IMG/VR virus record: IMGVR_UViG_3300045988_090545 | Strand: one strand, 5' to 3' | DNA length: 41,883 nucleotides | From: a virus | Shown: positions 1 through 41,883 of the stretch, in pieces | Layout of the letters: each line of letters begins with the position of its first letter | Position numbering within the stretch: position 1 is the first letter of the stretch | Program-made: the position numbers and the translations under genes | Notes under the pieces: generated by a model | The model's database searches: none | Told to the model about the DNA's origin: nothing | Seen by the model: only the letters and a program-made list of their open reading frames with translations

Positions 1-55
1 CAGGAGATTAACAGAATGATTGCAGAAAAATAGGGAGAGTGTTATGCTCTCCCTT
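1..55. repeat. Terminal overlap of the contig (identical to 41829-41883), indicating a circular or circularly permuted sequence
   Basis: Read directly: the 55 nt CAGGAGATTAACAGAATGATTGCAGAAAAATAGGGAGAGTGTTATGCTCTCCCTT occur at both ends. Bases 1-33 are the 3' end of the ORF that finishes at 41861. Confidence 0.95.
32..54. terminator. Terminator stem-loop, copy 1 (AGGGAGAG-TGTTATG-CTCTCCCT), separated from its T-tract by the IS insertion
   Basis: Perfect 8-bp stem with 7-nt loop. Preceded by an A-run and followed by the IS end instead of the T-run seen after copy 2. Confidence 0.7.
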
Positions 56-1710
56 CAGACTGTAGACAAAACGCTTTTGGTCAGCACTCCAGAAGCGTTT
101 TTCTTGTTTTGGGTTCAAAAAGTGTGTACTTGATCAATAATAAACACTTTTGGGTTCCCCTTTTTCCCTTCCTGGCTATCATCTTTGCCAGTTTTTTCAG
201 ATTCATGCAGGCAAACGTAAGCCCGACTTTCATTTCCATCCGGGCTTTTCCTATCATCTGTGTATAGCGGAATCCGTGGTTTTCTTTTGCTGTTCCGAAG
301 AGGCGCTCTACGGTCTCTTTCCGTTGCGCATACACTTCCTTCATCCCAATCGTATGCCGGATATCCTCACACTTTTCCATGTACGGCTCCCAGATATGCC
401 GGGTCACTACCTTCACATGATCCCTGCTTTCTGTGCACTGCTTCAGATATGGACATCCTTCACAGACGATTCCGCAGCTCTTGTATTCCCGGTATCCGGA
501 ACGGTTCGTCGTATGATAAGCCAGCACCTGATCGTTCGGGCATACATAGCAGTCAAAATATTCATCATACACATACTCGCCTTTTTTGAAAAAACCATCT
601 TTGGTCATGGGGCGTTTATACGGCAGAAGCGGTGTGATACCATCATCCAGAAGTAACTTTGCTATCGCTGGTGTTTTGTATCCTGCATCGGCTACCAGTG
701 TCTGAATGCCAATGTCTTTTATCTTATCATACAGGGATTTAAATGTCCGGCTGTCATGCTGGTTGCCGGGATTTACACTATAACCCAGAATCCATCCGTT
801 TTTGTCACAGGCTGTCTGCACGGAATACGCAAAAACATTTTTATGCTCACCCTTTCGGAACCATCCGCTTTCCGGATCCGTTGTACTTTCCTTAACCGTT
901 TTTTCTTCTTTTCCATCAGAGCTGCCACCACAGGAGGGGGGATCTTTGGGATCTTCCTTCTTTTCTTCCAGAGGCTTTTTCCCATGCGCTTCCCGGTCTT
1001 CGTTGATTTCCTTCTTTAACTGCTCTTCGAAGAACAGTGCTTCCTCATCTGCAATCCGTTTCCGCATCTTTTTGCTGTTTGCCCGTGCTTTTACATGGGT
1101 GGCATCCACGAAGACCTCGGAAGGATCAATCAGTCTGTATTTATAGCATTCCTGCAGGATACGGGAAAAGATCTGTTCAAAAAGATCAGTATCCTTAAAG
1201 CGTCTGGTATAATTCTTTCCAAACGTAGAGAAATGGGGAACCTTGTCCATCATTTCCAGACCGAGGAACCATCGGTATGCGACATTGACTTCGATTTCTT
1301 TTACTGTCTGGCGCATACTTCGGATGCCGTACAGATACTGGATGAATGGAATTTTAATGAGCATGACCGGATCCATGCTGGGGCGGCCATTGTCTGCACT
1401 GTATTTATCGATCACAAGATCATAGATAAAACTCCAGTCGATTGCCTGGTCAATCAGGCGCAGCAGATGATCCTGCGGAACAAGGTCATCCATGCAGAAC
1501 ATCTGAATCTGCTCTCTTTTCTTATCTGCATTCTGTGTCATCATAGGAAACACCGCCTTTATTTTGATACTTTCATTATACCAAAAAAGTAGTGAAAAGT
1601 CCCGTAAATACGGCATTTTCACTACTTCTTATATGCTTGTAAGTACATAATTTTTGCAGTCATGACACAAGAAAAGCTCCCTCGCAGGAAGGCGCTTTGT
1701 CTACAGCCTG
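56..1710 (-). mobile_element. IS1182-family insertion sequence (1655 bp)
   Basis: Imperfect 19-bp terminal inverted repeats (17/19): CAGACTGTAGACAAAACGC at 56-74 and the reverse complement of 1692-1710, CAGGCTGTAGACAAAGCGC. Contains a single transposase ORF. Flanked by a 25-bp direct duplication at 31-55 and 1711-1735. Confidence 0.9.
81..1544 (-). CDS. IS1182/IS5-like DDE transposase
   Basis: The N-terminal region (LVPQDHLLRLIDQAIDWSFIY..DNGRPSMDPVMLIK..YGIRSMRQ) is typical of the DUF772 transposase N-domain. The C-terminal part carries a DDE-type region (VADAGY.., ETVERLFGTAKENHG). Start moved to the MMTQ.. ATG at 1544; the longer 1622 start lacks support. Confidence 0.9.
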   Translation of the reverse strand: MMTQNADKKREQIQMFCMDDLVPQDHLLRLIDQAIDWSFIYDLVIDKYSADNGRPSMDPVMLIKIPFIQYLYGIRSMRQTVKEIEVNVAYRWFLGLEMMDKVPHFSTFGKNYTRRFKDTDLFEQIFSRILQECYKYRLIDPSEVFVDATHVKARANSKKMRKRIADEEALFFEEQLKKEINEDREAHGKKPLEEKKEDPKDPPSCGGSSDGKEEKTVKESTTDPESGWFRKGEHKNVFAYSVQTACDKNGWILGYSVNPGNQHDSRTFKSLYDKIKDIGIQTLVADAGYKTPAIAKLLLDDGITPLLPYKRPMTKDGFFKKGEYVYDEYFDCYVCPNDQVLAYHTTNRSGYREYKSCGIVCEGCPYLKQCTESRDHVKVVTRHIWEPYMEKCEDIRHTIGMKEVYAQRKETVERLFGTAKENHGFRYTQMIGKARMEMKVGLTFACMNLKKLAKMIARKGKRGTQKCLLLIKYTLFEPKTRKTLLEC

Positions 1711-1711
1711 T

Positions 1712-1740
1712 AGGGAGAGTGTTATGCTCTCCCTTTTTTA
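1712..1740. terminator. Terminator stem-loop, copy 2, with T-tract
   Basis: Same 8-bp stem and 7-nt loop as 32-54, followed by TTTTTT. Part of the 25-bp target duplication. Confidence 0.75.
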
Positions 1741-2217
1741 TTCGTATGTCTTATATTCTTTTCCATCAGCAATGATTACTTTCATTTTATCCCACAATTT
1801 ATTAATATCTTCCGTATCCATTTCTATGTGTCTGCAGTCAAAACAAAAACCTGCCTTGCCGAGACTATCATTTACATATTTTCTTTCTCGTACTCTTTTT
1901 GCACATTCGGTTCTGTAATCATAATCAATTTCATCGTTCAATTTGTCATATGGAATATATACTATTATGGTTTTTGTATCACCATTATAGCTTCCACGCT
2001 TGGTTTTGCAATCAGGGCATTCCTGCTTATATTGAATGTAAGACATTTCAACTGCTTTGCACCCAATAGAGTTTTCTTTATCTTTTTGCTCTAAGTAACA
2101 TTCATGGCAAAGACCATATTTTTCAAAATATGCTATTTTTTTCTCTCTTTCTTCGCTTTTCCCGAAAAGTTCCTTTTCTTGAACATGTCCGCAGCTAAAT
2201 TTTACATTATATTTCAT
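1738..2217 (-). CDS. Hypothetical Cys-rich protein (several CxxC/CxH pairs, probably zinc-binding)
   Basis: 159-aa ORF with RBS-like AAGGAGAATTG upstream. Motifs CGH..CHEC..CPDC. No family recognised. Confidence 0.6.
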   Translation of the reverse strand: MKYNVKFSCGHVQEKELFGKSEEREKKIAYFEKYGLCHECYLEQKDKENSIGCKAVEMSYIQYKQECPDCKTKRGSYNGDTKTIIVYIPYDKLNDEIDYDYRTECAKRVRERKYVNDSLGKAGFCFDCRHIEMDTEDINKLWDKMKVIIADGKEYKTYE

Positions 2218-2259
2218 ATCAATTCTCCTTTGTTATGACTTATTTGCTGTTCCTTATGA

Positions 2260-2268
2260 TGTTATAAT
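2260..2268 (+). promoter_or_regulatory. Extended -10 promoter element TGTTATAAT for the RHH operon
   Basis: Matches TGnTATAAT and lies 125 nt upstream of the RHH start. Three operator-like repeats lie just downstream. Confidence 0.5.
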
Positions 2269-2273
2269 ACACT

Positions 2274-2348
2274 TATGTTCCCATAGTTTCAATTGCCAAA
2301 TTATACAAATATGTTCCCATATTTTTGTGCATTTTATATGTTCCCATA
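2274..2348 (+). promoter_or_regulatory. Three direct copies of a 12-bp operator-like box TATGTTCCCATA
   Basis: Exact copies at 2274-2285, 2310-2321 and 2337-2348. Each has internal TATG/CATA dyad symmetry. All lie between the promoter and the RHH gene. Confidence 0.6.
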
Positions 2349-2392
2349 GCAATAGGAATGTGCTATTATACTCATTGAAAGGAGTTGATGAC

Positions 2393-2575
2393 ATGGCAGT
2401 ATCGCAAAAGCAACTTGGATATGCAAAAAAATATCTGTCAACACTGGATGAAATCAGGATTCGTATTCCGAAAGGAAAGAAAGAGGAGTACAGATCCGCT
2501 GCGGAAGCATCAGGGAAGAGCCTAAATCAATTTATCATTGATTGCATTGAAGCAAATTTACAAACGAAAGGTTAA
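2393..2575 (+). CDS. Ribbon-helix-helix (Arc/CopG-like) DNA-binding protein
   Basis: 60 aa. RBS AAAGGAG lies 8 nt upstream of the ATG at 2393. The pattern ..IRIRIPKGKKEEYRSAAEASGKSLNQFIIDCI.. (beta-strand then helix-helix) is typical of RHH proteins. Confidence 0.65.
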   Translation: MAVSQKQLGYAKKYLSTLDEIRIRIPKGKKEEYRSAAEASGKSLNQFIIDCIEANLQTKG

Positions 2576-2578
2576 AAT

Positions 2579-2896
2579 GTGGAAATTATGAAAGAATTAG
2601 CAAAAATGTATTTATGTTACATGGAGGATGGAAGCAATTGCATTTATTGTAATCCTTACACAGGCAGAGCAGAGCCAGACGAAATAAACATTATTATTTA
2701 CGATTCGGAAACCGTGCATATTGTTAATTTGCAAGACGGAACAAAAGGCATAGAATTTGGAAGAGTTATTTATACAGACCATGAGTTAATATCTGATTCC
2801 AAAAACAAAAAGTTATTTGTAAGAATTTATAACAATGGAGATGAAATCGGAAGACCTACCGGGAAATTGGTTGGAATTGCAGAAATGGTGTTATAA
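2579..2896 (+). CDS. Hypothetical protein, co-transcribed partner of the RHH gene
   Basis: 105-aa ORF starting 4 nt after the RHH stop (GTG at 2579, or ATG at 2588), followed by a strong terminator. No family recognised. Confidence 0.55.
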   Translation: MEIMKELAKMYLCYMEDGSNCIYCNPYTGRAEPDEINIIIYDSETVHIVNLQDGTKGIEFGRVIYTDHELISDSKNKKLFVRIYNNGDEIGRPTGKLVGIAEMVL

Positions 2897-2902
2897 AAAA
2901 GC

Positions 2903-2936
2903 AAGAGAGAGGTTTTATCCTCTCTCTTCTATTTTG
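2903..2936. terminator. Bidirectional rho-independent terminator
   Basis: AAGAGAGAGG-TTTTAT-CCTCTCTCTT is a perfect 10-bp stem. It has an A-run on the left and a T-run on the right. Confidence 0.8.
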
Positions 2937-3069
2937 AAACAGAAAAACTATTTCAACCCGTGCCCGCCAGAATCGGCAGCGGAACCATCACAACGACCAT
3001 CTACGCTGTGAGACTGATTAGAATATAGCATATTACTTCGTTTTTGTCAAATCATAAGCCATTCTCCTA

Positions 3070-4071
3070 TTATGCTACTCTATTGTATTTGTGCTGCATC
3101 TCCTCTATATCATCCACAAGATAGTACTGGACCGTCATGTCAGGCTTTGCATGGCCCAGCAATTTACTCACCAGCAATACATCACCCGTCTTACGGTATA
3201 ATACGCTTGCAAATGTCTTACGATACACATGCACCGTGGCTGTGATCCTGGTTACTCCTCCCCGGACAGCTATTTCTTTAGCCAGCTTTTCGATACCGTA
3301 TGTGCGCATCCGGTTATATGGTGCTCTATCTGCCAAAAATAACGGATCTGTTCCCGGTCTGTCCCCGATATAATTTCTTAATGCCATGACCGCTACCGGT
3401 GTAAGCATTCCGGTGCGGTAGGTGTCTGTCTTCTCGGCATAGATTGATACCTGCCTGTGCACTAAATCAATATCTGACACATTCAAAGCGGAGATCTCGC
3501 CTACTCGCATTCCTGTGCAGATCATCAACTCAAACAATGCCTTTTCCTTGGGTGTCTGTAATGCATAACGGATAGTTTCAACCTCTTCATCCGTCAGGCG
3601 CACCTTCTTCTTTTTCACCTGCTTCACACGATCCACACCGTCAATGATATTATGCTGGATGTGCTGTTTACGGAATGCCCAGCCGAAGAACGTGCAGAGA
3701 TACCGGTATATGGTGGACTTATAATTTTGGCTGATATGATCCCGGTAACTCCTGATAGCAAGGTAATCTGTGATATCCTGTGCAGTAATTGCTTTGTAAT
3801 TTTTGCCAACATGGTTAAAAAACTTACTGATGATACCGATATAGCTGCGAATTGTGCCTTTATGCAGTCCTTCCGCTACTCCATCGACGCAGTATCTCTG
3901 CATCAGCCATTCGTTATCGTGATCTACGACAACCGGCAATTGTTTACTCTCTACCAGCTCAAAGTCCTGCAGTTTTACATACAAGGTGATTTTCATGCGG
4001 TCAATCTGTTCCTTGCTTAAAAAATCGTCCAGTTCATAGGCAACTTCATTAATCAGGTCATTTTTCGTCAT
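3070..4071 (-). CDS. Tyrosine site-specific recombinase (XerC/D / phage-integrase family)
   Basis: Catalytic signature R (CTGMRVGE), HxxR (HVYRKTF), H (LLGHAKPDMT) and Y (VQYY), plus an N-terminal SAM-like domain. RBS AAAGAGG lies before the ATG at 4071. Confidence 0.9.
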   Translation of the reverse strand: MTKNDLINEVAYELDDFLSKEQIDRMKITLYVKLQDFELVESKQLPVVVDHDNEWLMQRYCVDGVAEGLHKGTIRSYIGIISKFFNHVGKNYKAITAQDITDYLAIRSYRDHISQNYKSTIYRYLCTFFGWAFRKQHIQHNIIDGVDRVKQVKKKKVRLTDEEVETIRYALQTPKEKALFELMICTGMRVGEISALNVSDIDLVHRQVSIYAEKTDTYRTGMLTPVAVMALRNYIGDRPGTDPLFLADRAPYNRMRTYGIEKLAKEIAVRGGVTRITATVHVYRKTFASVLYRKTGDVLLVSKLLGHAKPDMTVQYYLVDDIEEMQHKYNRVA

Positions 4072-4191
4072 AAGTGTACCTCTTTCTATTGCCTGCCAGG
4101 TAATCATATTTTATGATACTGGTAAGCAGTTGAGCGGTAGATGATATCTTTGGTCGGTGGGTGTACCGCTGTTTTTATGTAACAGTGACCA

Positions 4192-4220
4192 TTGACAGAT
4201 ATTTCAAGTCATGGTATTAT
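4192..4220 (+). promoter_or_regulatory. Near-consensus sigma-A promoter (TTGACA-17 nt-TATTAT) pointing antisense into the mini-gene array
   Basis: -35 at 4192-4197 and -10 at 4215-4220 with a 17-nt spacer. No convincing plus-strand ORF lies downstream. Confidence 0.45.
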
Positions 4221-4293
4221 TTGTTTGAATGGAACAAATGTTCTGTATTCGTGGATTTATCCCGGTGCAGTACATTTTGTTTTATCAAGGATT

Positions 4294-4494
4294 TCATTTC
4301 ACTCGCTTGTAAATATAATCACCCAGATAAATGATGCCATCGTAAAAATCTTTTGAATGCTTAGTTAAATCAATCTTGACTCTTTCATCTGAGAAAAATT
4401 CTGACATTAATCCGCATAACTTTTCCTGTTCAGAAGCCCTACCAGCAAAGAAAGCTGCAGATGTCAATAAAAGTATTTGTATGATTCCTCCCAT
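4294..4494 (-). CDS. Small hypothetical protein with hydrophobic N-terminus
   Basis: 66 aa from the ATG at 4494, preceded by AAAGGAG. The longer 4536 start would overlap the upstream mini-gene. Confidence 0.5.
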   Translation of the reverse strand: MGGIIQILLLTSAAFFAGRASEQEKLCGLMSEFFSDERVKIDLTKHSKDFYDGIIYLGDYIYKRVK

Positions 4495-4505
4495 TATCTT
4501 CTCCT

Positions 4506-4673
4506 TTACTTTTTGTCCGTCAATTCTCTGCCGCACAGCGGGCAGATTTTTATTTTTATTGCTCCCATCGGCTCGTTTTCGCTGTTGCAGAAAAGCATAT
4601 AATTCTCCGCTCCTAGCCTAATAATCCCATGTTTGCAACTTACATTTATATATTTCTCGCAAAAATCACACAT
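4506..4673 (-). CDS. Mini zinc-ribbon protein (55 aa), below the ORF-track cutoff
   Basis: Hand translation: MCDFCEKYINVSCKHGIIRLGAENYMLFCNSENEPMGAIKIKICPLCGRELTDKK. AAAGGAG lies 7 nt upstream. The ORF is preceded by a degenerate copy of the array element. Confidence 0.55.
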   Translation of the reverse strand: MCDFCEKYINVSCKHGIIRLGAENYMLFCNSENEPMGAIKIKICPLCGRELTDKK

Positions 4674-4700
4674 TTCGAATCTCCTTTACTAAATTTCAGT

Positions 4701-4934
4701 TTAGATGTTCATAACACCAGACTTCCATCCTGCTTTTTTAGCCTCTTCTGAAAGAATCTCATTTTCTTCAGCTATAGCCATTTTTCTTTGTTGTTTTTCT
4801 AAACAATATATTGATAAAATTTCATCCACCAACTCATTAATACTACATAACATATCTCCGTCAACCTCTTCGGTTCGTTCTGCATCATTTAAAATATTTT
4901 TTATATCTTCTGCACATTCATGTATTTTTCTCAT
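4701..4934 (-). CDS. Small acidic hypothetical protein
   Basis: 77-aa ORF preceded by array element copy B (GGAGG 7 nt upstream). Confidence 0.55.
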   Translation of the reverse strand: MRKIHECAEDIKNILNDAERTEEVDGDMLCSINELVDEILSIYCLEKQQRKMAIAEENEILSEEAKKAGWKSGVMNI

Positions 4935-4966
4935 ACAAATGCCTCCATAAATCTTAATATTTCAGT

Positions 4967-5257
4967 TTACTTATCATATTTCTTATCATCCAAAAGATCT
5001 ACATCTGTATAATTATCAAGACACTTTTCATAACGCCCTTCCTGCTTAGTAATGCCAGAATAAGTTTCATATGGGTTTGGAAGATTATGCTTCTTACAAC
5101 AGTCATAGCAAATAACAAAGCTTCTTGTTTTTTCTCTACACCCATATGGTTCATTGTCCGTATGATATCTGGCAAAATTTTGAAAAGGTGTCATAGATAA
5201 CAGCGTTGCCGTTCTATCACAGTCTTTTCCACAAAAATCACAAATTGCATGTATCAT
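4967..5257 (-). CDS. Small Cys-rich hypothetical protein (CDFC..CYDCC)
   Basis: 96-aa ORF preceded by array element copy C (GGAGG 9 nt upstream). Confidence 0.55.
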   Translation of the reverse strand: MIHAICDFCGKDCDRTATLLSMTPFQNFARYHTDNEPYGCREKTRSFVICYDCCKKHNLPNPYETYSGITKQEGRYEKCLDNYTDVDLLDDKKYDK

Positions 5258-5292
5258 CCTATTATCCCTCCACTAAATCCTAATATTTCAGT

Positions 5293-5448
5293 TTAGTTTA
5301 AATCCTCATCATAATAAAAACAGTCTCCGTCGCACGTTTCACACCCAATCGGGCATTGTTCTATATCATTTGGATTTCTTTTTTCATCATCTGCTTTACA
5401 ATATCCAATCGGGCAAAACACTTCTACACCGTCTTGCAATAATATCAT
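5293..5448 (-). CDS. Mini Cys-rich protein (51 aa), below the ORF-track cutoff
   Basis: Hand translation: MILLQDGVEVFCPIGYCKADDEKRNPNDIEQCPIGCETCDGDCFYYDEDLN. GGAGG lies 7 nt upstream (element copy D). The TAA stop is the first triplet of element copy C. Confidence 0.55.
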   Translation of the reverse strand: MILLQDGVEVFCPIGYCKADDEKRNPNDIEQCPIGCETCDGDCFYYDEDLN

Positions 5449-5461
5449 TCTTCTACCTCCG

Positions 5462-5674
5462 CTAAATCCCTAATATTTTTCTAAATATATTCCTTTTGGG
5501 CTTAATCACCTCGAAACACTTTTCTTTCCAGTCGAAGACATAATCCAGGTTGTATGAACTGAAACCAATATTGTAATGTCGCTTTCCTACCTCTCTGTAT
5601 TTTATTTCAAAATAAGGTTTTTCTTTTTTTCCAGTGACAATTATCTCGATTTCGCTTACTTTTATTTTTTCCAT
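5462..5674 (-). CDS. Small hypothetical protein
   Basis: 70-aa ORF with element copy E (AAAGGAG 6 nt upstream). Its last codons (..ILGI*) are encoded by element copy D. Confidence 0.55.
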   Translation of the reverse strand: MEKIKVSEIEIIVTGKKEKPYFEIKYREVGKRHYNIGFSSYNLDYVFDWKEKCFEVIKPKRNIFRKILGI

Positions 5675-5695
5675 ATTCCGCTCCTTTGCTAAATC

Positions 5696-5863
5696 CTAAG
5701 ACTTTAAGACCAAAGTTCCATTATTCCTTTCGACAGTATCCATTAAATGCATTGCTGCGTTTAGTGACTCCTTCTCTGCCAGAGATAATTCATCTGCAAA
5801 CTTATCAAATATGCAGGAAAGATTATTTATATGCTCCCGTGTTTCCGCATTATATATTTTCAT
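5696..5863 (-). CDS. Mini hypothetical protein (55 aa), below the ORF-track cutoff
   Basis: Hand translation: MKIYNAETREHINNLSCIFDKFADELSLAEKESLNAAMHLMDTVERNNGTLVLKS. GGAGG lies 6 nt upstream (copy F). The TAG stop lies inside copy E. Confidence 0.5.
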   Translation of the reverse strand: MKIYNAETREHINNLSCIFDKFADELSLAEKESLNAAMHLMDTVERNNGTLVLKS

Positions 5864-5875
5864 CCTATTCCTCCA

Positions 5876-6055
5876 CTAAATCCTAAGAGCATTACCGCAA
5901 AATCTACAGTACTTTGCCAATATCACACACTTGGAACCGCCTGTATAATGGCTTTCCACATATTTGTGTACTACTGCTCCGCAATATTTACAAGTTATTC
6001 TTGCCATAACAGCGTAGCTGTTATTTATTTCTTTCTGTTCATCGTGTGACCACAT
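5876..6055 (-). CDS. Mini zinc-ribbon protein (CKYCG..CRFCG)
   Basis: 59 aa from the ATG at 6055, with element copy G (AAGGAG 11 nt upstream). The 6094 start in the ORF track would translate the element itself. Confidence 0.5.
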   Translation of the reverse strand: MWSHDEQKEINNSYAVMARITCKYCGAVVHKYVESHYTGGSKCVILAKYCRFCGNALRI

Positions 6056-6086
6056 TTCTCGCTTAACTCCTTCGCTAAATCCTAAG

Positions 6087-6329
6087 TTACTCACTTACCA
6101 ATTCTGACAATTCCAAAAAATCAAGACTTCCCAGACCGTCATATATTCTATCAACTTCTTCCACGATTTCTTCACAGTACCCAGCCATTCTCAGTTGATC
6201 TGCAAAATCAGAATCTAAAGATTCGCAACCATATTCTGTTTTTGTTGATTTTTTCTGAAATTTCTCGTTTTTAGACATTTCCAAGCTTTCAATGCAACCA
6301 TTATCCGTTGTTTCAATGCAATATTTCAT
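6087..6329 (-). CDS. Small acidic hypothetical protein, first gene of the mini-gene array
   Basis: 80-aa ORF with RBS AGGAGG 7 nt upstream. Preceded by two strong hairpins rather than by the array element. Confidence 0.55.
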   Translation of the reverse strand: MKYCIETTDNGCIESLEMSKNEKFQKKSTKTEYGCESLDSDFADQLRMAGYCEEIVEEVDRIYDGLGSLDFLELSELVSE

Positions 6330-6356
6330 GTGATTTTCCTCCTGTTTTTAATTTGC

Positions 6357-6410
6357 CGAACTACCGAATTATCCTCGGTAGTTCGATTTCTCCCCCGTAT
6401 TACCGGGGGA
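6357..6410. promoter_or_regulatory. Two adjacent strong stem-loops at the operon boundary
   Basis: CGAACTACCGA-ATTATCC-TCGGTAGTTCG (11-bp stem, 6357-6385) and TCCCCCG-TATTAC-CGGGGGA (7-bp stem, 6391-6410). The second is followed on the plus strand by TTTTAACTTGCTTTTG. Confidence 0.6.
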
Positions 6411-6456
6411 TTTTAACTTGCTTTTGAGTTACTATTTCACTTTTTAGTTCCTGTTT

Positions 6457-6630
6457 TCAGTTCCTGCTTAATAAGATGCTCATCATATATGCACCAATTA
6501 TCAACTGGTCGATTTTACTCATTTCATCAAAACATCTTGCATGTAGTTCACCGCTCATCAGTGTTTTCTCCATACTCAACAGCTCCGGCCAGTCTTTCCG
6601 CCAGTGGAATAATTTATAAAATTCCATCAT
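6457..6630 (-). CDS. Small hypothetical protein
   Basis: 57 aa from the ATGATG at 6630, immediately after the upstream stop (TGATAATGATG). The longer 6726 start would overlap the upstream gene by 94 nt. Confidence 0.4.
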   Translation of the reverse strand: MMEFYKLFHWRKDWPELLSMEKTLMSGELHARCFDEMSKIDQLIIGAYMMSILLSRN

Positions 6631-6632
6631 TA

Positions 6633-7235
6633 TCACCCCGTCATAATGCTTCCTGCAGTCTGAGTAAGCGGATCCACCGGCGGTTCCATGACCACCCCGG
6701 CTTCCGTGAGTAATGCACGGGACCACTCTCGGACGGTGGTCTTGTCCTGCTGATATGACAGTAACAGCTCATTCATGTATTCTTCGACCCGGGTCAGCCT
6801 GTCTTTGCCGAATCCGTACTCATCCATCAGCGCCGTGAAGAAAAACAACATATACCTTGTAGCCTGCTCATTGATGGTATTCTGCGGTGCAATCTGCTTC
6901 TGATCAAGCCAGTACTGATAGGACCCCTTCCGGGCGGTGATGTCATCCTCGGTATAGGCTTTATACTCAATGGACCATCCAGCCTTATCCATCAGCCGCT
7001 GGCTAATCTTTTTCAGATCAACCTTGCCCGCGGACCAGTCAGTTTCCATCTCATTAACCTTGTTCGCCAGTCGGGAGATCCGCTGCCCCTTGAATCCCTC
7101 CCGACGCATGATCACATAGCTGCAGATGATTCCCATTGCTGTCCAGGGTGTCCGGTCAGCCATACGGCTTTCCCGGGAGATCCGCTTGCACTGCTCTTTG
7201 ATCTCTGCCGGTGTCAAATGTCTCTTCTTTCCCAT
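6633..7235 (-). CDS. Hypothetical phage early protein
   Basis: 200-aa ORF with RBS GGAGGTATACATG upstream. No family recognised. Confidence 0.6.
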   Translation of the reverse strand: MGKKRHLTPAEIKEQCKRISRESRMADRTPWTAMGIICSYVIMRREGFKGQRISRLANKVNEMETDWSAGKVDLKKISQRLMDKAGWSIEYKAYTEDDITARKGSYQYWLDQKQIAPQNTINEQATRYMLFFFTALMDEYGFGKDRLTRVEEYMNELLLSYQQDKTTVREWSRALLTEAGVVMEPPVDPLTQTAGSIMTG

Positions 7236-7244
7236 GTATACCTC

Positions 7245-8618
7245 CTACGCAAACCGGAGTTGCCCGGTCTGCTCTGCTTCTATTCTCATGTTCGGTGTAC
7301 GCTCTCCTATTCGGAGATCACTGCAGTTTGCAGATACCAGTGCTTCTGCCATAACCGGCACTACGCTGTTACCTATCCTTGCCACTCGCTCCACAATAGG
7401 ATATGTTTTTCCTGCAATATCCCTATCAATGATATAATCCTCGGGAAATCCCTGCATCAGCTTCAATTCTTCCGGCTTCAGCATCCGCAGAAAAATGTCT
7501 TTTATAACATATTGCTCTCCATCAATCTCAATCAGAACATTCACCAGTCCGAACCGATCCTTTGTGGTAATGGTCCCCAGCGGCTTATCCAATGTCTGAC
7601 CACAACCGGTTCCGTAATATTTGACCATAAACGCAGATACAAGTCCGAAATGTCCAGGGGAAGTGGTGATTGTATGCAGTGGCTCGTCACACCCCTGTCC
7701 GATCCCAGTCTTATAAAACTTTGTGACAAATGCGGTTACCAATCCGTACCGGTTGCTGGTATCAATAGTCTTGATAGGATCCGTAAGGAGTTGTCCCCGG
7801 GAATCCCCCTGCCTGGTCTCACCGTGATACTGGATGATAAATGCCAGCGCATCCTTACTTTTGACGATATACGGATGTGGATTATTAATTATGTACTTCC
7901 TCACACCATTACCGATTCTGTCCATTGTAGCCGCTGCCAGAGGCTTCTTACGCTCAAATATGGATGTTCCAAGATCAGACCAGTCAATATAGTCACCGCA
8001 TTCTTTCCATCTCGGTAGCAGTATCCCATCTTTACTGTATGTAGGTGCTGGCCAGACGATTTTATTTCCATCCCGCCGGAAAATTGCATACCATCTTTTC
8101 CGTGTCGTAGGTGCCCCATAATCCGCAGCCACAAGTTCCCGACTATCGAAATCATATCCAAGAGAGGTCATTGCTGTAATAAACTTACGGTAGTCCTCTC
8201 CCCTGCGTTCTGGTATCGGGTGACCGTCTGCATCCAGCGGACCCCACTGTTGTATCTCTTCAACATTCTCCATGATGATTACATCTGGCAGTAGCACTTT
8301 TGCGTGCTTGTACACCGCCCAGGGAAGTATTCGCAATCCTTTTTTGCGTGGTTGCCCGCCCTTTGCTTTGCTATGGCTTGTACAGTCAGGTGATGCCCAC
8401 ATCAAAGCCACATGGCGATCTCCAACATATTTTTGCAAATCTACCTTAAAAATATCCTCTGTCAGATGCAATGTGTCAGGGTGGTTTACCATGTGCATCC
8501 GTATAGCCTGCGGATCGTGGTTTACGGCAATGTCAACAGATCTTCCAAGTGCCATTTCTATTCCTACGCTTGCTCCGCCGCCACCGGCAAAGCAGTCAAT
8601 GATAATGTTATTTTTCAT
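7245..8618 (-). CDS. DNA (cytosine-5)-methyltransferase, orphan
   Basis: Motif I IIDCFAGGGGASVG, motif IV variant ASPDCTSHS, motif VI IIMENVEE, QGFPEDY, motif X RIGNSVVP. No adjacent endonuclease. Confidence 0.9.
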   Translation of the reverse strand: MKNNIIIDCFAGGGGASVGIEMALGRSVDIAVNHDPQAIRMHMVNHPDTLHLTEDIFKVDLQKYVGDRHVALMWASPDCTSHSKAKGGQPRKKGLRILPWAVYKHAKVLLPDVIIMENVEEIQQWGPLDADGHPIPERRGEDYRKFITAMTSLGYDFDSRELVAADYGAPTTRKRWYAIFRRDGNKIVWPAPTYSKDGILLPRWKECGDYIDWSDLGTSIFERKKPLAAATMDRIGNGVRKYIINNPHPYIVKSKDALAFIIQYHGETRQGDSRGQLLTDPIKTIDTSNRYGLVTAFVTKFYKTGIGQGCDEPLHTITTSPGHFGLVSAFMVKYYGTGCGQTLDKPLGTITTKDRFGLVNVLIEIDGEQYVIKDIFLRMLKPEELKLMQGFPEDYIIDRDIAGKTYPIVERVARIGNSVVPVMAEALVSANCSDLRIGERTPNMRIEAEQTGQLRFA

Positions 8619-8833
8619 GGCATCACCTCCGGCATAAAATCAAACAATGTAGGCTCGTCCACCTCATTCTCCGCTGCCTGCAGGTACCCCACACCATCCC
8701 TGAAGTAATCTGGATTCAGTTCACACCCTTTACCGTACCTGTGCATCTTCACCGCTTCTGCTATACGCACTGGAATCATTCCACTATGAGGTCTAATATT
8801 TTGAAATTCTCTTATTGCTTCATTCTCCGTCAT
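8615..8833 (-). CDS. Small protein resembling only the C-terminal end of an N4/N6 DNA methyltransferase (possible remnant)
   Basis: 72 aa. ..RYGKGCELNPDYFRDGVGYLQ..PTLFD resembles the ..GRxxIGIELNPEY.. tail of N4/N6 methylases. There is no DPPY motif, and the position of the FxGSG motif is degenerate. Its stop overlaps the C5-MTase start (ATGA). Confidence 0.35.
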   Translation of the reverse strand: MTENEAIREFQNIRPHSGMIPVRIAEAVKMHRYGKGCELNPDYFRDGVGYLQAAENEVDEPTLFDFMPEVMP

Positions 8834-8835
8834 GT

Positions 8836-9219
8836 CTACTCTCCCTTCTGTGGATATAAAAGTTTCAAATCATATCCACTTTCTATAAATTTAATTGTTA
8901 ATTCATGATTGACCGCATTACCAAGTTTATCGTATATCCAATACATATCCTCTTGTGTAAATTGTGTTCCGAGATATTTGTTGTATCCAAAAAGAAGTAT
9001 TTCTCTCCATTCTTTATTTCTCTTCTCTTGGCGGTAAGGTTCACCCTTTGCAAGTGGTCTGGAGCACCACTCTAAAAGTTTACAGATAATATCTTTCTGT
9101 GTCTTACAGTCTTTTGCTGTAAAATACACATTCCCTTTGTCTGATAAAATAAGTTCTCCAAATTGAGTAATATAACTCTTTGGGAAACATTCCATTACTT
9201 TGAAAACCTCATCAATCAT
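8836..9219 (-). CDS. Hypothetical protein
   Basis: 127-aa ORF in the early operon. No family recognised. Confidence 0.55.
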   Translation of the reverse strand: MIDEVFKVMECFPKSYITQFGELILSDKGNVYFTAKDCKTQKDIICKLLEWCSRPLAKGEPYRQEKRNKEWREILLFGYNKYLGTQFTQEDMYWIYDKLGNAVNHELTIKFIESGYDLKLLYPQKGE

Positions 9220-9221
9220 GG

Positions 9222-9668
9222 CTACTCCTCCAACAATTCCGGGTTGTCAAATACATTCCCAATCACTGAACATTCATCACCTAAAACTTCATAACTTTCA
9301 GCAGATAATCTGTTTGTCACTTGGAAGGAAATTGTTTCATCATCCCATACGACTTTACCGACACAATTTGCTTCCGCCAGTCCGCTGTCTGTGCTGTATA
9401 CATCCAAATAAGTTACAATGTCATTTTCAAAAATCAGCTTACCGTTCTTGTCCTTAAGTCCTGTACACTGGCAGATAGTGTTCGGGTCTATCTCGTAGAA
9501 ATTTATACCAGTAACATTCCAATCATCGCAAGCAGTTCCATTGTATTTTTCAATAACAATTCCGCCAATAAATACTCTTCCATTTTCAAATCCATCATCA
9601 AACAAGTAACCATGTACCCATTCTCCATTATCAATCCGCTTTCCACGGAATAAATATCTATCTTGCAT
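9222..9668 (-). CDS. YopX-family phage protein
   Basis: MQDRYLFRGKRIDNGEWVHGYL..CQCTGLKDKNGKLIFENDIV..GNVFDNPELLE matches the YopX pattern. Start taken at the ATG at 9668. Confidence 0.75.
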   Translation of the reverse strand: MQDRYLFRGKRIDNGEWVHGYLFDDGFENGRVFIGGIVIEKYNGTACDDWNVTGINFYEIDPNTICQCTGLKDKNGKLIFENDIVTYLDVYSTDSGLAEANCVGKVVWDDETISFQVTNRLSAESYEVLGDECSVIGNVFDNPELLEE

Positions 9669-9670
9669 CC

Positions 9671-9946
9671 TCATTCCTCGCTTTCTGCCCTGAGCCATTC
9701 ATTCATCTCGTAGGTTCCCGATATGCTCTGGTCGTGATAACCGTATGTTTCTACTGTCACTAAAAAATCTGCCAGCTCATCGTCAGTCATGCTCCTGATC
9801 CGGTCTGCGTTGGTCATAGGGGAGTAGTGCTCGCAATCTCTTTCTATGTCCTCATGCGGACAGTCGTTGATTTTCTCGCACCATGAGTACGCATCAAACC
9901 CGTTATCCTTTGTTTCTAAATTCTTGCAATTATTACATTTCACCAT
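9671..9946 (-). CDS. Hypothetical Cys-rich protein
   Basis: 91 aa from MVKCNNCKN.., with RBS AGGTGGAAG directly upstream of 9946. Confidence 0.5.
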   Translation of the reverse strand: MVKCNNCKNLETKDNGFDAYSWCEKINDCPHEDIERDCEHYSPMTNADRIRSMTDDELADFLVTVETYGYHDQSISGTYEMNEWLRAESEE

Positions 9947-9953
9947 CTTCCAC

Positions 9954-10181
9954 CTACTTTTCTTGCAAAAATCTCTTGATGACATCAATATCTCTGTCCA
10001 GCACGCTTAAATGCTCTTTGTTCATTTTTTGATAGACAATCAAGGGATTCTGTCTTCCTGCCTTTTTCGCTCTTAATACTTCCCATATACCTTTGGGTTC
10101 TTCAATCGTCCATCCATCTTTGATAAGCCATTTGCGAAAAGCATCCAATTTGTTGCTATGCAGTGTGTTCCTATTTGCCAT
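9954..10181 (-). CDS. Small hypothetical protein
   Basis: 75 aa from MANRNTL... The ATG overlaps the upstream stop region, and GAGGAAGAG serves as the SD. Confidence 0.45.
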   Translation of the reverse strand: MANRNTLHSNKLDAFRKWLIKDGWTIEEPKGIWEVLRAKKAGRQNPLIVYQKMNKEHLSVLDRDIDVIKRFLQEK

Positions 10182-10557
10182 TCTCTTCCTCACTTTCCCG
10201 GTACGGCTCCGGCAGTGGCATCCAAGCAATAACTTCAAATGGAATTGTCTCTCCGTCTGCATTGTTCCATCCGTGACCGTCATATCCGACAAAATACGGA
10301 AGTATATTTTCAAAATCAGTTTGTGTTGACGGCTCATAGTCCATAACAGTTACCAAACATCCATATGCTTCTTCCGGCAGTCTCTCGCTTACTGGAATCC
10401 ACACCGGCTGATTCTGCAAGTCGGTGATTGCCATTTGTAATGCATCCTCATAGCAATGATCTACTCCAGTTTGTCCGTACAGAGGACATTCTTCACAAAC
10501 CTCTGAGTACCGTTCACTCTGAGCCTTTAAGCAGTAAATAGCTTTTTCTCTCTTCAT
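10171..10557 (-). CDS. DUF551-like phage protein
   Basis: WIPVSERLPEE...VIAWMPLPEPY is the DUF551 signature. ATGA overlap with the upstream stop at 10554-10557. Confidence 0.65.
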   Translation of the reverse strand: MKREKAIYCLKAQSERYSEVCEECPLYGQTGVDHCYEDALQMAITDLQNQPVWIPVSERLPEEAYGCLVTVMDYEPSTQTDFENILPYFVGYDGHGWNNADGETIPFEVIAWMPLPEPYRESEEENGK

Positions 10558-10931
10558 TCCGAACCCTCCATTTCTTTCAGCTTGGCTTCGGCTTTTTTCT
10601 TGGATGACCAATATCTTCCATTTTTATCTATTTTTCTAATTTCATAGACTGTTAAATCATTAATACTTTTGCTCATTACGGTTGCGTATTTTGTACCTTT
10701 ATCACAGATGAACCAGACCTCATTGCATGGTAACCGCAGGATCAATCCCTGTTCCTCGGCATCCTCATAGGCTGCCAGCTTCTCTATTGCGCAATATCCT
10801 CCATCGCAATTTGTATATTTATCATTCGGCTTTTCTCCAAAACACTGATAAAATGTTCTTAATCCGTTTTCAACGTGATTCTCCTTTACCAAAATTCCAT
10901 CAGCAGTTCTTTCTGTCAGTCTCTCCATCAT
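10554..10931 (-). CDS. Hypothetical phage protein (MERLTER.. type)
   Basis: 125-aa ORF with RBS GGGAAAGGA upstream. Confidence 0.55.
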   Translation of the reverse strand: MMERLTERTADGILVKENHVENGLRTFYQCFGEKPNDKYTNCDGGYCAIEKLAAYEDAEEQGLILRLPCNEVWFICDKGTKYATVMSKSINDLTVYEIRKIDKNGRYWSSKKKAEAKLKEMEGSE

Positions 10932-11109
10932 TGATCCTTTCCCATTCCTTCATGACTTCTCTTTCTCTTTTCCATTTGTCGATCCTGTACTTGATGTTAT
11001 CTTTCACAATGTTTACCAAGATAATCATTCCAAAGATTATCCAGACAAAAACCAACAATGCGATCAATACCACTCCAACCATATCTGATAAAGTCACAAT
11101 AAACTTCAT
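10900..11109 (-). CDS. Small single-pass membrane protein
   Basis: 69 aa. TM segment VGVVLIALLVFVWIIFGMIILV followed by a charged tail. RBS AAAGGAG upstream. Confidence 0.55.
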   Translation of the reverse strand: MKFIVTLSDMVGVVLIALLVFVWIIFGMIILVNIVKDNIKYRIDKWKREREVMKEWERINDGETDRKNC

Positions 11110-11127
11110 TTTGCATACACTCCTTTC

Positions 11128-11448
11128 TCACGCTCTCAAAAACTGCTTCGGTATCGGCACTCCATTTCGGTCATAAAAAGTAAAATCTCTGTACGGGTAA
11201 TGCCGGTTGTTCCCCGCCAACCGAAAGAATGTTGGCCGGCTTTCTGACACCTCCAACAGCCCATTCCCAATATTCGGGTAGCTGTCCTTATCATTCTTCA
11301 CGGCATATATCTTCATGGTTCTTACTTCTTTCTGCATGTATCTTTGGTTTCTCCGCCATTGCTGGATAACTGCAGTCATACGGTTTTGCCCGTCCGATAT
11401 TCCTTGACATTTCTCCCGGATGCTCTTCCATCTCCCGTAATTCATCAT
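11128..11448 (-). CDS. Hypothetical protein
   Basis: ORF coupled to the upstream stop (TGATG). An alternative internal start lies at 11316. Confidence 0.45.
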   Translation of the reverse strand: MMNYGRWKSIREKCQGISDGQNRMTAVIQQWRRNQRYMQKEVRTMKIYAVKNDKDSYPNIGNGLLEVSESRPTFFRLAGNNRHYPYRDFTFYDRNGVPIPKQFLRA

Positions 11449-11777
11449 CACTGTGAAATCCTCTGCTCACGTTTCTTTATCCACCTTTCTCTGTCGTATT
11501 TATGTCTTCTCTCGCGGTATGCAGGGTCAAATGCGCGCTTATATTTCCAATGTGCATCCATCTCTGCCTTGCGCTCTGCCCGAAGCCTTATCGTGGCATC
11601 TTCATCAACCACAGCCTTATACCTATGCGTTTTCCGGCACCATGAATCCCTATGCAGGCAGGTCCGAAATGTCTGTTCCGGGATCCCCAAGTAATCAGCC
11701 GCGGCTTTTGCCCCGAAGATATCCACCTTCACCGGCAGTTCAAATTCATCATTCGTCACTATCATGTACGCTTTCAT
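11448..11777 (-). CDS. Hypothetical protein (possible HTH)
   Basis: ORF with GGAGG upstream of the ATGs at 11780/11777. Basic C-terminus. Confidence 0.5.
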   Translation of the reverse strand: MKAYMIVTNDEFELPVKVDIFGAKAAADYLGIPEQTFRTCLHRDSWCRKTHRYKAVVDEDATIRLRAERKAEMDAHWKYKRAFDPAYRERRHKYDRERWIKKREQRISQ

Positions 11778-12360
11778 CATTGCCCTCCGCATGGATCAGT
11801 GCCATGAATTTCTCGTATTGCTTCTGGGATATCTTATTCCCCCTCTTATCATCTCTTAGATCAATTTTAAGGTGCTTTTCTGCGATAGACCGTAATTCCC
11901 TCGCCAACATCCTTTTACCCTGCTCTATGCCGTCCCTATAACCCTTAGCGGGTCGGTATTCGTCGATCTGCTTCTTCCCTTCGCTCTGTCCGCCTGCTGT
12001 CTTGTTCCTGAGTTGGTAACCAGCCTGTGCATACTGCCGTATGTATTTCTGCTCCATTTCATCCAGCTTGTCCTCCGGGTAGTGAAGAAAGCCGACTTTC
12101 CAGCCTGTGATATTATCCGCGGTATACAGTCCATGATTTTTGATAGACAGATCTATGTGCTGATACCCAGATAAGTGCTGTGCCAGTCTTGTCAGCAGGT
12201 GCTTGGCCTGTCCGATGTATGCATACCGGATCCCGTCATCATCTGTCCGGGTCAAGAAATATATACCGCTGCCATCATCAACGTGAGGATTAATCTCCAG
12301 TATCCGCTTCTTGTTTTTGGCTTCAATGGCCATTGCCTTTCGATAATTTTGATTGCTCAT
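11749..12360 (-). CDS. GIY-YIG nuclease-domain protein
   Basis: GIYFLTR..YAYIGQAKHLLTRLAQH..E..YI..Y..GYQLRNKTAGG matches the GIY-YIG core. RBS AAGGGAG lies before the ATG at 12360. Confidence 0.7.
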   Translation of the reverse strand: MSNQNYRKAMAIEAKNKKRILEINPHVDDGSGIYFLTRTDDDGIRYAYIGQAKHLLTRLAQHLSGYQHIDLSIKNHGLYTADNITGWKVGFLHYPEDKLDEMEQKYIRQYAQAGYQLRNKTAGGQSEGKKQIDEYRPAKGYRDGIEQGKRMLARELRSIAEKHLKIDLRDDKRGNKISQKQYEKFMALIHAEGNDESVHDSDE

Positions 12361-12370
12361 CGTTCTCCCT

Positions 12371-13180
12371 TCAATTTGCCAACATAGCTTTTTCAAATTC
12401 TGACATGTCTCCGTAGTTCGATGTCATCATCCCTTTGTTGGCATCGTACTTCTTCTGCGCTGGTGTCTCTCTGCTTTGCCTACTGGATTTCTCCCAGGTC
12501 CTCACTGCTGCTTTCCAGTCCTTCATGTGGTTTTTTCCAACCATCCAACCTTTACATTCATAAAAGTCAACAAATTTTTGTGGATCCACTTTGTTATTAC
12601 GTTCCAGACAATAAGCTTTTACTTCCTCAACAGTCGGTGGAACAAAGTGTTTTTTATATGCGCCAGCATATTCTTTTATATTCTCTTCTTTGCTCTTCTC
12701 TTCTCTACTCTGTGTATTTCCGGTGTCAGAAATTGCATTTCTTCCGGAAGAAATTGAATTTATTACCACATTTTTAGTATTTTCGGGTATAGAAATTAAA
12801 AGGTACTCTTTTTTCAGTTCTACGACTTCACGCTTGACTGTAGCTTTCAGGTATTGCTTCTGCACCCCGGAGGACGTAAGAATACCGTACTCTGTAAAAA
12901 GTCTCTCTGAAAAAATGTTCCTTCGGATACAGGCAGACACAATATCCTTAAGTAATTGTAAAGAGCCGTTACTTAAACCATTTTCTGACGCAAATAAAAG
13001 CTCCCGGTCTTGAGTCCATTCACAGTAATAACCATATCCCCCGTAGATTTCCTGGAGGAGTTTGACAAATACTGCAAAACCTTTCAGTCCATATTCTGCC
13101 TGTACCAATCTAACCTTTTCATCCATGTGGCAATCCAATTCAAAGTAGTCAAGTCCTACTTTGTTTTGTCTGCCAGCCAA
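12371..13180 (-). CDS. Replisome organiser / replication initiation protein (DUF4373, Lin1244-like N-domain)
   Basis: The N-terminus GLDYFELDCHMDEKVRLVQAEYGLKGFAVFVKLLQEIYGGYGYY and the C-terminal ..FVDFYECKGWMVGKNHMKDWKAAVRTWEK are typical of this family. TTG start with RBS AGAAGGTGA. Confidence 0.7.
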   Translation of the reverse strand: MAGRQNKVGLDYFELDCHMDEKVRLVQAEYGLKGFAVFVKLLQEIYGGYGYYCEWTQDRELLFASENGLSNGSLQLLKDIVSACIRRNIFSERLFTEYGILTSSGVQKQYLKATVKREVVELKKEYLLISIPENTKNVVINSISSGRNAISDTGNTQSREEKSKEENIKEYAGAYKKHFVPPTVEEVKAYCLERNNKVDPQKFVDFYECKGWMVGKNHMKDWKAAVRTWEKSSRQSRETPAQKKYDANKGMMTSNYGDMSEFEKAMLAN

Positions 13181-13196
13181 TCATTTCACCTTCTTT

Positions 13197-13664
13197 CTAT
13201 CCTATTCCAAATTCTTTGAGTGACATCTGCCCGGTATCCTCTACCTTTGGTGTCAGACACTGCCTGATAGCCTTGCAACGCTTGCTGCAGCTACTTGTCC
13301 GCATCTGCTCACGGTACAAATAAGCCTTGGCCTTCTGACGGTCTCCCAAACTACCGTCCGGCCGGAAGTATCCGTTATCTATATTTATGATCAGAGTTTC
13401 ACGGTACAGCAGAGCCTCTTCCATCAGCTTCCTGATCTTCCTATCGCTCATGTGTGTATCAGCCGATAGCTTTTCCCGTGATATTCTGTTCTCATACCCG
13501 AATGGGATATAATTCTCAATTAGAATAGTGATCACCTCCTGGGCGGCACTACCGTCCGCCCTGAAAATAATAATGGCTTGTTTGTGAGACACCATTACTA
13601 ACACAAACTGTTTCTTTCGCCCCGTATGGGCAGGTGTTGCAACCTTATAGGTAAGACCTTCCAA
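13197..13664 (-). CDS. Hypothetical protein (start uncertain)
   Basis: ORF in the operon. Possible starts are TTG 13664, GTG 13604 and ATG 13595, none with a strong SD. Confidence 0.4.
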   Translation of the reverse strand: MEGLTYKVATPAHTGRKKQFVLVMVSHKQAIIIFRADGSAAQEVITILIENYIPFGYENRISREKLSADTHMSDRKIRKLMEEALLYRETLIINIDNGYFRPDGSLGDRQKAKAYLYREQMRTSSCSKRCKAIRQCLTPKVEDTGQMSLKEFGIG

Positions 13665-13938
13665 ACTCTTTTATAAACTCTTCACGGGATCCGTAATGCT
13701 CCTCATAATACCGCTGACATTCCTGCTTCAGCCGTAGGTCAAGTCCCTGATTCGGTTTCATGTGCACGCTGTCCGGTCCGTATGTATGTAAGGTAGGATG
13801 CAGGGGTACAAGAAATCCTCTTTCTTCACTGGCTTTCTTTCGGCTGCCGTTAAACACATGGTGGATATGGACTACTCCCAAATGGGTGATATAGCAGGAT
13901 CCCATATCATCCGTCAGAACACTCCAACACTTCTTCAT
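13645..13938 (-). CDS. Hypothetical protein with His-Me/HNH-like HH..H pattern
   Basis: C..THLGVVHIHHVFNGSRKKASEERGFLVPLHPTLH..VH. ATGA overlap with the upstream stop. Family call is tentative. Confidence 0.4.
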   Translation of the reverse strand: MKKCWSVLTDDMGSCYITHLGVVHIHHVFNGSRKKASEERGFLVPLHPTLHTYGPDSVHMKPNQGLDLRLKQECQRYYEEHYGSREEFIKEFGRSYL

Positions 13939-14498
13939 GGCTTCCACGCTTTCATCATTTCTTCCAGTTCCGCAGGAGTAAGGGTTTCAATTCCAACTTC
14001 CTTACATTCAGATACCAATCCATTGATAAGTTCGCTCATCTCCCTAGTGTCGTAATCGTGAGAGCCACGGTACATGACATATGTGCGATACATGGTTCCG
14101 TCCTTGCCCTCACGCACTTGTGATGTCGGACCGATATGGTAAGTCTCAGCTTCCAATGCTGTGTTCTCTGCCTTGTCCGTGTCTGGGAGTGTTAGAGTGA
14201 CAAGCTTTCCCTCGATGTATTCCCTCTGTCCGTACTTCCGCAGGATCATGTTGTGCATCCGTCCCTTGGAAATATGCATTGCTTCTGCCAGCTTTGTGAT
14301 TAACTGCCAGTAATAGGCATTCGCATCCAGTGATCTCTTCTGACGAAATTTAACAGCGGTAATGGTCAGCTTCTCTGCATCCTTGATACCGTCAAACTGG
14401 CTGGTCACGGCATCGGCTGAGTCCGCTTGAAACGATATGTTATATTTGCCTGTCGTGAAATCCATTGTGATTCCAGCCACTTTCCCGGTAAATTCCAT
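13935..14498 (-). CDS. NinB/Orf-like recombination protein (tentative)
   Basis: KRSLDANAYYWQLITKLAE resembles the NRSLDQNRKLWA core of lambda NinB. The gene sits next to the annealing protein. ATG at 14498. Confidence 0.45.
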   Translation of the reverse strand: MEFTGKVAGITMDFTTGKYNISFQADSADAVTSQFDGIKDAEKLTITAVKFRQKRSLDANAYYWQLITKLAEAMHISKGRMHNMILRKYGQREYIEGKLVTLTLPDTDKAENTALEAETYHIGPTSQVREGKDGTMYRTYVMYRGSHDYDTREMSELINGLVSECKEVGIETLTPAELEEMMKAWKP

Positions 14499-14500
14499 TA

Positions 14501-15121
14501 TCAATCATCCCCATATTTCTCTCTCAACGTCTGCAGCATCATTCCCACTTCTGATCCCGTCAAGGTTTCTACGGTCTTGTTGTTACTTTTAGCCCAGTAA
14601 GCAAGATTAACCTTATGTTTCTCACATAACTGTTTCAAGACCGTCATACTGGCAGCGGAAGGTTGAGCATCATCTTGAGGTATTCCCATCTGGAAAGGTC
14701 TCGCTTCTTCTTTTAGCCACAAATCAAATCCAAGACCAGTATTGATAGCAACGCACTTTACAAAAGATCTGCACATGCTGTTCCATACCCTCTGCTGCGA
14801 CATGGAATTATCTTTTACTGGATTTGTACCATTCATTACAGGAGACTGCATCTCAAATTCCATATCATCAATTACGACCCGTATTCTTGTCTCATAGCAA
14901 CGATTAGTATTATTTTTGCTGTCTGAAAATACTGCTTCTGTCATACGTAGGCTTGTTCCTGTTTTTTCATCAGGAATCGGAGTCCACCGGACCACCTTTG
15001 CACCGTTCTCATGCAAAAGAGAAATGCATTTTGCCCAATTCAGATAAAGCATTTCATCTCGCTCTTCACAAAATGGTCTTACATCTATTTTTCTTAATTC
15101 ATCCCAAGGTTTAAGTGCCAC
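14501..15121 (-). CDS. Rad52-like single-strand annealing protein (Sak/DUF1071 type)
   Basis: ..MLYLNWAKCISLLHENGAKVV... matches the YLxWA motif context. GTG start at 15121 is preceded by GAAAGGAAG. The ATG at 15208 would overlap the upstream gene by 98 nt. Confidence 0.55.
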   Translation of the reverse strand: MALKPWDELRKIDVRPFCEERDEMLYLNWAKCISLLHENGAKVVRWTPIPDEKTGTSLRMTEAVFSDSKNNTNRCYETRIRVVIDDMEFEMQSPVMNGTNPVKDNSMSQQRVWNSMCRSFVKCVAINTGLGFDLWLKEEARPFQMGIPQDDAQPSAASMTVLKQLCEKHKVNLAYWAKSNNKTVETLTGSEVGMMLQTLREKYGDD

Positions 15122-15371
15122 TATATTCTTCCTTTCTCCATGCTCCACCACTGAAGTACCATTCAACAAGCATGGTTCTAAATTCCTTCTGATCTTCCTC
15201 TGACCCATTTAAACACTGATCAAGTGCATATTTATAAGCTTCCTTCTCAGGAACAAAATCACCAGTACCAAATTTGTGGTAACCATGCTCTTTTACTACT
15301 TCAGGTTGTGATGGATAACAACTTTCCCATTCAGAATCCACAACCATGCGGTTCTCAATCCTTTCCGGCAT
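15111..15371 (-). CDS. Hypothetical protein
   Basis: 86 aa from the ATG at 15371, with GAGGAAGGTGATAAGG upstream. Confidence 0.5.
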   Translation of the reverse strand: MPERIENRMVVDSEWESCYPSQPEVVKEHGYHKFGTGDFVPEKEAYKYALDQCLNGSEEDQKEFRTMLVEWYFSGGAWRKEEYSGT

Positions 15372-15543
15372 CCTTATCACCTTCCTCTGTTTTAATTCCG
15401 AGGATTGCTTTAAGTCCGACAGATGCAAAAGCATCACCGCTTATTAACATCTGCCTAGCAGAAACGATAATCCGCAGTGCTTCTATTCCTGCAATAAAGT
15501 CACCGTAAGGAACATTGACCATCAATTCTTCATTTTCTCCCAT
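15355..15543 (-). CDS. Small hypothetical protein
   Basis: 62-aa ORF. TAATG overlap with the upstream stop. Confidence 0.5.
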   Translation of the reverse strand: MGENEELMVNVPYGDFIAGIEALRIIVSARQMLISGDAFASVGLKAILGIKTEEGDKDAGKD

Positions 15544-16475
15544 TACTCTTTCACCTCCACAAGTTCACCATTTTCCAATCTATACCATGTATCCGGCTTC
15601 ACTTTTCTACCGTCTACCAGAAACATCTTCGCATCGATAAACTCCCACGCTTCCTGCTCTGCTTTGTCGTATCTGTCATCCTCTTTACTGCCAATGTATT
15701 TCCATTCAGCAAGAACGATATGGGAACCAAGGACACCCATTGCTTTTCCTTTGTATCCCCATGCAACCGCAACGCTCTCGGGATCGTTGGCAGAGGATGC
15801 ACCTTTGTAACCTGTGGCAGAGGATGCACCGCAGTTACCTGTGGCAGAGGATGCACCGTAGTCACCTGTGGCAGAGGATGCACCTTTGTAACCTGTGGCA
15901 GAGGATGCACCGTAGTCACCTGTGGCAGAGGATGCACCGTAGTCACCTGTGGCAGAGGATGCACCGTAGTAACCTGTGGCAGAGGATGCACCTTTGTAAC
16001 CTGTGGCAGAGGATGCACCTTTGTAACCTGTGGCAGAGGATGCACCGTAGTCACCTGTGGCAGAGGATGCACCGTAGTCACCTGTGGCAGAGGATGCACC
16101 GTAGTCACCTGTGGCAGAGGATGCACCGTAGTCTTCATCACTTTTTGCTTCTTTTTTAACTCTACTCATGGTAAAATCAATTGCTGCCTTTACCAGACCG
16201 GAAATATCCAATCTTGCACCAATCTTTATTTTTGTGGATGCAACCTTGGAATCATCTTCACCTCTGTCAAATTCACCGCTCTGCTCCACCTCATGGTAAA
16301 CAGATTCATTTGGAGAATAATAATTAAGACAATCCAGTGGATGTTCGCAAGCGTGGAATCCACTATGACAAGCATCTGCTGTCTCCTCTTCGTACTCCTT
16401 GCCTTCTTCGTACTGGAATCCACGGCAAGTCATGTCCTTGTTGAATCCTTTATAGCTTTTGATAATCTCAGCCAT
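15543..16475 (-). CDS. Phage protein with a conserved Cys/His N-domain and 13 tandem GASSATGxx nonapeptides
   Basis: 310 aa from MAEIIKSYKGFNKDMTCRGFQYEEGKEYE..CHSGFHACEHPLDCLNYY. RBS GGAGGTGG upstream. Central repeat block, then a globular C-terminus. Confidence 0.75.
   Translation of the reverse strand: MAEIIKSYKGFNKDMTCRGFQYEEGKEYEEETADACHSGFHACEHPLDCLNYYSPNESVYHEVEQSGEFDRGEDDSKVASTKIKIGARLDISGLVKAAIDFTMSRVKKEAKSDEDYGASSATGDYGASSATGDYGASSATGDYGASSATGYKGASSATGYKGASSATGYYGASSATGDYGASSATGDYGASSATGYKGASSATGDYGASSATGNCGASSATGYKGASSANDPESVAVAWGYKGKAMGVLGSHIVLAEWKYIGSKEDDRYDKAEQEAWEFIDAKMFLVDGRKVKPDTWYRLENGELVEVKE
15788..16133. repeat. 13 tandem copies of a 27-bp unit (minus-sense coding for GASSATG + 2 variable residues)
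   Basis: The unit ACCTGTGGCAGAGGATGCACCGTAGTC is repeated head to tail. Units differ almost only in the 6 nt encoding DY, YK, YY or NC. Confidence 0.95.
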
Positions 16476-16591
16476 CAGTCCACCTCCGCACACTTCAGAC
16501 CGTCCTCGGTCACTACCAGTACTCCTGCTTCAATCAGAGCATTGATGGTGCTCTCGCTTGCTCTCTCGATAGGTATAATCTGCTTTTTCAT
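16475..16591 (-). CDS. Micro-ORF (38 aa), translationally coupled
   Basis: MKKQIIPIERASESTINALIEAGVLVVTEDGLKCAEVD. RBS AAAGGAGAAAAG upstream. Its start overlaps the upstream stop (ATGA) and its stop overlaps the downstream start (TGATG). Confidence 0.45.
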   Translation of the reverse strand: MKKQIIPIERASESTINALIEAGVLVVTEDGLKCAEVD

Positions 16592-16713
16592 TCTTTCTTT
16601 TCTCCTTTTCTCGTGATTGTAATCTTCGGGTTCTTCATGCCAATCTGGTCGGCATATAACTCTGCCAGAATGCGCATTGCTCTGTCAGCTTGTTCCTCAG
16701 TCATTGCAGACAT
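16588..16713 (-). CDS. Micro-ORF (41 aa) immediately downstream of cro-like gene
   Basis: MSAMTEEQADRAMRILAELYADQIGMKNPKITITRKGEKKE. RBS TAGGAGGATGCGG upstream. Confidence 0.45.
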   Translation of the reverse strand: MSAMTEEQADRAMRILAELYADQIGMKNPKITITRKGEKKE

Positions 16714-16723
16714 CCGCATCCTC

Positions 16724-16909
16724 CTATTCTTTCAATAACGTATCTACTTTCACATTCAGAACATCAGCAACAGCTTTAAGGTTTTTAGCTGTGGGAGAAG
16801 ATTCTTTCCACTTGAAAATAGATCCTCTTGCAAGATTGGCTTTGCTCTCAACTTCCGTGATTGCTATGCCTTTTTTCTTGCAAATTTCTTTGATATTTTC
16901 ATAAACCAA
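16724..16909 (-). CDS. Cro-like XRE-family HTH regulator
   Basis: 61 aa. ..ENIKEICKKKGIAITEVESKANLARGSIFKWKES.. is an XRE HTH. TTG start. Divergent from the CI-like gene. Confidence 0.8.
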   Translation of the reverse strand: MVYENIKEICKKKGIAITEVESKANLARGSIFKWKESSPTAKNLKAVADVLNVKVDTLLKE

Positions 16910-16962
16910 AAAATTCCAACCCCTTTCCTTTGAAATTGAGCTGAAAATTTTACGAAAGTATA

Positions 16963-16991
16963 TTGACCTATCACTGAAAATATTCTATAAT
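16963..16991 (+). promoter_or_regulatory. Consensus promoter TTGACC-17-TATAAT directed toward the CI-like gene
   Basis: -35 at 16963-16968 and -10 at 16986-16991. The spacer contains the operator core CTGAAAATATT. Confidence 0.6.
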
Positions 16992-17066
16992 TTAAACCGT
17001 GACGAAGAAATAACAAAATACTGTGGCAGGTTGTTTTATTGCGTAAAATATTCAACTCATAATTTT

Positions 17067-17094
17067 ATTATACGCAATATTTTCAACTTGTCAA
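17067..17094 (-). promoter_or_regulatory. Consensus promoter TTGACA-16-TATAAT directed toward the cro-like gene and early operon
   Basis: On the minus strand, -35 at 17094-17089 and -10 at 17072-17067. The spacer contains the operator core TTGAAAATATT. Confidence 0.6.
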
Positions 17095-17135
17095 TAGTGT
17101 TTTGCGCAAAATTTTCAACTTTTTTGAGGTGCAAA

Positions 17136-17468
17136 ATGTACGAAAGAATAAAAATGTTGTGTAAGCAAAATGGTACTAATATTACTGCACTTGAAAGGGA
17201 ATTAGGATTCGCAAAAGGTTCTATATGTAAATGGGAAAACCATGAGCCAAGTTATGAGAGAGTTAAGATGATAGCAGATAGATTTCATGTTTCTGTGGAA
17301 TACATAAAAAATGGAGAGGATGTCAAGTGGAATCCAAAAGAGCAGACGATGGATTACACAATTTCTCTATCCGAGGAAGAGCAGGATTTGCTGATGGAAT
17401 ACCGCAAAGCAGATGACACCCAAAAAGAAATGATTAGGCGAATATTAGCCTATTCAGATAAAATGTAA
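17136..17468 (+). CDS. CI-like XRE-family repressor
   Basis: 110 aa from the ATG at 17136, with RBS GAGGTG. HTH ..GTNITALERELGFAKGSICKWEN.. plus a C-terminal oligomerisation-like tail. Confidence 0.8.
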   Translation: MYERIKMLCKQNGTNITALERELGFAKGSICKWENHEPSYERVKMIADRFHVSVEYIKNGEDVKWNPKEQTMDYTISLSEEEQDLLMEYRKADDTQKEMIRRILAYSDKM

Positions 17469-17485
17469 AAAGGAGAAAAACTATT

Positions 17486-18058
17486 ATGGAAGAAACAAAG
17501 AAATGTAAATACTGTCAATCAGACATTCCGAAGAAAGCTACGGTTTGTCCAGTATGCAAGAGGAAACAATCAAGTACGATTAAAGTAGTTTTGATTTGTC
17601 TTGCCGTGTTTTTTGCGATTGGAATTGTTGGCTCTCTATCAGATGATTCCTCTGACAGTTCATCGAGTTCTACCACAACGCAAAAGCAGAGCACATCTGC
17701 ATCCACGAAAGAAACTACTGTGCAACAAGAAGAAGTAATTGAATATACCGCAATTACGGTGGAACAACTTGACAACGATTTGAAAGACAATGCTTTGAAA
17801 GCAACAGATTCTTACAAAGGAAAATATTTAGAAATTACTGGCAGACTTTCAAATATCGATGCAAGTGGAAAGTATATCAGTCTATCGAATGACGAATTTT
17901 TAGATGTTTACGGTGTGCAGTGTTATGTAAAATCAGATGAGCAAAAACAGAAAGTCATGGACATGAAAATAGATGAGCATTACACTATCCGAGTAAAAAT
18001 TAAAGATGTCGGAGAAGTTATGGGATATTCCGCTGATATAATTGATTTTGTAGACTAA
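17486..18058 (+). CDS. Zinc-ribbon, single-pass membrane protein with Ser/Thr-rich linker and OB-like ectodomain
   Basis: CKYCQ..CPVCK, then TM VVLICLAVFFAIGIVGSL, then DDSSDSSSSSTTTQKQSTSAST, then a ~110-aa domain. RBS AAAGGAG upstream. Confidence 0.75.
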   Translation: MEETKKCKYCQSDIPKKATVCPVCKRKQSSTIKVVLICLAVFFAIGIVGSLSDDSSDSSSSSTTTQKQSTSASTKETTVQQEEVIEYTAITVEQLDNDLKDNALKATDSYKGKYLEITGRLSNIDASGKYISLSNDEFLDVYGVQCYVKSDEQKQKVMDMKIDEHYTIRVKIKDVGEVMGYSADIIDFVD

Positions 18059-18063
18059 AGATT

Positions 18064-18090
18064 AAGCCACTTTTATAGTGGCTTTTTCTG
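18064..18090 (+). terminator. Rho-independent terminator
   Basis: AAGCCAC-TTTTATA-GTGGCTT followed by TTTCTG. Confidence 0.7.
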
Positions 18091-18106
18091 TCAGAAAGGA
18101 ACAGTA

Positions 18107-19459
18107 ATGATTAACTGCGCAATCTACCCACGTAAATCCAAAGCCGTGGACAACTCCGACAGTATGGACGTGCAAATTGATATGTGCCGCCGGTACTTGG
18201 ATAACAAGTACGGATCCGGGAATTACACTGCCACGGTTTATGATGGAGACTATGGGATCACCGGGCACTCCACCAAAAAGAGAAAAGACTTTCAGCGAAT
18301 GATGCGGGATGTGTCTAATAGAAAAATTCAGCTTGTTGTTATTCAGCGGTATGACCGTATCGCACGTAATACCCGAGATTTTTGCAACCTATATCACGAC
18401 ATGGAAATAAATGGATGCAATCTTGTCTCCGTCAGTCAGCAGATCGACACAACTACACCCTATGGAAAAAACTTCATGTATATGCAGGCATCAATGGCAG
18501 AGTTGGAATGGGCCCTTAACTCTGAGAGAAGAAAAGATACTATCCGGTATGCGGCATCCATCGGGAAATCTATACTCCCGGATCACTCTACACCGTTTGG
18601 ATACCACAACGCTGTCGTGAATGGAGTGCGCAGACTGGTAAAGGAAGAACAATGGGAAGATGCTGTTGCAGATCTGTTTGAATACTATCGCAAATATCGA
18701 AACTACTCTGCCACCGCCCGGCATATCAACCAACAGTACGGTACAAGATTTGAGATCCAGGCTATCAAGCGCATAATCCGCAGCCCTTTTTATTATGGAT
18801 GTTACAAGGATAATGATAATTTCTGCGAGCCATATATATCTAAAGAGGACTGGCAGGATCTCCAACAGAAAAAGCCAGTGATCCGTACCGCAGGAAACAA
18901 GCGGACCGAGGTATTATTCTCCGGTATGATCCGATGCCCGGAGTGTAATCGGCTGATGCGGTCCTGTCAGAAAAGCCACCGAAGCGGTAATGTGTATCGG
19001 TATTACCACTGCGAATATCACTCCACCAAAATGTGCGGATTTGCCAAGGTAAAATCCGAGAATCTTATCGAGGAGATGCTACTGAACCGGGTCGATACCT
19101 TTTTGGCAGAACGTGAAGCGGCTATGTCAGATCAGAAATCAGAGAAAAAGCACTCAACCAACAATGTATCAAAATACCGGGCAGAGTTGGACAGGCTTAA
19201 CACAATGTTCCTAAAGGGCAGAATAAGCGAAGAATACTATGACACGGAGTATTTAAGGCTAAATGATTTAATAGGGCAGTATGAAGCTTCTAGGCAGTCT
19301 CACGACAGCGTTAAGCACTTGCAAGAGGTGTTTGTGTCAGACTGGAAAGAAATTTACAAGGATCTCGATAAACTGCACCGAAAATTCTTTTGGAGGGATG
19401 TAATCCGGCAGATAATCGTTGACGATAACATGAATGTAATTGATGTTATTTTTTTATAA
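18107..19459 (+). CDS. int: Large serine recombinase (phage integrase)
   Basis: Resolvase N-domain with catalytic Ser (AIYPRKSK) and VVIQRYDRIARN. Followed by a recombinase domain, a zinc ribbon (CPECNRLM..YYHCEYH) and a coiled-coil C-terminus. Confidence 0.9.
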   Translation: MINCAIYPRKSKAVDNSDSMDVQIDMCRRYLDNKYGSGNYTATVYDGDYGITGHSTKKRKDFQRMMRDVSNRKIQLVVIQRYDRIARNTRDFCNLYHDMEINGCNLVSVSQQIDTTTPYGKNFMYMQASMAELEWALNSERRKDTIRYAASIGKSILPDHSTPFGYHNAVVNGVRRLVKEEQWEDAVADLFEYYRKYRNYSATARHINQQYGTRFEIQAIKRIIRSPFYYGCYKDNDNFCEPYISKEDWQDLQQKKPVIRTAGNKRTEVLFSGMIRCPECNRLMRSCQKSHRSGNVYRYYHCEYHSTKMCGFAKVKSENLIEEMLLNRVDTFLAEREAAMSDQKSEKKHSTNNVSKYRAELDRLNTMFLKGRISEEYYDTEYLRLNDLIGQYEASRQSHDSVKHLQEVFVSDWKEIYKDLDKLHRKFFWRDVIRQIIVDDNMNVIDVIFL

Positions 19460-19478
19460 CGCTTTTGGTTACCTTATG

Positions 19479-19506
19479 TGATGGTTGCTTGAGCAAGCAA
19501 CAATCA
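19479..19506. other. Candidate attP core: 13-bp inverted arms around a central AG dinucleotide
   Basis: TGATGGTTGCTTG-AG-CAAGCAACAATCA, with one mismatch in the 13-bp arms, lies 20 nt downstream of the serine integrase stop. Confidence 0.4.
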
Positions 19507-19519
19507 AGGCAGTACATAA

Positions 19520-19560
19520 AATCCCCCGCCGGATCTGCTCCGATGGGGGATTGCTTTTTA
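19520..19560. terminator. Bidirectional terminator between integrase and endolysin
   Basis: AATCCCCC-(17 nt)-GGGGGATT has an A-run before it and GCTTTTTA after it. The two genes converge here. Confidence 0.6.
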
Positions 19561-20325
19561 TGCTGCCAGGTACTTTCTTGTGGTCTTGCCCGCCAGTCCG
19601 TCGGCTGTGATCTTGCAAGACTTCTGATATTTAATGATAGCTGCTACGGTTTTACGACCGCAGATACCGTCAATGTCAGCTTCTGTCAACAGGCCGGCTT
19701 CCATGAGTTCCCACTGAATCCACTTGACACCCTCACCAGCGGAAATGAATACCTTGATATTCTTCTTCTTTGCCTGTGCCTTACTTGTTACCGTCATGGT
19801 AGGCTTTGTGTAAGGGTTTGTCCCTTTCCATGTGCCAGGCACCTTGGTCTCATAGGTATATGTCATGTCCTTGAAGGTAAGACCGTACACCCACTTGGTA
19901 GAGGATACTTTGGTCAGCACCGTGCCGTAATTGATGCCCTTGGCTTCGATGCACATAGGGACACCATTTACCTTGCCGATATAGACACCCACATGGCCAG
20001 ACTTCCACAGGACAGTTCCGAGAGCAAAGTCATTAATCTTTGCAATCGGCATACGGTTGTATGCGGTCTGATAGAGTTGGTAGGAGCCGATGTTAAGCTG
20101 CCGGTAACCGGCAATCAGTCCTGAGCAGTCCACATTGACCTTGCCGACCTGTCCCTTTCGCCGTGCCTTTGCCATATAGTAGGTGGTCACGACCTTGGGA
20201 TACATTCTGTGCATAGTGCTCATTTTGTTTTCGGTCAGAGCACCCTCGGGAATCTTGGATCCGTAAAAATATGGAGTGCCAAGACGGTTTTTTGCGTATG
20301 CAACTAATTCGTTTCCTGTTTTCAT
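19558..20325 (-). CDS. Endolysin: NlpC/P60 (C40) peptidase plus C-terminal PG_binding_1 domain
   Basis: Catalytic NVDCSGLI and SGHVGVYIG. C-terminal ..WIQWELMEAGLL..DGICGRKTVAAIIKYQKSCKITADGLAGKTT. ATG at 20325 follows AAAGGAAAATAAA. Confidence 0.85.
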   Translation of the reverse strand: MKTGNELVAYAKNRLGTPYFYGSKIPEGALTENKMSTMHRMYPKVVTTYYMAKARRKGQVGKVNVDCSGLIAGYRQLNIGSYQLYQTAYNRMPIAKINDFALGTVLWKSGHVGVYIGKVNGVPMCIEAKGINYGTVLTKVSSTKWVYGLTFKDMTYTYETKVPGTWKGTNPYTKPTMTVTSKAQAKKKNIKVFISAGEGVKWIQWELMEAGLLTEADIDGICGRKTVAAIIKYQKSCKITADGLAGKTTRKYLAA

Positions 20326-20401
20326 TTTATTTTCCTTTCTATATTTTTTAATTATTGTTATGTTTTTAATCTCCGCCCATCTGCTATGACTACTTCTGTA
20401 A

Positions 20402-20713
20402 ATACATGGCAAGTTAGACACCACAACTGAAGCAATAGTTCATGATAATATCACTGGCATATTTACATATACCAGAATCGGACATATGTGCATTGGATGT
20501 GGTACATTAACCACCACAAATGATATAGATGCATACTCCGCTATAGTTAGTAATCTACCACAAACGTATACAGGTAATCCTTATCCTGGTGCCTTTGTTG
20601 CAGAGGATAATACTTATAATGATTTTTATATCAATGGATCAGCCATCGTAAACCGTAAGCCCGTATCAAAAGGGCATATATTGAGGCTATCATGTGTCTA
20701 TATGTGCCAATAA
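20402..20713 (+). other. Start-less open frame resembling an alternative tail-fibre tip (silent cassette). The ORF track lists only 20486..20713.
   Basis: The frame is open from the TAA at 20399-20401 through 20713 (104 codons). There is no SD before the first ATG at 20486. It ends back to back with the fibre stop (TAATTA). Size and LPQTY/VPDGY..C-terminal layout are similar to the expressed tip. Confidence 0.45.
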
Positions 20714-21991
20714 TTAGTCTCTTATAAAAATCGGTACTATATATACATGGGAAAAGTCTCTGGCCTGCGTATGACGATTATAAGCATTAACGAGCACTCG
20801 GCTGTTATCATTGTCGTAATTAGCTGCCGATACTCCACAGACTACATCATTATTACTACAGCATATAGCGGTAAAAAAGCTATATCCATCCGGGACTATA
20901 ATACTTATCCATTGAGCAGCCCATGATACTGGCGATATAGCAGTACTACTTGATCCATAGACTTTATCTCCGTATGTATATAAGCTTAACTTGCTATTTA
21001 CATCACTAATTGCCCCAGTGACAGTGCCGTTTCCGATTGATGAAATATCAGCATTTCCTATTAGAGAAATTAATGTTTTGATGTTCTTTATCGCAAGGCT
21101 AACCTTGCCGATAATTCCGCTGAGTTTTTCGCCTGTGGTCGGCTGTGCAAGGTCGGCTGGCTCAGTGAATGCTACGGTTGTGTTGGAAGCATCACCTGTC
21201 TTTTTGAGATAATCAGTCAAGTCAATGTTGGCTAATTTTTGGTCGGTAGTGGTCTTGTCGTAGTAATTCACAAGATTATCAACATCTTTTTTAATATATC
21301 CAGCGTCATTCTCTAATTCACTAACCTTTGTAGGTATACCTCCTGTTTGCTGTTTTGCCTGCTCCATATAATACTTTGCGTTATCAGTATCTTCTCCTTC
21401 TCTTGTTCCGGTTCCACCTATGGCATAAGATTCAGCCAATACAGATTTTGCATTTGCGGATTGCGCATAAGCAGATGCATTTGCGGATTCTACTCTAATA
21501 TCTGCTAAATAATTAGGCTGTAGCATAGCATCTGTTACTGATCCTGTTTTGATTGAAAAAGAATAAGTCTTATTCTTTCCAGTACCAGTCACGGATACAG
21601 CTATGGTTGCAGAATCTTCAAATGTCAACACCGGAATCATAGAACCAATATCAGCTGTAAACTGTGTTCCATCTTCTGTAGTCATGGTAATGATTCCGTC
21701 ATCAGACATGGAAAAGCCGACAGGAATTTTTTCAATGTTAAGGTCAAAAATAACCTTTTCTCCATTGTACTTTGTAATGGTGATTATTCCTGTAGCTTCA
21801 TCCATAGTCCAATCAGCAATATTTCCGTTTATTGCAGACTTGTCTACTTTTAAGGCATCCTGTGATATGATACGGTTGTCCAACGCATCAATAGCAGAAT
21901 CCATCTGATTAAGATTGTATGCATCTAAATCCGTGTTTTCACTGGGGTAATCTTCCCAGTTAATTCTGGTATAAACCTTATTCAGCGCCAT
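20714..21991 (-). CDS. Tail fibre / receptor-binding protein
   Basis: The N-terminus YTRINWEDYPSENTDLDAYNLNQMDSAIDALDNRI is typical of Firmicutes phage fibres. Central ANASAYAQSANAKSVLAESYA.. coiled segment. Sits last in the tail module. Confidence 0.8.
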   Translation of the reverse strand: MALNKVYTRINWEDYPSENTDLDAYNLNQMDSAIDALDNRIISQDALKVDKSAINGNIADWTMDEATGIITITKYNGEKVIFDLNIEKIPVGFSMSDDGIITMTTEDGTQFTADIGSMIPVLTFEDSATIAVSVTGTGKNKTYSFSIKTGSVTDAMLQPNYLADIRVESANASAYAQSANAKSVLAESYAIGGTGTREGEDTDNAKYYMEQAKQQTGGIPTKVSELENDAGYIKKDVDNLVNYYDKTTTDQKLANIDLTDYLKKTGDASNTTVAFTEPADLAQPTTGEKLSGIIGKVSLAIKNIKTLISLIGNADISSIGNGTVTGAISDVNSKLSLYTYGDKVYGSSSTAISPVSWAAQWISIIVPDGYSFFTAICCSNNDVVCGVSAANYDNDNSRVLVNAYNRHTQARDFSHVYIVPIFIRD

Positions 21992-22181
21992 TTGCAGAAA
22001 CCTCGCTTTCTTTTTCTTTATTTCTTTCTTCCAACTCTACATTGATTTGATTGTCTGCGGCTCTGTTAATTTGCCCGGCAATATCATTCACAATTAGCCG
22101 CTTAATCTCCATCGGTAGACCACATTCGTTAAAAAGATTTATGATTGACTGTTCAAATTCTCTGATTTCTAAACTATTCAT
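21978..22181 (-). CDS. Small hypothetical tail-module protein
   Basis: 67-aa ORF between the Tal-like and fibre genes. Confidence 0.5.
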   Translation of the reverse strand: MNSLEIREFEQSIINLFNECGLPMEIKRLIVNDIAGQINRAADNQINVELEERNKEKESEVSANGAE

Positions 22182-22191
22182 GCTGCTTCTC

Positions 22192-24183
22192 CTATCCTAT
22201 CAATCCATACGCTTGCAATGCTGTTATAAGGTCATTTACTTTGTTTGCAACCGTAGAAGCTGCTGTTGTACTGGTAGACGATATTTTGCTTACAGTTTTC
22301 TTGGTAGAACCTTGTATTCCAAAAAAACCTAAATATCCAAGCGATTTCCCTACACTTATTCCACCAGTAGATGTTATATTCAAAGCAGGGGCATTAATTG
22401 ATAGTCCGTTAACATCTATATTAAGAGTTCCATTGATTTTGTGTGTGTGCCCTATTGCAAGTTCAGTATCACCGGATATTTTTACATTGTTTCCTATGCT
22501 AATAGTACCGCTTGTGACACTTTGCGTATTTATGTTATCAACATACAAATTCTTAGCTTTCAAACTTCCAGTAGTTGTAATTCCACTTGCTGTAAGTATA
22601 GTCGAATCAGAACTACGACTTGCTCTTATTCCTGCTCCGTCCATACCCAACGTGTAATTACTGTAATTTAACACAATCGTACTATAATCTTGTGATGCTG
22701 ATTGTAAATTGATAGTTCCTCCGGTTATATCAATGCTTTTCGCAGTGACTTTTCCATCAGAAGAAATAGAAAAGTTCGTGGAGTCCAATACAAACCGATT
22801 ACCGGAAATGCTTACTTGTCCACTCTCAACGCTCAACTGCGAACTGACATCACCTTTGGAAACTTTCAACTTGATTTGGTCGGCTTGAACAGAAATTGCC
22901 GCCGCCAGATCTGTTTCTACTCCTTGCGCACGGGTTGATTCAAGTTCAATCTTTCCTGCTGTCTGTGTAATCTTCGTATCCAGGCCATTCTCTACATTCT
23001 TGATTTCAGACCGAGTTTCCTCAACAGTACGTTCTAACTCATTTGTTTTTCCAAGTAATTGCTTAATATCATATTCATAACCATTTACCTTTTTGGTACG
23101 GTATTCTTTACCTTCGCTAAAATAACTGTCTTGCAATTTCTGAATACCATTTAAGGTTCTTTGCATTACATACGTGTAAACTAAATCTGTTTTTGTATTT
23201 ACTCTGATTCCGTCACCGACTTCTATACAAGGGTTTCCTTGCGCTGTAATTTTTGCCGGTCTGTACCATATTCCGTAAATAATACTAAGGACATTGTCTG
23301 CTATGATCTGCAACTCTTTTGCAGATTTTCCATATACCAAAAAATTGTTTTCAATAATATAGCAGTTATTTCCAGTACCGGATATTGCACCAATATCACT
23401 TTCAGTCTGTCGAATTTGTAATTTATCAATTTTTTTGCATATATAATCTTCGTATTGGCAAGATATGTAACTGTTGCCCGGAACTTTTGTGACATTTGTG
23501 TTAGACTGAGGATATAAACCTTTTTGAGGATATAACCCTTTTTTGGGATACAATCCCTGGCTCATCATCTGCAAAATTATGTACTGAAGTTTTCCATTTC
23601 TACCAAAATGTCCAAAACATCCGTTTATTTCACAAATTGCTTCTAATACTTTTTTACCTGACAATTCACTTGGCTTTATAGTTTTTTCAACTAGCATTGA
23701 ATCGTTTACAAGACTAATTGTCTCCGAATCAATACCTAAATATTCGCAAAAACTGTTTCGAAAATTTAATAATGATAAAGGAAACGCTAAACTGTTGTAC
23801 CATGCAGATACATCGGCATTTGCAACGTCGTACATTTTGTCATAAGCTGTGATATCTCGATATTTTCTATCTCCGGATTTTTCATCAGATATTACATTAT
23901 AATCACCATATTGAAACGGTTTTTCAGAATGTCCTCCCAAAATAGAAAAAACACTTAGTTTTTTGTTTTTTAAACTGCTGACGGAATTTGTTACACGAAA
24001 TTTCAGTTCAGATGCTTCACAACATCCAAAACGTAATTCGTTTTCCGAGCAAAGTCCCTCTTTCAAAGACCATTCCTCGCAGTGCAAATCTGTATTGTCG
24101 AGTGTACCGCCATTGAATTTAATAGATATTTCTCTTTTTATGGAATTTTCAAGAAATAATGATTCATATTCGTAATTAATCAT
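22192..24183 (-). CDS. Tail-associated (Tal / prophage-tail endopeptidase-like) baseplate protein with C-terminal fibre-like extension
   Basis: 663 aa directly after the Dit-like gene. N-terminus ..SLKEGLCSENELRFGCCEASELKFRV... C-terminal coiled and beta-rich region. Confidence 0.7.
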   Translation of the reverse strand: MINYEYESLFLENSIKREISIKFNGGTLDNTDLHCEEWSLKEGLCSENELRFGCCEASELKFRVTNSVSSLKNKKLSVFSILGGHSEKPFQYGDYNVISDEKSGDRKYRDITAYDKMYDVANADVSAWYNSLAFPLSLLNFRNSFCEYLGIDSETISLVNDSMLVEKTIKPSELSGKKVLEAICEINGCFGHFGRNGKLQYIILQMMSQGLYPKKGLYPQKGLYPQSNTNVTKVPGNSYISCQYEDYICKKIDKLQIRQTESDIGAISGTGNNCYIIENNFLVYGKSAKELQIIADNVLSIIYGIWYRPAKITAQGNPCIEVGDGIRVNTKTDLVYTYVMQRTLNGIQKLQDSYFSEGKEYRTKKVNGYEYDIKQLLGKTNELERTVEETRSEIKNVENGLDTKITQTAGKIELESTRAQGVETDLAAAISVQADQIKLKVSKGDVSSQLSVESGQVSISGNRFVLDSTNFSISSDGKVTAKSIDITGGTINLQSASQDYSTIVLNYSNYTLGMDGAGIRASRSSDSTILTASGITTTGSLKAKNLYVDNINTQSVTSGTISIGNNVKISGDTELAIGHTHKINGTLNIDVNGLSINAPALNITSTGGISVGKSLGYLGFFGIQGSTKKTVSKISSTSTTAASTVANKVNDLITALQAYGLIG

Positions 24184-24184
24184 A

Positions 24185-24583
24185 TCAATATCCTATAAAT
24201 GCAATTCTTAATGGTGCATATTGTATATTGTTATCTTTTATAGTTTGTATCTGAGGTTGCGGTTCTGCCATATACGCATCTTGTGTTACATATCCGTTAT
24301 ATTCCAATATAAACGCGGTAATTGAAACTTTTCTTTCCAATTCATTAATATAATTTCTTCGAATCATATCCATAATTTGTCCATATTGTTCATTATCTAA
24401 CGGTATAGTTTCAAACTCGCACTTGATAGGTACATGAGACAGTGCTTCCCGATGTAACACACCGTTTGCATCCCGGTAAGAATCAAGGTCCTGCACGGAA
24501 GCATATCCCTTGTATGTTTTTTCTTTTATATACTTCATATTGAATATTTCATTGCCTATTTTTAATAAAAACCCGGAATACAT
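24185..24583 (-). CDS. Distal tail (Dit)-position protein, short form
   Basis: 132 aa immediately after the tape measure. RBS GGAGGTG upstream. Call based on synteny only. Confidence 0.5.
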   Translation of the reverse strand: MYSGFLLKIGNEIFNMKYIKEKTYKGYASVQDLDSYRDANGVLHREALSHVPIKCEFETIPLDNEQYGQIMDMIRRNYINELERKVSITAFILEYNGYVTQDAYMAEPQPQIQTIKDNNIQYAPLRIAFIGY

Positions 24584-24600
24584 AACTTACATACACCTCC

Positions 24601-26553
24601 TTAATACTGAAATGCACTTCTTCCGGTGCGTTGAATATAGCTGTCGTTCTGCTTTTTTACAACGCGGAACACTTCCCAACCGTCAATGTTTATAACAATA
24701 TCGCCGCTCTCGCTCTGCCGGTAATATCCACTTTCTTGCAATGCTTCAACCATAGCTTGTTTCATGGTTGACAGAGGAGACACCACTTCGGTCTCTCTGT
24801 TGTTGTCACCCAGTATAGCTGCAAACTCTCTTGACTGCCTGGGAACAACCGTACCGGTTGCAAGACGTGGCAGTGATACTGGTGTGATGTTAAATCCGAT
24901 ATGCTTTCCACCAATGGCTGGCACTATATCGGGGATGTCAAAACTAATTGCATTCAGCGCACCGATGATTCTGTTAATGCTTCCCTCAACTATATCAATG
25001 ATGACATTAAGAATGCCCTTAAGGACATCTTTCACACCTTCCCATGCCTGCTTCCAATTTCCGGTAAATACTCCAGTGATAAACTTGATCAAACCACTTA
25101 AAATATCAATTACATGAGATATAATGTTTTTAACCATTGTAAGAAAAGGCTTTAACTGTCCAGACATAGCCTGGATGCATACCTTCCATTTTATCGATAC
25201 AAGGTCCAATACGGTTTTCAGAAACTCAAATATAGTTCCGATTTCTTCCGATTTCTCAACGAACATATCTCCCATGTCGGAGAAAAACTGAGACACATCG
25301 TTCAATATTCCAACAAAGGTCTCTCCGAGGAATGCTGCAAACGGGGCAAACACTTCGTTCCATATCTCATTCAGATACGGGGAAATCACTTCAAATGCCT
25401 TATTACAAGCTTCTACTGCACTGGCCAACAGATTAAAAAATGCCGGTAGTGCATCTTCAATTACGAAACTACCGAGCGGCTCTAAAACGTTCTCAAGTAG
25501 CCACAAAAGGCCTTTTCCGATATTATCCGTTAATGGCTCGATTGCTGTTTTCAATTTCTCAAAGCTGTCAATCAGCGGTTGGAAATCAATATTCTTGAAC
25601 CAGTTCTGCAGACTTTCTTTTATCGGATCAAGGATGGATTTCAGTTTGCTTGCCAATCCCGCAATCTTACTCTCAATCGGTGCAACCTCAAACATATCGT
25701 TGGGAGACACCGTACCGCCTGCACCGCTGTTGTCCTGCTTGGACTGGTTATTCAGTTCATCAATACTTGCTAATGATCCTTTTGCTTTCTTTGCCGCCGC
25801 CGCGGTCCCGTTAAGGCTCTTTGCATAGTTCTCTTGCACCTTGATAGCCTTTGTAAAGGTACTTGCTCCGGTCAGTGCCGCAAAAAACTGCCCGACATAA
25901 TTCATGGCAGTGCTCAACAAGCTGATAAGCCTTGTCAAAATCGGTTCTATTACCGTCAGAATCGGTGCAAATGCCACAGCGAAGCTATTCTTTAACTGCG
26001 TGAGAGCCGATTTAAGGTTGCTCAATGCCGTGTTGGTAGGATTTACACCATCATTGAATTGAGCAAGGTTCTTTAAGCCCTCAACCATCGAAGAGCGCAA
26101 CTTATTGATAAGTGCTATCAGACTTTGAACTCCAAAAACATATTTAAGCATGGTTTTTAAACCAACTTTGAAACCTCCACTGCTTTTTTTAGCAGAATCT
26201 CCCATTTTTCTGATAGATTTAGATGCTTTTTCAGAAGCGTCTCTAATATTCTTAATACTATTTGCCTTATCTTCCATTCCGTTTTTAGAATTTTCCAAAG
26301 ACTGTATTTCTGCATTAAGTCCAGATATGTTATTTTTTGCCCTATCTATTTCAGAAACAAGTGTATCGTAATACTTCAAATCATCTTGACTTGGAGCAAT
26401 TCCAATTTCTTTAGATGTGGAAAAAATTCTATCCATTCTTTCTTTTGTTGCTTCCAAATTTTTTATATAGGACTCTAAATTAGAAATTTCCTTTTTAGCT
26501 TGGTCTATTCTAATTTCAGTATCAATTACAACAGCATTATTTGCCACACGCAC
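24601..26553 (-). CDS. Tape measure protein
   Basis: 650 aa, helical with low-complexity N-terminal coiled coil and central hydrophobic helices. Sits after the chaperone pair. GTG start. Confidence 0.85.
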   Translation of the reverse strand: MRVANNAVVIDTEIRIDQAKKEISNLESYIKNLEATKERMDRIFSTSKEIGIAPSQDDLKYYDTLVSEIDRAKNNISGLNAEIQSLENSKNGMEDKANSIKNIRDASEKASKSIRKMGDSAKKSSGGFKVGLKTMLKYVFGVQSLIALINKLRSSMVEGLKNLAQFNDGVNPTNTALSNLKSALTQLKNSFAVAFAPILTVIEPILTRLISLLSTAMNYVGQFFAALTGASTFTKAIKVQENYAKSLNGTAAAAKKAKGSLASIDELNNQSKQDNSGAGGTVSPNDMFEVAPIESKIAGLASKLKSILDPIKESLQNWFKNIDFQPLIDSFEKLKTAIEPLTDNIGKGLLWLLENVLEPLGSFVIEDALPAFFNLLASAVEACNKAFEVISPYLNEIWNEVFAPFAAFLGETFVGILNDVSQFFSDMGDMFVEKSEEIGTIFEFLKTVLDLVSIKWKVCIQAMSGQLKPFLTMVKNIISHVIDILSGLIKFITGVFTGNWKQAWEGVKDVLKGILNVIIDIVEGSINRIIGALNAISFDIPDIVPAIGGKHIGFNITPVSLPRLATGTVVPRQSREFAAILGDNNRETEVVSPLSTMKQAMVEALQESGYYRQSESGDIVINIDGWEVFRVVKKQNDSYIQRTGRSAFQY

Positions 26554-26556
26554 CGC

Positions 26557-27150
26557 CTATCCTAGCAGTTCCTTGAGGGCTTTTTCATCTTCCTCACGCT
26601 CCCGCTTCTCCTGCTCTGTCAATTTATTCTTAAGCAGCACCACATCCTTATTATCCCGGATGTAATCCTGCTCCCACTTTTCCAATTTCTTCCCGGTGGC
26701 TCTTTTCTGTCGTATGGATAGGATATGAGTAAAAGTACACTCGCCTATCTCCATGTACGATGACAGAAATGTCCACCAGTGCATATACTTGTCCGCGCGG
26801 ATTTCTCTACCAACCACACGGTTTACTGCCGGGATGATCAGTGTTGCATCCTGCTCCCAGTCCATAACCCGCGGACTCGGTTTGTCCGTTTTTTCGATAC
26901 CCATGTCGATAAATTCCGCCACACCTTTGAATGCATCTTCCAAATCCTCATCAGGTATGCTGTCGGGATTCTCAAACATGATCTGCCGTATGATCTCACT
27001 TTGGATGTAATTTGTCTCTGCCGGTGTATCCCCGGTCATATCCTTGTCAGAAAGGGCGGTCAGCACATCCAACACCGCCCTATAATCTGTCCTGATAAGA
27101 TATTCATGTCCGTTTGCTGTTACGTATGTAGGCAATTCCCATAGATTCAT
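26557..27150 (-). CDS. Tail assembly chaperone (Gp15-like)
   Basis: MNLWELPTYVTANGHEYLIRTDYRAVLDVL.. resembles A118/SPP1-type Gp15. Position precedes the TMP. ATG at 27150 follows GAGG. Confidence 0.65.
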   Translation of the reverse strand: MNLWELPTYVTANGHEYLIRTDYRAVLDVLTALSDKDMTGDTPAETNYIQSEIIRQIMFENPDSIPDEDLEDAFKGVAEFIDMGIEKTDKPSPRVMDWEQDATLIIPAVNRVVGREIRADKYMHWWTFLSSYMEIGECTFTHILSIRQKRATGKKLEKWEQDYIRDNKDVVLLKNKLTEQEKREREEDEKALKELLG

Positions 27151-27158
27151 TCCAAACC

Positions 27159-27575
27159 TCACTTATGGTACTTACTGGTATACTGGTTGATTTTGGTCTG
27201 TACCTTTTCAAACCGCTTGCCGGTCTCTGCTTCAATCAGCTTGCCGATAGCATTGAGCACGTTCTCCACAAAAAATTCACCGTTGGCCAGAACAGTAAAT
27301 GGGGATGTGATGGAAAAGAAACTCTGCGATACGTTAGAATTGAACAGATAGTCAATCTGCTTATCCAGTTCTTCTTCCATTTCTTTCACAATGTCCACAA
27401 TATCCTTGCGCTCATCCACATTGTCTGCGATATGGCTCACTGCTTCAGCTACGTGCTCATACCGCTTGACCAGTTCCACATCCGCAGGATTCATTTCAAA
27501 CTTACCGAGCACGGTTCCGTTCTTGTCCTCAATGGTGTACTGTTCAAGTCCTCTATCAACTACGATTTTTCCCAT
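27159..27575 (-). CDS. Tail assembly chaperone (Gp14-like)
   Basis: 138-aa acidic protein between the major tail protein and the Gp15-like gene. Confidence 0.55.
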   Translation of the reverse strand: MGKIVVDRGLEQYTIEDKNGTVLGKFEMNPADVELVKRYEHVAEAVSHIADNVDERKDIVDIVKEMEEELDKQIDYLFNSNVSQSFFSITSPFTVLANGEFFVENVLNAIGKLIEAETGKRFEKVQTKINQYTSKYHK

Positions 27576-27595
27576 ATTCTTTCATCCTCTCTTTC

Positions 27596-28090
27596 TTATT
27601 CTGTGTCGCCTGCTGTGAATGTAGGCACCTTAGCAGCAATGGTTGCGGTTCCTTTGGTTCGGTTTCCGTCATACCAAAGATTGAAGTTGATCCCCAGCCC
27701 GGAAGTATCACCGCCATAAGAAGTGATCTCCACCTTGCCATCCTCTTCCCATGCATCGTATTTATTTCCGGCATCAGTCTTGTCAATCAGTACTTCAAGG
27801 ATTTTCACCTTGCAGTCATCACCGGACTTGCGATTCATAGCAATATCCTTAAGGAAATCGTAAATTGAATCTGCCGGGTCTGCATGATACGGTTCTACGC
27901 TGACCTGAGGAGCGTATCCCGTGTCACTTACAGATACATCACCAGTGACATCTTTGGTCTGCTCAAAAGATCCATTCATTTCGACACTCATGTCATCAAT
28001 ACCTTTTCCCAGTAAGTAATATGTCGGTGAAAGAGTACCGCTTGCCGGCTTCATGTACAGTGCGTGTGCTTCTCGCTTTAATTTAGACAT
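27596..28090 (-). CDS. Major tail protein
   Basis: 164 aa with a strong RBS (GGAGG). Sits after the head-tail joining genes and before the chaperones. No sheath gene is present, so the tail is siphovirus-type. Confidence 0.75.
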   Translation of the reverse strand: MSKLKREAHALYMKPASGTLSPTYYLLGKGIDDMSVEMNGSFEQTKDVTGDVSVSDTGYAPQVSVEPYHADPADSIYDFLKDIAMNRKSGDDCKVKILEVLIDKTDAGNKYDAWEEDGKVEITSYGGDTSGLGINFNLWYDGNRTKGTATIAAKVPTFTAGDTE

Positions 28091-28167
28091 AAAAAATAAC
28101 CTCCTACCTATAACTGTTTGAGTGATTAGGTTAGCGAGCGGCTTCCATATTGCCGCCCGATCGACTT

Positions 28168-28674
28168 CTACAAGTCAAATTCATTTTTATAAGTTGCTGT
28201 GATGTTAATGATCCAGTTCTCTGCCTTGTCCTCGTTAATAGAATCAAGGTATGAAGGACTTACTCTCTGTATCTGCTTGAACTCCCTATCCCCCGTAAGA
28301 ATCGGATACTCTTCCAACCGATACTCTGCATCATTTACCGTTATGGTCTGCCGTTCCAACCATCTACCAAGATTATCAAGCCACTCCTTGACCTTTGCTT
28401 TTCGGCTCTCCGATAGTCCGCTTGCCCGGTAAACCACGATAAACGGGTAATCGCAGGTCTGCTCCACATGGCCAGTCACATCCGTCTTTTCCTGTCGAAT
28501 TGCACTTCCTGTTGACGGGAACACTGCTTTCCCTTTGGAATCCCCCAGTGTAGCGTATTCGATGGAATCTCCCGGAGACAGTCCAGGATACTGGTTGATA
28601 AGGTCCATCAGAGCGGTTGTGACTACTTCTTGTCCGTCAAGATCATATCTTATTTCTTCTTTTTTCTCTTCCAT
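28168..28674 (-). CDS. Tail completion / neck protein
   Basis: 168 aa from the ATG at 28674, with RBS AGGTGG. Call based on synteny. Confidence 0.55.
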   Translation of the reverse strand: MEEKKEEIRYDLDGQEVVTTALMDLINQYPGLSPGDSIEYATLGDSKGKAVFPSTGSAIRQEKTDVTGHVEQTCDYPFIVVYRASGLSESRKAKVKEWLDNLGRWLERQTITVNDAEYRLEEYPILTGDREFKQIQRVSPSYLDSINEDKAENWIINITATYKNEFDL

Positions 28675-28681
28675 GATCCAC

Positions 28682-29119
28682 CTACTTTCCAGTGATCTCA
28701 AAATGCGGTATAACTCCCAGTTTTGACACGGAAGTTACGGCATACACACCGTCATAGGTGCTGTTCATGTAATCGTAAAATCCGTTCTCATAGTCATCAT
28801 CCGCAATGGGATCTTCCGTCCATTCCCCCACATAAAAAAAATCGAATTTCTCACCCGGTGTGAATGTGATTGTCTGTGGCAGAAGATCATTTGTCTGTCT
28901 GTCCCATGCCTTTGGAGTAAGATAGCTTTTTCCGGCAATCATATCTCCTGCATCGTACCGAACATTCAGAACCACATTGTCCTTGGACTCTTCCCCGTAC
29001 TTCTGGACGATAGCAGAACGGTCCGCCATGACATTTACATCATGCAAAACAGTAGGGTACCACATATCCCCCAAACGGCTCTCATATCGGTTGAAAATCG
29101 TTACTGTATCGGAATACAT
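28682..29119 (-). CDS. Head-tail joining protein
   Basis: 145-aa ORF. Call based on synteny with A118-like 'minor capsid' neck proteins. Confidence 0.55.
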   Translation of the reverse strand: MYSDTVTIFNRYESRLGDMWYPTVLHDVNVMADRSAIVQKYGEESKDNVVLNVRYDAGDMIAGKSYLTPKAWDRQTNDLLPQTITFTPGEKFDFFYVGEWTEDPIADDDYENGFYDYMNSTYDGVYAVTSVSKLGVIPHFEITGK

Positions 29120-29133
29120 AGCACCCTACCTCT

Positions 29134-29448
29134 TTACTCTTCTTTATTAAATCTTTTCCACAGTTCCGAGAATTTCTCCCAACCGTACATAGCCACAAAT
29201 GCTACGATAAATCCGGCAACGATAGCTGCAAGGATCATGTACCATAAGATAGCCTGTTGGATGTACTGCATATATGCAATGAATACAACCACAGTCAGTC
29301 CGATGGAAAGGACAAACACGAGAATGTCTGTCGGAATCTTGGAAAGAAAACTTACACCCTTGAATACCTGGGTAATTAAGGACACAAGGAATGCCAATAT
29401 TCCGATAATGGTTAATAACTGTGCAATACTTGTAATTGCAATTTCCAT
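29134..29448 (-). CDS. Holin-like membrane protein (Hol118/A118-type, 3 TM, charged C-terminus)
   Basis: 104 aa. TMs are IAQLLTIIGILAFLVSLITQVF, ILVFVLSIGLTVVVFIAYM and AILWYMILAAIVAGFIVAFVAMY, with tail GWEKFSELWKRFNKEE. QVFKGVSFLSKIPTDILVFVLSIG resembles the Hol118 [21 protein letters not shown] segment. RBS GGAGGTG upstream. Confidence 0.65.
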   Translation of the reverse strand: MEIAITSIAQLLTIIGILAFLVSLITQVFKGVSFLSKIPTDILVFVLSIGLTVVVFIAYMQYIQQAILWYMILAAIVAGFIVAFVAMYGWEKFSELWKRFNKEE

Positions 29449-29449
29449 G

Positions 29450-29902
29450 TTACACCTCCACATAATAAGGATATGCTCCACCAAACAGAAGATTTACTCC
29501 GTTTTTGTCTTTTGTACCTCTCAGGTATTCGTTGATGGTATCCGCGTATAGTCTTGATTGTGCAGATTTGTCTGACAAGACCTTGCCTATCAGGCCACTA
29601 CCAGTATCATAAGAGATACTTTCGTTTCCGGCCGATACGGATTTCACTGTCTTATTGCCCTCTGCTTCTGTTTCTGCCTTTTCAATCTTTGCCATGATGT
29701 CCACCAAAGCACATTCACAGCGTTTTACTGCTTCGGCATCGTATGCCACATCCGGGAATGCAAAATCCAGCTTGCATCTACCATCAACACCCGTCACAGC
29801 ATTCTTGACAAGCTTTTCAGCGTTCCAAATGAGCCGATTAAAAACCGTCTCATCAACAGTAGTCCCGTATAAAGTTTTGTAAAACTCATAGTCTACATAC
29901 AT
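29450..29902 (-). CDS. Head-tail connector (gp6-like adaptor)
   Basis: 150 aa. N-terminus MYVDYEFYKTLYG..DETVFNRLIWNAEKLV is typical of head-tail connector proteins. Lies downstream of the capsid gene. Confidence 0.6.
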   Translation of the reverse strand: MYVDYEFYKTLYGTTVDETVFNRLIWNAEKLVKNAVTGVDGRCKLDFAFPDVAYDAEAVKRCECALVDIMAKIEKAETEAEGNKTVKSVSAGNESISYDTGSGLIGKVLSDKSAQSRLYADTINEYLRGTKDKNGVNLLFGGAYPYYVEV

Positions 29903-29908
29903 ACTGAT

Positions 29909-30013
29909 TTACCCCTGTTTTGCTAAAAACTCGTCAATAATGTCTGCCTTCTTCGTCTTGGTTATGCTATAGCCCAACTCATCAGCCAAAGATCTGATTT
30001 CAGCAACCGTCAT
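29909..30013 (-). CDS. Mini HeH/SAP (Rho-N-like) domain protein (34 aa)
   Basis: MTVAEIRSLADELGYSITKTKKADIIDEFLAKQG fits the helix-extended-helix motif. Weak SD. Not in the ORF track. Confidence 0.4.
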   Translation of the reverse strand: MTVAEIRSLADELGYSITKTKKADIIDEFLAKQG

Positions 30014-30057
30014 GCCATTCAGATCTTCGGCTGTGTATCTGCTTAAGCTATAGCCTG

Positions 30058-30960
30058 TTATTCCCCCAGGCTTGCCGCTGCTGCCTGCGTAATGGTTCCC
30101 TTGATGACACCCTTGTCATTATCTGCGAAAATCTTAATTCCAGATAAAACAGTGTCATCAGCGGTCAGCCTGTCGTAATCTGCGTATTCATGGACCGCAA
30201 TAAATCCAGTTTCGTCAGAGTAGAAAGCGAATGCCTTTGCAAGATCACTTTCGTTGGCAGGAACATAGTAACCTACGATGTTCTCTTTTGCAGTGGCAAA
30301 AAAGGTGTTCTTGGTAATACTACTGTTCATGATCACGGTTCCAAGACCCAGGAAATTCTCGACATAATTGAAACCAAAAGCAGTCTGTACAGTAATATTT
30401 GCCTTGCCAAGGTAATCAGCGACATCTTCCGCATTTACGAAAAATACAGTTTCTACATTGTCATTTTCGTAAATGTTCTGAAGTTTGCCCCACGCATCAG
30501 CAAAAGCTGCCTGCGCTCCCACACCAGTAGCAGTGGGCTGTCCAGCAATAGTAAGGGATGTAATAATATTTTTTCTGATGCCGGACTGAATGTCCTGGAG
30601 CATCTTTTCTGTCGTCTCATTGTGTGCCTGCTCATACCCCTTATCCAAAATAGCTTCTGCGGTAGTGGCTTTTCTCCATTTTCCAAGAACAATCTCTCCA
30701 ATAGGGGTATCAACCGTGCTATACTTAGACAGAGGAATGATTTCACCCTCAGGAACAGTACCGTCCTGCAGGGTACCAGTTACAGTATGTCTCTTAAGCA
30801 TTGTTCCTGCCTGCTTAGGAATCAGTCTCATAATTCCCAGCAGCTCCATCAGCTTTTTGATGGAATAGCCAAAACGAGAAACAAAATCAATCTGACGAAC
30901 AGTGACAAGGTTTTCGCTTTTAATCAGGTTGTCTTCTGCGGCTGTCGTAATGTTTGCCAT
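30058..30960 (-). CDS. Major capsid protein
   Basis: 300 aa with a strong RBS (GGAGG), directly after the scaffold gene. Confidence 0.85.
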   Translation of the reverse strand: MANITTAAEDNLIKSENLVTVRQIDFVSRFGYSIKKLMELLGIMRLIPKQAGTMLKRHTVTGTLQDGTVPEGEIIPLSKYSTVDTPIGEIVLGKWRKATTAEAILDKGYEQAHNETTEKMLQDIQSGIRKNIITSLTIAGQPTATGVGAQAAFADAWGKLQNIYENDNVETVFFVNAEDVADYLGKANITVQTAFGFNYVENFLGLGTVIMNSSITKNTFFATAKENIVGYYVPANESDLAKAFAFYSDETGFIAVHEYADYDRLTADDTVLSGIKIFADNDKGVIKGTITQAAAASLGE

Positions 30961-31023
30961 AAAAATACCTCCAATAGTTTTTGTTGGTTAGCGATCCGCT
31001 CAAATTGCGAACCGGTTATTGAT

Positions 31024-31644
31024 TTACTGGAAAAGCTGCGGGTTTTCAGCAATTAATTTCTGTCTTTCCGCTGTACCGTAAATAAATTTTCCAGTCTTAG
31101 GATCTGTGGCATAGATATCTTCTTTGGACTTGATACCGCCACCATTGTTACCACCCTTATTTACGCTTGTAAAATGGGGAGTAACACTATTCTCTGCCTT
31201 GAACAGCATCTTGCTGTCTTCGGCTTCTGACAGAGCCTTAATAGCACTTTCAATATCAGATTTCTGATTCTTGGATGCTTTCAGAGTGGGAATGTCAAGG
31301 CATCCCATGATGGCTTTTTCATTCAGACCGTTGGCAGATTTGATAGCTTCCTTCAGCAGATCATCGAAATCTCTGTCGGCAATCTTCTGCTTATAATCTT
31401 TCTCTGCATCTTCTGCTTTTTTCTTCCAGTCTGCAATGGACTTGTTCAGCTTTTCAACATCAACCCCGTCAAAGCCTTTTAAGGTCTCTTCCGCGGTATC
31501 TGCCCTGCCTTTTTCTTTGTCACGCTCCGCGGTCATATCGTCCAATTTCTTCTGAATTTTGTCGATATCCTTGCCATTCTCAGCCATGACAAAATTAATC
31601 TGCTCCTGAGTTAATCCCTGTGCTTTTAATTCCTCTGTTTTCAT
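31024..31644 (-). CDS. Scaffolding protein (GP20-like)
   Basis: 206 aa from MKTEELKAQGLTQEQINFVMAENGKDIDKIQKKL... Highly charged coiled coil. RBS GGAGG upstream. Confidence 0.8.
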   Translation of the reverse strand: MKTEELKAQGLTQEQINFVMAENGKDIDKIQKKLDDMTAERDKEKGRADTAEETLKGFDGVDVEKLNKSIADWKKKAEDAEKDYKQKIADRDFDDLLKEAIKSANGLNEKAIMGCLDIPTLKASKNQKSDIESAIKALSEAEDSKMLFKAENSVTPHFTSVNKGGNNGGGIKSKEDIYATDPKTGKFIYGTAERQKLIAENPQLFQ

Positions 31645-31730
31645 ACAATCCTCCATATTAGGTTGTTTTAGGTCTGTAACCATCGACCATGTTGTTGTGT
31701 ATGCTTGTCATTTTAGGTCTGCCGACCAAA

Positions 31731-31802
31731 CCGCGTGAACCGGATTCGAACCGATATTACACCATTTCCATAGTGCAGTTTTTGCCATTAAACTATCACG
31801 CA
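31731..31802 (-). tRNA. tRNA-like gene with canonical acceptor, D and T arms but a non-canonical anticodon arm
   Basis: Hand fold. Acceptor TGCGTGA/TCACGCG. D arm GTTT-AATGGCAA-AAAC. T arm ATCGG-TTCGAAT-CCGGT. Anticodon stem CACTA/TGGTG encloses only 6 nt (TGGAAA), or a 4-bp stem encloses 8 nt. No encoded CCA. Confidence 0.5.
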
Positions 31803-31855
31803 GGGCTTTCGCCTTTAGGAGAGGTCTGAAAGAATATAAGAATGCCTGCGATTTA

Positions 31856-31884
31856 ATTTTATCACACTTGTTATTTTATGTAAA
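31856..31884 (-). promoter_or_regulatory. Promoter TTTACA-17-TAAAAT upstream of the tRNA-like gene and scaffold-capsid operon
   Basis: On the minus strand, -35 at 31884-31879 and -10 at 31861-31856. Lies just downstream of a terminator. Confidence 0.5.
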
Positions 31885-31924
31885 TATTAAATATCTAGTG
31901 TTTTTATATCGCATGTTATTTCAC

Positions 31925-31954
31925 ATAAAAAGAGAGCAGTTTTACCTGCCCTCT
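31925..31954 (-). terminator. Rho-independent terminator ending the accessory operon
   Basis: Minus sense AGAGGGCAG-GTAAAA-CTGCTCTCT (one mismatch) followed by TTTTAT. Confidence 0.7.
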
Positions 31955-31961
31955 TCTGATT

Positions 31962-32420
31962 TTACATTCTCTCAAGCATCTTAATGTACTTGTCGATGGT
32001 CTCGCGCTCTTCCGGTGTGTCAGCATCACGCTTAAGTTCCTTCAGTTTGTTATGCATGTCTCCCATAAAGTCCTCAAGATCTGCGAGCATACTCTGCTTA
32101 CTAGCCATAGAATGGTCATTTCGGTACATCCGCTTGCTGTCCATGTATCTTTTCTCAGAGTAATCACCGTCATCATATGAGTTGCCATCATCGTATCTGC
32201 GAGAATACCTTCCCATGCTGTCTCTCTTGGCTCTCATCCGTCCTCTTGCTTGGCTGTATCGGTCATCATCGTACTCTTCCATGCCCTCAACAGTCTTGAG
32301 ATCCTTGTACATATCAATCAGCTTGAATGCGGTATCAAGATTTCCAGTGGTCAACCCCTTATCCGCAATCTTGTCGATTTCCTCGCAAATTACATCTAAC
32401 ATCTTGTCATGTCTCATCAT
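31962..32420 (-). CDS. Hypothetical protein with a D/R/Y/S-rich low-complexity centre
   Basis: ORF with GAGGTGA upstream of the ATGs at 32420/32417. Centre YDDDRYSQARGRMRAKRDSMGRYSRRYDDGNSYDDGDYSEKRY is flanked by helical ends. Confidence 0.6.
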   Translation of the reverse strand: MMRHDKMLDVICEEIDKIADKGLTTGNLDTAFKLIDMYKDLKTVEGMEEYDDDRYSQARGRMRAKRDSMGRYSRRYDDGNSYDDGDYSEKRYMDSKRMYRNDHSMASKQSMLADLEDFMGDMHNKLKELKRDADTPEERETIDKYIKMLERM

Positions 32421-32422
32421 GC

Positions 32423-32812
32423 TCACCTCACATTCTCGACACGCAGAGTGCCGCTTACTGTCACACCTGCAGTATCAATCTGCAAACCAACATTCGCAAC
32501 ATTAGGATACTGCGCCAGTACGGTTCTGATCGCATCTACAATCGGCACCGTCACAAATCCAGCAGCTGTGGTGGTGGCTGTTACTGTCGTACCAGTAGCA
32601 ACACCGTCTGCCAGAACTGACACGACAACATTACCGGCAACCCCGGACAGTGTAAGCGCGGCATCAATGTCCCACAGACCGCCAGTCCGCAGAGACAAAA
32701 GGCCGTTGCTGTTTGTGATTTTACTGTTGGTATTTTTTACAGTCTGGAATGGGATATACTGTCCAACCACAGAAGTCCATCCCGTTACTCTTCCTAAGAA
32801 CATAATATTCAC
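32423..32812 (-). CDS. BclA-C-terminal-domain / C1q-TNF-like jelly-roll protein (tentative)
   Basis: 129 aa. YIPFQTV..N..ITNSNGLLSLRTGGLWDIDAALTLSG..VVVSVLADGVA..VPIVDAI..VGLQI..VTVSGTLRVENV resembles the BclA CTD strand pattern. RBS AAAGAGGTG upstream. Confidence 0.45.
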   Translation of the reverse strand: MNIMFLGRVTGWTSVVGQYIPFQTVKNTNSKITNSNGLLSLRTGGLWDIDAALTLSGVAGNVVVSVLADGVATGTTVTATTTAAGFVTVPIVDAIRTVLAQYPNVANVGLQIDTAGVTVSGTLRVENVR

Positions 32813-32825
32813 CTCTTTCTGTCAG

Positions 32826-32853
32826 AAAAAGGGCGCACCCGCAGGCACACCCT
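32826..32853 (-). terminator. Intra-operon GC-rich hairpin plus T-tract (attenuator/terminator)
   Basis: Minus sense GGGTGTGCC-TGC-GGGTGCGCCC followed by TTTTTCTG. Confidence 0.55.
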
Positions 32854-32886
32854 ATTCCCGAATAAGCCTTACGCTCCGATTACTCG

Positions 32887-33636
32887 CTATGCAATTGTGG
32901 TACCGTTATAATACCCAGCATAGGTCTGCCCACAGCAACAGTACGGGTTCTGTACCACGTATGCCGGTGTAGGACTGGGTCTCAACTGATTTACAAGGTA
33001 CTGGTTCTGTGCACTCTGAGATGCCGCAAGCTGTAAGGAATTGATCTGCTGATTCTGTTCAGCAATGCGCTGATTGAGTGCTTCCACCTTGTTAGCCTGG
33101 ATAGCGTCAAGGATTGCACGGGTTCCTGCGTTCTGATTTTCGATAATATCTCTAGTGTTGTTAGAGTTATTATAGTTCGTCTGGCAGAAACCACTCTGAA
33201 TCGCATTGTTGGTGGTGTTTGCGTTCTGCAGTGCATCATAGCGGCTCTGGCAGCAACAATCTGCGATCTGAGTCTGCAAACCGTTAAATCCCTGCATCAT
33301 TGCCACATTGGTAGCATTTCCCTGTGTTAAGATGTTGGTGTTCACGCCATTGATAAGCTGTGCCTGCGTGTAAAAGCCATCGCACATCCCGGTGTTGACA
33401 CTATCAATCTTTCTCTCAATGTTCGCAAAGTCGGAAGTAAGTACATATCCGTCTACCGCAGAACCGGAGCCACCACCGTAGCCACCGAATCCACGACCGC
33501 CGAATCCGCCCCATCCGAACATACACAAGAAGAAAAGAATGATCCACCAACCATTACCGTCTCCGAACCCGTCGTTGTTTCTTCCGTTGCCCTGTAAAAG
33601 AGCAACATCACTTGCTGATAATCCGTCCGTCATCAT
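32887..33636 (-). CDS. Membrane-anchored Gly-rich, N/Q-rich protein with two Cys triplets
   Basis: 249 aa. TM WWIILFFLCMFGW, then GGFGGRGFGGYGGGSGS, then a long N/Q/T-rich region with DCCCQ and C-terminal PYCCCGQ. RBS AAGGAG upstream. Confidence 0.7.
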   Translation of the reverse strand: MMTDGLSASDVALLQGNGRNNDGFGDGNGWWIILFFLCMFGWGGFGGRGFGGYGGGSGSAVDGYVLTSDFANIERKIDSVNTGMCDGFYTQAQLINGVNTNILTQGNATNVAMMQGFNGLQTQIADCCCQSRYDALQNANTTNNAIQSGFCQTNYNNSNNTRDIIENQNAGTRAILDAIQANKVEALNQRIAEQNQQINSLQLAASQSAQNQYLVNQLRPSPTPAYVVQNPYCCCGQTYAGYYNGTTIA

Positions 33637-33687
33637 AGTATAATCTCCTTCGATTATTTTTATTTGCTAAAGTCGTGTCGACCCGAC

Positions 33688-33885
33688 TTATTGCCCTAAC
33701 ATAGATTTATATTGCTGTGCTACTTGTTGCACCTGATTAAGCTGTTGCTGATTAATTCTGCCGTTCTGCAACATCCGCATAACCTCGTCCTTTGGATTGA
33801 CATTTTGGAATTGCTGCCGGAACTGTTGGTATGCTGTGAGAATATTATTGCTGTTTCCCATTGCGTCAAATATCGGACTGCTCAT
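33688..33885 (-). CDS. Small Q-rich protein
   Basis: 65 aa from the ATG at 33885, with GAGGGGGAACAGGAA upstream. QQFRQQFQ..INQQQLNQVQQVAQQ. Confidence 0.5.
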   Translation of the reverse strand: MSSPIFDAMGNSNNILTAYQQFRQQFQNVNPKDEVMRMLQNGRINQQQLNQVQQVAQQYKSMLGQ

Positions 33886-34330
33886 TTCCTGTTCCCCCTC
33901 GTCTTGATTTTGATTTGTTTGTGGAATCAGCCATTCCATTAAGTCTATCAATGATAGCCTCGTATTGTCTTTTTAAGCCGTCGTATTCGTCTCTCGTGAC
34001 ATATTTACTGTCAAGATTGATTTCTGCTGTATTTGAGGATTGTAGAGCGTTCTGCGGTGCGTTCGACACTTCTTTATATTCAAATATGCGCAAGCTAGGC
34101 ATTCCAGAGTTGTCCGCAGATTTTAGATAGAATCGTGTTGCGTCACTATCCATCAATAAGACCGTGCTATTCGGTGCGACAAGGTAAGACTTCGCCCCTA
34201 CTTCACCGGATACCCAGTTTATCCCACTGTTAGCAGTAGGAGATTGTGAGAATCCTTGCGATTGCATAGTTTGTAAACCCTGTGGCTGATAGCCTGTCTG
34301 AAATTGCTGATATGGATTCATGTACGGCAT
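33866..34330 (-). CDS. Protein with prion-like Q/P/Y-rich N-terminus and a compact beta-rich domain
   Basis: 154 aa. MPYMNPYQQFQTGYQPQGLQTMQSQGFSQSP, then GINWVSGEVGAKSYLVAPNSTVLLMDSDATRFYLKSADNSGMPSLRIFEYKE. RBS GGAGG upstream. Confidence 0.7.
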   Translation of the reverse strand: MPYMNPYQQFQTGYQPQGLQTMQSQGFSQSPTANSGINWVSGEVGAKSYLVAPNSTVLLMDSDATRFYLKSADNSGMPSLRIFEYKEVSNAPQNALQSSNTAEINLDSKYVTRDEYDGLKRQYEAIIDRLNGMADSTNKSKSRRGGTGNEQSDI

Positions 34331-34430
34331 TGCTTGATTCCTCCAATTTATTTAGTTCGTCCATGATGTCTCTGTCATCTATCGAGAGATAGAGATTACT
34401 ATAATCTGTTTTCATACTCTAATTTTGGCA

Positions 34431-34477
34431 TAAAGAAAGAGCCTTAACGAGTGCGTAAAAGGCTCATTTAAGGCTCT
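34431..34477 (-). terminator. Rho-independent terminator after the sigma-like gene
   Basis: Perfect 10-bp stem AGAGCCTTAA/TTAAGGCTCT with a 20-nt loop, followed on the minus strand by TTCTTTA. Confidence 0.7.
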
Positions 34478-34485
34478 AATAAGTG

Positions 34486-34689
34486 TCACATGGACAATTT
34501 ATCTATTTTGTTTTTTATGCGCTTATTTAATCGTTTAGCAGTGCTGAGAGACACATTCATGCGCTCTGCACATTCTTCCAGTGGTACATCTACGCACCGC
34601 ATATCAAACAGTGTGCGCTCATCCTCTGTAAAATTACATTCTGCCAGTAGATACCTGATCTCCGGCATTGTAAATTCACAGATTTTCAA
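34486..34689 (-). CDS. Small sigma-70 region-4-like HTH protein (putative late regulator)
   Basis: 67 aa. FTEDERTLFDMRCVDVPLEECAERMNVSLSTAKRLNKRIKNKI fits the sigma region 4 / LuxR-type HTH. TTG start lies 6 nt after GGGGGA. Confidence 0.55.
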   Translation of the reverse strand: MKICEFTMPEIRYLLAECNFTEDERTLFDMRCVDVPLEECAERMNVSLSTAKRLNKRIKNKIDKLSM

Positions 34690-34702
34690 TTTTTATCCCC
34701 CA

Positions 34703-34996
34703 CTACTTGGAATCCGCAAGATATTTAATCATATTGTCCTTGGTCGTTTTTAGATTTTCTACGTTGTTTCCGGTCAACTGCGCATCAATCATTGCTATCA
34801 TTCCTTGGCAGAGAAGAGACTGCGCATTTTTTATAGCTTCTATGGATTCATAATCATTATCAGATTTTTTCTCCAACTCTTCAACACGCTTTCCTAACTT
34901 TACCGCTGGGTTAATAGCTTTCCAAACAATAGCAACCGCACCGCCTACAATCGAGACACCGCCGCAAATCGAAAAAAATGTGTTCAAAAACTCCAT
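34703..34996 (-). CDS. N-terminal-TM plus coiled-coil protein (BhlA/UviB-like topology)
   Basis: 97 aa. TM FFSICGGVSIVGGAVAIVW, then a charged coiled coil. RBS AAGGAG upstream. Confidence 0.55.
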   Translation of the reverse strand: MEFLNTFFSICGGVSIVGGAVAIVWKAINPAVKLGKRVEELEKKSDNDYESIEAIKNAQSLLCQGMIAMIDAQLTGNNVENLKTTKDNMIKYLADSK

Positions 34997-35020
34997 AATA
35001 ATTATTCTCCTTTTGTACTT

Positions 35021-35383
35021 TTATTTCTGCCAGTAATACAGTGGTACTTCCCGCCCGGAATCCCACGAATCATAGTACACACCGTCAATCACGCAGACAA
35101 CATGGCCTTGCAATGCAAGGACATAAATACCGTCCGTGTGCTCTTCGGCAAATTCCGCTACTGTGCAGTCACAATCACAGATTTTACGGTGATATCCCTT
35201 GTCTGCAAGCAGTTTACCCCATACACGGTTGGCAGATGGCATATCCTTCAGCCAGTAGGCATATGCGACCAGCTCCGAAAAGCACTTGTCCCAGTCCATA
35301 CAAAAAGACTTGCACAGTGCCCGGACAACGCAGTCACCGACCGTGGCTCCGTTCGGATTCGGATTATAATACGTATACATCAT
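35021..35383 (-). CDS. Putative papain-fold (C39-like) cysteine peptidase, coupled to the MuF gene
   Basis: 120 aa. Ordered Cys (VGDCVVRAL), His (LQGHVVCVIDG) and Asp (YYDSWDSG). ATGA overlap with the MuF stop. Confidence 0.45.
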   Translation of the reverse strand: MMYTYYNPNPNGATVGDCVVRALCKSFCMDWDKCFSELVAYAYWLKDMPSANRVWGKLLADKGYHRKICDCDCTVAEFAEEHTDGIYVLALQGHVVCVIDGVYYDSWDSGREVPLYYWQK

Positions 35384-36666
35384 ATCACCCCTATTCCCAG
35401 TCTGTCGGAATAATATGGCAGACCGTATTTTTTGCAATGTTCCTGATACTTTTCGACAGCTTTCTTTATTTTTTCTGTCAACAGTGCAATCTTTGCATCC
35501 GTGTCCTCGTTCCGCGGAATCTGCTGCAGAGCCTTCCGCTCACCTTTCATTCTGCGTATACTCCGCTCCATTGCCCGCTGTTCTTGCTCATGCCGGTACC
35601 GCTCCTCATTCTTTTTCGGGTCAATCGGATCATCATGGTTGATATTAACTCCCGGGAGCCACATCTGAAACGTATGCCGGCAGTTTATACCGATGATTCC
35701 CTCAATCTGGCCGTATCCGCAAGTCTCCACAAAGTCAGGGTAGTTATATTTCTTTTCTACCATGAGTTTCTGCTTCAATTCTTGCAAATAGCCAAATTCC
35801 TTGTCTTGCAATGGCACAGATGCCATGTTTTTAATGAGCACATCTTTTGTCCAGTCAAGGGAATAAATCTTGCCTTGCCACCATGAATGGTTTGTGTAGT
35901 CATCATGCTTGGTAACTCTCGCTCCCAAATGCTGACTGACTTTGACATACTGGATTCCCATTTCTGAGCAGCGGGTAAGAATGATCTCGCTGTTTGCCTG
36001 GTTGATTCCAGTGCGGACCGACCTTGCAATAGCTGTGTCAATCTTGTCCGTGTGCCCTGTGCCATATTCTACTGTTGTAATCCCACGTTTGGCAAGGTCT
36101 CCAACAACATCATTAACAGCTTGCTGTACTGGCACTCCTGCCTGCGCTTTCATGTAAATATCATCACAGGCTTGCACGTATTCATTCTGCACAGATACAG
36201 CAGTGGTCTTGGTCAGATTTCTGACAGTGCCGTTCGTGCGCTTGTATGCGTTTTCCAACTTCATGATTTCCATACGGGTCATGTTCAGGTCCTTGGCAGA
36301 CCGCGGAATGTTCTCGAAAGTATATTCCGGCATCTCCCGGTTGATGTTGTACTCATGGATCATTAATTTTGAAAATTCATAGTTGTATGCTGCTATGGTG
36401 TTAGCAGATTCTAAAAATGCCTTATGGATCTCTGAGGATATGTCCGGCAATGCATCCTCTATGGTCTTGCGGATCTCGTCAAATGTGTATCCGCTCTGCA
36501 CAATCTGATGCAATTTATGGATGGTAGACGGCATCAATATGTCTTTACCAGTGTAAAAGGCTTCTACGATCTTTTTTACAACCTCTTTCAGTAACTGGTT
36601 GTTCAAACGATTGACCGCCAGTTCTACCCCTTGGATCACCTCATTCAAATATTCAGGAGTTATCAA
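35380..36666 (-). CDS. Head morphogenesis protein (SPP1 gp7 / Mu F family)
   Basis: 428 aa. ..GIIGINCRHTFQMWLPGVN.. matches the MuF core. Lies downstream of the portal. TTG start overlaps the upstream TGA. Confidence 0.8.
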   Translation of the reverse strand: MITPEYLNEVIQGVELAVNRLNNQLLKEVVKKIVEAFYTGKDILMPSTIHKLHQIVQSGYTFDEIRKTIEDALPDISSEIHKAFLESANTIAAYNYEFSKLMIHEYNINREMPEYTFENIPRSAKDLNMTRMEIMKLENAYKRTNGTVRNLTKTTAVSVQNEYVQACDDIYMKAQAGVPVQQAVNDVVGDLAKRGITTVEYGTGHTDKIDTAIARSVRTGINQANSEIILTRCSEMGIQYVKVSQHLGARVTKHDDYTNHSWWQGKIYSLDWTKDVLIKNMASVPLQDKEFGYLQELKQKLMVEKKYNYPDFVETCGYGQIEGIIGINCRHTFQMWLPGVNINHDDPIDPKKNEERYRHEQEQRAMERSIRRMKGERKALQQIPRNEDTDAKIALLTEKIKKAVEKYQEHCKKYGLPYYSDRLGIGVI

Positions 36667-37184
36667 TTATTCAAGTCACTCCCCTCTAATACCCGTCTGA
36701 CTACTTCCACCCAGTCATCACCGTATCTCTCAATAGCTTCCACATCCCACAAGGAGATTGCTTCAGGGTTTGTATAGTTCAGCGGTTCTCCACTTGGGAT
36801 CTTTGTTACACCCTTGCGGCTCCACCATTGTCCTTCTTTATCTGGCAAGATACCGTAAAAGCCACCAACCCGCCACACCGGGTCAATGTATTTCTCACCC
36901 ATGTACATATAATGCGCATACGGCAGAGTAGGGTCATACACATGGACTTCACCTGATCCGGCAGACACTTCATTCAGAGCGTTGGTTCTACGGATCAACT
37001 CCCCGTCTCTCCGCGGCATATGCCGTTTCATATCGTCCCATACCTGGTTGTCCAGCGCAAGCTGTGCCCGGTCAAGAGCCGCTCCCAATGGCTGGAAGTT
37101 AATATCTATCCGAATACCCTTTTCCGTCCGGTGGATAGAGTATTTATGAAATTCTGATGCATAGTAATTCTTGTCATGTGCCAC
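36663..37184 (-). CDS. Minor capsid-like protein
   Basis: 173-aa ORF between the portal and MuF genes. GTG start follows AAAGGGGTG. Call based on synteny only. Confidence 0.5.
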   Translation of the reverse strand: MAHDKNYYASEFHKYSIHRTEKGIRIDINFQPLGAALDRAQLALDNQVWDDMKRHMPRRDGELIRRTNALNEVSAGSGEVHVYDPTLPYAHYMYMGEKYIDPVWRVGGFYGILPDKEGQWWSRKGVTKIPSGEPLNYTNPEAISLWDVEAIERYGDDWVEVVRRVLEGSDLNN

Positions 37185-37318
37185 TCTATCACCCCTTTAG
37201 GATTTTTTTAGAAAGGAGGCTATAACCGCTTATTCTCTCACTTCTCGGTCAGCGCAAATGCAGAAGATGATAAGTTATTTGTGTTCTATCATGCTTAAAT
37301 GGTAAAAGAGCAATCAAA

Positions 37319-38731
37319 TTACTCTGGAAACAGCGTTTCTTCATTTGGCTGGGCTTCTTTCACCATAGCTTTGGCTTCTTCTTTGCTCATACCCTCGAAT
37401 TTTACGAAAAACATCCATGCCGGAACCTTGCCCGCTTGAACATATTGCCACCACCTAAGGCGGTCTTCCTCCCGGTTGTATGTAATATCACCGAAGTCGT
37501 ATGTCACGTCATATGTTCCTGCCGGAGCCAATTCGTACAGTGTAGCCATCACGTCCAGTGCATAGATGGTATCATCCAAACAGTCCTCTAATTTGTCCCG
37601 GACATCCTTGATAAACTGGATTGTCCTGCGGTCATCTGATTCGACCTGCGTGGCGGTAACCATGCCAGTTTTTTGATTGAATACGAAATATCCATTACTG
37701 AAGCCAATCTTATATCCGATCTGTGACAGAATAGCATTAATTCCATCAAGTCTGGCCTGTGTCTGTAAGGTAGGATTGATCTCCTGGTAGAAGTCATCTG
37801 ATCCGTTGCCCTCTACCACCTTGACATAATTCGGCATACCCATCTTTTCTTTCATCCTGCCTGCGGCAATAGTGGGATCAAGTCTAAACAGCTCTGAAGC
37901 CTGGAACGGGAACAGTTTGTCGGCATCCATCAACACTGTGCGCTTGCTGTCCACGATCTCCTTGCTGTTTCGGCTGTAAGCAATATCAAGGTCTTTCAAC
38001 TCCTCAATAGCTTCTGCAAATATCGGCATAGATAGAGGACTGTTGATATCAATATTATTTGCCTGCGGTGTGCGAAGGACACCATATAAAGGTTGGTCTA
38101 TTCCACCAATAACGGCACTTTCAAGCAGTCCGCTCCACGGTGTCACAGAGATATCTACCTTTTTGTATGTATCGTCCTTGCTTTTACCCTCATAGCACAC
38201 GTTGTCTATCAGATAAGAGCCATTATCGGCAAATCTGTGATATTCCAGTCGGGTGTACCACAGATCCTTTTTAACTTTTTCGGAAAAATAGAAGATAACA
38301 CCAGTTATTTTATCATTCACGCATTCCGTCACCAAAAATCTGTCCGGTGTAAACAAGTCAATCCCCGTGCCGTTTGGCTTAAGGATCACTGTGCCGTACA
38401 CGCAGCCATATTCTACCCAGTGCCGGAGATTGAAATACACATTCTCGATCTGCTGTTGCAGCCAGTCCGCCCGCGCAGAGCCATCAACCGTGATCCCGAT
38501 GGCAAGAGTGGCCAGTCGCGCAACCTCGGAGCAGATGGACTTTGCAAAGTTGATAGTCTTGACATGGTCTTTCTCATCCAACCATTCCGGTTTGCCCTGA
38601 TAGATTTGCACACACTGCTTGATAAATTCGTCCATCGTGTCTGTATTGATAGCATCCACCAAGAATTCATCTTCCGCTTTTCTCTTTAACAGCATATTTA
38701 CCCATCCTTTTATAGTCTGAATCAGTCCCAT
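37319..38731 (-). CDS. Portal protein (SPP1 gp6-like)
   Basis: 470 aa. TAATG coupling to TerL. The N-terminal ..FIKQCVQIYQGKPEWLDEKDHVKTINFAKSICSEVARLA.. is typical of SPP1-family portals. Confidence 0.85.
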   Translation of the reverse strand: MGLIQTIKGWVNMLLKRKAEDEFLVDAINTDTMDEFIKQCVQIYQGKPEWLDEKDHVKTINFAKSICSEVARLATLAIGITVDGSARADWLQQQIENVYFNLRHWVEYGCVYGTVILKPNGTGIDLFTPDRFLVTECVNDKITGVIFYFSEKVKKDLWYTRLEYHRFADNGSYLIDNVCYEGKSKDDTYKKVDISVTPWSGLLESAVIGGIDQPLYGVLRTPQANNIDINSPLSMPIFAEAIEELKDLDIAYSRNSKEIVDSKRTVLMDADKLFPFQASELFRLDPTIAAGRMKEKMGMPNYVKVVEGNGSDDFYQEINPTLQTQARLDGINAILSQIGYKIGFSNGYFVFNQKTGMVTATQVESDDRRTIQFIKDVRDKLEDCLDDTIYALDVMATLYELAPAGTYDVTYDFGDITYNREEDRLRWWQYVQAGKVPAWMFFVKFEGMSKEEAKAMVKEAQPNEETLFPE

Positions 38732-40329
38732 TATGCGCTCGTACCTCGCTTGTTGCAGAATCTTTCAAGAGCATATCTCGTTGCATCTATCAAATGGTTA
38801 TTCTCATCGGGATAACCGCTGATTATTTCTCCGTCCTTGTCGCGCTCATATTCATATTCCGTAAATTCCTTGTATGCATTCGGAGTCCTTCGTGGGTCAA
38901 TTACAATTTTGCGCCCTTGCAGCCACTTCATGCCGTATTCCACAGATCCAGCTCCTTTGATTGCATTCTTGGCGGGGAGACCGGCATCTTTGTAATCGTT
39001 TGTAGATTTTTTCTCTGCAGAATCACAAGTGATTGCATAATCATTGTACCCTTTGTCAATGATCCACTTTGCATTGTCCGCATTCGTGGTCTTATTGACA
39101 TAATGCTCATCTATCATGTATATGCATTCCTGTGCTGGATTGTATGCCAGACGAATGAACGCTGCCGGATCCGGGAACCATCCCCAGTCCTGTCCCTGAT
39201 AGATTCTATCAAACGTGCGAATCTCTTCGTCTGTGATCTCACGGATGTAAAGATATTCAAACACGTTACCACCGTTGCCGTTAGCAATTCCCATGTATTC
39301 ATGATCGTATGCATCCGGGTTTACCTCTTTTAGATGCTCCGCTTCGTCAATAAATGGCTGTCCCAACCATTCCGGGGGCACATCCAAATAGGTGGAGTGA
39401 TGCACGACCATGTTATCTTTGGGTTCTAAGACATATTTATTCGCCCAGTTATTCGCGGGCTTTGGCGGATTGAATGACTTAAATATCCACGCTTTGTCAC
39501 CGCCACGGATGGCAGACTGGGTGATGTTACGGATTTCTTCTGGCCCTGCGAACTGATCAAGTTCCTCGAACCACAGGATAGCAATATATCCAAACTCCGG
39601 GGAGATAGACTTGATCTTCTCCGGCTCGTCCGCACCACGGAAGTATATCTTCTGGCCAGTGGCTTTAAGAGTGATCTCCAGTGGTGACTTGTGTGCATCA
39701 AATTCCTCGGTGAATCCTTGCTTACCAATCGCCCACTTGATCTTACTGTATACGGAATCTTTCAGAGTGTTACCAACCTTACGGCATACCACAGCATGGA
39801 CATCATGGTTGTTCCGCATCAGCTCAATAATGATCTGCGCAATGTCAGAGGACTTTGTTCCACCTCTCCCACCCTTGAACACATATTCCTGGTGCTTCTC
39901 GTTGCGGATGTCACGGATCACCGCGTGAAAGTTGTCGGGTATCATGTCAAGGTCTAAATGGTAATGCTGATTAAGTTTTGCAATGCGCTCTGCTTCTGCC
40001 TTGGCTTCCTTGTCTTCCTGCTCCTTGATAAGAGCAGAGATGGCATTAAATGCCTTGCTGTCACCCCTTATGGCTGATTGCATCTGTCCCGCCATCATTG
40101 CGGATGCTATAGTGAGGTCATCGTCTTCCGACAAACCAAACTGCCGCTTTACCTTGTCTTTTACGGCACCTTGAAGCTGTGCATTGACCATCATCGTTGC
40201 AAGAGCAGACATGGTCTTTTTCTGTCTTTTTGCTTGCCCTGAAGCAATTCCGCCCTTTCTTCCATTCTCCGCGGCTTTTTCTCGGCTTTGTTCGCTTGTA
40301 AATGGAGTTAGGTTCTGCTCTCGCGTCAA
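38731..40329 (-). CDS. terL: Terminase large subunit (PBSX/Terminase_3-like) with ~110-aa TerS-like N-terminal extension
   Basis: Walker A FKGGRGGTKSS and a C-terminal nuclease region. The N-terminal LTPFTSEQSREKAAENGRKGGIASGQAKR.. resembles small-terminase N-termini. TTG start follows GGGGTGAG. Confidence 0.85.
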   Translation of the reverse strand: MTREQNLTPFTSEQSREKAAENGRKGGIASGQAKRQKKTMSALATMMVNAQLQGAVKDKVKRQFGLSEDDDLTIASAMMAGQMQSAIRGDSKAFNAISALIKEQEDKEAKAEAERIAKLNQHYHLDLDMIPDNFHAVIRDIRNEKHQEYVFKGGRGGTKSSDIAQIIIELMRNNHDVHAVVCRKVGNTLKDSVYSKIKWAIGKQGFTEEFDAHKSPLEITLKATGQKIYFRGADEPEKIKSISPEFGYIAILWFEELDQFAGPEEIRNITQSAIRGGDKAWIFKSFNPPKPANNWANKYVLEPKDNMVVHHSTYLDVPPEWLGQPFIDEAEHLKEVNPDAYDHEYMGIANGNGGNVFEYLYIREITDEEIRTFDRIYQGQDWGWFPDPAAFIRLAYNPAQECIYMIDEHYVNKTTNADNAKWIIDKGYNDYAITCDSAEKKSTNDYKDAGLPAKNAIKGAGSVEYGMKWLQGRKIVIDPRRTPNAYKEFTEYEYERDKDGEIISGYPDENNHLIDATRYALERFCNKRGTSA

Positions 40330-40345
40330 TAGTTACTCACCCCTT

Positions 40346-41485
40346 TTATTCATTCAATAACACAGCTTTCTTTCCTGTAAAATCTTCCCAACGCTTTATT
40401 ATTACATCAACATACTTAGGATCATATTCCATCATATAACAGATTCTGTTTAATTGTTCGCAAGCTATAAGTGTTGATCCAGATCCACCAAACAAATCAA
40501 GTACAATATCTCTTTTGTTTGTTGTATTTCTTATAGCTAATTCTGATAATTTAACTGGCTTCTGCGTAGGATGTACATAACTGTTTGCAGAATCTTTATC
40601 AATAGCCCAAACAGATCCAATTCTTTTCCCTGTGATTTCTTTTCCGTTTGAAGCGCACAATATTACTTCATAATCTGTTGCAAATGTATGTTTCAAATCT
40701 CCTATTCCGCCTCCGCCTTTATCCCAAATAATCATATTTGTAAGGTCGAAATATCGCTTAAACAATGGAATCCATTTATCCAGTACTTTCCATGTTGTAC
40801 AGATAAATACAAAACCATTGCAAAACATTTTTACATTCGGAAAAAAGTCTAAGATTTTATCGTCATTTTCTATTACATCAAATTTTTCACTTTTTTCTCT
40901 CATGTTTGATTGATAGTTATATCCATAAGGAGGATCAGTAAACACAATATTTGCTACTTGCCCCCCCATAAGATTCTTCACATCATCAACGCTTGTGCTG
41001 TCTCCGCACATCAACCTATGATTTCCAAGCTGATAAATATCTCCATACTTTGCTTTTGGTTCATCAGGAATCTCTGCAGTAAAGTTATCCTCTTGTGCAT
41101 CTTCTATGTCTGAATCATCTTCAATATCTAAAAACCCAAAATCAGACATATCAATATCGATAATGCCATTCAACTCTTCTGCCAAAAGGTCAATATCCCA
41201 CTCGGAATCCTCACTTACCTTGTTGTCTGCCAGTCGGTATGCTTTTATCTGCTCATCCGTCAGATCATCAGCCACCACACACGGAATAGATGCAAGGTGT
41301 AGCTTCTGCGCTGCCTTGTACCGAGTATGCCCGCAGACGATGACATTGTCCTTATCTATCACCACAGGCACACGGAATCCAAACTGGTCAATACTCTGCG
41401 CAACTTTATCCACGGATTTATCATTCTTCCGTGGGTTCTTCTCATATGGAATTAATTCTTTGATATTCTTTTCGATAATCTGCAT
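40346..41485 (-). CDS. ParB-like nuclease domain fused to N6-adenine/N4-cytosine DNA methyltransferase
   Basis: N-terminal LIPYEKNPRKND..GHTRYKAA (ParB/Srx). IVFTDPPY (motif IV) followed by VLDLFGGSGSTLIACEQLNR (motif I), the beta-class order. Confidence 0.9.
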   Translation of the reverse strand: MQIIEKNIKELIPYEKNPRKNDKSVDKVAQSIDQFGFRVPVVIDKDNVIVCGHTRYKAAQKLHLASIPCVVADDLTDEQIKAYRLADNKVSEDSEWDIDLLAEELNGIIDIDMSDFGFLDIEDDSDIEDAQEDNFTAEIPDEPKAKYGDIYQLGNHRLMCGDSTSVDDVKNLMGGQVANIVFTDPPYGYNYQSNMREKSEKFDVIENDDKILDFFPNVKMFCNGFVFICTTWKVLDKWIPLFKRYFDLTNMIIWDKGGGGIGDLKHTFATDYEVILCASNGKEITGKRIGSVWAIDKDSANSYVHPTQKPVKLSELAIRNTTNKRDIVLDLFGGSGSTLIACEQLNRICYMMEYDPKYVDVIIKRWEDFTGKKAVLLNE

Positions 41486-41517
41486 AAGCTACTCCATAAA
41501 CAATCTATTATACATCA

Positions 41518-41546
41518 ATTATATAACATACGTTATTACTTTTCAA
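41518..41546 (-). promoter_or_regulatory. Promoter TTGAAA-17-TATAAT upstream of the methylase-terminase operon
   Basis: On the minus strand, -35 at 41546-41541 and -10 at 41523-41518, about 30 nt upstream of the ATG at 41485. Confidence 0.55.
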
Positions 41547-41615
41547 CAACAACCGTTATTTTTCACTTGACAGCACATATTTAAAATAATAGTCGGAAGT
41601 TGCGCTGAAAACCTT

Positions 41616-41645
41616 TTGACATTATCCGACAAAAAGACCTATGAT
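41616..41645 (+). promoter_or_regulatory. Promoter TTGACA-18-TATGAT for the small plus-strand gene
   Basis: -35 at 41616-41621 and -10 at 41640-41645. Confidence 0.5.
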
Positions 41646-41684
41646 TTTATTGCAACAGATAACCGACCACCAAAGGAGAACAAT

Positions 41685-41861
41685 ATGGAAAAACAAAAAT
41701 TACTTGAGTATGCGCAGTATGGATGCGCTCAGAAAATGAATGACTATCGGATTCTAGCAGAAAAGGCAGGATCCGCAATAAAAGCCGACACAGCTTACAC
41801 GCTCTATCAGCAAGCGCAGGAGGACTGCCAGGAGATTAACAGAATGATTGCAGAAAAATAG
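41685..41861 (+). CDS. Small hypothetical helical protein
   Basis: 58 aa from the ATG at 41685, with RBS AAAGGAG. Ends at the duplicated terminator hairpin. Its 3' end is repeated at 1-33 because of the contig overlap. Confidence 0.6.
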   Translation: MEKQKLLEYAQYGCAQKMNDYRILAEKAGSAIKADTAYTLYQQAQEDCQEINRMIAEK

Positions 41862-41883
41862 GGAGAGTGTTATGCTCTCCCTT
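41829..41883. repeat. Terminal overlap (identical to 1-55)
   Basis: Direct comparison of both ends. Confidence 0.95.

Follow-up and report, generated by a model that had tools for sequence, protein, structure and literature searches.

A conserved stop-codon and ribosome-binding-site element at the junctions of shuffled mini-genes in human-gut phages

Short conserved sequences in front of small phage genes have been described in several systems. The promoter-early stem-loops (PeSLs) of T4-type phages (Arbiol et al. 2010, PMC2839356; Comeau et al. 2014, PMC4122927) are intergenic motifs repeated in front of many small genes of unknown function in a hyperplastic region of virulent T4-like myoviruses. 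PeSLs span the upstream stop codon, the Shine-Dalgarno sequence (SD) and the start, and combine a strong sigma-70-type early promoter with a stem-loop terminator or attenuator, so that each cassette is its own transcription unit. Comparative genomics shows that they bound insertions, deletions and replacements, homologous recombination between copies has been proposed, and mini-circles have been shown. The start-associated sequences (SAS) of Cluster K mycobacteriophages (Pope et al. 2011, PMC3203893) are asymmetric 13-bp repeats with the consensus GGGATAGGAGCCC that embed the SD a few bases from the start codon, in a single orientation and with an ATG bias. They are restricted to the non-structural arm, associated with genes of different families and dispersed over half a genome, and a subset (ESAS) carries 17-bp imperfect inverted repeats. 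The upstream stop sometimes lies inside the repeat. SAS were proposed to act in translation, and a role as exchange points was not reported in that paper.

In the modular theory of phage evolution (Susskind and Botstein), short conserved linker or boundary sequences lie between interchangeable, otherwise unrelated modules, where homology breakpoints coincide; the idea is discussed in PMC2839356. In lambdoid phages such sequences are few and their role is disputed, because illegitimate recombination plus selection is the favoured model. Integrons carry arrays of promoterless, same-orientation, unrelated small genes drawn from a shared pool, each bounded by an attC site, an imperfect inverted repeat that folds as a single-stranded hairpin, and moved by an IntI-class tyrosine recombinase.

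We analyzed a 41,883-nucleotide stretch of viral DNA (IMG/VR record IMGVR_UViG_3300045988_090545), referred to here as the window. A first-pass annotation, made from the sequence alone, had described seven copies of a start-associated element in front of consecutive mini-genes at 4681-6086, and this observation was confirmed. On the minus strand, the element consists of an optional arm TAAACTGAAAT(A), the core TTAGGATTTAG, one base, the SD GGAGG, and an ATG 6 to 11 nt on. Five copies are strong and two are degenerate (Table 1). The SD-to-ATG spacing is 11, 6, 6, 7, 9, 7 and 7 nt in copies 1 to 7, as the annotation had stated. The three ways in which it had described the use of the stop codon were also correct: TAA as the first triplet of the arm (three times), TAG after tct (once), and read-through to ..LRI* and ..LGI* on ATT-TAG.

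Table 1. Features of the mini-gene array and its surroundings (all on the minus strand; c and f numbers denote mini-gene cassettes and genes, L numbers phages of the comparison set)
Coordinates	Feature	Sequence	Context
6067..6086	Element copy 1	CTTAGGATTTAGCGAAGGAG	TAA of the upstream gene (6089-6087) abuts it; ATG of c14 at 6055
5870..5887	Element copy 2	CTTAGGATTTAGTGGAGG	c14 reads through it and stops on ATT-TAG; ATG of c168 at 5863; homology with the near-isogenic phage L261 (99.9% over 9482..5868) ends here
5681..5700	Element copy 3	CTTAGGATTTAGCAAAGGAG	c168 stops on its first TAG; ATG of c17 at 5674; left end of the 17-149-41-11 block shared at 99.5-99.7% with L110 and L011
5456..5474	Element copy 4, with a 1-nt G insertion	ATTAGGGATTTAGCGGAGG	c17 ends ..LGI* on ATT-TAG; ATG of c149 at 5448
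5267..5295	Element copy 5, full extended form	TAAACTGAAATATTAGGATTTAGTGGAGG	its TAA is the stop of c149; ATG of c41 at 5257
4942..4969	Element copy 6, extended variant with one substitution and one deletion	TAAACTGAAATATTAAGATTTATGGAGG	its TAA is the stop of c41; ATG of c11 at 4934; travels with c11 behind 12 or more different upstream families
4681..4703	Element copy 7, arm plus truncated core	TAAACTGAAATTTAGTAAAGGAG	its TAA is the stop of c11; ATG of f109 at 4673; with copy 6 gives c11 direct repeats of the arm on both sides
4506..6329	Eight consecutive mini-genes of unknown function, encoding mutually unalignable proteins of 51-96 aa		f112 6087-6329, c14 5876-6055, c168 5696-5863, c17 5462-5674, c149 5293-5448, c41 4967-5257, c11 4701-4934, f109 4506-4673
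3070..4107	Xer-like tyrosine recombinase (345 aa), a second recombinase; a role in the element system is not supported		downstream of the array; present after 16 of 27 arrays
14501..15208	Sak-type (Rad52-like) single-strand annealing protein		inferred candidate catalyst of short-homology exchange (PMC3945230)
6337..6465	Conserved, strongly structured non-coding leader with three hairpins		immediately upstream of the first array gene

To determine whether the element is specific to the array, we searched both strands of the window allowing up to 3 mismatches. The search found copies 1 to 5 and nothing else, while shuffled sequences predicted 0.06 matches and 0 of 100 shuffles reached 5. The core TTAGGATTTAG occurs 4 times, only in the array and only on the minus strand, and TAAACTGAAAT occurs 3 times, only there. 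Of 65 ORF starts on that strand, 40 have an SD, but only the six array genes have the 11-mer within 2 mismatches; the other 59 have 3 or more. The absence of the element elsewhere in the window, as the annotation had noted, was thus confirmed.

Some details required correction. Three copies had been said to carry the extended form, but only one has the exact extended sequence and the other two are variants. Copies 6 and 7 do not fit the 18-mer consensus. The array had been said to end at a tyrosine recombinase; however, two further genes without the element (one with copy 7, one with none) and a 186-nt gap separate the last good copy from the recombinase. The flanked genes had been called unrelated, and indeed the proteins do not align with one another, with only Met1 invariant, and fall in different blastp families. 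Four of the mini-proteins are Cys-rich (CxxC pairs), and two of these (starts at 5257 and 4673) share a CDFC start. Searches with Pfam, PHROG, NCBIfam and PADLOC models gave no significant match for the mini-proteins. Only weak Pfam and PHROG hits were obtained, all to families of unknown function or below cut-off.

To further explore the distribution of the element, we compared more than 150 related loci. The 17-mer was found in more than 103 IMG/VR contigs (a lower bound) and the exact 23-mer in 43, and arrays of 3 to 6 copies are common. Of 211 unique copies, 186 have an ORF start 11 to 32 nt after the core, with peaks at +18 and +20, and 183 of those 186 starts are ATG. No copies were found on the opposite strand in the arrays. 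The upstream stop is used at TAG(-4) 40 times, TAA(-17) 30 times, TAA(-9) 29 times, TAG(+3) 28 times and TGA(-12) 20 times, which covers all three reading frames. The element lies at 120 different gene-pair junctions, from 57 upstream and 45 downstream families.

We then asked where linkage switches between the two flanking genes. Junction pairs sharing only the upstream family are about 0.8 identical up to -6 and fall to background at +6, while pairs sharing only the downstream family are at background up to -6 and at 0.8 or above from +6. Sequence 5' of the core therefore travels with the upstream gene and sequence 3' with the downstream gene. Pairs with different genes on both sides are identical only in the core and the SD. 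Because these junctions were selected with a pattern that fixes the core, core identity in this profile is by construction and only the flanks are informative. In the array, 91% of blastn homology-block ends lie within 25 nt of a gene junction, against 24% expected; in the backbone of the same phage, the figure is 23% against 10% expected.

Cassettes are gained, lost, replaced and reordered exactly at the element. They are 97-100% identical between phages whose neighbouring recombinase is 70-92% identical. Examples are L033 (c168 99.5% versus 73%), L049 (c11 99% versus 71%) and L110 (a four-cassette block at 99.7% versus 84% and 92%). L261 is 99.9% identical to the window over 3,615 nt, and the match ends just after the SD of copy 2. 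L253 has c11 then c41, where the window has c41 then c11; L107 has c149 then c14, and L269 has c14 then c41. The crossover position varies: for c11 it lies in the arm (12 partners), inside the core (L253) or in the SD (L078), which fits homology-guided rather than fixed-site exchange. The exact cassette proteins are present in 61 to 16,677 blocks of public assemblies and in unrelated backbones. All comparative data are metagenome assemblies. Chimeric joins at a repeat of 29 nt or less are unlikely with usual k-mer sizes, and several arrangements recur in independent samples, although this argument is a general one rather than a formal test.

Among deposited phages, no record encodes c11. Clostridium phage CS266P2, a gut Clostridia phage that shares a c17-like stretch, has the core at none of 18 gene starts. 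A scan of a bacterial genome collection gave chance single matches, and none of the 120 loci examined carries cassette genes. The gut Clostridia/Lachnospiraceae host assignment is only inferred, from weak hits to Roseburia phage Jekyll and CS266P2.

We favour, with fair confidence, the view that the element is a standardised intercistronic adaptor at which homology-guided recombination shuffles mini-gene cassettes. Arm and core together supply stop codons in all three reading frames just before the SD, so that any upstream gene would be terminated and the next gene started in the same way. Because the same sequence separates otherwise unrelated mini-genes in many co-circulating gut phages and prophages, it would act as a portable patch of homology, and recombination inside it would join any upstream cassette to any downstream cassette without damaging either gene. 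The recombination could be single-strand annealing by a phage Sak/Rad52-type protein, host RecA, or replication template switching. Exchange between non-allelic copies would insert, delete, replace and reorder cassettes, resulting in a shared pool of mini-genes at the end of the early/replication operon. The window encodes a Sak annealing protein, and Rad52-like recombinases recombine short, diverged homologies (PMC3945230).

The comparison itself establishes the anatomy of the element, its restriction to the mini-gene array, its presence at 120 distinct junctions, the switch of linkage exactly at the core, the breakpoints at the elements, the near-identical cassettes in diverged backbones and the permuted orders. 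On the other hand, we infer that homology in the element causes and initiates the exchanges, which enzyme carries them out, and that mobility of cassettes and/or uniform translational coupling keeps the 11-nt core invariant. The homology is short: between unrelated junctions, uninterrupted identity has a median of 12 nt and reaches 17 nt or more in 25% of pairs and 23 nt or more in 4%. This is below the published minimal efficient pairing segments of 23-27 bp for Red-beta and 31-34 bp for RecA (PMC3945230), and exchange at short forms must therefore be rare per event or use another route. Homology alone also does not explain how new genes acquire the core, nor why it is fused to the SD at a fixed distance, and a function in expression may be what conserves it.

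The first-pass annotation had proposed either a recombination linker or a dedicated translation-initiation or RNA-protein recognition signal, and its interpretation was partly supported. The linker alternative is strongly supported, while the expression signal is neither shown nor excluded. As the primary role of the core, with recombination only a side effect of its being shared, an expression signal (a translational enhancer or coupling element, or the binding or cleavage site of a host or phage RNA-binding protein) appears unlikely to us, but it is compatible with the linker rather than exclusive of it. The core is always fused to the SD with a 1-2 nt gap, always on the coding strand, and almost always followed by ATG. 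The junction RNA is A/U-rich and unstructured, carries an AGGA just upstream of GGAGG, and has stops in all three frames 15-37 nt before the next start, a good layout for termination-reinitiation. Cluster K SAS show the same positional logic. However, among junctions chosen by protein family alone, 15% have no core, including members of families that usually have one (for example, family 29 after family 51). This analysis used the mismatch distribution only, since spacing indels blur the ATG-anchored columns from which per-site diversity (pi) of the core against codon positions would be read. The absence of the core from the other gene starts of the window and from those of CS266P2 also argues against this reading, and no gene co-occurs with all arrays, which sit in unrelated backbones. 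The CUGAA/UUUAG hairpin proposed for the extended form is not supported: it is no better than shuffled sequence (-4.3 kcal/mol, z -1.4), absent from the short forms and broken in copy 6. Folds of all seven junctions gave -0.2 to -4.9 kcal/mol with z from -1.4 to +0.9, and an Rfam scan of 3000-8000 at E up to 1 gave only two sub-threshold chance hits, neither on an element.

An integron-like system, in which the Xer-like recombinase recognises the element and moves cassettes by site-specific recombination, is very unlikely, and the loose resemblance to cassette arrays noted in the annotation fails on several counts. An apparently intact recombinase with visible RHR and Tyr motifs follows 16 of 27 arrays, its best NCBIfam match is a model named 'site-specific tyrosine recombinase/integron integrase', the cassettes are promoterless and in one orientation, and the extended element has a weak 8-6-7 dyad layout, ACTGAAAT-ATTAGG-ATTTAGT. 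However, all recombinase models, including the best, Xer-type hits, score below their cut-offs. The integron-integrase model TIGR02249 reaches 63.8 of 265 bits, covering only residues 82-246, and NF011946 reaches 39.6 against 435. No such gene lies within 4 kb of 11 of 27 arrays, extended forms are not enriched where it is present (15 of 49 against 12 of 30, p = 0.47), and only 47 of 207 contexts have the left arm. The dyad is not better than shuffled sequence, no attC-like inverted repeats were found, crossover positions vary, and the recombinase diverges to 70% identity while the core stays invariant. Recent tandem duplication of one gene's leader, named in the annotation as a refuting scenario and doubted there, or simple vertical inheritance, with no role at all, is refuted. 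Although the copies are direct repeats at roughly 190-330 nt spacing, the flanked proteins are unalignable, the core precedes 45 unrelated downstream families in more than 100 contigs, flanks on the two sides segregate independently, and cassettes are more similar between phages than their backbones are.

Compared with PeSLs, the element shares the repetition in front of many small genes of unknown function in a hyperplastic region, the position across stop, SD and start, and the proposed action by homologous recombination between copies, and copies bound the insertions, deletions and replacements that distinguish related phages. However, a promoter or terminator nature is not supported: the array has no promoter-like site at or above 10 of 12 on the minus strand, none coincides with an element, and no minus-strand terminator or stable stem was found. 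The element is only 11-29 nt long, is a purely translational junction inside an operon, and belongs to unrelated hosts and phages (temperate phages from human-gut metagenomes). Compared with SAS, it shares the asymmetric short repeat, the position immediately upstream of starts, the embedded SD, the single orientation, the ATG bias, the restriction to the non-structural arm, the association with genes of different families and an upstream stop that sometimes lies inside the repeat, but the sequence and host differ, the genes form one contiguous array, and the 5' arm is a direct-sequence extension with no inverted repeats at the junctions. Exchange at the element is the main evidence here. Like lambdoid boundary sequences, the element is a short conserved sequence between interchangeable, otherwise unrelated modules, where homology breakpoints coincide; here, however, one 11-mer is found at 120 different junctions, and the breakpoint enrichment is quantitative. 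As in integrons, promoterless, same-orientation, unrelated small genes drawn from a shared pool form arrays, each gene bounded by a repeated site, with a tyrosine recombinase nearby in some cases, but there is no IntI-class integrase, attC structure or attI/Pc arrangement, the crossover point is variable, the recombinase is dispensable, and the repeated site is also the stop/SD junction itself. We found no paper with the motif string in a phage context and no description of this element in the searched literature.

It is possible, though somewhat less likely than not, that many human-gut temperate phages and prophages on unrelated backbones share a communal pool of mini-genes that behave as mobile cassettes without any dedicated recombinase. 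Mobility would then be encoded in a universal adaptor of 11-29 nt that combines stops in three frames with the SD, a recombinase-free functional analogue of an integron. The adaptor would be kept invariant by selection on cassette spread: the cassette with the longest adaptor on both sides, c11, is the one found in 16,677 assembly blocks.

The element also defines a simple sequence tag for finding the hypervariable accessory region of these phages, which is where anti-defence and host-takeover genes are usually found. The tag gives a set of very widespread mini-proteins of unknown function, such as c11, that are worth characterising, and the adaptor design, with stops in all frames followed by an SD, is of practical interest as a natural standard part for polycistronic constructs. 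How phage genomes become mosaic is an old open question: one view holds that special linker sequences guide the exchanges, the other that random illegitimate joins are filtered by selection. This locus bears directly on that question, since breakpoints are measured at the element and not at ordinary gene boundaries of the same phage, and nearly identical cassettes sit in diverged backbones, which makes the linker hypothesis directly testable in an abundant group of gut phages.

On the minus strand, seven copies of a junction element were found in a 1.4-kb stretch in front of consecutive mini-genes. Five of the copies match CTTAGGATTTAGYGRAGG with 0 to 3 mismatches. Dinucleotide-preserving shuffles predicted 0.06 matches, and none of 100 shuffles reached 5. 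The other two copies are variants of an extended form that begins with the arm TAAACTGAAAT. The 11-mer core TTAGGATTTAG and the arm TAAACTGAAAT occur nowhere else in the 41.9-kb window on either strand, and of 65 ORF starts on the minus strand, only the six array genes have the 11-mer within two mismatches. The spacing between the SD and the ATG is 6 to 11 nt, and the upstream gene stops in the three ways described in the first-pass annotation. Thus, the observation made in that annotation was confirmed.

The flanked proteins (51 to 96 aa) could not be aligned with one another. They returned no significant Pfam or PHROG match (only weak hits, to families of unknown function or below the cut-off) and no NCBIfam or PADLOC match. 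Four of these proteins are Cys-rich. While the first-pass annotation called the mini-proteins unrelated, two of them share an N-terminal (I/M)CDFC(G/E)K motif and further CxxC pairs, and c14 and c149 (cassettes are denoted by c and the number of their protein family) are also Cys-rich. These may be zinc-ribbon-type small proteins.

The window is a temperate phage genome from a human-gut-type metagenome, with almost all genes on the minus strand. The large terminase gene is preceded by a ParB-methylase, and a lysogeny module on the plus strand holds an HTH repressor and a large serine recombinase, the likely integrase. The replication/recombination module contains a Sak single-strand annealing protein, a GIY-YIG protein, YopX and a C5 methylase, and the mini-gene array closes this early operon. 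The array is followed by a Xer-like tyrosine recombinase, located between the array and the packaging genes, which is therefore a second recombinase and not the integrase, and is present in only about 60% of related arrays. The insertion sequence at 56-1710 is a recent insertion, since the related loci L260 and L265 are 100% identical to the window on both sides but lack it. A protein with DUF7666 and collagen-like triple-helix repeats sits at the head of the early region, and blastn showed repeats within it.

Coordinates of the junction elements and other features in the window
Feature	Position	Strand	Detail
Region with the seven element copies	4681-6086	-
Element copies matching CTTAGGATTTAGYGRAGG	6086, 5887, 5700, 5473 and 5284	-	0 to 3 mismatches
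Extended variant	4969-4942	-	one substitution and one deletion
Extended variant	4703-4681	-	seven bases of the core lost
Arm TAAACTGAAAT on both sides of c11	4969-4959 and 4703-4693	-
Cassette c11	4701-4934	-	77 aa
Mini-genes whose proteins share the CDFC-type motif	4967-5257 and 4506-4673	-
Non-coding leader	6337-6465	-	immediately upstream of the first array gene
Xer-like tyrosine recombinase	3070-4107	-
Insertion sequence	56-1710	-	ORF 81-1622; DDE transposase (DUF772 plus DDE_Tnp_1_6), 513 aa
YopX gene	9222-9698		left end of the L261 identity block at 9482
Sak single-strand annealing protein	14501-15208
DUF7666 and collagen-like protein	15543-16493	-	internal repeats at about 15790-16000
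Large serine recombinase	18107-19459	+
TerL	38731-40329

To explore whether the element occurs in other phages, we searched IMG/VR contigs for exact sequences. TTAGGATTTAGYGRAGG was present in more than 103 contigs, which is a lower bound, and the exact 23-mer TAAACTGAAATATTAGGATTTAG was present in 43 contigs, where essentially none is expected by chance. Arrays of three to six copies on one strand were common. We also examined the position of each copy. Among 211 unique copies, 186 were followed by an ORF start 11 to 32 nt after the core, with peaks at +18 and +20, and 183 of the 186 starts were ATG. The upstream ORF ended at TAG(-4), TAA(-17), TAA(-9), TAG(+3) or TGA(-12), so that arm and core together serve all three frames. 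Loci retrieved independently, by exact identity to the cassette proteins of the window, showed the same cores at new junctions.

We also analyzed the leader upstream of the first array gene. This conserved non-coding sequence folds into three hairpins (MFE of -40.9 kcal/mol, z of -5.6, with 0 of 200 shuffles as good). The module GAACU-stem-GAAAA-stem-AGUU recurred in 36 of 147 loci, at a median of 439 nt before the next core and sometimes in tandem. It has two stem versions (ACCGAG/UUCGGU and GGUAAA/UUUACY) that differ by fully compensatory changes. No U-tract and no Rfam match were found for the leader.

To determine how the cassettes are arranged, all ORFs of 129 loci plus the window were clustered into families. 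The same cassette families appeared in many orders, with an element in front of each family after the first. For example, the order was 112-14-168-17-149-41-11 in the window, 62-14-71-17-111 in locus L021, 37-14-29-11 in L058, and 62-135-14-21-55-11 in L040. In all, there were 120 different (upstream, downstream) pairs, from 57 upstream and 45 downstream families. Junction alignments showed that the stretch from the SD to the ATG travels with the downstream gene, while the stop context travels with the upstream gene. Junction pairs sharing only the upstream family stayed about 0.8 identical to position -6 and were at background by +6, whereas pairs sharing only the downstream family were at background to -6 and at 0.8 or above from +6. 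Pairs sharing neither family were alike only in the core and the SD.

An analysis free of ORF calls and motif regexes agreed with these results. The blastn blocks between the window and the loci began 5 to 23 nt before a core and ended 5 to 19 nt after one. In the array, 91% of the block ends were within 25 nt of a gene junction, where 24% was expected. In the backbone of the same phage, the figure was 23% against 10% expected, and in the recombinase region, 12% against 6%.

The comparisons further showed that the exchanges are recent and include reordering. Cassettes are 97 to 100% identical in DNA between phages whose adjacent backbone genes are only 70 to 92% identical. In L033, c168 is 99.5% identical while the recombinase is 73% identical; in L049, c11 is 99% identical while the recombinase is 71% identical; and in L110, the block c17-c149-c41-c11 is 99.7% identical, against 84% and 92% for the neighbours. 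L261 matches the window at 99.9% for 3,615 nt, and the match stops right after the SD of the second copy of the element. The left end of the same block falls inside the YopX gene, showing that breakpoints outside the array are not confined to gene boundaries. L253 carries c11 and then c41, the reverse of the window, L107 carries c149 and then c14, and L269 joins c14 directly to c41.

The exact cassette proteins are abundant in public assemblies. c11, a protein of unknown function, was indexed in 16,677 blocks, far more than its neighbours c149 (1,624), c41 (1,202), c168 (1,124), c17 (1,105) and c14 (61). The cassettes sit in unrelated backbones: Sak/methylase phages; PcfJ/SSB/RecU/beta-clamp phages; an element with PTH2, an RNAP-alpha-CTD-like gene, nSTAND3, SIR2 or ADP-ribosylglycohydrolase; and an element with RecG/HU/sigma/PARP. 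In loci L253, L255, L267, L270, L271, L274, L282 and L286, the same cassettes (17-149-41-11, or 11-41) lie in a different kind of element that also encodes PTH2, an RNA-polymerase-alpha-CTD-like protein, an nSTAND3/AAA protein, SIR2 or ADP-ribosylglycohydrolase, and TelA, and whose gene content looks defence- or counter-defence-related.

The crossover point is not fixed. c11 keeps its own variant element behind 12 different upstream families, so the crossover is in or before the arm, whereas the crossover lies inside the core in L253 and in the SD in L078. The arm alone also serves as an exchange point downstream of c11. This is what homology-guided exchange predicts, and not what a site-specific enzyme predicts. 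Sak (Rad52-like) annealing proteins, one of which is encoded in the window, recombine short and diverged homologies better than RecA does (PMC3945230). However, uninterrupted identity between unrelated junctions has a median of 12 nt and reaches 23 nt in only 4% of pairs, so that most pairs are below the reported minimal efficient pairing segments. Events at short forms must therefore be rare, or involve annealing or template switching at microhomology. The junction position of the element, the shuffled gene orders and the switch of linkage at the core are shown by the comparisons, all of which rest on metagenome assemblies; on the other hand, the route of exchange, the enzyme that carries it out, and the selection that maintains the core are inferred from sequence alone.

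The first-pass annotation proposed that the element is either a recombination linker for swapping cassettes or a dedicated translation-initiation or RNA-protein recognition signal, and this interpretation was partly supported. The core may be conserved by selection for cassette mobility, or by an expression function such as uniform termination-reinitiation or a protein-binding site, and the two are compatible. Against an obligatory expression role, 15% of the junctions chosen by protein family alone have no core, no other gene start in the window has it, and the deposited gut phage CS266P2 has none at 18 starts. The hairpin between CUGAA and UUUAG, proposed in the annotation for the extended form, was no better than shuffled sequences and is lacking in the short forms, and no Rfam family was found. 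The loose resemblance to cassette arrays, suggested from the nearby tyrosine recombinase, was not supported either, as no attC-like repeats were detected. The recombinase is Xer-like and scored below all curated cut-offs, including that for integron integrase; it is absent from 11 of 27 arrays, and its presence is unrelated to that of extended forms (p = 0.47).

In function, the closest known system is the PeSL of T4-type phages (PMC2839356, PMC4122927), while in position the closest is the SAS of Cluster K mycobacteriophages (PMC3203893), and conceptually it is the linker of the modular theory. The element differs from PeSLs in being a bare stop/SD junction without transcriptional signals or structure, since no promoter or terminator accompanies the copies. 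It differs from SAS in sequence, in array organisation and in the exchange demonstrated by the comparisons, and from integrons in lacking IntI and attC. In the literature searched, including for the motif string itself, no description of the element was found. We consider it of considerable interest, as an unusually clean, quantitative and abundant case that bears on how phage mosaicism arises.

Follow-up and report, generated by a model that had tools for sequence, protein, structure and literature searches.

The tail-fibre gene of the phage studied here most probably, with a likelihood that we put at roughly 0.85, belongs to an invertible switch with two cassettes, by which this siphophage would change the receptor-binding tip of its tail fibre. 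The window, meaning the whole 41,883-nucleotide stretch of DNA that was analysed, represents a temperate phage with a circular genome of 41.8 kb, and its host is a Waltera/Acetatifactor-like gut Lachnospiraceae. A search of the GTDB species genomes returned two distant relatives of the fibre only, and host assignment by that route failed. Functionally, the locus belongs to the class of invertible tail-fibre/RBP C-terminus switches, together with Mu G, P1 C, p15B Min and bifidophage Rin. It has a constant N-terminal part, opposed alternative cassettes of which one only is joined to the gene start, and inverted repeats at the junctions that preserve the reading frame. The flipped ORF is found intact in a natural protein (P0135). 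No relatives of the region or of its silent tip were found in the phage reference collection.

The fibre, or receptor-binding protein (RBP), ORF (20714-21991, minus strand, 425 aa) is located 3' of the tape-measure, DUF6711 and 663-aa distal tail genes, and its BFVD match is annotated 'Tail fiber protein' (E = 2e-7). According to the ORF listing, codons 1-335 (20987-21991, minus) form the constant part, which ends in ...A-I-S-D-V-N-S-K-L, and are followed by the currently expressed tip, T3 (20714-20986, minus; 90 aa plus stop, SLYTYGDKVYG...PIFIRD). The silent tip, T0 (20417-20713, plus; 98 aa plus stop, DTTTEAIVHDN...CVYMCQ), lies tail to tail with T3 and has neither a start codon nor a ribosome-binding site of its own. 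Its frame is bounded by TAA codons at 20399-20401 and 20711-20713 and meets the fibre stop as TAATTA (20711-20716). Together, the two tips make up the 570-bp invertible segment (20417-20986), as delimited by blastn of contig L008 against the window. The segment contains nothing else, and fibre-assembly chaperone genes are absent from it. Between the endolysin start and the fibre stop there is no minus-strand ORF of at least 30 aa. The endolysin gene (PG_binding_1; 19558-20325, minus, start ATG at 20325) follows the fibre gene on the minus strand, and its transcription has to cross the segment whichever way this is oriented; a search of 19400-22300 gave no terminator-like site. An earlier note on this DNA had described the empty minus-strand slot, the start-less plus frame, the TAATTA junction and both copies of the crossover site with in-frame AAG TTA codons, and each of these descriptions agrees with the sequence at the positions it gave.

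A site stands in front of each tip, and the pair is therefore an inverted repeat. The inner crossover site (20987-21002, minus) reads TGTAAATAGCAAGTTA in the fibre sense, encodes V-N-S-K-L, coincides with a breakpoint of the natural inversion and is one base (G to A) apart from the consensus TGTAAATGGCAAGTTA. The outer site (20397-20416, plus) reads in full TGTAAATACATGGCAAGTTA, or TGTAAAT[ACAT]GGCAAGTTA, and corresponds to the family consensus GTAAATGGCAAGTTA (V-N-G-K-L) interrupted by a 4-nt insertion. In either copy the codons AAG TTA are in frame, and the complete genome contains no third copy of the site. Within the window, the repeat comprises 8+8 nt with a 4-nt split, and its uninterrupted identity is just 8 nt. 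It was not reported by an ungapped repeat finder run on the window, and it is not beyond chance in a shuffle test, where 11 of 100 shuffles gave at least two matches to the 16-mer with up to three mismatches. Its significance therefore derives from the comparative data and not from the window itself. The 16-nt consensus was built from about 35 unique contexts, and its conservation is partly a matter of ascertainment, since the loci were collected with the 16-mer pattern. Beyond the inverted repeat, an outer flank (TATGACTACTTC, 20385-20396, plus; family consensus TAT-S-A-Y-T-N-CTTC) is kept 5' of the outer site in left flanks from at least five unrelated contexts, and is possibly a binding arm for the recombinase or an accessory protein. 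Conservation covers 16 nt plus a one-sided flank (left arm and core), with the tip-side half unconstrained. The site is not of the dyad-symmetric 26-bp gix/hix type, and a weak dyad skeleton (TAAnTnGCnAnTTA) alone is visible.

The inverted state occurs in nature. P0135, a natural protein of 433 aa, consists of the first 335 residues of the fibre, with the VNSKL specific to this lineage, followed by the silent tip T0. Its contig, L008 (4.3 kb, from three samples), has two flanks that run collinearly along the window, with identities of 98.2% and 96.4%. By blastn, positions 1-1805 of this contig match 22791-20987 (minus) and positions 2376-4326 match 20416-18464 (minus), while positions 1792-2383 match 20403-20994 (plus) at 99.7%. 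This last is the sole inverted stretch, its breakpoints overlap the repeats, and T3 occupies the silent position. The earlier proposal that 20417-20986 is invertible, swapping the fibre C-terminus in frame at GCAAGTTA, is borne out by this protein and by the inversion of 20403-20994 in its contig. Both orientations had also been suggested as something to look for in related phage genomes, and three further flip pairs were found beyond the window and L008: L087 versus L059/L055, L081 versus L127/L095/L050, and L103 versus L119, a pair whose segments match at 100% identity across 631 nt. Four lineages, then, have both orientations, seen between samples and with breakpoints within the repeats, and every flipped state yields an intact in-frame fibre. 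The lineage of the window is skewed, with T0 expressed in one contig (three samples) versus T3 in dozens. Short contigs were also considered as repeat-bounded unitigs that would mark heterogeneity within a sample, and were rejected: L296 is an adapter chimera and L297 belongs to another flank context.

The position of the exchange can be narrowed further. The 4-nt insertion is common to L008, L009 and L010, so the flip used the variant site and the exchange took place inside GCAAGTTA. Between the window and L008, the flanks retain the A variant and the 4-nt insertion; in the L103/L119 pair, a G/T polymorphism in AA[G/T]TTA travels with the tip. On these alignments, the exchange would be confined to GGCAAGTTA, and it probably falls within a still narrower GCAA. 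This 4-nt interval rests on two events, could also be accounted for by heteroduplex segregation, and is compatible with a 2-bp serine-type exchange as well. The degeneracy of the window sites (insertion in the outer, G to A in the inner) may mean that this lineage flips poorly.

The two tips show no similarity detectable by blastp. T0 has 46 homologues at 88% identity or more, in which conservation begins exactly at (V/L)NGKL, and it is expressed in L008 (as P0135), L001, L035 and L071. Its pN/pS is about 0.24 in silent copies and 0.17 in expressed copies, and by this measure the silent copies are under purifying selection. In the structure model of P0135, which has a pLDDT of 50-78, the top 14 PDB matches of T0 were chains of the receptor-binding protein of lactococcal phage TP901-1 (E = 1e-3 to 2e-2, probability 0.99-1.00, rmsd about 3.2 Å, about 105 columns), followed by adenovirus fibre heads. 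T0 models best as an RBP-like head, in line with the relationship to receptor-binding tips that had been suggested for the plus-strand frame. T3 (residues 336-425) was predicted by AlphaFold2 as an all-beta structure, a beta-sandwich (pLDDT about 80), and a fold search against the PDB found no significant match for it. Among the tip families, a P[DEQST]G[YFWC] motif is present in 8 of 56, against 0.5 expected; the pattern was picked after viewing the data and so carries little weight.

The switch architecture is common to more than 130 loci, and both the 47 loci with exact-site pairs and about 55 more in Family C are built in this way. In this shared layout, one site lies 3' of a long in-frame ORF, its partner lies within 5-35 codons of preceding stop codons, and open tips of 65-174 aa, converging on each other, come after both sites. 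At least 120 IMG/VR contigs contain the exact 20-nt outer site. The repeat is conserved and syntenic in relatives, a point that the earlier note had raised for checking. In several gut phage families, the 16-nt site connects five or more different fibre scaffolds with 56 or more unrelated tip families; 15 of 56 tip families occur in both expressed and silent positions. Across other contigs, the N-terminal 335 aa of the fibre, at 97-99% identity, bears at least ten different C-terminal tips, and some relatives carry four cassettes. Tip pairs are also found on differing scaffolds (T33/T34 in L126 and L130; the L026/L051 segment). As one 16-nt site joins many tips to several scaffolds, it is also a portable junction for tip exchange between phages, which is probably real and additional to inversion.

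Several other readings of the locus have to be weighed against an invertible switch. Misassembly of the inverted contigs across the repeats might be suspected, given that L008 is short and that the unrelated short contig L296 proved chimeric. However, repeats of 8-17 nt are below the k-mer length of assemblers, L008 was found again in three samples, the four flip pairs differ in lineage and in assembly of origin, and the fibre is intact and in frame in every flipped state, which makes an artefact barely conceivable. It is just as hard to credit that the plus-strand frame is a small gene unrelated to the fibre and expressed separately. An ATG-initiated ORF of 75 aa does exist at 20486-20713, and the earlier note had named it as a possible independent gene, but it does not behave as a conserved unit. 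Conservation in the 46 homologues starts 23 codons 5' of this ATG, those 23 codons are themselves under purifying selection (pN/pS 0.29), promoter enrichment and a Shine-Dalgarno sequence are both absent, and the T0 sequence is the C-terminus of real fibre proteins.

Alternatively, the VNGKL junction could be purely a hotspot of homologous recombination between co-infecting phages, with the silent tip as a passenger. The presence of identical tips and of whole tip pairs on different fibre scaffolds, and of at least ten tips on one 99%-identical scaffold, agrees with such horizontal exchange. We consider it very unlikely as the full explanation, because it does not account for a second tip that is always kept start-less, inverted and behind an inverted copy of the site, nor for flips between collinear, near-identical flanks. 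A frozen relic is a little easier to entertain, and still improbable. The silent tip would then be left from a past exchange, and the flips would be rare illegitimate or microhomology events, due for instance to a single-strand annealing protein. These phages do encode Sak/RecT-like annealing proteins, no invertase adjoining the switch was found, the window sites are degenerate, and orientation in the window lineage is strongly skewed. Nevertheless, there are four independent, precise and conservative flips among near-identical genomes, and that between the window and L008 took place on 8 nt of identity, less than exchange by annealing would need. Moreover, the silent cassettes are intact and under purifying selection, and the architecture, with its conserved outer flank, is repeated across unrelated backgrounds.

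In the invertible switch that we favour, the constant part of the fibre (residues 1-335) closes with the codons GTA AAT RGC AAG TTA (V-N-G/S-K-L), and two alternative tips follow it, tail to tail and each with a site at its 5' side. Conservative site-specific recombination between the sites would invert the 570 bp and so join the constant part in frame to either T3 (90 aa, current) or T0 (98 aa, silent here). In both states, late transcription would cross the segment and reach the endolysin gene. We infer that flipping is frequent within a population, though it could also be rare, and that it alters host range. That the tips differ in receptor or host specificity is suggested indirectly by their unrelated sequences and by the modelling of T0 onto the TP901-1 RBP.

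As for the enzyme, no dedicated invertase adjoins the switch in any family, and, in Families B and C, the 7-10 kb around the switch contain no small serine invertase (about 190 aa). Of eight close relatives in Family B, only three have a Hin/Mpi-like gene, at a distance of about 11 kb; the window has none. The serine recombinases of the complete genome are limited to a large one of 450 aa (18107-19459, plus; Resolvase, Recombinase and Zn_ribbon_recom domains), encoded some 940 bp away from the switch. Two contigs in the prophage state, L510 and L511, are homologous to the window as far as 19490 and continue with host genes. As this end point falls inside a 13+13 dyad adjoining the recombinase gene (TGATGGTTGCTTG-AG-CAAGCAACAATCA; 19479-19506, inverted repeat I18), the large serine recombinase is the phage integrase and the dyad its attP. 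An integrase whose attP is unrelated to the switch site is improbable as the invertase; in other phage families this recombinase is absent near the switch. The earlier note had reasoned from the lack of a serine invertase to a tyrosine recombinase, an argument that overlooked this gene as well as a possible host enzyme.

The best phage-encoded candidate invertase is an armless Xer-like tyrosine recombinase (3070-4107, minus; Phage_integrase and SAM-like domains), 16 kb from the switch. It is closest to the XerA/XerD models, scoring under their cut-offs. This gene had been singled out before as an orphan recombinase at 3070-4071; its actual extent is 3070-4107, and it stands as a reasonable candidate rather than an established assignment, its link to the switch being statistical only. 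The gene forms a 1.1-kb island with 80-100% amino-acid identity in otherwise dissimilar phages, and it occurs together with the switch in all phage families that could be cross-referenced. The two share at least eight contigs among the matches listed, and 18 of 68 contigs in a complete scan of Family C. It lies 16-24 kb from the switch and is never adjacent to it. One contig, 3300045988_039812, is a counter-example, in which the switch is intact and the recombinase is missing at its usual position. In Family B, where no other integrase was seen, the tyrosine recombinase could itself be the integrase. That the product of 3070-4107 flips the segment in trans has, in our judgement, slightly less than an even chance; a host or other unrecognised recombinase is a serious possibility too, at odds a little short of even.

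Among known systems, Mu G/Gin, P1 C/Cin and p15B Min exchange the C-terminus of the fibre, with the frame kept, when the segment between short inverted repeats inverts. These systems of the Din family have an adjacent small serine invertase, 26-bp dyad sites, an enhancer and Fis, and their segments also hold the matching fibre-assembly chaperone genes (U/U'). The present switch resembles them in its inversion at the constant/variable boundary and in the logic of host-range bet-hedging. However, it has none of the adjacent serine invertase, 26-bp dyads, enhancer/Fis and chaperone genes. In the R64 shufflon, which acts on a plasmid pilV adhesin, Rci is encoded adjacently and the 31-bp sfx sites are asymmetric, with one arm and the core conserved, favouring inversion over deletion. 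The site described here is similar in its conserved left arm and core and its unconstrained tip side. Unlike R64, the switch serves a phage fibre, its recombinase is not adjacent, and a tyrosine-type enzyme is only a candidate. The Rin shufflon of Bifidobacterium prophages combines a constant RBP N-terminus with alternative TP901-1-like C-termini at asymmetric 11-bp sites, has 4-5 cassettes in an array, and has as its proposed invertase an armless XerD-like tyrosine recombinase encoded by an adjacent gene (PMC6109161). Like Rin, the present switch belongs to a Gram-positive gut phage and uses short asymmetric sites, and relatives with four cassettes recall its multi-cassette arrangement. Unlike Rin, the window has two cassettes and its sole tyrosine recombinase is 16 kb off; no relationship between the site sequences was seen. 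A second inversion locus, in the Bifidobacterium prophages 689b-1 and Bb423phi2, has its crossover at an 8-bp repeat, CAGGGTTA, with dissimilar segments, no flanking recombinase and an invertase proposed to act in trans (Mavrich et al. 2018, PMC6109161). The very short crossover repeat, the dissimilar segments and the lack of a flanking recombinase are shared with our locus. In contrast, that locus has an actinobacterial host, an unrelated site and no assigned gene function, and is known from two prophages only, whereas the present switch comes with four flip pairs, over 130 loci, 56 or more tip families, data on selection and a fold like that of an RBP.

In coliphages, switching of host range through DNA inversion is textbook knowledge. 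To our knowledge, it is barely documented for phages of Gram-positive gut anaerobes, the hosts of which are mostly unknown and hard to culture. The natural variants indicate that this switch is real. Virome annotation, and the prediction of hosts from fibre sequences, may miss at least half of the receptor-binding repertoire, since a silent tip lacks a start codon and gene calling does not recognise it as a fibre; a population may also be misrepresented by one assembled orientation. The 16-nt junction and its small cassettes, with tips of 65-120 aa, provide a portable design from nature by which siphophage fibres could be retargeted. Since no invertase lies next to it, the switch is also a tractable system in which to ask whether recombinases are borrowed by phages in trans. 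More doubtfully, the switch may be run wholly in trans, by the mobile Xer-like recombinase island or by a 'master' invertase of the Lachnospiraceae host, with the 16-nt site serving as both inversion site and connector. If so, unrelated phages of gut Clostridia would share a pool of more than 50 tips, as a community-level rather than a private shufflon.

The tail fibre gene of the window (20714-21991, minus strand, 425 aa) is preceded by genes for a tape-measure protein, a DUF6711 protein, a 663-aa distal tail protein and a 67-aa ORF, and followed on the same strand by the endolysin gene (19558-20325). The minus strand contains no ORF between fibre and endolysin. On the plus strand, a frame runs uninterrupted from one TAA (20399-20401) to another (20711-20713), back to back with the stop of the fibre gene (TAATTA), and its left edge is formed by the outer site (20397-20416, TGTAAATACATGGCAAGTTA). 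The inner site (20987-21002, reverse complement TGTAAATAGCAAGTTA) encodes V-N-S-K-L of the fibre (L335). The earlier note, made from the sequence only, had described these ORFs, stops and sites accurately, and proposed that the 570-bp segment between the sites (20417-20986) inverts or once inverted, exchanging the expressed 90-aa tip (T3) for a silent 98-aa tip (T0, 20417-20713, plus strand). Judged from the window alone, the 8+8-nt split repeat is weak evidence; it was not listed there by an ungapped repeat finder, and at least two matches to the 16-mer with up to three mismatches occurred in 11 of 100 shuffles. T0 and T3 share no similarity by blastp. No terminator-like sites were detected across 19400-22300, which agrees with read-through into the endolysin. 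In the window, no holin gene separates fibre from endolysin (20326-20713); relatives in Family C, another phage family bearing the switch, encode Phage_holin_4_1 at this position (L462 7031-7471).

Searches with the fibre retrieved many proteins that match residues 1-335, exactly 79% of the query, at 97-99% identity and have other C-termini, and at least ten different tips were found after DVNGKL. The in-frame fusion of residues 1-335 to the silent tip, predicted beforehand as the inversion product, exists as P0135, a fibre protein of 433 aa that includes the lineage-specific VNSKL. Its contig L008, seen in three samples, aligns at 1-1805 with window 22791-20987 (minus, 98.2%), at 1792-2383 with 20403-20994 (plus, 99.7%) and at 2376-4326 with 20416-18464 (minus, 96.4%), which limits the inversion to the 570-bp segment. 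Both the 4-nt insertion of the outer site and the inner site's A variant persist in L008; the exchange thus took place inside GCAAGTTA, between sites that, though degenerate, still worked. From natural polymorphisms in two events, the exchange was placed between the A/G and G/T positions of TGTAAAT[G/A]GCAA[G/T]TTA. This interval would fit a serine-type or a tyrosine-type exchange alike and does not decide between them.

The 100-aa translation of the T0 frame has 46 homologues (identity ≥88%), in which conservation begins exactly at (V/L)NGKL. Upstream lie either junk or genuine, mutually unrelated N-terminal domains, including MADLKINYVDD..., MKVITTGLLNRFW..., MAFAKKTWKDRIAEFPTRRR... and MSKIMYKDKQILG... 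In locus L001, T0 is the expressed C-terminus of a 165-aa fibre protein, and another start-less tip lies tail-to-tail with it behind an inverted GTAAATGGCAAGTTAG. L002-L007 resemble the window, with T0 silent and adjoining a 423-aa fibre. Judged by these homologues, the silent plus-strand frame is evidently a real, portable fibre tip. The pN/pS of the cassette is 0.24 in silent and 0.17 in expressed copies. A 75-aa ORF starting at the internal ATG (20486), which the earlier note had considered as a possible independent gene, is ruled out as the unit, since the 23 T0 codons 5' of this ATG are also constrained (0.29) and selection thus acts on the whole 98-aa tip. T0 is also present in L296, a 585-bp ENA contig that ends in an Illumina adapter and is a chimeric artefact in a public assembly.

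AlphaFold2 was run on an alignment of 40-48 sequences; the shaft models were poor and the tips usable. For the T0 model (pLDDT 50-78), the TP901-1 receptor-binding protein accounted for the top 14 PDB matches, with a best E of 1e-3, and adenovirus fibre heads came next. T3 was modelled as an all-beta domain (pLDDT ~80) with no significant match in PDB. In BFVD, the whole fibre matched proteins annotated as tail fibre. The motif P[DEQST]G[YFWC], a pattern chosen post hoc, occurs in 8 of 56 tip families against 0.5 expected from shuffles, and in seven of these families it lies some 23-48 residues from the start of the tip; in T3 it reads VPDGY (20864-20875). Picked after seeing the data, it hints at a subset of tips that may have a common fold.

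Scans of IMG/VR retrieved the site in more than 120 stretches with a 15-mer, more than 120 with a 20-mer and 69 with the Family C variant. The layout did not vary among the 47 loci with exact-site pairs and about 55 more in which it was compared. A long in-frame ORF precedes one site, with constant fibre parts of ~65-70, 147-152, 209-301 or 335-350 aa; the partner site is preceded by stop codons within 5-35 codons; each site opens into a tip of 65-174 aa, and both tips converge. Alignments revealed three further flip pairs, L087 with L059/L055, L081 with L127/L095/L050, and L103 with L119, whose segment is 100% identical. Both orientations and the repeat are therefore present in relatives, as the earlier note had asked, and together with the inverted contig L008 they show that its main reading, an invertible segment swapping the fibre tip, was right. 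The tips form 56 families (blastp E < 1e-3), 15 of which were seen both expressed and silent. The site consensus is TGTAAATGGCAAGTTA. Outer sites have an additional conserved flank, TAT-S-A-Y-T-N-CTTC, which recurs in five or more unrelated contexts; on the tip side the sequence shows no constraint. Four cassettes are present in some relatives (L030, L033, L042, L101, L126, L464, L468, L470, L477, L481, L491 and L504), where another convergent pair of start-less tips lies ~2.5 kb away from the fibre switch; such a layout suggests a shufflon with multiple inversions across the lysis genes. Fibre scaffolds and whole tip pairs are common to different phage families (L026 and L051), indicating horizontal exchange of fibre modules. 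One such case is a window-type fibre with T3 in a 55-60 kb prophage of Family B, a further switch-bearing family (L508, P0069 context).

Nucleotides 1-56 of the window are identical to 41828-41883, so it represents a circularly assembled, complete phage genome of ~41.8 kb. Three recombinase-type proteins are encoded in it: an IS-type DDE transposase (DUF772 and DDE_Tnp_1_6; 81-1622, minus strand), a tyrosine recombinase (3070-4107) and a large serine recombinase (18107-19459). The tyrosine recombinase had been recognised previously and the large serine recombinase missed. The latter is the phage integrase. Its attP, a 13+13 dyad adjoining its gene (19479-19506, TGATGGTTGCTTG-AG-CAAGCAACAATCA), contains position 19490, where homology to the prophage-state contigs L510 and L511 ends; beyond it lie the host genes SASP, tig, clpP and clpX. 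The prophage lies within or beside the gene for SASP (small acid-soluble spore protein), with tig-clpP-clpX downstream (L510/L511 ~12400-12700), and the host ClpX is identical to a protein named for Waltera acetigignens / Clostridia (multispecies). The switch site and this attP are unrelated, and homologues of the integrase were found near the switch only in the window's phage family. The transposase is an insertion within the phage genome, with the ParB-methylase/terminase genes on one side and the region downstream of the tyrosine recombinase on the other. The phage also has two genes for DNA methyltransferases, a C5 cytosine methylase and a ParB-domain enzyme (7245-8618 and 40346-41485, both minus strand).

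Two candidates for the flipping enzyme are about equally likely, the phage tyrosine recombinase and an enzyme that is unrecognised or supplied by the host. The tyrosine recombinase is armless and resembles Xer proteins; its gene, just upstream of those for an ArpU-like regulator and terminase, forms a 1.1-kb island, with 80-100% amino-acid identity between genomes that are otherwise dissimilar. The conserved island (3068-4183, ~88-100% DNA identity) comprises the gene and ~76 bp upstream, and occurs in dozens of phage genomes with no other DNA similarity to the window. Unusually long non-coding stretches flank the gene (2218-3069 and 4108-4966). Wherever families could be cross-referenced, each had evidence of contigs carrying both this gene and the switch: at least eight shared contigs among the matches listed, a collinearity of L204/L131 with Family B, and 18 of 68 contigs in a complete scan of Family C. 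The association is not obligatory, as contig 3300045988_039812 has an intact switch and no tyrosine recombinase gene at the usual position, and in Family B this protein might be the integrase. A small Hin/Mpi-like serine recombinase is encoded ~11 kb from the switch in three of eight close Family B relatives (55-60 kb; L217, L218 and L222, ~12350-13120), and is absent from that position in the remaining five.

In Mu G/Gin, P1 C/Cin and p15B Min, a small serine invertase is encoded next to the segment, the sites are 26-bp dyads, and chaperone genes lie within the segment. The window switch shares their logic but has none of these three features. The closest published cases are those of Bifidobacterium prophages, where the Rin shufflon joins TP901-1-like receptor-binding protein C-termini at 11-bp sites and has an armless tyrosine invertase encoded next to it, and a simpler ~500-bp inversion has an 8-bp repeat and no flanking recombinase (PMC6109161). 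A systematic survey of programmed inversions lists Mu-type tail-fibre targets (PMC9881135), and no description of this Clostridia-phage switch was found in the literature searched. The switch is a further case of a known inversion logic, unusually compact, without an adjacent invertase, and widespread in human-gut viromes.
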